Assembly (NCBI GenBank): GCA_002269645.1
Contig: NIVC01001489.1
Location: forward strand, 124,001-188,000
Length of the DNA stretch: 64,000 nucleotides
Direction: 5' to 3'
DNA from: Macrostomum lignano
Lineage: Eukaryota
Shown: positions 1 through 64,000 of the stretch, piece after piece
Position numbering within the stretch: position 1 is the first letter of the stretch
Layout of the letters: every line of letters starts with the position of its first letter
Program-made: the position numbers and the translations under genes
Notes under the pieces: model-generated
Databases searched by the model: none
What the model saw: only the letters and a program-made list of their open reading frames with translations
What the model was told of the DNA's origin: nothing

Positions 1-47
1 TAACAAAACTTTATCAGCCAATAATGTTTTTTTATTTCAACGTGCAG

Positions 48-3000
48 CGCTATGCAATGGAACAGTGGCAAGACCCTCGGTCTGGCTTGGATGAATGGCT
101 TGTGCGATAGGCTGTTCGCTGCAGCAATTGTGTCGGTAAGAGCCCACTGCTACTACTGGGATATGTTTTTGTAAACTGGCCGTAATTAATAATGAAGACA
201 CCGAACCACTGATAGGACAAGTACGCCGAGTCCATCAGCACAGCCTGGACGCTGACTCACGAGATCGGGCACAACCTGGGCTTCGACCATGTTGAAGACG
301 TGACCGGCTGTTCTTGCAGCAGGACCGGCGGCTGCATCATGAACGCATACCTGTCGTCAACTTACCGGTAAGAAATGCATCGCAATAATTTATTAACACA
401 TAATATAACACTTTAACTATTGGCTAAATTTCGCACTAATTTTACAGCCTGACCGTTCTCGACTGGTCAACCTGCGCCATTAACACGTGGAATTCACAGG
501 TGAATTCGACCTGGCGCAGCTGCTTAGCCGACGCTCCCGAAGCGTCCTACTATACCAGCCGGAGCCCAATGTGCGGCAACGGCATCCTGGAGACTGGCGA
601 GCAGTGCGACTGCGGCCCGGCCGAGGTGAGTCAGAAATAAACAAAACATCGCCAATGCACAACGAATAGCCAAGTGCTTGATGCGTCATGCGAAGGTTGA
701 AAGAGCCGGGCACCGCCCCCACAGACTCTCAGCACTATTCTTGGCTTGCTTTGCGCACAGTAAATGCATCGCACAATGGTAACTCGTCTGTGCTCAGAGC
801 TGAGTCTCAGGGGTTCTAGTGAAGGAGAGGCTATTGTGTGAGATATGCATGAGCTATTCAGCTTTGGCTCAGTACTACGCTCGTACATTTAGTAGTGCTA
901 ACAACTAACAATACGCACATTTTACGAGCTTCCATTATATTTGCCCCTATGAACACCTCAAATTTCGCGAGTAGCCATGAGTAAGCTTTAAAAAATAAAG
1001 AGCTCTACAAAAAGTGGAGTTTAATTACTCACAGGGCTTTGTCTCGTCGCAGTCCAAGTACGAAGGGTTTAGAAGAGTATTCTGCTAATACGGAATTGAC
1101 CGCCAAACTACCAAGACATGTCTATGTTGATTAATTATTGATGCACAAAACAGATTGAAGGGCACAGCGTTCTAGATAGCATTAGGATCAGAGAAAATTC
1201 TAATGCTCTAATACTGTGCTCTAATGCTCTAATTCTAATACTGTGACATTCAATCTTCCACTTGCTAACCATCGCAGACTTGCACATCGAGATGCTGCGA
1301 CGCCGCTACGTGTCGGCTGAAGGCTGGTGCCGCCTGCGCCTCAGGGTCGTGCTGCGACTGGAACACCTGCAGCCTGCGGTCCAGTGGGGACGTCTGTAGG
1401 GCAGCCAACGGGCCGTGCGACGTGCCGGAGACCTGCAGCGGTTCCAGCGAGTGGTGTCCAGCCGATGACAAAGTGGCCAATGGCGTCGATTGCGCTTCCG
1501 GTCAGGTGAGATTTTCGTCGCTGGATCGAAGCTTAAAAAATTCTTTTTTATTTTCGTTGAGCGTCTCGTTGAGCGTTTTTTATTTTAGTTGAGTGTCTCA
1601 ATGAAGTTGCTCAGATGTTAAAAACTACACCCAATTTCAGGCGTACTGCTACAATGGCCAGTGCAAAACAACGGACTCTCAGTGCCAGCTGCTGTACTCC
1701 GCCACTGCCACCACAGGGAGCACCACCTGCTACAACTTGAACCGGCGGGGCGACCTGTACGGACACTGCAGCCTGCAGCTGGACGGGGTCAGCTACGTCT
1801 CCGGCGCGGGCTTCGATCGGTCGTATTCCTTCGGCGCCTGCTCCTTAGCGTGAGTCCGACCCCCGCGAGACTAGTCAATGACTACTCAATGACGCGAGAA
1901 TAACGCCGGAATCAATTTCAGGACGAGCTATTTTAATCTAAAAAACATTCAATTGTCTCAGACAGGCTTTTTAGCTTTCTATCCCATTGTTTGATTGAAA
2001 TTTCCAATTCATTTTAAAACTCAAGTAGACGAAAGAATCATAAGTGGATGGGGCTTTTGTTTCTCACCGTCTCAAGTGCCCGAAAAATTTCGTTTTTGTG
2101 CCAAAATTAAACTGTTTAGCAGAGCTTTTGTATCTTTTAATAGAAAAAACTCAAAGGATTCTGGTCTATTCCCGTTAATTTACAGAAATTCTGAATGTGG
2201 CCTTCTGCAGTGCTACGACACGGCTGCCCACACCTTTGGGGGCAAGGTGTCTACAGGTGGCACCGTCTGCTACACGCCTTCGCGGATGGATTTCTCGTCG
2301 TCCGACCTGAGAAGTCCCGGGTTCGTTCCCGACGGAGCCAAGTGCGGATCCAATTCGGTAAGAGTCCGAGGGAATTCTTGAGTTCAGGGGGCTTCTTGAG
2401 TTCAGGGGGCTTCTTGAGTTCAGGGGACTTCTTGAGTTCAGGGGGCTTCTTGAGTTCAGGAGGCTTCTTGAGTTCAGGGGTCTTCTTGAGTTCAGGGGGC
2501 TTCTTGAGTTCAGGGGTCTTCTTGAGTTCAGGGGGCTTCTTGAGTTCAGGGACTTATTAAACTTTAGATTCATAAAGCATTCACAGCTAACTACTGTTAA
2601 TAAAATACCATTGTAATTTATTTGGTCATTTTTCAATAAGATACCTGGACAGATAAATCGATTTCCGATTTCATATGCCTGGATAATTAAACCAACAAGA
2701 TCCAGCTTGGGCATATAGATTGATATTCAATGCTTCCCTCGCGAGAATTATCACCATACCTTTAAGCCTCTCTATTCCCCATACTCTGGTTGCGGGTTTC
2801 GGGGTATTGCGATCTGCTTAAATTACGAGTAAAAGTATCTTTCCAAATTTGGATCGGTTTGCTGTTGCAACGCTAAGCAAATTTTCTTCTCTAGATGTGC
2901 ATCAACTCGCAGTGCACCTCGCTGAGCACAGTTCGCGCGTGTCCAACCTGTCCGAACTGCAACAGCAACGGTGTGCTCACCCGGGCCAAGCTCTGCTTCT

Positions 3001-4406
3001 GCAACGCCGGCTTCGCGCCACCAAACTGTGCAACCACCGGCTGCGGAGGCTCGTCGACATCGCCACTGGCCTGCTTTGGTGAGAGTGCACCTGTGGCCTC
3101 GAAGAGTTTTATTCTTTTGAATCTGTTTCGGTCATAGCAAGGTTAGAATTATTCACTCTCTGTGCCTGTGGGCGTTGGGTTGGTTCTGATGGGTGCGAAT
3201 CGCATGACAACCGGCCCTGGCCAATTTTCTTGGCACCCAAACCCCAAATGACTGCAGCCGCAGAGAATCAATGGTTCGCGACGCGAGAGTCAGATGCATT
3301 CATTGCTCAGCTCAAATTTTACAACTGTCCTGAAATATTGTCTAAGAGGTGAAATCACCCGCTGCTTTTACTCACGCAGACTCGAACAGAACCACAATCA
3401 GCCAGCCGACTACCTCGACGCTGCTGACGACCACGCCTTCAAACCAGAACGGCACAGTTGTGAACCCTGACACAATCTTCGGTCTGCAGATGTGGCAAAT
3501 CATTGCCATCCTGGTTGGCGCGGGCGTTTTGATCCTCCTAGTGATCATTTCCGTGAGTGCGCACTGCGCCATCCGCAACCAGCGCCTCCGTCGGGCTAAA
3601 AGAGCCGCTAGGCCGGCGCCGCCATCGCAGCATCCGCCACCCTCGAGGCAGCAGTCGCAGCATCCGCCACCCTCGAGGCAGCAGTTGCAGCATCCGCCAC
3701 CCTCGAGGCAGCAGTCGCGACCGCAACAGCCGCTGCCACAGCCGCCTCCAAGGCCAGATTTTCTCCGACCGTCGCCGCATCAAGCGCACAACCCTGCGTT
3801 TGTGCTTGACGATTTCACTGCAGTGAGCATGCGGATATTGTCTCATTTCGTTTGTTAGTTAGAGGGGCAGAGAGACAGAGGCGTGTACAGCGCCCCTGAC
3901 TGTCTCATGGCCAGGCATGCACACTCTTTGCCTTGGGAAGGACCAAGCAAATTTTCATCTTTACCAAATTGAGCGTGTAGCTCTGAAATTAAATACTTGA
4001 GTTAGTTACTGGAACGCTACCTACGGCAGTTGCTGCAGTATAACCGAAAATTGCATCTAAAGAAACTGGTTAACTGAAGAGCCACAATCCCCAGTCAGGC
4101 AGTTTTTAAACAATCAAGCCATGGCTACTACAAACAAAAACGCTAGGCCAGCCGAGGAGCTGAAAGCAAGCTTCCTGCAGATCCGTATAAGTAGAGAGGC
4201 GATGGCACACAGGTACACTGAAGCTCTGATTCATAATTCACGAAGATTTATTCCCTAATATCCAGCCTCCGCCACCGTACGAGTCAGCGCGGCCTCAGCC
4301 ATCAGCTCCGCCTCCGCCGCCCTCGTTCAGAACGGCCGCCCCGTCTATGTACACCCTGTCCTCGCCTCAGGCCTGGTCGGAGCGGCCGCCGCCAAGGTAT
4401 TTCTGA
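48..4406 (+). CDS. ADAM-type metalloprotease-disintegrin, copy A (5' part outside window): type I TM protein with Pro-rich cytoplasmic tail
   Basis: In-frame exons with AG/GT ends: 48-135, 216-367 (THEIGHNLGFDH at 258-290, GGCIMN Met-turn), 448-625 (CGNGILETGEQCDCG), 1278-1505 (disintegrin, [14 protein letters not shown]), 1641-1849 and 2186-2357 (Cys-rich, VPDGAKCG), 2895-3078 (EGF-like), 3380-3822 (S/T linker, TM WQIIAILVGAGVLILLVIISV, Pro-rich), 4266-4406 (PPPPYE...PPPRYF*). Confidence 0.9.
2375..2555. repeat. 18-bp minisatellite (TTCTTGAGTTCAGGGGGC, ~10 copies) in an intron of copy A
   Basis: Direct tandem periodicity of 18 nt. Confidence 0.9.
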
Positions 4407-5386
4407 ACAGCTCAAGCCGGTGGAACTCGATGACTCAATTGAATTTTTAATCTCATGCCTGCTTCTTTGTTGAACATTGAAATCGATTTTTTAATTCGAG
4501 CCTGATTCAACCTACCTGCTATAAATAATTCAAGTACGCTTCCTTAAAGCGATGCTCATCGGTATTTCGGTATCTTTCTATTTGTGATTCCATTCAAATC
4601 ATTTTTGCCTCTGTAAAATATGAAGGTATTTTTGGCTCTATTTTTTAAAATATTACACCTTATTTATTCCTGAATTGAAGATTTGAGCATATTTTCTGCA
4701 AATACTACTAAAGATACTATTTTAAAGATATTCACATCTTTGCACATGATTTGCAAAAATTCTTTACTAGCATACCGTTTCGACACATTGATAAGTACAA
4801 CTTCGAGTGTAATTTAAGCAGGAATGACTTACAGTAAGTTTATCTTCTCTGCCTTCTCTTTAAGTAGTTCTTGTCTAGAGCAAGAATGCACCCAGTGCCT
4901 TCAATGCATACAGTTATGGAGCTCAACTTTTACTTCAGATTCGACATTCCAAATACAATATTGGCTGCCTGGCATCTTCTTTAGCGCCAAGAGAAAAACA
5001 CAGTTTATTCCATTGTGTGTGTTTAATTTGCATCGAAATAAGCAAAACCCGGATGCAGAATTCGCGGCTGAGAGTAAATAACTAGTAGTATAGCAATCTG
5101 CCTATTTACTAGTCATATTGTCAATCTCTCCAGCAGAATGATGTTCAGAGCAAGAAGCATCCGCCCTGGAATTCTAGCCTAAGATATCAGATATCAGAGT
5201 TTGGGATTAAAGCATCTGAGCGACCCCCAATAAGCATTTCAGCAATACCCCTATGACCTTAACATTAAAACGATTCACCCTGAGCCACAGAATTTCAGCG
5301 ATTCCCCTGAAATTGAACGCGGGAATTTTTGTGCGAGCGAGAATCTATCTCTCTCTCTGTCTCTGTATACACTAAAGTTGACGTGT

Positions 5387-5422
<36 letters not shown>

Positions 5423-5652
5423 ATTTCGACAACTCCTCCTTGAATAGTGGCAACTCAGCGTTGAAACTTATATGGGAAGATAGGAAATTATCCGAGGTCA
5501 GCTATAGGCTATTTTAATTTTTAATTTTCACATTAAAATGTTTTTTTGCTAACTTTAACTGAGACTGATACTGACTGACTGTGAAATCGGTTGCGCAATG
5601 AATTGATTCAATATTTTCATCAGTGCCTTTTAACACGAAGCTGTGTGTAGTT

Positions 5653-5694
5653 CTAACCCTAACCCTAACCCTAACCCTAACCCTAACCCTAACC
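5653..5694. repeat. Interstitial (CCCTAA)n telomere-type repeat
   Basis: About 6-7 perfect TAACCC units. Confidence 0.85.
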
Positions 5695-5959
5695 AATGAA
5701 TCCGGAGAGTTGAGTTGTTTGACGGAAAAAATTCGATTGAGTCCAGTTTGGCGGAGACGATTTCGATGTTTTAATTTTGACGGAGAGGATTTCTGTTTCG
5801 CGGAGATAATTTATGATTGATTTCTGTTTTATGGAGACGATTTCTGTGATTTTTATGGATTTAAGTTTCAATGAGAGGATTTCGAAGGAGTCCAGTTGCA
5901 CGGACAGGATTTCTGCTTCGCGGTGAGGATCTTGATGGATTTGGCATCTTCAATCAGTC

Positions 5960-6925
5960 AGAGAAGAGAGTAAAGAGAAGAATGAAAAGAGAAGAGAAAT
6001 GAGATGATAGAAAACAGAGTAGAAATGAGTGGAGAGATTAGACATGACAGATGGGAGAGAAGAGGAGAGAGGAGATGAGAGGGGAGATATGAGATAGCAA
6101 AGGGAGACAAGAGAGATGATAGGAGAGAATAGATGAGGGATAAGAGCGTACAGAGGAAATAAAAGAGAGTGGAGAGTAGAGGAGAAAGAAAGAGTGAGAT
6201 GAGGCGATGAGGGATGAGAGAGGACGGGAGAGAGAAGAGAGAAGAGAGGAGAAAAGAGGGGAGAAAGGAGACAGGAGAGAGTACAGACGAAAGACTAGGG
6301 AGAAGATATAAATAAGGTAGTAGAGATGAGAGGAGAGAGAGGAGAGAGAAGCGAAAGGAGAAGAGAGTGAGGAGAGAGGAGAGAGATGAAAGATCAGAGA
6401 TGAGAGAGTTAAGAGAGGAAAGTAGTGAGGAGAGGAGAGATGAGAGATGCGATGAGAAGAGATGAGTGAGAACATAAGAGAGAAGAGATTAGAGATTAGA
6501 GAAGAGAGGGGAGAAGATGAAAGGAGCAAGGAGAGGAGAAAAGAGAGAATGGAGAGAATAGAAAAGAGAGAAGAGAAGATACAGGGGATAGTGGAAAGGA
6601 GGAAAGAAAGATGGGAGACAAGAAAGTAGTGTCAGAGCGTATATGAGATATGAGAAATGAGAGCAGAGAGAAGAGAAAAGAGAAGAGAGAGAGAGGGTTA
6701 AGAGAGACGATAGATAAGTGAGTAGAGATGACATATGAGAGAGGAGAGAAGAGGGAGAGATACGAGAGAAGAGAGAAGACAGGAGACAGGAGAAGGTACA
6801 GACGAAAGACGAGGGAGAAGAGATAAATAAGGGAGTAGGGGTAGAGAAGAGATGAGAGAGAGGAGAGAGAAGAGAGTCACGATAATAGCAAAGAGAGGAG
6901 AGAGGAGATATGAGAGATGTGAGAG
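5960..6925. repeat. Purine-rich (GA/GGA) low-complexity tract with internal duplication
   Basis: Almost all A/G on the + strand; ~6230-6330 recurs at ~6770-6830. Confidence 0.85.
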
Positions 6926-8172
6926 TCTTTGAGCTATGGTCTTTGAAAGATTTTGTAAAGAATTTGGAGACGATTTGGAAGATAGGGTTCAAGACATGGA
7001 ATTTCAGTTGATGGATATTTCAGGGAATGGAATTCCAGTGATGGGAGTTCTTCCCCTTTCTCCTCCGAAGGAGGAGTTCCACTCGTTGGAAAATAAGAAT
7101 CGTGGAGTCTCGACTGACTCCGCTGCTTTATATTTATATTGATAATTAAGCATGCCCGTTGAGTGTTTACACCTGGCAGATTGACTAAATGTTACGCAAT
7201 GATTTGAACTGAATACAATATTGTTGAAACATAAATACGGTACGACTGAAGTACTCAATACCCGTATTTAGTACTAACGCCACAACAGTTAACAAGGCGA
7301 TTCATTTATAAATGAACCCTAACCCTAACCCAATTCTCCACCACGACCTTTGAGTCATAGCGCTTTAGAAAAATCGGTTGAGGCGTTTTTTCTGAAATCA
7401 ATCACATAAATCGATTCAAAAGCTTAGACGAAGCTGGAAAAATGAAACAAGCAATTGTCTGTCAGTTGTAGAATAAAAATAAAAAAGAAAGCAGAAAAAA
7501 CGAAAATGGAGGCCGATTTATTGGTGTTTAGAATAATGCCATGCATATTTTCGGGAAGTGGGTGGACTCTAATATGAAATTTCTTATAATAGCGAACAAT
7601 TATAATATAGGAAGGTGAAGGCGGGTAAAAGAGGGCCGTGTGACAAGCCGAAAGTATTTTGTGCCTTACAGGTTTGGTGACTAAAATGTGTCCATTACTC
7701 TGCCGTGGCTTGCCAATGTACGTGGCGCGGGGTAATGGACAATAGCACGCATCCCGCGTGCGTGTTAATGCACCTAACGGCCCGCCGCTAGCGGAGCCCA
7801 TCCCACGCTAAAAATAGCCCGTTAGCGGGACCCAGGCACCCAGCCTACGTTGGGATGGGCTCCCTTAGCGGGGGTTAGCCCACGAGCGGAGAGGGAGAGG
7901 TGGGGTGGGTGTGGGGTGAGTGTGGAACGCTAGTGCGCACTAGCGTACTAGCACTGTACTAGCAATGAAGCTAGCTGAAAACACTGCACATCCGTGACTC
8001 ATTTCTCGTAAATTAATGTATGCTGGATGAAGACGGCTCTTTGTCTTTCCTAACTCTCCAAAATTAAAAAAACTCCCAAAACGCAGTTCGTTTTAAGCTG
8101 CAAGGAATTGTATTCTTTAAATACTGACGCGTTTCATTCAACGTATATTTCTACTTTTTAATACATATCATT

Positions 8173-8358
8173 CAGTAGCGCAACCAGAAATTTTTCAAGG
8201 GGGGCGGATTCTGAGGGTAAAGTCCCGGGAGGGGGGCGGCGGAGGGGTGGCTCTGTTTTTGGCGAAAATTCGCTTGGTCCCCCCCTTTGATTTTTTTCGG
8301 TCCCCCGCCTAAGGGGGGGGGGGCGGCCGCCCCCCGCCCCTCCCTGGTTGCGCCACTG
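8173..8358. mobile_element. hAT-type MITE
   Basis: TIR CAGTAGCGCAACCAG / CTGGTTGCGCCACTG, flanked by a perfect 8-bp TSD ATATCATT (8165-8172 and 8359-8366). Confidence 0.8.
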
Positions 8359-9719
8359 ATATCATTTATTAAACTATTTGATTCAGTTGAATCTTTAAAA
8401 TCTTGAGATTTTTTATTCTTAATACGCTCGTAAGGCTTTCGTTAGGCAGAAAAAGAAATTTTGAATTTCCGCGCGAAGTTAAAACAAATTAGGAATTTAA
8501 ACAAAATTTAAATTCACGTGGATATTCAAAATCTCACGTTCGTTAAATTCTGGCAATCTGGCGTCCCCTTTGGCACTTCATTGGCCCTGAAATACTTGAA
8601 TTGTGGTTGCTGTATGATCTTATTTCCTTTTCTAGTTTAGGAAGCCAAATAAAGAGTAGAGTAGTCAAATAAATTGATCTTATGCTGGAGTACAATGAGA
8701 TACTGAATGTTAGCATTTTAAGCAAAGCGATAATATTGTTTGAAATTCTGTTTACACAGAGCAAACTGATCTTTCGGACCCGCTCGTATTTAAGATAAAA
8801 CTTTGAAAATGAAGCAAAAATGGTAGAAAAGAAACAATTAAAAAGGGATAATAATTACCCAGTGTTGGGCACGATACTCAGAAAAAGTATCGGTTAAAAG
8901 CGATACTCTGATACCCTTTCTGAAAAAAAGTATCGCCCTTCGATACATATCGGCTGTTTTGTGATTTTAATTTACAGTTGCCCAAGTTGCACTAAAGTCG
9001 CAATCCGCCGCAATCAACCCGCAGGTGACAGAATCCGCTGCCAGCAGACCTCATGGCTGGCTAGCCGTGGTTTGGCTACTCGGGACGCAGTTCACCTCCC
9101 CGACTGAACGAGGCCATCGCTGATTTTGTCCGCTATGGTGGCGTTCCGCGACGATGGCCGGCCGGCGGCCACGTTCTGATGCTTGGCGGCGCCGCCTAGT
9201 GAGTTATTGCATCCTACCACAACAGATGAGCACATTCCATCCATAATTGACTCGTCTAAAGCAAATACCCCCAGTTGGAATCCATAAATCCTTATCTGAT
9301 TACAACTGTAGCGTAAATTCTGAGGTATAAAAGTTCAGTAAAAACAGAAATACTGAAGTAACTGACTAAAAATGACACTTTTAAAATCTTTCGCAACAGC
9401 TGTAGCCAGGGGCGTGGATTTAGGGGTCCGGTGGGAGCGCCACTCCTCCCAGCGCTCCCTAGGAACTTTTATTACCTGGATACCTAGGTACTTCTTCCTA
9501 GGTGCTAGAATTTACCTTGGCTAGTAATCGACATACTGTGATTTACGTTGCTAAAATTCTACAGTTTTTGACGCAAGCAACGCTGGGCCGTTAAATCATT
9601 GATGAAACAAGTTACAACCCTAGAAACTGTAAATTGATATCACAAAACAGCCGACATGTGATATACATCTGCGCTGATCCCTGAATCCATGCCTAAAAGC
9701 ACAAAACAGCACCGGAATG

Positions 9720-10095
9720 CTAAAACCAGCGCTGGAAAGCTTAAATTGGCGCAGGAAAGCTCGAATTGGCGCCGGAAGTCAAATTTAGCGCCAGGATTAC
9801 CAAATCGGCGCCAGGATCGCCGAATCAGCGCCCGAATGCTGAAACTAGCGCCAAAATGCCTAAACCAGCGCTGGAAAGCTCAAATCGGCGCTGGAAAGCT
9901 TAAATTGGCGCGGGAAAGCTCGAATTGGCTCCGGAAGTCAAATTTAGCGCCAGGATCACCAAATCGGCGCCAGGATCCCCAAATCAGCGTTGGAATGTGC
10001 CAACGGGTGTAGAAGTGGTAGCATATATCAGCTTGCTACTTCTTGGCGCCAATTTTAATATACCGGCGCTAATTTCAGCCTTTGGGCGCCCATTT
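9720..10095. repeat. Degenerate ~20-bp GGCGCC-containing tandem array with a higher-order duplication
   Basis: AAATYRGCGCYRG units recur; the block near 9740-9815 is repeated near 9900-9975. Confidence 0.65.
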
Positions 10096-10866
10096 TAGCG
10101 CCCTGGCAAGGTCAATGCAATTTAGTGCTTACGCAATGGAGCCGAAAAAAAGTTTTTTTCTTTTTTGAATTAGTGCCATGTATCTTGACAACCAATGCAA
10201 GTCAAGTTCTGGCGTCTGTTTCTTAACAGCCCCGCAATGGCATATCCTAACCATTGTGGGCTGGCCCGCGCTAAGGGAGCCCACCATAGGGCGGATCCCG
10301 CTAACGGTCTATTTTTAGCGTGGGATGGGCTCCGCTAACGGGCGGCCATAAACTGGTTAATGGGTAGCGAAATGCTTGTCAAGGGGGTTTAAACTGTGAG
10401 GGGAGAGGCTGCCTGCCTCTTTGCTCGCCAAACGCCGCCCTCCTTGCCTGGCTATCCTCATGGTTTAAAGGAGACAAAGAGGCGGCAGGGCAGCCCGGGT
10501 GCGCAAAAACCACTCAGAAGGTTGGGGTAGGGGCGGCTCAAGCACCCATGCACGCACGCACCATGTCGGTTGCTCATCTGGCCTCACAATAAGGCCAGGT
10601 TCAAACCTGCGCCTCTCGTGCCAATTGTTTCCGACTTCGTTTAATCGCTTTGTCAAAGGCTGAATTTGTCTTGATACGATATGAGAGCTGTAGCAGCAGC
10701 GGTAGCAGCACTTAGCAAACAGAAATGTTTAGTCTTAACGAGACGAAAAGCCTTCGGGCGTCTTAGGACTCATTCAAGTACTGTCAGTCCGTAGCCTCAT
10801 CATGAGCAATGAATGCTACGTTAAAGACTATTCTGAAGCACTCAAATCTCACATAAGCTAGAGGGC

Positions 10867-10873
10867 TATAAAA
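10867..10873 (+). promoter_or_regulatory. TATA box of ADAM copy B
   Basis: GAGGGCTATAAAAG lies 81 nt upstream of the ATG; the same context and spacing occur in copy C. Confidence 0.6.
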
Positions 10874-10947
10874 GGCTGTCCCCCACACGACCAGTTGAGA
10901 GATTTGAATACTGGAACAGTTGCACTGAATATTTCGATGCAGTTTGC

Positions 10948-13900
10948 ATGGCTAACAGCAGTAAGTTTTGCTCGGTACATTTTTTCAATGCTCTTTTTTG
11001 CGTTTCAAGCTTTGTAAGTTTGGTTGCACCACGATAACTCCAGGTATACTCACTCTTCTATGCCTCGCCTGCTTGGCTGCTTCGGCTTCCGCTTTTGGCA
11101 CAGAGCGCAGGTACGTTTGGACGTTTTCGGACATGACAAAGTACTGCGAGCCCTGGCTGTCAATGCGAGTCAAAATATGGAACAGCACAATGCTGCACAA
11201 TGTCACTGTCACACTGTCAACCAGGTAACTCTGCGATGCTTTTTCTCGTGCAGGAACTTTTAGTGCATGTTTAGATGGGGACAAAAAGTACATCGTACCA
11301 TCGTGTTGTCGTTTCACTAAGATCTTGAAGAGATGACAGCGTCACAGGGCCAAAAGCCCCTCAATGCTGGGTAACGCAGCTGTAAAAATTGTGTAATGAT
11401 ACGCCAATCACCTGTGGCTCTGTTTCAGCGCGATGATCAACAGGCGCGTGCTGATTCGAACCACCAGGGAAGACAACTTCACAGCAGGCCATAAAGCGCC
11501 CTGTCTGTACCACGAAACAGACGCCAGGACTGGAGACTCTGCGTTTGCCAGCACGATTGACAGACATCTGAAGTAAGCTCTGTTCAAGACATTGTGCTGA
11601 GTTTATTACATTTCAACAAGACTGTCAATACTTGAACTCCCGCGATAGGATGACATTCAAGCTGAACGGCAGCTGGTACCAAGTCGAGAAGACATCCGGC
11701 AACGCCTCTGACGGCCCCGCAATCGCCAGGAAGTTCGAAGCCCGCGAAGGCGAGGCAGCCAACCGGTGCCGCTACAAAGTTCCGCCGAGGAATTCAAGCG
11801 AGATGAACGCGCGAGGCGCCAGCTCCAGTCAGCTGCTGAGCGGCTTCGGCTCGGAAAAAAGCGGGATGAACGTTGAAAGCTTTCAGGGAGCCACCGTGGA
11901 CAAGATGTTGGAACTGGTTATCGTTGTTGATAGAAGCTTCGTAAGTCAGGCTTTGACATGCAGAAGATGGTGGACACTGCAAACTGAACGTTATAAAGTT
12001 TCTCCCTCATGTTCAGGTCAGCAAGGCTGGAAGCGAGGTGAGCGCGGTGGCTCGAGTTCTGCAGATCATCAACTTCGTTAACGGGGTGAGTTGCCGATTG
12101 ATACTAATCCTACTAATTCTACTAGATAGCCAAATCTTTTACTGCCAATTTCTTCTGATGCAGCTGTTCCAGCCTCTTCGGCTGAGGGTGGTTCTCACTG
12201 AAATTATTGTGTGGTCAACAGACGCCATCCTGGTCAGCTCAGACTCAGACGGCACCATAAAAAGGTTTACACGCTACAAAGCTTTGGATATTGGCGTTAG
12301 ATTTGACACTATTATGCTACTAAGGTTAGAAATCATTATTCAATACGTATTCAAAGACATCTTTTTCATGCTTAAAAACTCACCTCATCCAATCTGATGG
12401 AATCCTTCAGTGCCAAGGACTTTGACGGCGGCAAAACCTACGGTAAAGCCTGGCTAAGGGCTACCTGCAATAAGTTGTACTCGTGCGGATTGGTTTATGT
12501 GAGTACAGGCTCGTACCTGTTGCTTTCTTACTACCTGGTTGAGAGTTACAAACCAACACTGAAGACAAGTTTGCACGAACTTCTCCGGTGCAGGACAAGT
12601 ACCCGGAGGAGATCTCCACCGCTCTGGTTCTGACCCACGAGATCGGGCACAACCTCGGCTTCGAGCACATGCAGGACTTCACTGCATGCCAGTGCAATCG
12701 GTCGTCAACCGGCTGCATAATGAACTCTTATCTCGCGTCTGCGACTCGGTGAGTGTAGAAATTTAACAGTTTACGGAGATGTGAACTGCTATGAGCCGTT
12801 ATCGATTTTACAATCGATTTCCCACGCTCCACTGCAGCACGGAAGCTCTGGGCTGGTCATCCTGCACCTTGGACACCTGGAGCTCGCAAGCCAGCGAGAC
12901 CTGGCGGACCTGCCTGTCGGACGCACCGGATGCATCCTATACCATCAGCAACAGCGCCTCAGTGTGCGGCAACGGCATTCTGGAAGCTGGCGAGCAGTGC
13001 GACTGCGGCCCAGCACAGGTGAGGCCTCAGACACATACGGCAGACAACATAAACGAATACACACAGAAATACACGTAAAAATGCGCAGATTCAGATTCAG
13101 ACACAATACAAAGCTGGTATCATATCTCAGTCATCTAATTTAGCAGAGCATTAACTAAAGAGCTATAAATAGATATCATTAGTAAGATCAGCAAGTTCTC
13201 AGAAAGTTGTTTTTTGAAATTGTGCTTCTCGCTAAGACGATACCGCAACGTTCAAAAAGGCTCTGATAGAGTTGATTTTTAAATGCTAACTCAGTTTTAG
13301 TTTTAGCCTGTCCGCAACTAGCCTAAGACACTCTGCCTAACACTACTCTGTCATGTCTGTTTTCTTTTGTTGGGCATCAGAACAGATCGAGTGGGTAGAG
13401 ATTGAGAGACTGCAGAGTCATAGACCGAGAAGGCTACTCCCCGCTTCGAGAGACAATAGTAGTACCATGCAGATATGCCATGCCATGCTATCCAGACGTG
13501 CTCGTCGAAGTGCTGCGACGCGAAGACGTGCCAGCTCAAGGCCAATGCCACCTGCGCCTCGGGAGCCTGCTGCGACTGGGACACCTGCACGCTGAGGCCG
13601 AGGGGCCGCGTCTGCAGAGCCGCCGACGGGCCGTGCGACGTGCAGGAGACCTGCAGCGGGTCTGGCGAGTGGTGCCCGAGCGACGACAAAGTGGCCGACG
13701 GAGTGGACTGCGCTGCCGGTCAGGTGAGAGACGCTGCTGAAGAGATGTAATAGTAACAAAAGTATTATACTAACCTCTTCCGACCGCTCGCTGTTCTCCA
13801 GGCCTTCTGCTACAAAGGACAGTGCAGGTCCTCAACCGCCCAGTGCCAGCGGCTGTTCTCTTCCGCAGCCAGAAGCGCAGACAGCGAATGCTTCACCAGG

Positions 13901-16900
13901 CTGAACGTCGAAAGCGAGTACTACGGCCACTGCCACATGCGGCTTACAAACTTATCAATCTCGAATACAACTACGCCAACCTTTTCCTACCTGGCGTGCG
14001 CCTCACAGTGAGACAACAATTTCAGTTATAGAAATTTACGAAATCAGGACGAGTTCATTGATGTGAAGAAATATTTTTAAGTACGAGCGTATGTAGGTTT
14101 CAGTAAGAGCGTACTCTCTGTCAGTAAGAGCGTATATATCTTCAAATTAATGTTCGGGTACAGAAGATCTATGAGTACTAAAATAAAGTTCTTTGCTGCG
14201 CAGGAACGAAAAAAACGCAGGGACACGAAATTCACGAGCTCATGCTTCGTTGCGCACCTTTTCAAACAAAGATCAAGTCGCCAGAAGGTCGGATTTTCCC
14301 ATAAGGGCCAGTTTATTCAGTACACCTCTGTCCCTGTGCGTCAGCGCAGCCTTGCCGAGCCTCAGCTTTCATCAGCACGTTGACCACATGTTTGGGCATC
14401 AGCTCTGACTTCGTTGGTCGCTGACCTTCCCAGGCAGAGCTTCTGGACCTTCAACAGATGGTACCAGGTGATTATAACAGATACCCTGTTGCGAAATAAC
14501 TCAACCAATATATTATTTCTAGTGTACATCTATTTCAGTGTACATCTGACTAACAAATATATAGTCATCGACACTTGCCAATTTCGTGGCACTAAGCTTT
14601 TCGTAGCCTACCATCCAATAGCTTGACTTGCTATCATAACATGGCGTCGCAAGACTAAACTTCACACTTCAATTATGGATGGATTGAGGCCGCCTGAGCA
14701 TATGGTTTTTTACACCAGTAGGGCAGACAACTGAAGAAGGTGGAGCACTGCATTTGATTTTTACATGAAAGCTACTAAGAGGACCAGCGAAAATGACGAA
14801 GTTAAAATTGCTACGCTCCTGACAGCCCTAGGACCAGATGGGCAAGATGTCTACGCCACGTTTCCTACTGCGGAAGTGAAAAAGTACGAGGATTTGAGCA
14901 AGACGTTTGATGACTACTGCCAGCCTCTCTCCAACAAGACATTTGAACGCTATCAGCTGCGCACCAGAATGCAAGGAGAAGCGGAGGATTTCGACCAGCT
15001 CATGGGTTCTCTATGCCAGCTCGTGAAGCCCTGCAACTACAGCAAACCAGACAACGACGAGACCAACGAAAACAGCATCCTCCGAGATCAGGTCGTCATC
15101 GGCGTTAGCGACTCAGCTCTGCGAGAAAGATTTCTACGGGAATCAAAGTTGACTCTGGACCGTCCAATTCAGATAGGACGAGCATTGGATACATCCAAGC
15201 GACAGGCGCAGGCCCCGGACTCGATACAGACTAGTCAAGCAGCACCTGCGCCAGTACCTGTGACCGTTGACGCCTTGCAACGCCGGGCCAAGGCACCAGC
15301 ACGCCCAGCCAAGATGGCTCGCAGCTGCGGCTTCTGTGGGCAGCAGCATGAGTGGCGCAAGTGCCCGGCATTCGGCAAAACCTGCAACGCCTGCGGTCGT
15401 GCAAACCACTTTTCGTCCGTGTGCCGGTCCACCAAAAAGGTTAATGAGCTGGTCGAGGATGACGAGAGCAATGCTTCTGACCAAGGCTCAGCAGTAGCCG
15501 TCATGACCGTAGAGAAGCCCGGAACTCGGCGAGCCAAGATGCAATCCGATAACTTGGCGATGATGGGGAGCTTGACAGTCATGGACTCCGGCAAGAAGCT
15601 GCAGTTCAAAGTGGACACTGGAGCAGACGTCAACGTAATACCTCTGAGACAGCTGATTCAATTTGCCCCTGCAGCCAGCATTGAGCCAACATTCTGGACG
15701 CTTACCACTTGCAACAAACAGCTCCTGGATGTAGTCGGTGTCACATACCTGACGGTGTCATCACCCTGCAAGAAGGATATCAGGCTGCAGTTTGTGGTCA
15801 TCGGCGAGAACTCCTCACCCATCATTGGCTGGAAGTCAGCCATCGAGGAGTTGCAGCTCATCAAGAAGCTGTTTTCCGTGCAGCTAAGTCAGAGCTCCTT
15901 CAGCAAGGTGAAGAAGCGGCGTCCTTCAGAGCTCACGGCTGCCTAGCTGAGGGCTAGCTACTCCGAGGTGTTCAACGGGGTTGGCTGTATGAAGCAACCG
16001 TATACTATTCAGCTTGCCGAGAACGCAGTGCCAAAAGTACAGCCACCTCGTAAGCTTCCATTTGCCGCATATCAGCCTCTGAAGTGTGAGTTGGAGCGGC
16101 TGGAGAAGGTGGGAATCAACGTCCAGGTCGATGAGCCAACGCAGTGAGTCTCAAACGTTGCCATCGTATGGAAGAAAGACGCATCAATGCGGTTGTGCCT
16201 TGATCCGAACTACCTCAACAAGTTTATCGTCCGATTCCGACTGCAGAAGAAGTCCGGGCAGCCACCGCCGGAGCAGTGTTGTACAGCTCCTTCGACGCCA
16301 ATGAGAGCTTCCACCAACTCAAGCTGGATGATAAGAGCTCCTTCATGACCACCTTTCACACACCATTTGGCCGGTACCGCTGGAAGCGCGTTCCCTACGG
16401 TCCCTCGTCGATCCCAGAGGTCTTCCAAAAGCGAATGGAAGAGAATGTCACAAATCATGTGAAAAACTCCAAGAACTTCTTCGACGACATCATCATATGG
16501 GGCCGAAAACCTGAGGAGCACGACAAAGCTGTGCGAGAGCTGATGGAACAGTGCCAAACAGCTAACGGGACCTTGAACTTCTCGAAGATGAAAGTTGGTG
16601 TCCAAGAGCTCAACTACCTCGGTGATGTGCTCAGCTCGGATGGACTGTCAAGGCCATCAAAGAAATGGCCAGGCCGGATGATATAGCAGGCATAACCACG
16701 AAGAAAGAGCGGCTGCGGCGATTTCTCGGCTTTGTCACTTTTTGGCCAAGTTCTGCCCTCATCTGTCGGCTACTCACTGCGGCATTTGCTGAAGAAGGAT
16801 GTCATCTGGAGCTGGACGCATCAGCAAGATGAGACCTATGACACCATCATCACAGAGCTTTGTTCAAGCCGAGTCCTGGCCACGTTTGACGCTACAAAGC

Positions 16901-19900
16901 CGGTCACCGTATCTGTGGACGCCAGCGAGAGCGGCATCGGCGCTGTTCTTCTCCTAGAAGACCGCCCTGTAGAATTTGCATATTCGGCTATGACAAGCGC
17001 TCAGCAAGCCTACGCGCAGATTGAAAAAGAGCTGCTGGAAATTGTGTACGGCTGCAAGAAGTTTCACCGCAACATCTGGGGCTGCACTGTCTATGTTCAG
17101 AGCGATCACAAGCCACTGGAAGCAATTTTCAAGAAGCAACTTTGTGACACCACTCCACGGATCCAACGTCTGCTGCTGCAGCAGCAGCCCTACGACATAC
17201 GCGTCAAGTACACGCCTGGAAAGGAGCTGCACGTTGCCGATCGCTGAGCCGAGCTCACTGCCAGACGGACAGCTTGACGCATCTTCTACGAGGTAGAAAA
17301 AGCGCCGGAAGGACAAGTGCTAGCGGTGGAGCGGTGCTTCAGCGGGGACCGCGAGATTCTAGATATGATCAAGACTGCCACGGCCTCAGATCAGACGATT
17401 CAGCGCCTGTGTGATGTCATCGCAGCCGGTTGGCCAGAACATCGGTCGAGACTGACGGACGACCTGAAGGTCTTCTGGGATCTCCGGTACGATCTGACGT
17501 TCGTTTCGGGGCTTCTGTGCCTGAAAAACCTCATCTACATGCTCGAGGGCAGCAGCAGGAAATCTATCCTCAACATCCTGCACGCGGGGCACCCTGGCAT
17601 TGTGAAGATTGACCTGAAGGCTAAGGATTACTTCTACTGGCCTGGCATGCGCAACTGCATCGAGCGAACAGTCAGTCAGTGCGAGGCCTGCCAATCGAAC
17701 ATGAAGGCGCAATCAAAGGAGGCTCGGATGTCCATGGAGATGCCCGACTTCCCCTTTCAAATCTGCTCGACTCATACCTGGTGTACGCTGATGCATAAAG
17801 CCGCTGGCTAAGCGTCACTCGACTGCGGTCAACAACCAGCTTGGCCGTGGTGGAAGTACTGCAGGACCACTTCCAGAACTTTGGTGTGCCTGAGAAGCTC
17901 ATCAGCGATGGTGGCCCACAGCTCTCGGCTCGAGAGTTTTACCAACTGATGAAGACATTAAAGATCGAGCACAGGACGTCAAGCACAACGTATCCACAGT
18001 CAAACGGCAGAGCAGAGCGGTACGTGCAAACTGCAAAGAATCTGATGAAGAAGTGCAAGGAGACAGGCCAAAGCCTGTCTAAGCAGCCGGCGCCTAAGCA
18101 GCCAGCGCCTGAGCAGCGGCGCCGTTGAAGATGTCGACGGCGTCGGGGTAATAACGGAATGCTTGCGAGACTAGCTGAGGATGTCCAGCAGTTGAGGTTT
18201 GCCCACTGTCGATCCTTGATCAGCGAAACTAGAGACATTTGCAATCAGGTGTACATACGATAGTCAACTGATACCACCCGTTGAATGTCCAGAAGCTCCA
18301 CCTGGATTAAGGCCAGTGACCAAAGAAGTTAGAACTGATGCAGACACATGTGGTCGACGAGGCGCAGTGTTGATTGACACACAGGGGGCAAGGAGTACTC
18401 TTATAGGAAAAATCCAACCTTCTGGCAGAATTGTTGACTATCTCGACTGTTCGAAGGCTGGCGACTTGATCTTTGTTTGAGAAGGTGCGTAACAAAAATT
18501 TAGTCCGCATTCTTGAATTTCGTGTGCGTGCGTTGCTCCGCTCCGGCGCAGCAAACAACATCGTTAGGGCGTGGACGAAAATTCCCCCCAAACTGGTAGC
18601 TCCATGAGGAAAAAAGGTATTCCTACTGTTATACAGGGACGCAGAGTGCGGCCTGCAGCAGTGCTACCAGGACACGCGTCCGAGCTCGGCTACCAGAGTG
18701 ACAATCGGAAGCACCACGTGCTACACGCTTCCCAATATTGATTTATCCTCGTCGGGACTTCGCAGTCCGTCGCTGGTTCCCGACGGTGCCAAGTGCGGCA
18801 CCAACTCCGTAAGATGGATTGCGGGATTCATTCAAAATTTATTTTGAAATTTTTTTTGGCTGAAACCAGTCAAGTCAACCAAAACCAACCTGTAGATGTG
18901 CGTCAACTCCACCTGCACGCCGTTAAGCACCGTGCGCGCCTGCACGTCCTGTCCTGACTGCGGTGCCAATGGGACGCTCACTACAGGCAGCGTCTGCTTC
19001 TGCAATCCGGGCTTCGCTCCGCCAAACTGCTCCACTGTAGGCTGCGGCGGCTCCGTGACGTCACCGCTGACATGTTCCGGTGAGTATGCCGATGCAGCTC
19101 CAAACACAATACCTTTGAAGAGCAAACAGATGCATTTTGATTTCCTCATTTGATTTATAGGACCTGTGGGCACGACAGCGACACAGCCTCGTGCATGGAC
19201 AACTGCCGCCACTGGCTCAACAACCACCACTGACACAACTAGCACCACTGACACAACTAGCACCACTGACACAACTACCACCACTGACACAACTACCACC
19301 ACTGACACAACTGCAACCACTGACACAACTACCACTACTGACTCAACCACCACAACTGACTCAACTGCCACCACTGACACAAATACCATCACTGGCTTAA
19401 CTACCACCACTGACACAACTACCACCACTGACACAACTACCACCACTGACACAACTACCACCACTGACACAACTGCCACCAATGACACAACTACCACCAC
19501 TGACACAACTACCACCACTGGCCCAACTACCACCACTGACACAACTACCACCACTGGCCCAACTACCACCACTGACACAACTACCACCACTGGCCCAACT
19601 ACCATCACTGGCTTAACTACCACCACTGACACAACTACCACAACTGACACAACAACAACCACTGACACAACTACCACCACTGACACAACTACCACTACTG
19701 ACTCAACCACCACAACTGACTCAACTGCCACCACTGACACAAATACCACCACTGACACAACTACCACCACTGACACAACTAGCACCACTGACACAACTAC
19801 CACCACTGACACAGCTGCCACCACTGACACAACTACCACCACTGACACAACTGCCACCACTGGCTCAACTACCACAACTAGTTCAACTGCCACCACTGAC

Positions 19901-22900
19901 GCAACCATCACGACTGACACAACTACCACCACTGGCCCAACTACCACCACTGACACAAATACCACTGGCCCAACTACCATCACTGACTCAACCACCACAA
20001 CTGACTCAACTGCCACCACTGACACAAATACCACCACTGACACAACTACCACCACTGACACAACTACCACCACTGACACAACTAGCACCACTGACACAAC
20101 TACCACCACTGACGGAACTGCCACCACTGACACAACTACCACCACTGACACAACTGCCACCACTGGCTCAACTACCACAACTGGTTCAACTGCCACCACT
20201 GACGCAACCATCACGACTGACACAACTACCACCACTGGCCCAACTACCACCACTGGCTCAACTACCACAACTGGTTCAACTGCCACCACTGACACAACTA
20301 GCACCACTGACACAACTACCACCACTGACGCAACTGCCACCACTGGCTCAACTACCACAACTGGTTCAACTGCTACCACTGACGCAACCATCACGACTGA
20401 CACAACTACCACCACTGGCCCAACTACCACCACTGGCTCAACTACCACCACTGGCTCAACTGCCACCACTGACACAACTACCACCACTGACGCAACTGCC
20501 ACCACTGGCTCAACTACCACAACTGGTTCAACTGCCACCACTGACGCAACCATCACGACTGACACAACTACCACCACTGGCCCAACTACCACCACTGGCT
20601 CAACTACCACCACTGACACAACTACCACCACTGACACAACTACCACCACTGGCTCAACTACCACCACTGGCTCAACTACCACCACTGACACAACTACCAC
20701 CACTGGCTCAACTACCACCACTGGCTCAACTACCACCACTGGCTCAACTACCACCACTGGCTCAACTACCACCACTGGCTCAACTACCACCACTGGCAGA
20801 ACTAACACCAGTGGTACAAGTATGTATTCAATATTATTCAAATATAGTATGTCCGTATTAAATTTGCATGCATGTAGTTGTTTAAAATCAGATATTTACA
20901 AATAAATATTTTATTGTGAGAAAAAGAGCTTGCTAGTGTCCAGATCGCACTAGCCGATATACACTGGCTTGTCCAGCACAACATTTGTCTTAAGAATGTG
21001 CACTAGAACTATATGTGGATCCTCATTGAAAATCAGCTGCTCGCGGAACGTCGGCTTGGCCACAGGCTTTCCTGCTGAAGTAACCAGCCGGTAGTTTTAG
21101 CTGCTTGTTGTAGTCTTTCTTGAACTTATTGTTGGCCTTTTGCACGACGCTCCATGCCGTGGATAATAACTTGCGGTCGAGTGGTCAAGATTACCCAGCC
21201 ACTGTCATTGCGTAGGTACTTCTCTATCCGGCTGAGGATAGTCTGCATGTCGTCAGAGAAGTCCTCCTCACTCCGGATAAGAGAGTGGAGTGGACCAAAC
21301 CAGGTGGTGGTTCCTGGCGGTTCCTGGCGGTTCATGGCTCACGTTGATTCTGGGCGATTCAGTCAATGAAAGCTTGACGAGTGTTTTCCAACACATTCCT
21401 CGGGTCTCCACATGCACTGGCCCGGTAAAGTCGGGACCTGCCATTAAACGCCTCCTTGATCAGTTGGAAATGAATCGTTGGGGAGTCATCTGACTCAAAT
21501 AGTGCTGGTATCGCAGGGCATACCGCATAGTGCTCCTCAATGCCCCCGATTACTGATGACTCACAGAAGTCCCAAGTTATTTCGTATTTGCATTTTTGTT
21601 GTATGTTAAATTTATTGTATTAAATTTTATCTAAAATAAAAAATCTATGCGGCCCTATGAGTCCCGGGTGCTTTGTTTATAAAAGGGATATTGGAACCCT
21701 AACCCTGGGCCTACACAACCCCACCTCTGACCTCGCCGACCCTACCCCTGGGCCTGCCCGACCCCACCTCTGACCTCGCCGACCCCACTCCTGGGCCTAC
21801 CCAACCCCACCTCTGACCTCGCCGACCCCACTCCTGGGCCTACCCAACCCCACCTCTGACCTCGCCGACCCCACTCCTGGGCCTGCCCCACCCTTGACCT
21901 ACACCACTTCCGGCCTACCCCGCCCCGCCTCCGGGGCTTTCTTATCGCTGATTGGCTCCCCCCAGCCAATTAGCGACGTGGACCAGACTGTACCATTTTC
22001 CTACTACTCATCTCGACCTTGAAGAGTTTTATTCCTTTGAATCTGTTTCGGTCATAGCAAGGTTAGAATTATTCACTCTCTGTGCCTGTGGGGGTTGGGT
22101 TGGTCCTGATGGGTGCGAATCGCATGACAACCGGCCCTGGCCAATTTTCTTGGCACACAAACCCCAAATGACTACAGCAGCAGATGGAAGCGAATCAATG
22201 GTTCGCGACGCGAGAGTCAGGTGCATTCATTGCTCAGCTCAAATATTGTCTAAGAGGTGAAATAACCCGCTGCTTTTACTCACGCAGACTCGAGCAGAAC
22301 CACAATCAGCCAGCCGACTACCTCGACGCTGCTGACGACCACGCCTTCAAACCAGAACGGCACAGTTGTGAACCCTGACACAATCTTCGGTCTGCAGATG
22401 TGGCAAATCATTGCCATCCTGGTTGGCGGCGCGGGCGTCTTCATCCTCCTAGTGATCATTTCCGTCAATGCGCGCTGCTCCATCCGCAACCAGCGCCTCC
22501 GTCGGGCTAAAAGAGCCGCCAGGCCGGCGCCGCCATCGCAGCATCCGCCACCCTCGAGGCAGCAGTCGCAGCATCCGCCACCCTCGAGGCAGCAGTCGCG
22601 ACAACAACCATCGCTGCCACAGCCGCCTCCCAGGCCAGATTATCTCCGGGCTTCGCCGCATCAAGCGTACAACCCTGCGTTTGTGCTTGACGATTTCACT
22701 GCAGTGAGCATGCGGATATTGTCACATTTCGTTTGTTAGTTAGAGGGGCAGAGAGACAGAGGCGTGTACAGCGCCCCTGACTGTCTCATGGTCAGGCATG
22801 CACACCCTTTGCCTTGGGGAGGACCACGCAAAATTTTCATCTTTACCAAATTAAATACTTGAGTTAGTTACTGGGACGCTACCTACGGCAGTTGCTGCAG

Positions 22901-23283
22901 TATAAACAAAATTGCATTGAAGGAAACTGGTAAAACTTCAGAGCCACAATCCCAGCCAAGCATTTTTAAACAATCAATCCACGGCTACTACAAACAGAGG
23001 CTATGCAAGCCACGAGGAGCTGAAAGCAAGCTTCCTGCAGATCGCATAAGTAGAGAGGCGATGGCAACACAGGTACACTGAAGCTATAGCTGATTCATAA
23101 TTCACGAAGCACTTTATTCCCAATTTCCAGCCTCCGCCACCGTACCAGCCAGCGCGGCCTCAGCCATCAGCTCGGCCTCCGCCGCCCTCGTTCAGAACGG
23201 CCGCCCCGTCTGTGTACACCTTGCCCTCGCCTCAGGCCTGGCCGGAGCGAGAATATACCATGAATATGCCAAGATATTTCTGA
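10948..23283 (+). CDS. ADAM-type metalloprotease, copy B: signal peptide, pro, catalytic, disintegrin, Cys-rich, EGF, ~550-aa Thr mucin stalk, TM, Pro-rich tail
   Basis: Exons 10948-10960, 11044-11224, 11429-11572, 11649-11940 (LELVIVVD), 12017-12085, 12164-12324, 12411-12498, 12594-12748 (HEIGHNLGFEH at 12636-12668), 12838-13018, 13496-13723, 13802-14007, 18637-18808, 18896-19079, 19161-20819, 22288-22703, 23131-23283. All phases are compatible. The splice from the mucin exon to the TM exon (A|GTATGT donor at 20820) is inferred. Confidence 0.82.
14190..14500 (+). mobile_element. Left arm of a foldback-like element in intron 11 of copy B
   Basis: TTTGCTGCGCxGGAACG...CCTTCAACAG sequence is inverted relative to ~18125-18590. 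The same family occurs at ~31630-32565, 39049-41049, ~43980-45090 and ~49700-49970. Confidence 0.6.
14502..18085 (+). mobile_element. Degenerate Ty3/Gypsy LTR retrotransposon (Mag-like gag with two Zn knuckles), 3'-truncated
   Basis: LTR-end-like ...TAACA then PBS-like TGGCG at 14642. gag from ATG 14675 has a premature TGA at 14732. Motifs: CGFCGQQHEWRKC/CNACGRANHFSSVC; protease VDTGAD; RT FFDDIIIWG; RNase H VDASESGIGAVL...EKEL...SDHKPL; integrase HAGHPG...YWPGM...CEAC, ISDGGPQ, PQSNGRAER. Several frameshifts and stops; no 3' LTR. Confidence 0.9.
18125..18590 (-). mobile_element. Right arm of the foldback-like element in intron 11 of copy B
   Basis: Reverse complement of the family seen at 14190-14500; contains one 151-bp subrepeat unit. 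Confidence 0.6.
19161..20819 (+). repeat. Coding 18-bp tandem repeat (Thr5-Asp/Gly) forming the mucin-like stalk exon of copy B
   Basis: An open frame of ~550 codons built of ACA ACT ACC ACC ACT GAC/GGC units, starting GPVGTTATQPRAWTT after a phase-1 acceptor. Confidence 0.88.
20925..21330 (-). mobile_element. Polinton/Maverick-type protein-primed DNA polymerase B remnant
   Basis: The minus strand reads RLVTSAGKPVAKPTFREQLIFNEDPHIVLVHILKTNVVLDKPVYIG*CDLDTSKL, resembling the L(N/D)KP(I/V)Y(I/V)G...LDLSK segment of pPolB. Nearby is RIEKYLRNDSGWVI, resembling the N-terminal GSGW motif. Internally deleted, with stops. Confidence 0.6.
21716..21890. repeat. 43-bp C-rich minisatellite (~4 copies)
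   Basis: CCACCTCTGACCTCGCCGAC recurs at 21721, 21764, 21807 and 21850. Confidence 0.85.
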
Positions 23284-25048
23284 ACAACTCAAGCTGGTGG
23301 AACTGGATGATTTAATTGATACAGCAGTTTCGTTTTTTTTCATGCCTGTTTCGTTTCTTTAGTGAGATCTTCTCTTTAGCTCGACTCTGATGCAACCAAC
23401 ATGCTACGTCGTTAATAATTCAAGTAATCTTCCTTAAAGTGATACAAATCAACAAATTCGTGCCTCAAAAGTGCTCATTGGTATTTTATATTTATATTTG
23501 TGTTTCCATTCAATTGAATTTTCGCGCCTGTGAAATATGAAAGTATTTTTGGCTCTATTTTTTCAATATTACGCTCGTATATCTTTTTTTCCTGAATTCA
23601 ACATTTAAGAGTATATTTTCTGCAGATACTACTAAAGATACTATTTTAAATATATTCACCTTTTTACACATGATTTGCAAAAATTCTTTACTAGCATACC
23701 GTTTCGACACATTGATAAGTACAACTTCGAGTGTAATTTAAGCAGGAATGACTTACAGTAAGTTTATCTTTTCTGCCTTCTCTTTAAGTAGTTCAGGAAT
23801 GCAGCCAGTGCCTTCAATGCATACGTGAAGGCGCTCAACTTCTACTCCAGATTCGACGTTCCAAATACAATATTGGCTGCGTGGCATCTTTATCGCCAAG
23901 AGAAAAACAGTTCGTTTCATTGTGTGTGATTACTCGTAATTTACATCACTGAGACCACTTCAAGCCAAAGCCGAACCCGGATGCAGAATTCTCGGCTGAT
24001 AGTACAAGCTGCAAAAACTCAAACTGCTTTCACGTTTGCTTTTATAGCAAACAAGTAGTGCTTATTAACTAGTCATATTGTTAATCTCTTCAGGAGACGA
24101 TGTTCAAAGCAAGAAGCATCCGCCCTGGAAGCCTAGCCTAAGATATTACTTAGATCCCCTAGGAGTTTCGGATCAAAGCATCTGAGCGACCCCCGTGAGC
24201 ATTTCAGCAATACCCTCAGTACCTTGACATTAAAACGATTCCCTCTGAGCCACAGAATTTCAGCGACTCCCCATGAATTTTTATTAGTAGACAAGGCGAT
24301 TCTTTTATTAATGAACCCTAATCCTAACCCAATTCCCCATGACGACCCTTGAGTCACAGCGCTTTAGAGAAATCGGTTGAGCCGTCTTTTTTTACTAAAA
24401 TCAGTTACATAAATCGATTCAAAAGCTTAGTCGAAGCTGGAAAAAAAGTAAAAAATGAAACTAGCAACTCTGGTCTTTTGGTAGAAGAGAAATCAAAAGA
24501 AGAAAGAAATGAAGAGAATTGAGGCCGAGTTATTCTTGTTTAGAATAATTTTATGCATAAGTTCGTGAAGTGGGTGACTCTAACACGATTTTTTTTTATA
24601 ATATATACTCGTAGGTTTGGTGATTACGTCGTAAAAAAAGGAGACAAAGAGGCAGGGGGCAGGGCAGCCCGGGTGCGCAAAAACCACTCAGAAGGTTGGG
24701 GGTGGGGCGGCTCAAGCACCCATGCCCGCAGGACAAAGAGAGCACACAGCAAGACAGAGGAAGACAGCGTTCGATAAACCCGAAGTGGCTACATGCAAAT
24801 CTTCACATAGTAGCAACAATGACAATAACGCCCTAGCACAAAGCCTGCGGTTACATTGTCTCACAACCAGCGCTGAGGCGACTCTGACCATTCCGCTTGA
24901 TTACATAAGCGCATACTAATACTGTACGCAGCCTCGCATTCATACGCAAAGGGTGTACAGCGGCCCTGACTTTCTAATCATCAGGCATGTACACTCTCTG
25001 TGCCTTGTGGGTATGAATGTGGATGTGAATGTGAATGTGAATGTGGGT

Positions 25049-25995
25049 GTGGCACAGTGGGTGTGAGTCGCAAGATAACTCCTCGGTTAATACTCGTATG
25101 TTGTGCATGAATTGTGGCACAGTCGGTGTGAGTCGCAAGATTATCCCTCGGTTAATACTCGTATGTTTTGCATGACTTGTGGCACAGTGGGTGTGAGTCG
25201 CAAGATAACTCCTCGGTTAATACTCGTATGTTGTGCATGACTTGTGGCACAGTGGGTGTGAGTCGCAAGATAACTCCTCGGTTAATACTCGTATGTTGTG
25301 CATGACTTGTGGCACAGTGGGTGTGAGTCGCAAGATAACTCCTCGGTTAATACTCGTATGTTGTGCATGACTTGTGGCACAGTGGGTGTGAGTCGCAAGA
25401 TAATCCCTCGGTTAATACTCGTATGTTGTGCATGACTTGTGGCACAGTGGGTGTGAGTCGCAAGATAACTCCTCGGTTAATACTCGTATGTTGTGCATGA
25501 CTCTTGGCACAGTGGGTGTGAGTCGCAAGATAACTCCTCGGTTAATACTCGTATGTTGTGCATGACTTGTGGCACAGTGGGTGTGAGTCGCAAGATAATC
25601 CCTCGGTTAATACTCGTATGTTGTGCATGATTTGTGGCACAGTGGGTGTGAGTCGCAAGATAATCCCTCGGTTAATACTCGTATGTTGTGCATGACTTGT
25701 GGCTCGTATGTTGTGCATGATTTGTGGCACAGTGGGTGTGAGTCGCAAGATAACCCCTCGGTTAATACTCGTATGTTGTGCATGATTTGTGGCACAGTGG
25801 GTGTGAGTCGCAAGATAACTCCTCGGTTAATACTCGTATGTTGTGCATGATTTGTGGCACAGTGGGTGTGAGTCGCAAGATAACTCCTCGGTTAATACTC
25901 GTATGTTGTGCATGATTTGTGGCACAGTGGGTGTGAGTCGCAAGATAACCCCTCGGTTAATACTCGTATGTTGTGCATGACTTGTGGCACAGTGG
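25049..25995. repeat. 65-bp minisatellite (~14 copies)
   Basis: GTGGCACAGTGGGTGTGAGTCGCAAGATAACTCCTCGGTTAATACTCGTATGTTGTGCATGACTT repeated head-to-tail with no unique spacers; one partial unit near 25700. Confidence 0.92.
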
Positions 25996-26835
25996 CCGCC
26001 CACTGAATAGAACCAGGGGTCGCAGCAACTCTTGCATTCTATGCGGGTAAACTGCTTTTGTGATGCAAAGGTAAAAGCCAAATTGATGGTCTGTGAGTGC
26101 AGCAGAGGTCACGAGGGAGAGGGCTGCAGTGTCAGGCCAGGGCGGGTGACTTGGAAGAGAAAACCACCGAGTGCTACACTGGCACGGTTGTGTAATCGTG
26201 CATGAGTTCAATATTTACAGTATGAGTCATAGCTCCTACGAGCGTACATAGGCATACGAAATTAGAAACATACTAATCTACGGGGGGTTGCTGCCATTGA
26301 AAAATGATTTAAAACGATTGAAAATTTCTAATCAAAGTTTTCTTTTTAAGTTCCTGTACTGCGAGTGACGGAAGTAAGGACTGTTTGATTGACAGCACTG
26401 AAAAGAGGAGATGCTGCTCATAAAGAGATGAATTGAATTAAATGCAGCTATTGACTGTCTTCGTTTGTCAATTAATACCTGTGCAGTTGTTGAGCTCTGC
26501 TTTAGGCTCAATCTCAGCTCTAACCTGAGAATGTTGAAGTATTTGATAATAAGACACAAAATGCAGGTCATTCAGGTTTTAAAGCTTCTAATGACTGGGC
26601 GTTTCCTTACTTGAGTAACCTTTAAGAAGCAGCGCAATTGGAAACCAGCAAGAGATACGCAAAGATGTAGTCTCAAACTTCATCAGAGTTCTTTATGTCA
26701 TTGTATCTAATGGCTTATTTTCTGTTCAATTCTACGAAGTAGCAAAAATATAATCGGACTTTTGTGTCTCACTGTCTCGTGCTAATCAGTGCTAATTCGT
26801 AACAAATAACCATGCAGTACTAACCAGTATCAAAT

Positions 26836-27100
26836 TAGCCCAGTAGGGGTTGTAGCCTTGTGATTTGATCGTTGGACTCACGACTGAAAGGTCGGGGGTT
26901 CGATTCTCGACCCACTCTAAAATATTTGTGTCATTGAGCAACACACTTAACTCTGCATTGCTTTAGTTCACCCAGCTGTAAAATGGGTGCCAGCATTAGC
27001 TGGGGTAATTGAGGGTGTGTGGCGACCCCCCAGTCCTTGGACTGAACAGCCGTACGCAGCCTTCAGTTGTGTCGCACAGTAGCTGCGGCTGAGCTGTCGG
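26836..27100 (+). mobile_element. tRNA-derived SINE with a CORE-like domain
   Basis: A-box-like TAGCCTTGTG and B-box GGTTCGATTC, followed by GTGTCATTGAGCAACACACTTAAC...CACCCAGCTGTAAAATGGG, similar to the CORE/MIR core. Absent from the paralogous upstream region of copy B. Confidence 0.65.
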
Positions 27101-27426
27101 TTGAACATCTGGCCTCGCAATAAGGCCAGGCTCGAACCTCTCGTGCCAACTGTTTCAACTTCGTTTCGGCTTTGTCAAAGGCTGAATTTGTCTTGATATG
27201 GTATGAGAACTCTAACAGCAGCAGTAGCAGCACTTAGCAAACAGTAATGACTAGTCTTAACGAGACGAAGCCAGGGCGTTTTTTACGACTCAGTTTAAGT
27301 ACTGTCAGTCAGTAGTCTCGTCATGAGCAATGTTATGTTAAAGACTAATTCTAAAGCACTCCAATCTCACTTGGCCAATAGGGGGAAACGGTTATTTTTG
27401 GCTCTCTTCATGACTCAGCAGAGGGC

Positions 27427-27433
27427 TATAAAA
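27427..27433 (+). promoter_or_regulatory. TATA box of ADAM copy C
   Basis: GAGGGCTATAAAAG, 81 nt upstream of the ATG at 27508. Confidence 0.6.
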
Positions 27434-27507
27434 GAGACTGTCCACTGCACTCGACCAGTTGAGAGATTGTAATACTGGAACAACTGGATTTTTTGATGCA
27501 TTTTCGC

Positions 27508-33452
<5,945 letters not shown>

Positions 33453-33773
33453 GCGAGTAGTTCTGGAATTGAAATCAATATTTTACTGAACACAATGCAA
33501 ATCTGACAGTTAGAGTAGAATATTTAAGCAGATTTAAATGCCATTATATTTTTGTACCGGATTTAAAAAAGAAACATTTGCAACTGTCCGAAAATTTTGC
33601 TGGAGGCTTTCGTTGCAAAATGCATTGGTGAGACAAAAAAATTAGTTTTTAGGACTAAATTTCCAATGTGTCACCTTCTGGACTTCCCCTAGCAGAAGCG
33701 TCTTTGTGCTTCAGTTGTCTGTGCTGTTCTACTGTATACCGAATTGCAGACAGATTAAATATACAGAGCCTCT

Positions 33774-34233
33774 CAGGTAGAGTTGCTTGCTTTGCAAATA
33801 ATGTGAATAAAAAACCCACAATAAACATTTGTAAGTCGACGCGTTTCGCGTGACGCAAAAAATTGATGAGTAAATAATTATTCTGTACATTATTATTGAT
33901 GAATAATTATCGACCCATGTACATCTGACCATAAAGTTGAGATTCTTTAGGCCATGCACATAAAAGCTTTGTCCCCCAACCTCAACACTCAACTACAACA
34001 TAGTGGCGCAGGCCATGTTCTCCGTGATTTTTAAGTTTTGAGAGAGAACGCGGACTACGGACTGCACTGCTCTGCCAAAGTTTCCGTCCGTGTGCCATCA
34101 ATTTTTTGCGTCACATAAAAACTTATTATCGTTAGCCTCGGTTCTTTTCGTTCTAATAAAATAAACCTGAAGATGCACCCGGACTGCGAAACGCGTCGAC
34201 TTACAAATGTTGGTTGTTGGTTTTTTATTCACA
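33774..34233. mobile_element. 460-bp insertion with ~47-bp inverted repeats and a 10-bp target duplication
   Basis: CAGAGCCTCT flanks both sides. Inverted repeats at ~33802-33849 and ~34186-34233. The paralogous 3' flank of copy D (~46460-46480) has the empty site. Confidence 0.7.
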
Positions 34234-35338
34234 CAGAGCCTCTAACGAGTTTTCCAAAATCAAATCTATGAAGTAAAAATCGCTAAGAGAGATGCGTCTC
34301 CATAAATCAATCTGAAACTTAATGCAAGCAGGGATTAATTACAGTATGTTTATGTAATGCCGTCGCTTCCGACTCTTTGATGACTACTGCTGCTGCCTAC
34401 TAACTCTCCCTCTGGCTGTCCTTAACAACTTGCACGGCAGGTAGCTGGCCTGAGTGGTTTAGCACTATGGTCAGAGAACCCTCGCTTAGTCTCTATCAGG
34501 TTACAATTAGATATTAAACCGAGTTGGTAGTTGGGTTGCTGCCACCTTGTAGGTCTACAGGTAATATCCTTGACAGGCTATCCCTAGGTAGGCCTACTGT
34601 AAGTAGAAAATAAAAAAAGACAAGGCAAGTCAGTTAAACGTTTATTAATGTGAGTAACGGTCACAGGCCGATCCTAAATTATCGTTTAATTGCTCAGCTG
34701 GTGTCGCAGTAACCAGCCCTAAGCCTTATTAGGTGTCAATTTGATGTTGCCCCACAGCGTAGGTTGTAGGCCTTGAGACCGGGTCCAGACGGTGTTGAAG
34801 GTCTGGCGTGCTGTCGACACAATAGCCTGCGGCAGTCTTAATGAGCAATGGCAGCTGCTAGGTTATCCCTAGGAAAAGCGTCTAGCGAATCTGCCTAAGC
34901 TAGTCCGTCTAGGAAAAGCATCTAGGAATACTAGCTCTTGCTCGAAGCCAAGCAGGCGGTCTCCGAACGGATGGTCTCTTTTAGGCCCTCACCTACTCCG
35001 TATTTATACTAAAATCTGGGGCGGGCTCAGGGCCAATAGAAAGCTCAGAGTCAGTTCCGTGGCAGATCTCGAGGCAGTTCCGTGGACTACCCGGAGCCAG
35101 AAACGATCTCGGAGGTGTCCATAAGACATCTGCCTCATCACGAGTCCTCCGCATGGCCTACTGGTACACTGCTTACATGTTGCAGCATGCAAGGAGTGTA
35201 ACCAAGACCCCACGAGAGCCTACCCCGGGCGGAGAGCTATGCTCTCGTTCCCGCAGACTAACAGAGACTGTACTAAGGGAGAAATATCCCACTGACTAAC
35301 ATTCTATTTTTAGCCTATTGCAGCCTGCGCCAGGGCTC

Positions 35339-38949
<3,611 letters not shown>

Positions 38950-39048
38950 TGGCACTGAAGAAGATCAGCTGCATTCTTGTTCTAGCAAAGAACTACTTAA
39001 CAGTAGGAATACCAAGCCATTTTTCCGCCCGTCGAACTGCCAAGAGGG

Positions 39049-41049
39049 GGGGGGGAAATTTCCCCCCCCTGACAATTTTTTTGCTGCGCCGGAACGGAGC
39101 AACGCAACAAAATTCAAGAACACGGGCTAACTTTTTGTTGCGCGCCAGTGTATTCAGTACACCCCTGTGCGCCAAATAGCACTGCGCCTCAGTGCAGCCT
39201 TGCCAAGTCTCCAAATTTCATCAGCACGTCGACCAAATGTGTCTGCATCAGTTCTGACTTCGTTGGTTACTGGCCTTCACCGAGACGGAGCTTCTAGACC
39301 TTCAACAGGTGGCAACAGGTGACTATGAACACCTTGATGCGAATTTCTCTAGTTTCACCGATCAAGCCTTGACAGTAGGCAAGCCTCAACTGCCAGACAC
39401 CCTCAGCTAGTCTCCTGAGCATTCCTTCATCATCCCGACACCGTCGGCACCTTCAACAGGTGGCATCAGGTTACTATGGACGTCCTGTTGCAAATATGTC
39501 AGGTCTTTCTTACCAAGCTTCAATAATGGGCAAACCTCAACCGACGGACATTGTCAGCTAGTCTCTCAAGCATTCCGTCATCATCCCGATGACGTCGGCA
39601 CCTTCAACAAATGACACCAGATGACTATGGACAACCTGATGCTGATTTCTCTAGTTTCGCCGATCAAGCCTCGACAGTGGGCAAAAATCAACTGCTGGAA
39701 ATTCTCAGCTAGTCTCTCAAGCCTTCCGTCATCATCCCGACGCCGTCGGCTCCTTCAACAGATTACACCAGGGGACTATGGACAGCCTGATAAGAATTTC
39801 TCTAGTTTCGCCGATCAAGCCTCGATAGTGGGCAAAAATCAACTGCTGGACATCCTCAGCTAGTCAGTCAAGCATTCAGCCATCACCCCGACGCCGTCGG
39901 CACCTTCAACAGGTGGCACCAGGGGAGTAAGGACACCTGAGCGTGATTTTTCATCATGCTCTTAACATTTCTGAATCATTAAAAAATGAAAAAACGGATT
40001 GAATTTACTGGCTTCTGTAGGGCGTAGGCCGTGCGCTGCACTCTCTGCCCCACATTATTATTCATGACTCATTCTCTCGCCTAAACTTGTTTACCAATTC
40101 TCGACCAATCGCGCATCGCTGCACCCCACCCCACAATATTGACTAATAAATATATTGAGTAAACAGAGCCATACAGAGGCCACCTTTTCGGCACGCAAAC
40201 CCTGACTTCACAGCTTCTTAGAAGCATAACCCTTTCTGCATAAAAATTCGGTTCAATATTATAGTTGAATAAACTAAACAGCTTTTCGAATAAAATATGT
40301 ATGTAGCTCGTATGCATAAAAGTATGTGTAATAATAATATAAATATACAGCAACATGAGTTCAAGCTTAACTATAGCAATGTCCGTGCTTTAAAAATTTT
40401 GAGAGCTTCAGAAATGTTAAGAGCATGATGAAAAATCACGCTCAGGTGTCCTTACTCCCCTGGTGCCACCTGTTGAAGGTGCCGACGGCGTCGGGGTGAT
40501 GGCTGAATGCTTGACTGACTAGCTGAGGATGTCCAGCAGTTGAGGTTTGCTCATTATTGAAGCTTGATAAAAAAAACCTGACATATTTGCAACAGGCTGT
40601 CCATAGTCACCTGGTGTAATCTGTTGAAGGAGCCGATGGCGTCGGGATGATGACGGAAGGCTTGAGAGACTAGCTGAGAATGTCCAGCAGTTGATTTTTG
40701 CCCACTGTCGAGGCTTGATCGGCGAAACTAGAGAAATTCGCATCAGGGTGTCCATAGTCACTTGGTGTCATCTGTTGAAGGAGCCGACGGCGTCGGGATG
40801 ATGACGGAATGCTCGAGAGACTAGCTGACAATGTCCGTCGGTTGAGGTTTGCCCATTATTGAAGCTTGGTAAGAAAGACCTGACATAGTTGCAACAGGAC
40901 GTCCATAGTCACCTGATGCCACCTGTTGAAGGTACCGACGGTGTCGGGATGATGAAGGAATGCTCAGGAGACTAGCTGGGGGTGTCTGGCAGTTGAGGCT
41001 TGCCTACTGTCGAGGCTTGATCGGTGAAACTAGAGAAATTCGCATCAAG
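39049..41049. mobile_element. Foldback-like element: arms of tandem 151-bp subrepeats around a ~430-bp spacer
   Basis: 39333-39974 is the reverse complement of 40407-41049. CCTTCAACA recurs at 39299, 39450, 39601, 39752 and 39903. The right arm lacks the terminal segment. Confidence 0.75.
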
Positions 41050-41485
41050 AAAAGAAAAATGATAAACATATTGTAAATAATCCTTGCTTGCATTACGCTC
41101 GAAGCTGTACATCATCAACTTGTCGAAACGGCTTTCTTGGTAAAGAGAATTGTTGCAACATCATGATTAAAATCTGAATACCTTCAAAAGATTATGTTTA
41201 GTATTCGCCGAAAACATACTCTTGAATCTTCAATTCAGGAATAAATGAGATGTAATATTCGAGGGCAAAAGACAGCCAAAATTTCTTTCATGTTTTACAT
41301 CCTGCGAAAAATGAATTGAATGGAATCTGAAATAGAAAAATTAAATATCGATGAGCACTTTTAGTCACGAATTTGCTGATTAGAGTTTTTTGGAAGCTTA
41401 CTTGAAGTAGTTAGCTCAATGTTCATAGCAATAAATTAAAAACTGTAATATCAATTAAATGATAGAGTTCCAACGGCTTGAGAGT

Positions 41486-41593
41486 TCAGAGATACCTCGG
41501 CAGCGGCCGCTCGGGCCAGGCCTGATGCGAGGGCAAGGTGTACCCAGGCGGAGTGTACCCAGGCGGGGTGCACCCAGGCGGGGTGTACCCAGT
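41486..41593 (-). pseudogene. Inverted remnant of an A/B-type ADAM terminal exon (with its 3' flank at ~41240-41480)
   Basis: The minus strand reads TGYTPPGCTPPGYTPPGYTLPSHQAWPERPLPRYL*, compared with VYTLPSPQAWPER...PRYF* in B and SPQAWSERPPPRYF* in A. Confidence 0.75.
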
Positions 41594-41679
41594 CATTCAG
41601 AAAATTTTCCGATTGAATTCTTTTTGACTGGTAGAGATTAATAAACACCCTCTACCAGGTCGCTCCTTATTGCTTGGCA

Positions 41680-41860
41680 TGGATAGAGAAGCCACCCACC
41701 TCACTCTAATCACTTCTCATAGGCTAATATGAATAGAGAAGCCACTTGCCTCACCCCAGTCGCTTCTTATTGGCTTTACTAAATAGAGAAGTCACCCAAC
41801 TCACTCCAGTCACTTTTCATTGGCTGAGATGAATAGAGAAGCCACCCACCTCACTCCAGA
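41680..41860. repeat. 50-bp minisatellite (4 copies) abutting the first surviving exon of copy D
   Basis: ATAGAGAAG(C/T)CAC at 41683, 41733, 41783 and 41833. Confidence 0.85.
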
Positions 41861-41878
41861 CGAATAGGAATCCTTCAG

Positions 41879-44800
41879 TGCCCAGGACTTTGACGGCGGC
41901 AAAACCCTCGGTTTAGCCTGGCTAAGGGCTACCTGCAATAAGTTAATCTCGTGCGGATTGGTTGATGTGAGTACAGGCTCGTAACCGTTGCTTTCTTCTT
42001 ACCTGGTTGAGAGTTACAAACCAATTCACTGAAGACAAGTTTGCATGAACCCGGAGGAGATCTCCACCGCTCTGGTTCTGACCCACGAGATCGGGCACAA
42101 CCTCGGCTTCGAGCACATGCAGGACTTCACTGCGTGCCAGTGCAATCGGTCGTCAACTGGCTGCATAATGAACTCTTATCTCGCGTCCGAAACGCGGTGA
42201 GTGTGGAAATTTAACAGTTTACAGAAATTTGAACAGCTGTGAGCTGGTATCGGTTTTACAATCGATTTCCCATGCTCCACTGCTGCACGGAAGCTCTGGG
42301 CTGGTCATCCTGCACCTTGGACACCTGGAGCTCGCAAGCCAGCGAGACAGACCGACACAAACAGACACAGACAGACACAGACAGACACACAGAGACACAG
42401 ACAGACACAGACAGACACACAGAGACACAGACAGACACAGACAGACACACAGAGACACAAACAGACACAGACAGACACAGACAGACACACAGAGACACAG
42501 ACAGACACAGACGCAGGCAGACACAGGCAGACACAGACAGACACAGACAGACACACAGACAGTGAATGCTTCACGAGGCTGAACGTCGAAAGCGAGTTCT
42601 TAAAATATTTTTTTACATCAATGAACTGGTTCTGATTTCGTAATTTCTATAACTGAATCTGTTTTCTCACTGTGAGGCGCACGCCAGGTAGGAAAAGGTT
42701 GGCGTAGTTGAATCCGAGACTGATAAGTTCGTAAGCCGCATGTGGCAGTGGCCGTAGAGGTACTCGCTTCTGACGTTTAGCCTGGTGAAGCATTCGCTGT
42801 CTGCGCTTCTGGCTGCGGAAGAGAACAGCCGCTGGCACTGGGCGGTTGAGGACCTGCACTGTCCTTTGTAGCAGAAGGCCTGGAGAACAGCGAGCGGTCG
42901 GAAAAGGTTAGTATAATGTTGTAGGCCCAATTTAAATTCTCGCGTCACTATGGAAACATAACTCGGAAAATAATTTTTGTTTAAATGAATCTGGTCCCCC
43001 ACCCCAATCTTATTATAAATACACGGGAGTTTTGCGCCCAGAGAGGGAACCGAGTTCCGACCGAGACTTTTCAGTTATATCTTTGGTTCATAGGCGAATT
43101 GCCTATAAAATTGAAGAAGTGTTCCAAGCCTTCCTTCATTTGCTAGAAAAGCTAAGAGCGAATGCTCATTGGACAGAAAGTAGAAATTACCAAGAGCAAG
43201 AGACGAATAGTCTAAAAGCCAATTGCGTACTTGCAAAGAGCAGAGGCGTAGCCAGCCAATAGAAAGGGGAGATATATCCCAATAGAAATATTCGAACTGA
43301 ACAACCAATGGGAAGTCGTATATGACAAGAGCAAATCCGTAAGAGGAAATTGAAACTCACCGGGCAACCTCGATCCATTGGAGGACGCTGCTTTAGGACT
43401 TAGTCATCCCCCCTCTCTCCCTAGCTAAACAGTGTCTTGCCGCTCGGGCACTGCGCGCTACCAGGGCAATCCGTGCTTACGTGAAAGCCCATAATCTTAA
43501 CTCCGTGACACCGTATTTTAATAGTCCACAACGAACCTAATAGCTAAATTTATGAAATTCTAGAATTATAGCAAATTTTATCCTAATACAACATGGTGAT
43601 TGCGGTAAAATTTAGAGAATAATAATGGTCCCCTACAACAACTTGGTGACAGCTGTAGAATTGTGAATAGGCAGAGGAATTCCCCTACAACAACTTGGTG
43701 GCACAGCGAGATAAAATACAATAATAGTAAAGAGGCCTACAACAATAATGCTTTTGTTACTAGTACGTACCTCACTTTTGAAGGTGATGTGAGTTACAAA
43801 ATTATTAATGTAAAAAAATATTACATCAATAGAAATTACGAAATCAGGACCAGTTTATTTAATGTAAAAAAATATTTTTAGTATGGAGCTTTTAGTAAGT
43901 CAGTTGGCTTACTAAGAGAGTATTTATCTTCAAATTAATTTTCGAGTACAGAAGATCTATTATGAGAACTAAAATAGGGTTCTTTGCTGCGCAGGAACGG
44001 AACAAAGCAGGCACAGGAAATTCAAGAACATGGGATCATATTTTGTTGCGCATTTCGACCACATGTTTCGGCATCAGCTCCGACTTCGCTGGTCACTGAC
44101 CTTCACCCAGGCGGAGCTTCTGGACCTTCAACAGATGGTACCAGGTGACTATGGATACCCTGTTGCGAAATAACTTTAAAAAATGGCAACCTCAACTGCT
44201 GGACATCCTCAGCCAGTCTCTCAAGTACGAGTAGTCTGTAGTCATCCAGACGCCGTTGGCTTCTTTAAAGGGTGACAAAAAAGTGATCAAGGACGCCAAA
44301 TTTCATTTCTGAAGCTCGTAAAACTTAATTCTGCGCATAAAGGTGGCTTTAATTAAGTTTAACCTTTCATTACTGTATTTTAATATTATAAATTCTTTTA
44401 AAGATATTGCTACTCACTGGCTATAAATATTTTATTTGGTAACTTTTTTAGTTTATGAAAGTATAAACTGAAATGCCTTTATGCAGAAATGGCCTTGCCT
44501 TTAGAGATTAACAAAATATTGAATTCAGTGCCCCACAAACGAAACCTCAGAAAACGTAAAAACTGCTAATACAATCAAAATCAAAATAAAATTAGTGCGA
44601 AGGTATGACAGCTGCTACTGTACACTCGACAGAAGCTATTACTTACATGTGGACGAAATTGTTTCTGATCGTAATAAATTCTTTCTCGATTTCATGTGCC
44701 GCCTGCGTATCAACTTTTTAAAATCTGCTCAGGTGTCCATAGTCCCCCGATGCCACCCGATGAAGGTGTCGACGGCGTCGAGGTAATAACGGAATGCTTG

Positions 44801-46144
44801 CGAGACTAGCTGAGAATGTCCAGCAGTTGAGGTTTGCCCACCGTCGATCCTTGATCAGCGAAACTAGAGACATTTGCAATAAAGTGTACACAGTCCCCTG
44901 ATACCACCTATTGAATGTCTGGAAGCTCCACCTGGATTAAGGCCAGTGACCAACGAAGTCAGAGCTGATGCAGACACATGTGGTCGACGTACTGATGAAA
45001 TTTGGAGGCTTGACAAGGCTGCAGTGAGGCACAGTGCTGATTTGCACACAGGGGGGGGGGCATTGAATACTCTTCTAGGAAAAGCCGACGTACGTTCGTA
45101 CAAGATAAAACCAGCCAAGTTATTTTTTGAACCCAAAACCAACCTGTAGATGTGCGTGAATTCGACCTGCACGCCGTTAAGCACCGTGCGCGCCTGCAAG
45201 TCCTGTCCTGACTGCGGTGCCAACGGGGTGCTCACTACAGGCAGCGTCTGCTTCTGCAATCCGGGCTTCGCTCCGCCAAACTGCTTCACTGTAGGCTGCG
45301 GCGGCTCCGTTACGTCACGACTGACATGCAGCTTCAGTATACCGATGCAGCTTCAAACGCAATACCTTTGAAGATCAAACGGGTGCATTTTAATTTCCTA
45401 GTTTGATTTATAGGACCTGTGGGCACTACAGCGACACCGACTTGTGAATGGACAACTGCCACCACTGGCACAACAACCACCACTGGCACAACTGCCAAGA
45501 CAGATGCGACTGCCACCACTGGCACAACTGCCACCACTGGCACAACCGCCAAGACAGATGCGACTGCCACCACTGGCACAACTGCCACCACTGGCACAAC
45601 CGCCAAGACAGATGCGACTGCCACCACTGGCACAACTACCACCACTGGCACAACCGCCAAGACAGATGCGACTGCCACCACTGGCACAACTGCCAAGACA
45701 GATGCGACTGCCACCACTGGAACAACCGCCACCACTGGCACAACCGCCAAGACAGATGCGACTGCCACCACTGGCACAACCGCCAAGACAGATGCGACTG
45801 CCACCACTGGCACAACTGCCACCACTGGCACAACCGCCAAGACAGATGCGACTGCCACCACTGGAACAACTACCACCACTGGCACAACTACCACCACTGG
45901 CACAACTGCCACCACTGGAACAACTACCACCACTGGCACAACTACCACCACTGGCACAACTGCCACCACTGACACAACTGCCACCACTGGCACAACTGCC
46001 ACCACTGACACAACATTTGTTTTGCAAAGATTCACACTCAATCCCGATGGTGGAGTGAACTGTGGCAATCAGTTAAGCGCAGCCATCAGCTCAATTATTT
46101 TCATGACATTGTCGACACTGACAACCATGATGAAGCTTCACTGA
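41879..46144 (+). pseudogene. ADAM copy D: rearranged pseudogene of B/C type
   Basis: Exons 1-6, 10 and 12 are missing. Exon 7 is at 41879-41966. The catalytic exon (HEIGHNLGFEH at 42084-42116) lost its acceptor through a 22-bp deletion. The exon 9 acceptor is CAG>CTG and the exon is truncated. Exon 11 is inverted (42671-42879). The EGF exon (from 45150) lost its donor. The stalk/GPI exon 45414-46144 is still open. Confidence 0.85.
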
Positions 46145-48534
46145 GCGAGTAGTTCTGGAATTGAAATCAATATTTCACTGAACACAATGCAAATCTGACA
46201 GTTAGAATCGAATATTTAAGCAGATTTAAATGCCATTTATATTTTTGTACCGGATTATTTAAAAAACAATTTTTGCAACTGGCCGGAAATTTTGCTGGAG
46301 GCTTTCGTTGCAAAATGCATTGGTGAGACAAAAAAATTTCAGTTTTTAGGACTAAATTTCCAATGTGTCACCCTCTGGACTTCCCCTAGCAGAAGCGTCT
46401 TTGTGCTTCAGTTGTCTATGCTGCTCTACTGCATACCGAATTGCAGACAGATTAAATATGCAGAGCCTCTAACGAGTTTTCCAAAAACAAATCGATGAAG
46501 TAAAACTGGGTATGCGACAGTGTGGTTCGTAGAAGGCATGTATCATATAGCTCGTATCGTATTTCCTTATTTCGCACGCATACCGTACTACTTGTAATCC
46601 TTCATTCATTTCAACAATATTCTATACGTATTAATATTGCGCTTATGTTACTTTTGTATCTGTAGTTATTGGTCGCCTCGCATGTATTTATTCTATTATT
46701 TTTATTTCATGCATATCGTGTTACTTCTCGTAAAGTAGTTCCTATTTATGTACATGTATTTAGTTTACAGTATTCTAGCACGAGTTTGTACAGTTCGCTT
46801 GGGGGGTTTGCCTGATTAGGCCTGTTTATCAATTGTTATCATGTTTACATGTACATTATACTCGTAAATATACGCTTGCAGTCAGCGGCCGCTTTCTCAC
46901 TTCTTCTCTGCTCGCGGGTCCTTAGCCGTCTGGCTTTTCCTCGCCCTCACAAGTTTACCCTTCCGCCGCCTACTTCGGCCCACCAATCAGCAGGGTCTCG
47001 ACCGGCCTTCGCAAGGCGCAACCAGAGCTCATTGGATTAAAGCCCATTAAAGTACCCACTTACAATTACGCTAGTGTGAATTCGGCTGCTGAGCTGGATC
47101 GTAGACTTAATCAAATTAGTTAATAAATTAACCGCTACACCAGAAAAGTCTTCCGCCGTAATCGTCACAGCTAAGAGGGACGCGTCTCGATAAATCAATC
47201 TGAAACTTTTAGGAAGCGATGACAAAAATATTAATGATGTTGAGACCTGACAAAGAATAACGAAATTGTAACAAACAGCATGTAATTTATTTGATCGCGG
47301 ATCGCGGACATTCGAGGAATAATTTATTGGTCCTCAAGATAAAGCCAATAATCCCAATTGTAATTGACTTAAGGGAACGCGAAATAGTTAGATCTTGGTG
47401 CTTATAGCAGTGTTTTTTTAGCAATTGTTTAGCAATTTGACGATCATTATTCGCATTTTTTATGCAGAACAATACATTACTACAAACAATGCATTGTTTT
47501 TAGGACCGTCAAACAAAAAAAAAGGAAAGAATCAGCGGTCGCAGCACGTGACAACGATTAGTCTATGGCTCGCGCTTACCGGCGCTCGCCAGACAATCGT
47601 TGTCACGCACTGGGACCGCTGATTATTTATCCATGGTTGCTCGAGGGTTGCTGTAATAATTATTAAATGTAATTTTGAGTGACTGCTTTATTCTACTTAC
47701 CTTGTACTTACTCTCTCTCTCTCTCTCTCTCTCTCGGAAAAAATGAGTTAGTTTGCTATGTCATGGTGACCCATATTATAACGTCCATGACTGGCAAGAA
47801 TTTTAAGCACATTTTTTCGAAACTGGCTTATAAAATGTGTAAATATCTGCTTATATTATCAATCAAAACCTGCTTTGACAATAAGACACTAGTCACAGAG
47901 ATAGACTATAAATAGATGCCCTGACACCAGGGCACTCTAGTCACAAAAATAGGAATTCAAAATGTAGACAATCAATAGAATGTTGTAGGATTTTGCTTTG
48001 CTACTTACTGATGGAACTAGTAAGTAGAATGCCAGGACCTGTGCGTCAATAAATTTAGTTTCGGGTCCCTGCAGCGCGTCCTCCGCGCCCTATTTTGGGA
48101 AACACTGACTGGGTGCTAATGGATATTAAATATTGGCTAGGATGATTCCCTCGGTAAATACATACAGTGTAGTTTCTCATATTTGATCGGCTAAAACTGA
48201 TGAGAGGGACTCCAGGCCAGGTACTGCGAGATTTTCTCGATATACTGACTGTTTGGCAAGGCAATTAATCACGCAGAGGCAACGTTTCTGCTTGCGGGCG
48301 GCTCCCGTGCAAACAAAGCCGCTTAAGCTAACAGCTAATTGTGTGGCTTCTCTGAACTCCTCGGCTGGCCAATTATTGCATTGGACAGCTGGTTGTCGGC
48401 TGGTAGATGCGGCATCCTGCATTTATTGACAGGCGGCAATGCAGATAAAAGTGAGAAAAGTGAATTTTGCGAATTCGGCCTGAGCCCATAATCTAAGGCA
48501 GCTCTGATCGCACGCAGCCCAGTCTGCAAGCAAA

Positions 48535-50970
48535 ATGTCAAAGAATCAAGTGGCAGCCTGTTTCCACGTTAAGGCGGACTCTGGGATGCTAGGCGAAGCG
48601 CCTCATCAGCCAGCGGCGTCAGTTGAGGAGATTCTCTCCAGCTTCATCAAGTACGCCAGCCACAGCGGCATGCTGCCCGGCATGCAGAGGCAGGGTGCCA
48701 AGCGCACCGTGTTGACCGCTCTGGCAGTGCTGGCCAATGTCTTGATCTATGCCGAGTGTCTGGCTACCATGGTGATGTTCTTGCGCCTGCCAACGGCCCT
48801 GGATGCAAGCACAACTTTGCTGGTTGTGTCCATCATCTTTCACTCCTACTGTGCCTCGATCAGCTCTCTGTTCATGTGGTCCAGCTGCTCGGGAAGGCTG
48901 AGCAGCTTTCTGCTCGATGTGGACGCAATACTGGCTGATTCGAGAGCCGTGCCCCAGCTGGAGGCGGCACTGCGACAGCGGTTCTTTCAGTACAAGGGTC
49001 TGCTCAGGAAGTTCTTTGCAGCGTTTTTCACTGCCGTAGTGATCAACTCGATCATGAGCGTGACCCTCATCATCATGGCTCCGAACCAGGTTCCTTTCAT
49101 GTTCAACATCCGCATTGCGATGTTCGGCTCTGCAGGGACCGGCCCCCTGCCAGCAATCCACCAGGCTCCCTGGGCGCAGGTGGCCAGCCAGGTTGCCGCT
49201 TCGGTCTGGTGGATCTACAAGTCACTCCTGTGGAACTTCGGCTTTCTGCTCTTCTTCACCTTAATTTGCATCCCTACCCACCTGCTGCTGGGCTACAGTT
49301 CGGGGCTTGCGGCCCAAGTTCGAGAATCCCAGGGACTCACGGGAGACGCAGCCGCGGCCTATCGACTTTTCTATTTGAGGATCGCGGGCGCAGTTGAGTC
49401 CGCTGACGTCATAGTGCGCCTGTACCTGTGCGCCACCTTCCTGTTCTGCATCATGACCGTGATGTTCAACGTCAACGCCTTGATAGACTTGAGCCAGGTG
49501 GATCAGATGGTGACCTCCATCCTGGCCGTTTGGATCGGGTCCGGCCTTGTGCTGCTTTGCCTGCCAGTCTTCATGTGCGGCAGAGTTTCGGTTCTGGTGA
49601 GGACGCAAAACTTTTAGCTGCAAATATTGTAGCTTACCGAGCTTCTTTTTGGCCAGGATTTATTTAGATCAAGGTCGTTTTAGCTGGTTTTAACAGTAGG
49701 AATTCTACTCCTGACAAATTTTTGCTACGCCAGAACGGAGCAAGACATTCACATGAAATTAGAGGACGCAAGCTAACGTTTTGTTGCGCACACCTTCTCA
49801 GGATTCTCAGGACTCTGGACTTTTAACAGGTGGCATTGGTGACTGTGGAAACCTGTTGCGACTGCGTACGATTCTTCATATCAAGCCTGGTCAGTAGGCA
49901 AGCCTCAAGTACTGGAAATTCTCAACTAGTCTCTCAGTCATCATCCTAACCCACTTTCTGCAGATGGCACCTGGTTGACTGTGGACTGACAATTAATAGC
50001 TAATCCTGTCCTTGAATTTCGTACAGCACTGGAAACGTATTTTGATTGGTTGCATAAGAGAAGTCAAGTGACACAGAGCAGGACAATCACGCTTTACTAG
50101 GGCTATGAGACTCAAGATGGCGATGCAAAATTTCTAATATGAGGATTGTCCAACGCGTCTTGCGCTATCGCCAGGTTTCATACACCGTGCATGCAGTCAG
50201 CAAGAGTTTTACTGTCCAGTGCACTTAAACAGATTCGTTTTTAATTTTCAGGTCAAGAAGCCTTTAGACGTTCTGCAGCGGCAGGAGATCACGAAAAATA
50301 ACTTTAAAGAGGTAAAAAGTAATCAGCATTAACTACGAGTATACTCAGCAACATTGAAAAGTCGCCACTCTATGCGCCAGTGAGCAATTTCCCTTAGATT
50401 TCTCTTAGACTATTCTGCAATAAAAGATACGAGAAAATTGATCGGAGTAGCTTTAATCCGTCCAACCTTCGCCCACCGCTCACTCCACCACTTCATTTCT
50501 CAACTCAAGTCTGCCGCGGCGTAGCTGAGTTGCGTCACTCGCAAAGATTAAGAGGCTTTACCTACACTTTCAAAAGTGGCGACTGAACAGACAGAATCTT
50601 ATGCGATGGCAACTTTTCGATGTGGCTGGGTATATTAAGCTTTTTCGAGCATTCTTGTGCATCTCAACATTGAATTGAAATCTCAGCTTCTAGTGCTTCT
50701 AGAGGTGGTGAACAGCAGCAGCTGCGGCATCACCTGCGCCGGCCTCTTCACCATTGACTATTCGCTGATTCCAAGTGTGAGTAGCATCAGCCTCATGCCG
50801 CTTCTCTCACTCCGAAATTGAGTTAAACTTGATCTAAGAGCGCATTATTGAAATTTCAGCTCACCGGACTGCTGCTGACTTACTTCATTCTAATTGTGCA
50901 GACCCAGCAAGGCGCCAACAGCTCCGGCTACCCCAGCGGGGGAGGCACTTCAAACGGCTCAGCGCTCTGA
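48535..50970 (+). CDS. Gustatory receptor-like (GRL, 7tm_7 / insect chemoreceptor superfamily) 7TM ion-channel subunit, ~440 aa
   Basis: Exons 48535-49596 (six hydrophobic helices), 50252-50311, 50687-50776 (LLVLLEVVNSSSCGITCAGLFTIDYSLIPS) and 50860-50970 (LTGLLLTYFILIVQT). Three phase-0 introns near the 3' end, a TY-hhhhh-Q motif, and AATAAA at 51040-51045. Confidence 0.8.
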
Positions 50971-51139
50971 GCAACAGCTCTTGAATGAGAAGAAGGCGTA
51001 GAGAATTATTAACAGCAAACAAAATCTTCATTGATGTTCAATAAAATAACGCTTGAACAAGATCTACAATCTAACATTTGCTAGATACATTTAAAACCGA
51101 AGCATAGCCAATAGTCTTGCATGGGCATTCCACTGTCTA

Positions 51140-51187
51140 CCCTAACCCTAACCCTAACCCTAACCCTAACCCTAATCCTAACCCTAA
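51140..51187. repeat. Interstitial (CCCTAA)n telomere-type repeat
   Basis: About 8 units, one of them variant. Confidence 0.85.
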
Positions 51188-51526
51188 ACCGAAACTACAT
51201 CGTCGGCAGTCACATAGTTTCTGTTATGGGTTTTTTTCTGAAATAGCACAGACACGCAACATCCAGGTAAAAAACACTAGTCTTTAATATTGATACCTGG
51301 CTCTTGAAATAACGGCTACGATTTGCTCTAAAATACATTTTACTTTCGTCAAAAGATCTGCGTGAAAGTTGACTTGAAATTCTGCAAAGCTATCACTTCT
51401 GGACAATGATCTGTTTATAACGCGTTCAAAGCTGCCACAAGTGAAATCACAGTGCAGTGTCGAATATACTGTAGAAACTGCTTCAGCCGCGAATGTATCA
51501 AGCCTGTATATTTGTGTTGAACAGCA

Positions 51527-51683
51527 ACTCCTGTGGAACTTCGAGTTTCTGTTCTTCTTCACCTTAATTTGCATCCCTACCCACCTGTTGCTGGGCGACT
51601 GGGTTCGCGGCCCAAGTTCGAGAATCTCAGGGTCTCACGGGGGACGCAGCCGCGACTTATCGATTTTTCTATTTACAGATCGC
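51527..51683 (+). pseudogene. Duplicated, frameshifted fragment of GRL exon 1
   Basis: Matches 49224-49385 (LLWNF.FL.FFTLICIPTHLLLG) with indels. Confidence 0.8.
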
Positions 51684-51849
51684 ATCCTGCGCCTCCCGAA
51701 GGAAAGCCAGCGTGGACCACTGAAGCCCGCATCGCCAGATCTCGACTAAAAACGGATGTACGAGACTTACTACAAGTAACTAACTATAGGCTGTGGCTCC
51801 GACACCCACACGGTGGCTGTGACACCCTGCATACAGAGACCACAGTGTG

Positions 51850-52160
51850 AATGAATGTGCGTGAATGAACTCATGGACCAAGCCGCCCACCTCGACCAGG
51901 CGGACGTCCCAACGACCCTCCGCGCCGCCAGCCAGATATGACAGCCACTGGCTTATCCAGACCTGCACTTATCAGCTTATCAACCAGTTGCTCGTCGGGG
52001 CGAGCATCCCCGACGGCAGCACGCACCACCACATGGGCCCCGCGGATACGCCCAACTGCCCGGACTGTGATGAACCCAAGAAGGTGTAGCACATCCTGCA
52101 GTGCTGGCCACGTGGCGACCGCTAACGCCGGATCGGGGAGAAGAAGAACCTTGGCGCTAG
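51850..52160 (+). mobile_element. Non-LTR retrotransposon 3' fragment (C-terminal Zn-knuckle region)
   Basis: HHHMGPADTPNCPDCDEPKKV*HILQC resembles the CxxC...H...C motif that follows RT/RNase H in LINEs. Confidence 0.5.
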
Positions 52161-53059
52161 TGCTGTCTCCTTGTACTCGTACTGTACCTCTGTGCTACTC
52201 CATTGGCACATTTACAAGTTACATGTATTTTTCACGATTCATATTCTCATAACTGGATTCTCAAGTTAATGTCGGATACCATGAAGGAAAGACTGCAAAG
52301 AATTATCTTCTTTTATTTTTCGTCTTTATCTTACTCTTACGTACTACTAATATATTCTAACCATAAAAATATCCCAATTTCTTCCATAGGGTAGCCAACA
52401 CAGTCTGCGATTGGGATCTGCGATTGGAAATTAAGCCAGTGGCTAATACGGTCTTGCTTTTGTCAGCTTTAAATTGTTTAAATTGGTTGGCCAGTTGTAA
52501 AGTAATTACTATAAAAAGCGTTCATAGCAATGTGAAGCCTCTTTTGTGCACCGCATAGAAACTGCGTTAGTACCATATGTGAAGATCATGCTGACTAGCT
52601 GTTTGCACTGTGAATTCAGCATCAACAATGTTTAGCTCTACCGAACTTGCTAGCTGAATCGTTTTTCTCTCTGTACCGGTTCTCTAGCTGAGAATGTTTT
52701 GTCACGAGTGCAAGCGAGTGTGACTCACATCTAAAACAATTACACATCTAGAAGCAGCGCACACGGCGCTCTTAAAAACATTGCATGCTAAAAAAAGAAA
52801 TATGCGGATGGAAAAATAAATAAACACACAAAAATGTTGTGCAAGAAAATACAAATGTTCTTAGTAAAAAAACGTTTTCTTAGAAAAATGCATTTTCACA
52901 TCCCTGTTATTAATGAGCTCACTCATTTTTTCTCTATTAATATGAGCACAGTTCAGCCCCCAAAAGGCCATGCTGAGTTCCCTCGGCTAAAGCCACAGGA
53001 GTTTCCCAAAGTTTTCCATCTGTCTGAGGATCTGCTACACCGCTGTGCCTCTTCCATTC

Positions 53060-56000
53060 ATGGCAGGTAAGTTCCGCTCTCACTGCCTGAGTTTCCACCG
53101 GGTACGCACGAAGCTGTACGGCATTCAATCCGCAAATTTCAGGTGCACTGCTGCTCACTCTCTCCATCCTGGCTGCTGGAGCTGCAGCAGACACTGAGTA
53201 CACGCACGTGTGGGACTCCGCTGACATGGCGCTGGGCTGCAAGCCATGGCTGTCTGTGCAGGTGAAGACAGGAGACCTCACCGAGTTGCACAACATTACC
53301 TTCACTTTGTCCACCAGGTGAGAATTTGGTTTGACTTTGTCATAGCCTTCGTAACATGGGCTGCTTTTTCACGCCAACCCTGAAGTATGACGGATATACG
53401 GTAGAGGACTAGAGGATCACCGGTAGAGGACTTGAGGATCACCGGTAGAGGACTAGAGGATCAACGAACTCTCTACATCCCCCAACCGTACCAACATCAA
53501 CAGGATCCTATAAACAGTATTTTAAGGATGCTTAAAGTCCATTCCACGCTGCCCCTGTGACAGTAGCTAAAAGTTCACAAACTACTTGAAAACTTGTCCG
53601 CAGCGCCGTCTTCAACAAGCGAGTCCGAGTCCGCACAAGCGATCGGCACTTCAAGCACAAGCACAGAGCGCCCTGTCTGTACCAAGGAAGAGTTGGCAAC
53701 ACGGACGAAAAGGCTTATGCCAGCGAGCTCGGAGACCGACTAAAGTGAGTCAATTTCTAGCTCTGAGATGCAGCTATTCTCCAGCTTAATAACCTTGACC
53801 CTTGACCTCCGCCGTAGAATGACCTTCAAGCTGAACGGCAGCTGGTACCAAGCCGAGACGTCCTCCGGCAGTTCCGCGGACGCTCCGGCAATCGCGAAGC
53901 AGTTCGAAGTCCGCGAAGACGAGACCGCCAGCCAGTGCCGCTACAAAGTTCCGCCCAGAAACTTCAGCGAGATGAACGCGCAAGGCGCCAGCGCCATTCC
54001 GTCGAGTGTCGCCTTCGTTCTGGAAAAGGGCGCGCTGAACGTCGAAAGCTTTCAGGGTGCCATCGTGGACAAGATCTTGGAGCTGGTCATCGTTGTGGAT
54101 CGAAGCTTTGTAAGAATTCGCAGGTGCTTCCATGCTGCTTGAAAGCTGAGCTCCTTACTCACCGCCATTCCCTGCGGTCACTTCCAGATCAGCAAAGCCG
54201 GCAGCGAGTCGGGCGCTGTGACCAGAGTCATGCAAATCTTCAATTTCGTGAATGGGGTGAGCAGAATTCTGTGAATTTTCCGCTAATGAGATATCGATTT
54301 GCAGTTCTTCCTTGCCCGTTGCAGCTGTACCAACCACTCAGACTGAGAGTTGTGCTCACTGAGATTGTCATCTGGCGAACGGACAAAATTTCGATCAGCT
54401 CAAGCGGCGGGGAAACCTTTCAACAGTTTACGTTCTACAAGGCCTTTCAAATGAAAGGAATTAAGCATGACTCGGTTATGCTACTCAGGTGACGAGACCT
54501 CATCGTTTCTGCTGATTGGTTTTACAGTGCTTCGATGAATTCATTTCAACATCGGATAGCTAATTTTGTGCCCACGTGTCACTTCATTTACTGTTTACCC
54601 CCAAAATTTTCCAGCGCTACAAACTGGGACGGAAACAAAACTCTTGGCGTAGCCTGGATCAGGTCCACCTGCTTCACTGCGCACTCGTGCGGAATAGTTA
54701 GTGTGAGCACTTCGAATGCTTTTCTATTCTCCGGATAGCTGCAACAGACAGGTGAAGATTTTTTGCTTGCCGCATCGCCAACACCTGCAGGACAGATACT
54801 CAGAGGAGATTTCCACCGCGCTGGTTCTGACGCATGAGGTCGGTCACAACCTGGGATTCCTGCACACGAAAGACTACAGAAGCTGTGTCTGCAATCGGTC
54901 TTCAACCGGCTGCATCATGAACTCGTTCCTGGACCCCAAAACTCGGTGAGAGCTGAGCTGGCTACAACCACACCGCACTCGATCCCACACACCAGTGAGA
55001 GCTGAGCTGGCTACAACCGCACCGCACTCGATCCCACACACTAGTGAGAGCTGAGCTGGCTACAACCGCACCGCACTCGATCCCACACACTAGTGAGAGC
55101 TGAGCTGGCTACAACCGCACCGCACTCGATCCCACACACTAGTGAGAGCTGAGCTGGCTACAACCACACCGCACTCGATCTCACACTAGTGAGAGCTGCT
55201 CTGGCTACAACCGCACCGCACTCGATCCCACACACTAGTGAGAGCTGCTCTGGCTACAACCGCACCGCATTCGATCTCACACTAGTGAGAGCTGCTCTGG
55301 CTACAAAAGCACCGCACTCGATCTCACACTAGTGAGAGCTGCTCTGGCTACAACCACACCGCACTCGATCCCACACACTAGTGAGAGCTGAGCTGGCTAA
55401 ACCACAATTCACTCGATCCCACACACTAGTGAGAGCAGAGCTGGCTACAACCACAATGCACTCGAACCCACACACTAGTGAGAGCTGAGCTGGCTACAAC
55501 CGCACCGCACTCGATCCCACACACTAGTGAGAGCTGAGCTGGCTACAACCACAATGCACTCGAACCCACACACTAGTGAGAGCTGAGCTGGCTACAACCG
55601 CACCGCACTCGATCCCACACACTAGTGAGAGCTGAGCTGGCTACAACCGCACCGCACTCGATCCCACACACTAGTGAGAGCTGAGCTGGCTGAACCACAA
55701 TGCACTCGATCCCACACACTAGTGAGAGCTGCTCTGGCTACAACCACACCGCACTCGATCCCACACACTAGTGAGAGCTGAGCTGGCTAAACCACAATGC
55801 ACTCGATCCCACACACTAGTGAGAGCTCAGCTGGCTGAACCACAATGCACTCGATCCCACACACTAGTGAGAGCTGCTCTGGCTACAAAAGCACCGCACT
55901 CGATCTCACACTAGTGAGAGCTGCTCTGGCTACAACCGCACCGCACTCGAACCCACACCAAGCGGTTCAAATTCGCCCTCCTCCCTCCCGCAGCACGGAA

Positions 56001-57219
56001 GCCCTGGGCTGGTCTTCCTGCTCCTTGAAGGCCTGGGGCTTGCAGGCCAACGAGACCTGGAGGAGCTGCCTGGCGGACGCACCGGATGAGTCCTACACCA
56101 CCAACCGGAGCATCTCAGCATGCGGCAACGGCATCTTGGAGCACGGCGAACAGTGCGACTGCGGGCCATCTCAGGCGAGACGTCCGTGGCATTTCACAGA
56201 GACATTGATGCGTGCAAGGTGTGCAAGAGACTCCGGATAGCAAATTACATCAGAGCGAGAGCAAGCATATCATTAGCATACATGTGAATGCAATAATAAA
56301 GTTCTTACTTGCTTATCAAAGCAACTAGAGCATAAAAATACTATTGCCGTGCAATTGCTATCTTTACACCAGTAATTTATCAACCCCAATGCTTCATCTT
56401 GAACCTGCTGATAGCAACAAATACAGCAACCGAAAGCATCTTATTTGAGCACAGTTCTTACAATGGGTCTCAATGAGCCTCTCAAACTCTGCCATACAGC
56501 TTGCATTCTCAGGCTTCCATTGTCCGATGCCTGGCCTGCTTTACGAGTACTCAATAATTAGCGATTGAGCAGCTCTCTGAGCAGCTCTGGGTCAGTCCTG
56601 CCATTATCACCTGAACCGTGCGCTCTTCTGACAACTGATGCAGAAGATAGTCCTAACGAGAAGACACTCTGTCTGACACTGCTCCGACTACGAGCGTATT
56701 TTCTTTTGTTTTATATTAACAGCAGATCGAGTGGGTAGAGATTGAGAGAGTGAGTCATAGACCGAGAAGGCTACTCCCCACTTCGAGAGACAATAGTAGT
56801 ACTATGCAGATATGACATGCCATGCTATGCAGACGTGCTCGTCAAAGTGCTGCGACGCGAAGACGTGCCGGCTCAAGGCCGGTGCCACCTGCGCCTCGGG
56901 AGCCTGCTGCGACTGGGACACCTGCACGCTGAGGCCGAGGGGCCGCGTCTGCAGAGCCGCCGACGGACCGTGCGACGTGCCGGAGACCTGCAGCGGGTCT
57001 GGCGAGTGGTGCCCCAGCGACGACAAAGTGGCCGACGGAGTGGACTGCGCTGCCGGTCAGGTGAGAGACGCTGCTGAAGACAGGTGTCTGGTGTTATGGT
57101 TTTTTACCTTGTAGCTTAAGCGCCTTTGATTTTGTGCCTGTCTGAGCTATGAGCTACATATTTAAAGTTCATACTCGCTTCTCGAATAGTAAGTTCATCT
57201 GTAGTTATGTCTGTCTGTC

Positions 57220-57269
<50 letters not shown>

Positions 57270-57277
57270 CGCCTGCC

Positions 57278-57322
<45 letters not shown>

Positions 57323-57361
57323 GTCTGTAGTAGTGTCGGTCTGTCTGTCTGTCTGTCTGCC

Positions 57362-57414
<53 letters not shown>

Positions 57415-57421
57415 GCCTGCC

Positions 57422-57480
<59 letters not shown>

Positions 57481-60400
57481 GTGTCAAGATATTTTTTACA
57501 GAATTAGTGAGAACATCTGCTCAGCATTTGCATCCTCATCACTTCAGGCCTTCTGCTACAAGGGACGCTGCAGATCGCCAGACACCCAGTGCCGAAGGCT
57601 TTTTGATTCTTCAGCCAAGAGCGCCGACAAGAAGTGCTTTGAAATCCTGAACAAAAACAGCAGCGCCTACGGCCACTGCCATTCACGACTGGCTGTGCTC
57701 TTCATCTCGGCCAGGTTCAGACTGTCGGGAATTTTCTCCTACGTGCCGTGCGCTCCAAAGTGAGTGAATGGAGCTGTTTGACTAATGGCTATTGCAAGTA
57801 GGAAAGGCACAGGTATTTAAATATTCACAAATTTTACAGGGACGTTGAGTGCGGCCTGCAGCAGTGCGAGCTGGTTGCTAAGCCTCGGTTTGGGAACAAT
57901 AAGACGGTCGGAAATACCACCTGCTACTCGTTCCCCCACATCGATTTGTCTTCATCCGGAATGCGCAGCCCCTCTCTGGTGCCGGACGGAGCCAAGTGCG
58001 GAGTTGACTCGGTGAGATGGGCAGGCCAGCTATGGCTGGAGTTGGGTAGCAGTTGAGGTGAAGACCTGCCGATTTTGAAAATTGCAGATGTGCGTCAACT
58101 CCACCTGCACACCGCTGAGCACCGTCCGAGCCTGCAAGTCGTGCCCTGACTGCAAAGCCAACGGGGTGCTCACTTCTGGCAAAGTCTGCTTTTGCAAAGC
58201 CGGGTTCGAGCCGCCAAACTGCTCCAAGGTGGGCTGCGGCGGCTCCGTGACGTCACCGCTGACGTGTCCCGGTGAGTACCGGGGATCCTCTGGCCTTCTA
58301 CCGGTGATCCTCTAGTCCTCTACCGGGGATCCTCTACTCTTGTACCGGGGATCCTCTAGTCTTGTACCGGGGATCCTCTAGTCCTCTACCGGTGATTCTC
58401 TAGTCCTCTACCGGTGATCCTCTGGTCTTCTACTGGTGATCTCTAGTCTTCTACTGGTGATCTCTAGTCTTCTACTGGTGATCCTCTAGTCTTCTAGTGG
58501 TGATCCTCCAGTCTTTTACCGGGGATCCTCTACTCTTGTACCGGGGATCCTCTAGTCTTGTACCGGGGATCCTCTAGTCTTGTACTGGGGATCCTCTAGT
58601 CTTGTACCGGTGTTCCTAAAGGCACTAACCCCAGCAGCTTTTGTACTGTAAGAGGTCTTGTTAGACAGCACGGAGGCTACTGCATGCAGTATTAAATATT
58701 GTTGAACTGAATCTTTATTGTTATAACTTTCAGTGAAAAATAGTACGACAACAACGTATGAACCCACGAGCAAGTCGACGAGCGAGCCGACGTCTCCAGA
58801 GTCTGTCAGCTCTACAAGCGCACCGGAAGCTGCTGAAACTACAGCTACAAGTGATTCAACACACTACACAAGTGAGAAGACATCTCCAGAGTCTGTTAGC
58901 TCTACAAGCGCACCGGAAGCTGCTGAAACTACGAGTACAGTTACAAGTGACTCAAACCGCTACACAAGCGAGCCGACATCTCCAGAGTCTGTCAGCTCTA
59001 CAAGCGATCCTCTACCGCTACACACAACCCGCTACACAAGGGAGCCGACGTCTCTAGAGTCTGTTGGCTCTACAAGCGCACCGGTAGCTCCTGAAACTAC
59101 GAGTACAGTTACAAGTGACTCAACCCGCTACACAAGGGAGCCGACGTCTCTAGAGTCTGTCGGCTCTTCAAGCGCACCGAAAGCTCATGAAACCACAACT
59201 ACAAGTGAGCCAACCCGCTACACAAGCGAGCCGACATCTCCAGAGTCTGTTAGCTCTACAAGCGCAGCGAAAGCTCCTAAAACTACAACTATAAGTGAGT
59301 CAACCCGCTACACAAGCGAGCCGACATCTCCAGAGTCTGTTAGCTCTACAAGCGCAGCGAAAGCTCCTAAAACTACAACTATAAGTGAGTCAACCCGCTA
59401 CACAAGCGAGCCGAGGTCTTCAGAGTCTGTCAGCTCTACAAGCGCAGCGAAAGCTCCTGAAACTACAACTACAAGTGAGCCAACCCGCTACACAAGCGAG
59501 CCGACATCTCCAGAGTCTGTCAGCTTTACAAGCGCACCGAAAGCTCATGAAACCACAACTACAAGTGAGCCAACCCGCTACACAAGCGAGCCGACATCTC
59601 CAGAGTCTGTTAGCTCTACAAGCGCAGCGAAAGCTCCTGAAACTACAACTACAAGTGAGCCAACCCGCTACACAAGCGAGCCGACATCTCCAGAGTCTGT
59701 CAGCTCTACAAGCGCAGCGAAAGCTCCTAAAACTACAACTACAAGTGAGTCAACCCGCTACACAAGCGAGCCGACGTCTCCAGAGTCTGTCAGCTCTACA
59801 CGCGCGCCGGAAGCTGCTGAAACTACAACTACAAGTGAGTCAACTCACTACACAAGGGAGCCGACGTCTCTAGAGTCTGTTAGCTCTACACGCGCACCGG
59901 AAGCTGCTGAAACTACGAGTACAGTTACAAGTGACTCAAACCGCTACACAAGCAAGCCGTGGTCTTCAGAGTCTGTCAGCTCTACACGCGCAGCGAAAGC
60001 TCCTGAAACTACAACTACAAGTGAGCCAACCCGCTACACAAGCGAGCCGACATCTCCAGAGTCTGTCAGCTCTACAAGCGCAGCGAAAGCTCCTGAAACT
60101 ACAACTACAAGTGAGGCAACCCGCTACACAAGCGAGCCGACATCTCCAGAGTCTGTCAGCTCTACAAGCGCAGCGAAAGCTCCTGAAACTACAACTACAA
60201 GTGAGCCAACCCGCTACACAAGCGAGCCGACATCTCCAGAGTCTGTCAGCTCTACAAGCGCAGCGAAAGCTCCTGAAACTACAACTACAAGTAAGCCAAC
60301 CCGCTACACAAGCGAGCCGACATCTCCAGAGTCTGTCAGCTCTACAAGCGCAGCGAAAGCTCCTGAAACTACAACTACAAGTGAGCCAACCCGCTACACA

Positions 60401-61564
60401 AGCGAGCCGACATCTCCAGAGTCTGTCAGCTCTACACGCGCAGCGAAAGCTCCTGAAACTACAACTACAAGTGAGCCAACCCGCTACACAAGGGAGCCGA
60501 CGTCTTCAGAGTCTGTCAGCTCTTCAAGCGCACCGAAAGCTCATGAAACCACAGCTACAAGTGAGCCAACCCGCTACACAAGCGAGCCGACATCTCCAGA
60601 GTCTGTAAGCTCTACAGGCGCACCGGAAGCTCCTGAAACTACAGCTACAAGTGACTTAACCCTCTACACAAGTGATAACCACTACAAAAGCGAGCCGAGG
60701 TCTTCAGAGTCTGTCAGCTCTACAAGCGCAGCGAAAGCTTATGAAACTACAACTACAAGTGAGCCAACCCGCTACACAAGCGAGCCGACATCTCCAGAGT
60801 CTGTCAGCTCTACAAGCACAGCGAAAGCTCCTAAAACTACAACTACAAGTGAGTCAACCCGCTACACAAGCGAGCCGACGTCTCCAGAGTCTGTCAGCTC
60901 TACACGCGCGCCGGAAGCTGCTGAAACTACAACTACAAGTGAGTCAACTCACTACACAAGGGAGCCGACGTCTCTAGAGTCTGTTAGCTCTACACGCGCA
61001 CCGGAAGCTGCTGAAACTACGAGTACAGTTACAAGTGACTCAAACCGCTACACAAGCAAGCCGAGGTCTTCAGAGTCTGTCAGCTCTACACGCGCAGCGA
61101 AAGCTCCTGAAACTACAACTACAAGTGAGTCAACCCGCTACACAAGCGAGCCGACATCTCCAGAGTCTGTCAGCTTTACAAGCGCAGCGAAAGCTCCTGA
61201 AACTACAACTACAAGTGAGTCAACCCGCTACACATGCGAGCCGACGTCTTCAGAGTCTGTCGGCTCTACAAGCGCACCGAAAGCTCATGAAACTACGAGT
61301 ACAGTTACAAATGACTCAACCCGCTACACAAGGGAGCCGAGGTCTTCAGAGTCTGTCAGCTCTACACAGGCACCGGAAGCTCCTGAAACTACGAGTACAG
61401 CTACAAGTGATTCAACCCACTACACAAGCGAGCCGCCATCTCCAGAGTCTGAGAGCAGTGTGAATCCTGATGAAGAAGTCGCTTTGAAGAGCTCCGAGTG
61501 CTTGCTGGCTTTTGAGTTTGCATGCTTTCTTGGAGTCGTCGTGTCGCTTGGATCCATCATCTAA
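53060..61564 (+). CDS. ADAM-type metalloprotease, copy E: divergent paralogue with a ~900-aa S/T/P/E mucin stalk and a C-terminal hydrophobic (GPI-like) end, ~1630 aa
   Basis: Exons 53060-53066, 53143-53317, 53604-53744 (CLYQG), 53818-54109, 54188-54256, 54325-54488, 54615-54702, 54791-54945 ([11 protein letters not shown] at 54833-54865, CIMN), 55994-56174 (GC donor), 56833-57060, 57548-57759, 57840-58011, 58088-58271, 58734-61564 (...[25 protein letters not shown]). Confidence 0.86.
53398..53463 (-). repeat. 22-bp minisatellite (3 copies) in intron 2 of copy E
   Basis: Reverse complement of the TACCGGTGATCCTCTAGTCCTC unit in intron 13. Confidence 0.8.
54946..55955. repeat. 49-bp minisatellite (~20 copies) filling intron 8 of copy E
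   Basis: Unit GTGAGAGCTGAGCTGGCTACAACCGCACCGCACTCGATCCCACACACTA; the first unit starts at the splice donor. Confidence 0.92.
57207..57483. repeat. (TCTG)n microsatellite in intron 10 of copy E
   Basis: About 65-70 tetramer units, in the same intron position as in copy C. Confidence 0.93.
58277..58611 (+). repeat. 22-bp minisatellite (~15 copies) in intron 13 of copy E
   Basis: TACCGG(G/T)GATCCTCTAGTC(C/T)T(C/G) units. Confidence 0.9.
58734..61450 (+). repeat. Coding 90-bp (30-aa) tandem repeat forming the mucin stalk of copy E
   Basis: Consensus [30 protein letters not shown], roughly 28-30 units including 32-aa variants; no stop in 2.8 kb. Confidence 0.9.
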
Positions 61565-61899
61565 GTATGATTACAAAATACTAAAAACTGAAAACTGTAG
61601 ACATTGAAGAAAGATTGTTTTAATTCAATCTTTTTAAAAAGCTGATATTTTTTATCTGACTTTATTTTTTATTTTTTTAAATTCAAACAAAATAAGACTT
61701 ACTTCATAATCCCAAAAGGTCCTGAACTCAAATGTTTATACTTATTGACTTTCAAAATCACAATTTTTCAAAGCAAGTTAAAGGATACGAAGATTGCGGA
61801 GATGGATATTGGGGATATTTTGCATTTTGGGGATTAGAAAGACAAAGCCGACAAGAAACATTTTCTTTTCCAAGTATTTGTGGATACCGATGGCGAATT

Positions 61900-62400
61900 A
61901 AACAAAAATGTCCCGTGAAGCTCGCAATTGATCTTGCGTGCCAGAACGTGTACAGCGACAACAATACCAATGAACCGCTGTTCGATGCTCGAAAGTTTAA
62001 AAAAACTATTCTAATTGAGCACTAAGGGTATCTTCATGTTTCAAAATAAGTTATATCGTCAAACTGATGGATTTGCAATGGGCAGCTCGCTGGCTCCAAC
62101 GCTAGCTAACTTATGCCTGGCGCACTGGGAGTCTGAGTGGTCAAAGAATAAATCGGCACCACGGATGTACTATCTATATGTCGATGACACGTTCGCCATT
62201 TTTTATTCTCAAACTCATGGTGAGCTTTTGGACATGCTCAACCATTTTAAAATTTTCGATCGCACTGAGCACCATAATAAACTTTCTATATTGGAAGCTT
62301 TGCACATTTAAGACTGCCAACCCTCTTTTAACAGTAGAAAGACCGAGGGGTGTATTTCAAATACACACTTTTCTTTTGTCTGTATCTCCAAAAATATTCA
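61900..62400 (+). mobile_element. Penelope-like element reverse transcriptase fragment
   Basis: GIFMFQNKLYRQTDGFAMGSSLAPTLANL...YLYVDDTFAIF matches the PLE-type RT pattern (QxxGxAMGSxLxPxLAN; YVDD). Truncated. Confidence 0.75.
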
Positions 62401-63823
62401 ACCAATTGTCATGAAAATCCAGAACACGTGCTAAAATGTTCCGCTCTATTCTATGGAGCAACTTTGAGAATCACGAAAAATCGGCATCGTCGAGATATTC
62501 AACGATTCTCCTGATTCTCCTCGGGGTGTCTGGTGGCAAAAAACCACCAACATTGGCAAAATTTTTCTGCTCACAAAAATCTCATCATGAAACTACGTCG
62601 TCTTAAAAAACTATGCATATCAGTCACAGGGACTTTTGCTCTCAGCATCCCAGGCACCAGGGTCCCCTTCATCACCGTCTGGAGCAGCGGCGGCGACCGT
62701 CGGGACCTTCAACAAAAGCACCCGATCGGCATCTCAGAGACGGCTGCGTTCCCAAAACTGAAGTGGAAGAATCCTCTTCTGCATGCAGCATTCAGTCAGT
62801 AGACATAATCGGTGAATGAAATGGACGATGGCGACCCTCCTAGGCTGACCTGTAGACATACAGACGACCTTCGAGACCTTCAACAGAGTGCCACCACGCG
62901 ACCCCGACAAGCTGACACCGCTAACATCGTGATTTTTCTATCAAGGCACCAAAACCAGGCATGTTTGCATATTATACAATGGTCCTGCACCATGTTCAGC
63001 AAGGTGCGGGAGCCAGCTCGTCAGGGCCTCGTGGTGGCACCCCGTTGAAGATCCCGAAGGTCGTCCAGATGGAGCTGTTAAATCGATTAACTCTTCGAAA
63101 CCAAAAAATAACTAAGTAGGCAAAAATCGGATGCTTGTAGCCTTCAATACCTCTGCGTTCTCGCGCAGGCAAACAAATCAAACAAGTTAGCAAGAACACG
63201 CTTACCAAAAATCACGCCCTTTTTAATTATTATTATTTAACGTGGGGTTGGGGTTAGCAGATTGAGGGGGGTTGGCTCATGTACATTAAATAAAGAGAAA
63301 ATACCTGTACAATTAAATAAGTAAAACCACAAAAATATGACAAAAAATGAACCTCCAGAACAGGAGCTGAATGCTGAATTTCGATCCAAATGGCGGACTT
63401 TTACGAAAATCGGTAATTCGGTTTGCGAGCTATCGTGAAATGGGTCGTGTGTATTTGTAATAGACCCCGTGGTCTTTCTACATGTTTAGCGTTCAAATAG
63501 CAGGGAGAGGCAGCATGCAGTGTGCACTTTAGTTCTATTGACTCCGTAATTTTAATGTTGTTCAATTCTAGCTTTTTGGTACACCATGCTATTGATAAAA
63601 TATATTTTGTCTCTCTTACCCCGTTGGTCTCACAAATATTTTATTCTACCTGACGATGCTGTATGTTCAGCGAAACATGTCGTACAAATAAAGTTTTAGT
63701 TTTATTCGCCATCGTTATCCACAAATACTCGGAAAAGAAAGGGTTTCTTGTTGGCTTTGTCTATATAATATTATTAAAGAAATGTAGCCTGCCTCAATTC
63801 TACAATACTTTGCATATTGAGGA

Positions 63824-63920
63824 TATTCATATAGGGGATATGCATATTGGGGACATTGGGGATATGCATATTGGGGGCATGCATATTAGGGATGGGGGTA
63901 TGAAGGTTGGGGGTATGTAG
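63824..63920. repeat. Degenerate 15-bp repeat (ATGCATATTGGGG..)
   Basis: About 5-6 short units. Confidence 0.6.
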
Positions 63921-64000
63921 TTTTGAAGGTTATGCAGCTAAGTGTCAATGAATACGGGGATTTTTTGCAGATGTTGTAGCCCCTTCTTTTTAGTTGCACC

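What the first reader, a model, noticed from the sequence alone, without database searches (positions are those of the whole stretch)
48535..50970. Intact gustatory-receptor-like 7TM ion-channel gene embedded in the protease array
The ORF track shows only a 360-aa hydrophobic ORF. Three further small exons joined by phase-0 introns add ITCAGLFTIDYSLIPS-LTGLLLTYFILIVQT. Established: the GR/OR/GRL superfamily is marked by a TM7 TYhhhhhQF motif and conserved 3' phase-0 introns, and its non-insect members are poorly characterised. Here the terminal Phe is Thr, at a position near the channel gate in insect GR/OR structures. Adjacency to surface proteases may be incidental, or may reflect a shared sensory/epidermal expression domain (inference).
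Basis: partly seen in the sequence, partly recalled or inferred. Interest (0 to 1): 0.72.

Follow-up and report, generated by a model that had tools for sequence, protein, structure and literature searches.

The report
Gustatory-receptor-like ion channel gene, four exons
The region holds a complete four-exon gene for a gustatory-receptor-like seven-helix channel protein of the insect taste and smell receptor family: a real gene, but an ordinary new member of a known family, and its one odd pore residue also occurs in two relatives.

Summary
The 360-aa ORF (48535-49617) is there.

- Pfam 7tm_7 matches only the spliced protein (E=3.9e-5, just under the curated cut-off). The ORF alone gets no hit.
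- A flatworm protein (Macrostomum lignano, named 'Gustatory receptor' in UniRef) aligns without gaps at 41% identity across all three junctions.
- Five spiralian GRL genes have their three 3' phase-0 introns at the same positions, and all share the same 90-nt penultimate exon.
- An AlphaFold model (pLDDT 70.7) matches only insect GR/OR/Orco structures in the PDB.
- A profile of the protein plus its relatives hits Orco, Gr43a, MhOR5 and BmGr9 over full length.

The TM7 motif is TYFILIVQT. The final Thr replaces the Phe that plugs the outer pore in BmGr9. The same Thr occurs in the M. lignano and a Biomphalaria relative, so it is a lineage variant rather than a lesion.

The gene lies between tandem ADAM-like genes on the same strand, and nothing shows it is nested in one. 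Expression, ligand and channel activity are untested.

Verdict: new member of a known family, modest interest.

The parts
48505..48507 (+). In-frame TGA 30 nt upstream of the start codon, which bounds the N-terminus within this exon
48535..49596 (+). Exon 1 (aa 1-354): start ATG, putative re-entrant TM0 region (about aa 37-50), TM1-TM6. Donor is CTG|gtgagg.
   Evidence: Relatives-only HMM E=2.6e-22.
49597..50251 (+). Intron 1 (655 nt, phase 0). It contains pieces of an interspersed repeat also found at about 32.1, 39.1-41.0 and 44.0 kb.
   Evidence: Same position as the intron 3 residues before the conserved 'PL' in the Lottia, Lineus, Solemya and Biomphalaria genes.
50252..50311 (+). Exon 2 (aa 355-374, VKKPLDVLQRQEITKNNFKE), the cytoplasmic stretch after TM6
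   Evidence: 12/20 identical to M. lignano P0013 with no gap. The homologous exon is 69-72 nt in other spiralians.
50312..50686 (+). Intron 2 (375 nt, phase 0)
   Evidence: same position in all five relatives mapped
50687..50776 (+). Exon 3 (aa 375-404): TM7a and the linker, with the GLFTID motif. It is 90 nt, exactly as in all five relatives.
   Evidence: E=1.5e-6
50777..50859 (+). Intron 3 (83 nt, phase 0), just before the TM7b exon
   Evidence: IDxxxxxx|xxGxxxTY in all six genes
50860..50970 (+). Exon 4 (aa 405-440 plus stop): pore helix TM7b and an extracellular tail with two N-x-S sequons (N424, N436)
   Evidence: E=5.9e-6
50878..50904 (+). Codons for the TM7 signature T411-Y-F-I-L415-I-V-Q418-T419. 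Thr419 (50902-50904) stands where GRs have the outer-gate Phe.
   Evidence: Profile alignment to Orco ...TYFMVLVQL and Gr43a ...TYLVILIQF. Residue roles from PMC11100771.
51040..51045 (+). AATAAA, 70 nt after the stop codon: a candidate polyadenylation signal
   Evidence: consensus match only
51527..51683 (+). Dead 157-nt copy of part of exon 1 (49224-49385; TM4 and the following loop): 86% identical, 5-nt deletion, sharp edges, no other exons

Best explanation
A single-copy, four-exon gene (48535-50970, + strand) encodes a 440-aa gustatory-receptor-like (GRL) protein of the insect GR/OR '7TM ion channel' superfamily, in the spiralian branch of that family. By analogy with solved insect GR/OR structures it probably forms a tetramer, alone or with other subunits. 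The N-terminus would be inside the cell and the C-terminus outside. Helices 1-6 would form a ligand pocket, and the last helix (TM7b, in exon 4) would line a central cation pore. In that pore, S404 and T411 would give hydroxyl rings, L415 the inner hydrophobic gate and Q418 the glutamine that swings in on opening. T419 replaces the Phe that plugs the outer mouth in BmGr9, so the closed gate would rest on L415 alone and the mouth would be more polar. Shown here: gene structure, family membership, fold and predicted topology. Inferred: tetramer, channel activity and the effect of the Thr. Unknown: ligand, tissue, and whether the gene is transcribed.
For: - Gene model: canonical GT-AG borders, three phase-0 introns, open 1323-nt CDS, seven hydrophobic peaks.
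- Pfam 7tm_7: E=3.9e-5 over residues 179-420 against profile positions 141-367 of 370. The unspliced 360-aa ORF gets no 7tm_7 hit at all.
- HMMER against 1.84 billion representatives: 12 hits. The 10 looked up are 9 spiralian proteins (M. lignano, Solemya x2, Owenia, Biomphalaria, Lineus x2, Patella, Lottia) and one nematode protein (Plectus), several of them named 'Gustatory receptor' by their sources. All 12 rows of alignment A2 (the window protein plus 11 relatives) match 7tm_7, best E=1.7e-20.
- Closest relative: M. lignano P0013 aligns to residues 262-440 with no gap at 41% identity across all three junctions, and itself scores 46.8 bits on 7tm_7.
- Introns: positions and phases are identical to those mapped in the Biomphalaria, Lottia, Owenia, Lineus and Solemya genes, and the penultimate exon is 90 nt in all six.
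- Structure: an AF2 model built with the 12-sequence alignment has pLDDT 70.7 and pTM 0.68, long TM4 (212-264) and TM5 (270-317), and a split TM7 (372-384 and 401-425).
- Foldseek against the PDB: ranks 1-24 are only insect Gr64a, Gr43a, BmGr9, Orco, OR and MhOR5 chains (E down to 2.3e-8, target TM-score up to 0.73). The next hit has E=0.29.
- Profile of A2 against PDB sequences: Orco 1.8e-14, Gr43a 1.6e-9, MhOR5 3.2e-9, BmGr9 1.3e-5, all near full length and ending on the TY.....Q(F/L) motif.
- Topology: K+R count is 22 in the predicted inside loops and 3 outside.
- Residue roles come from the BmGr9 structure paper (PMC11100771) and Benton et al. 2020 (PMC7746228).
Against: - The Pfam score (23.6 bits) is below the curated cut-off (26.6).
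- No transcript, junction read or protein evidence could be obtained, so 'expressed and functional' is not shown.
- The source organism could not be identified, and neither the ORF nor the spliced product is on record in the protein collection.
- The fourth motif position departs from the published (F/L/M) set.
- The AF2 model is of moderate confidence only. Residues 1-51, 191-207 and 426-440 are below pLDDT 50.
- The profile-based PDB hits rest partly on the relatives in the alignment.
Confidence: 0.85

Rival explanations
1. The gene is a young, still-open pseudogene or a silent copy. The sequence looks intact, but it is no longer transcribed or under selection.
For: A dead 157-nt copy of part of exon 1 lies 2.3 kb downstream, so this locus has undergone duplication and decay. 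The surroundings are repeat-rich and rearranged. No expression evidence was obtainable.
Against: All 440 codons are open. All six splice sites are canonical. Exon lengths and phases are conserved against relatives that diverged long ago. The conserved motif residues G388, F395, T411, Y412 and Q418 are all retained. AATAAA follows the stop codon.
Confidence: 0.1
2. The gene is real but the model is incomplete. It may have a further 5' coding exon, an alternative start (M18, M46 or M50), or alternative 3' exons.
For: Residues 1-51 are modelled with low confidence, and N-termini of relatives align poorly. A possible acceptor (cag) lies between the upstream stop and the ATG.
Against: An in-frame TGA lies 30 nt upstream of the ATG. 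The segment that aligns with the conserved N-terminal 'G' region of relatives and of Orco (profile positions 16-30) is already inside exon 1. The 3' end is colinear with M. lignano P0013 up to the tail.
Confidence: 0.1
3. It is a G-protein-coupled 7TM receptor or another unrelated multi-pass membrane protein, and the GR resemblance is compositional.
For: It has seven hydrophobic segments. The Pfam score is below the gathering threshold.
Against: The first GPCR in the Foldseek list is at rank 39 with E=0.7 and TM-score 0.13. The charge distribution predicts an N-in topology, the opposite of GPCRs. Intron positions, the TM7 motif and full-length profile hits all point to GR/OR.
Confidence: 0.01

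Closest known systems
Macrostomum lignano 'Gustatory receptor' fragment (UniRef A0A1I8J294; P0013, 180 aa)
   Same: 41% identity to residues 262-440 with no gap across all three exon junctions. Same 20-residue KKPL...KE segment, same IDYSL motif, and the same Thr-ending TM7 motif (TYFVLIIQT). The two group together in 200 of 200 NJ bootstraps.
   Different: At 41% identity it is a paralogue, or comes from a different species. The M. lignano entry is a C-terminal fragment. Its tail carries a CNC motif that the window protein lacks.
Spiralian GRLs (Lottia V4C6X0, Biomphalaria XP_013093436, Solemya KAL5017309, Owenia A0A8J1TS15, Lineus XP_064619349)
   Same: Same Pfam family. Three 3' phase-0 introns at identical positions and a 90-nt penultimate exon. 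Shared G..GLF.ID...TY.....Q pattern and an N-glycosylation sequon in the extracellular tail. Biomphalaria P0006 also ends its motif in Thr (TYGIIVIQT).
   Different: Only 16-29% identity. The exon homologous to exon 2 is 69-72 nt there and 60 nt here. Most end the motif in Phe. Some have an extra upstream intron.
Insect gustatory receptors with solved structures (BmGr9, DmGr43a, DmGr64a)
   Same: Predicted fold (Foldseek E down to 2.3e-8). Motif residues T, Y and Q and the middle hydrophobic gate residue, in the same register as BmGr9 436-TYLVILIQF-444. Split TM7 and long TM4-TM5.
   Different: About 12-16% identity. The outer-gate Phe (BmGr9 F444) is Thr here. The ligand pocket is not comparable and no ligand is known.
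Orco / MhOR5 odorant receptor channels
   Same: Best sequence-profile hits (Orco E=1.8e-14, full length) and the highest TM-scores (0.69-0.73).
   Different: In Orco the motif ends in Leu (the L473 gate). Orco has a much longer TM4-TM5 cytoplasmic loop. ORs are an insect-specific offshoot of GRs.
Non-insect GRLs with known biology (C. elegans LITE-1/GUR-3 and EGL-47; Nematostella NvecGrl1), as summarised in PMC7746228
   Same: Same superfamily. They show that non-insect members need not be taste receptors (light or H2O2 sensing, egg-laying control, body patterning).
   Different: Not compared by sequence here. Only the nematode Plectus relative was recovered.

Membership tests
GR/GRL family (Pfam 7tm_7, PF08395) | Match to the family HMM at or above the curated gathering score | tested here: inconclusive
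   E=3.9e-5 and 23.6 bits against a cut-off of 26.6, covering profile positions 141-367 of 370. The closest relative P0013 passes at 46.8 bits, and all 12 members of alignment A2 match at E<=0.001.
GR/GRL family | TM7 signature (T/S)Yhhhhh(Q/K/E)(F/L/M) (Robertson 2015, as quoted in PMC7746228): first three conserved positions | tested here: met
   T411, Y412 and Q418, with five hydrophobic residues between them (FILIV).
GR/GRL family | TM7 signature: terminal F/L/M | tested here: not met
   The residue is Thr419. The same Thr occurs in M. lignano P0013 and Biomphalaria P0006. PMC7746228 calls the motif 'diagnostic, but not definitive'.
GR/GRL family | [quoted passage not shown] 2003, as quoted in PMC9998090) | tested here: met
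   Window junctions coincide in position and phase with those mapped exactly in five spiralian GRL genes.
7TM ion channel (7TMIC) superfamily | [quoted passage not shown] | tested here: met
   Seven hydropathy peaks. K+R count 22 inside against 3 outside, with N-x-S sequons in the C-terminal tail. This is a prediction, not an experiment.
7TM ion channel (7TMIC) superfamily | Fold: long TM4-TM6 forming an anchor domain and a split TM7a/TM7b (criteria listed in bioRxiv 10.1101/2023.08.30.555482) | tested here: met
   AF2 helices 212-264, 270-317, 324-355, 372-384 and 401-425. The top 24 Foldseek PDB hits are exclusively insect GR/OR/Orco chains.
7TM ion channel (7TMIC) superfamily | Shorter extracellular than intracellular loops | tested here: inconclusive
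   EL1 is 11 aa and EL3 14 aa, against IL1 47, IL2 36 and IL3 51. EL2 is about 50 aa by hydropathy and partly low-confidence in the model.
7TM ion channel (7TMIC) superfamily | Tetrameric ligand-gated cation channel activity | not testable with these tools
   Needs expression and electrophysiology, or a multimer model or structure.
G-protein-coupled receptors | GPCR fold and extracellular N-terminus | tested here: not met
   Best GPCR Foldseek hit has E=0.7 and TM-score 0.13. The charge bias predicts an N-in topology. There is no GPCR Pfam hit.

The most novel reading that the evidence does not exclude
The window gene, the M. lignano gene and one Biomphalaria gene may mark an old spiralian GRL subfamily in which the outer hydrophobic pore plug (Phe) was replaced by Thr and then kept. 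Such channels would have a single-layer gate and altered resting conductance, selectivity or agonist sensitivity. They might serve a non-taste role in epidermal or secretory cells alongside the neighbouring surface ADAM-mucin genes.
Probability: 0.15. Interest if true: 0.45.

Novelty: new member of a known kind. Interest (0 to 1): 0.3.

Why it matters
It adds a cleanly resolved, full-length GRL gene model from a lineage whose nearest relative is a flatworm. The reviews read here list GRLs for Annelida, Nematoda and Mollusca among protostomes but do not name Platyhelminthes (PMC7746228), and four literature searches found no paper on flatworm GRLs.

It also shows a practical point for annotation. 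The long ORF alone is invisible to Pfam, and the family becomes recognisable only once three exons of 60 to 111 nt are joined, so ORF-based or weak gene callers will miss such genes.

The recurring Thr at the outer-gate position offers a natural variant for testing the role of the QF gate pair described in insect GR structures. None of this changes what is known about the family.

Tried and rejected
- Single-sequence AlphaFold gave an unusable model (pLDDT 44.6). It was replaced by the alignment-based run.
- The word-indexed homologue search found nothing with the single protein. With alignments it returned only proteins already in the query, probably because hydrophobic words saturate the candidate list. 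The exhaustive HMMER search was needed.
- phmmer of the single protein against PDB sequences found nothing. The profile search did.
- Looking up the source contig failed. The organism therefore stays unidentified. A macrostomid or other flatworm is a guess from the nearest relative only.
- I tested whether the GRL gene is nested in an ADAM intron by searching for the ADAM TM/cytoplasmic-tail exon downstream of it. No credible match was found between 46 and 64 kb, so nesting is unsupported but not excluded.
- No second GRL gene was found in the window, only the 157-nt fragment.
- An NJ tree asked whether the Thr variants form one clade. Window plus M. lignano is solid (200/200), but adding Biomphalaria gets only 107/200, which is inconclusive.
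- Literature searches for flatworm GRLs returned nothing specific.

Full report
**1. What is in the sequence**

The + strand carries a 360-aa ORF at 48535-49617. It starts at the first ATG after an in-frame TGA at 48505-48507.

| Exon | Coordinates | Length (nt) |
|---|---|---|
| 1 | 48535-49596 | 1062 |
| 2 | 50252-50311 | 60 |
| 3 | 50687-50776 | 90 |
| 4 | 50860-50970 | 111 |

The borders read CTG|gtgagg..ttttcag|GTC, GAG|gtaaaa..tctcag|CTT and AGT|gtgagt..atttcag|CTC. Every exon length is a multiple of three, so all three introns are phase 0.

The joined CDS is 1323 nt and encodes 440 aa without a stop. The protein has seven hydropathy peaks, near residues 59-77, 95-113, 163-181, 235-253, 292-310, 329-347 and 399-417. 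An AATAAA lies 70 nt after the stop codon.

**2. Is the exon model more than chance?**

Three independent lines say yes.

- *Relatives-only profile.* An HMM built only from relatives, with no window sequence, was run against all 2043 six-frame pieces of the window. It finds only the exon 1 ORF (E=2.6e-22), the exon 3 piece (1.5e-6) and the exon 4 piece (5.9e-6), at colinear profile positions. The result holds when the closest relative is also left out.
- *Closest relative.* This is a Macrostomum lignano protein that UniRef names 'Gustatory receptor' (P0013). It aligns to residues 262-440 without a single gap at 41% identity, through all three junctions. Exon 2 matches at 12 of 20 residues.
- *Pfam.* The unspliced ORF gets no 7tm_7 hit at all. 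The spliced protein matches 7tm_7 with E=3.9e-5.

**3. Family membership**

*Sequence searches.*
- The Pfam hit covers residues 179-420 against profile positions 141-367 of 370. At 23.6 bits it is 3 bits under the gathering score.
- The exhaustive HMMER search of 1.84 billion representatives returned 12 proteins.
- The 10 looked up are GRLs from nine spiralian sources (M. lignano, Solemya x2, Owenia, Biomphalaria, Lineus x2, Patella, Lottia) and one nematode (Plectus).
- All 12 rows of alignment A2 (the window protein plus 11 relatives) hit 7tm_7, best E=1.7e-20, and eight also hit Trehalose_recp.

[quoted passage not shown] I mapped the exact exon structure of five relatives on their genomic loci. 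The window gene's introns sit as follows:

| Intron | Position in the protein | Found in | Window gene |
|---|---|---|---|
| A | 3 residues before the conserved PL | 4 of 5 | L\|VKKPL |
| B | 21 residues before the F of LFxID | 5 of 5 | same position |
| C | 8 residues after ID, just before xxGxxxTY | 5 of 5 | same position |

All are phase 0. The exon between B and C is exactly 90 nt in all six genes.

*Topology.* Lys plus Arg number 22 in the predicted cytoplasmic segments and 3 in the external ones. The external C-terminal tail carries two N-x-S sequons.

**4. Fold**

With the 12-sequence alignment, AlphaFold gave pLDDT 70.7 and pTM 0.68. The model shows:
- long helices 212-264 (TM4) and 270-317 (TM5);
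- helix 324-355 (TM6);
- a short helix 372-384 (TM7a), separated from 401-425 (TM7b).

This is the split TM7 and anchor-domain layout listed as 7TMIC criteria in bioRxiv 10.1101/2023.08.30.555482.

Foldseek against the PDB put only insect Gr64a, Gr43a, BmGr9, Orco, AaegOR10, AgamOR28, ApisOR5 and MhOR5 chains in ranks 1-24. E-values run from 2.3e-8 to 4e-2, and target-normalised TM-scores reach 0.73. The next hit has E=0.29 and TM-score 0.13.

A profile of the alignment also hits PDB sequences over nearly full length:

| Target | E-value |
|---|---|
| Orco | 1.8e-14 |
| Gr43a | 1.6e-9 |
| MhOR5 | 3.2e-9 |
| BmGr9 | 1.3e-5 |

In these alignments the motif lines up as GlllTYfiiivQf against Orco GAVVTYFMVLVQL and Gr43a SAIATYLVILIQF.

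**5. The Thr**

The motif here is 411-TYFILIVQT-419. The BmGr9 structure paper (PMC11100771) assigns these roles in BmGr9 (436-TYLVILIQF-444):

| BmGr9 residue | Role | Window residue |
|---|---|---|
| T429 (7 residues upstream of T436) | further hydroxyl ring | S404 |
| T436 | hydroxyl ring in the pore | T411 |
| Y437 | contacts pore lipids | Y412 |
| I440 | inner hydrophobic gate | L415 |
| Q443 | swings into the pore on opening | Q418 |
| F444 | outer hydrophobic plug (equivalent to Orco L473 and MhOr5 V468) | T419 |

In that paper's account, F444A raised the EC50 and lowered currents, while I440A/Q raised resting currents.

So every functional position is conserved in kind except the outer plug. 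By inference, the channel would keep its main gate but have a polar mouth.

The Thr is not private to this gene. M. lignano P0013 has TYFVLIIQT and Biomphalaria P0006 has TYGIIVIQT, while the other nine relatives have Phe. A rough NJ tree on 126 ungapped columns joins the window protein and M. lignano in 200 of 200 bootstraps. Adding Biomphalaria gets 107 of 200, so a single origin of the Thr is possible but not shown.

**6. Surroundings**

The window is eukaryotic and repeat-rich. It holds tandem ADAM-like genes on the + strand:

| Unit | Approximate span |
|---|---|
| Copy 0 | ..572-3855 |
| Copy 1 | 11650-22736 |
| Copy 2 | 28317 to about 34300 |
| Rearranged partial unit | 42742 to about 47200 |
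| Copy 3 | 53819 to beyond 61564 |

- These units carry Reprolysin and ADAM_CR domains by Pfam, the CGNGILE..CDCGP disintegrin motif and Thr-rich mucin-like stretches. Copies 0 and 1 also have a TM segment plus a Pro-rich tail.
- An LTR retrotransposon (RT, RNase H, integrase) sits inside copy 1.
- The GRL gene lies between the partial unit and copy 3 on the same strand, so 'embedded in the protease array' is correct as a matter of position.
- I found no ADAM tail exon downstream of it. Nothing therefore shows that it is nested in an ADAM transcription unit, and nothing bears on co-expression.
- Intron 1 contains pieces of a repeat family that is also present at 32, 39-41 and 44 kb.
- A 157-nt copy of part of exon 1 lies 2.3 kb downstream, at 51527-51683. 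It is 86% identical, has a 5-nt deletion and has sharp edges, so it is a dead fragment.

**7. What remains open**

- No RNA evidence was available.
- The source organism could not be identified. The nearest relative suggests a flatworm, but this is a guess.
- Ligand, partners, tissue and channel properties are unknown.
- Non-insect GRLs have varied roles, including light or H2O2 sensing, egg-laying control and body patterning (PMC7746228). 'Gustatory' is therefore a family name here, not a function.

**8. Verdict**

This is a well-formed new member of the known GRL/7TMIC family, carrying a gate-position variant that it shares with at least two relatives. It has modest interest for specialists, mainly as a clean gene model from a poorly sampled lineage and as a natural variant of the QF gate.

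Noticed in passing
window 572-3855, 11650-22736, 28317-~34300, 42742-~47200, 53819-61564+: Tandem array of ADAM-like genes on the + strand, with propeptide, Reprolysin, disintegrin CGNGILE..CDCGP and ADAM_CR parts plus long Thr- or Ser/Thr-rich mucin-like stretches. Copies 0 and 1 also have a TM segment and a Pro-rich tail. One unit (42.7-47.2 kb) is partial, with its ADAM_CR piece on the minus strand.
   Followed up: partly
window 14765-17811: LTR-retrotransposon coding region (gag-like ORF, RVT_1, RNase H, integrase zinc-binding domain by Pfam), split over several frames and lying inside ADAM copy 1.
   Followed up: partly
window 35331-36287 and 38001-38957: Perfect 957-nt inverted repeat (100% complementary, extended by 117 nt at 97%) around a spacer of about 1.5-1.7 kb. 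It could be a foldback element or an assembly artefact.
   Followed up: no
window 39298-41050; also 32113-32532, 43983-44223, 49710-49990: Inverted arrays of units about 150 nt long (653-nt arms, 94% complementary). Pieces of the same repeat family lie in intron 1 of the GRL gene and elsewhere in the ADAM array.
   Followed up: no
window 51527-51683: 157-nt dead copy of the TM4 and loop part of GRL exon 1 (86% identity, 5-nt deletion), with sharp edges and no other exons nearby.
   Followed up: yes
window 54831-55958 and 57164-57543: A 49-nt tandem repeat array and an 8-nt (CTGTCTGT-type) microsatellite inside ADAM copy 3. Similar GACA/CAGA-type runs at 30838-31225 and 42219-42582 produce long spurious ORFs.
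   Followed up: no
locus L005 (Solemya velum) and protein P0002: Solemya has two adjacent GRL genes (locus tags 006898 and 006899). The 647-aa product P0002 looks like two GRL units fused in one gene model.
   Followed up: no
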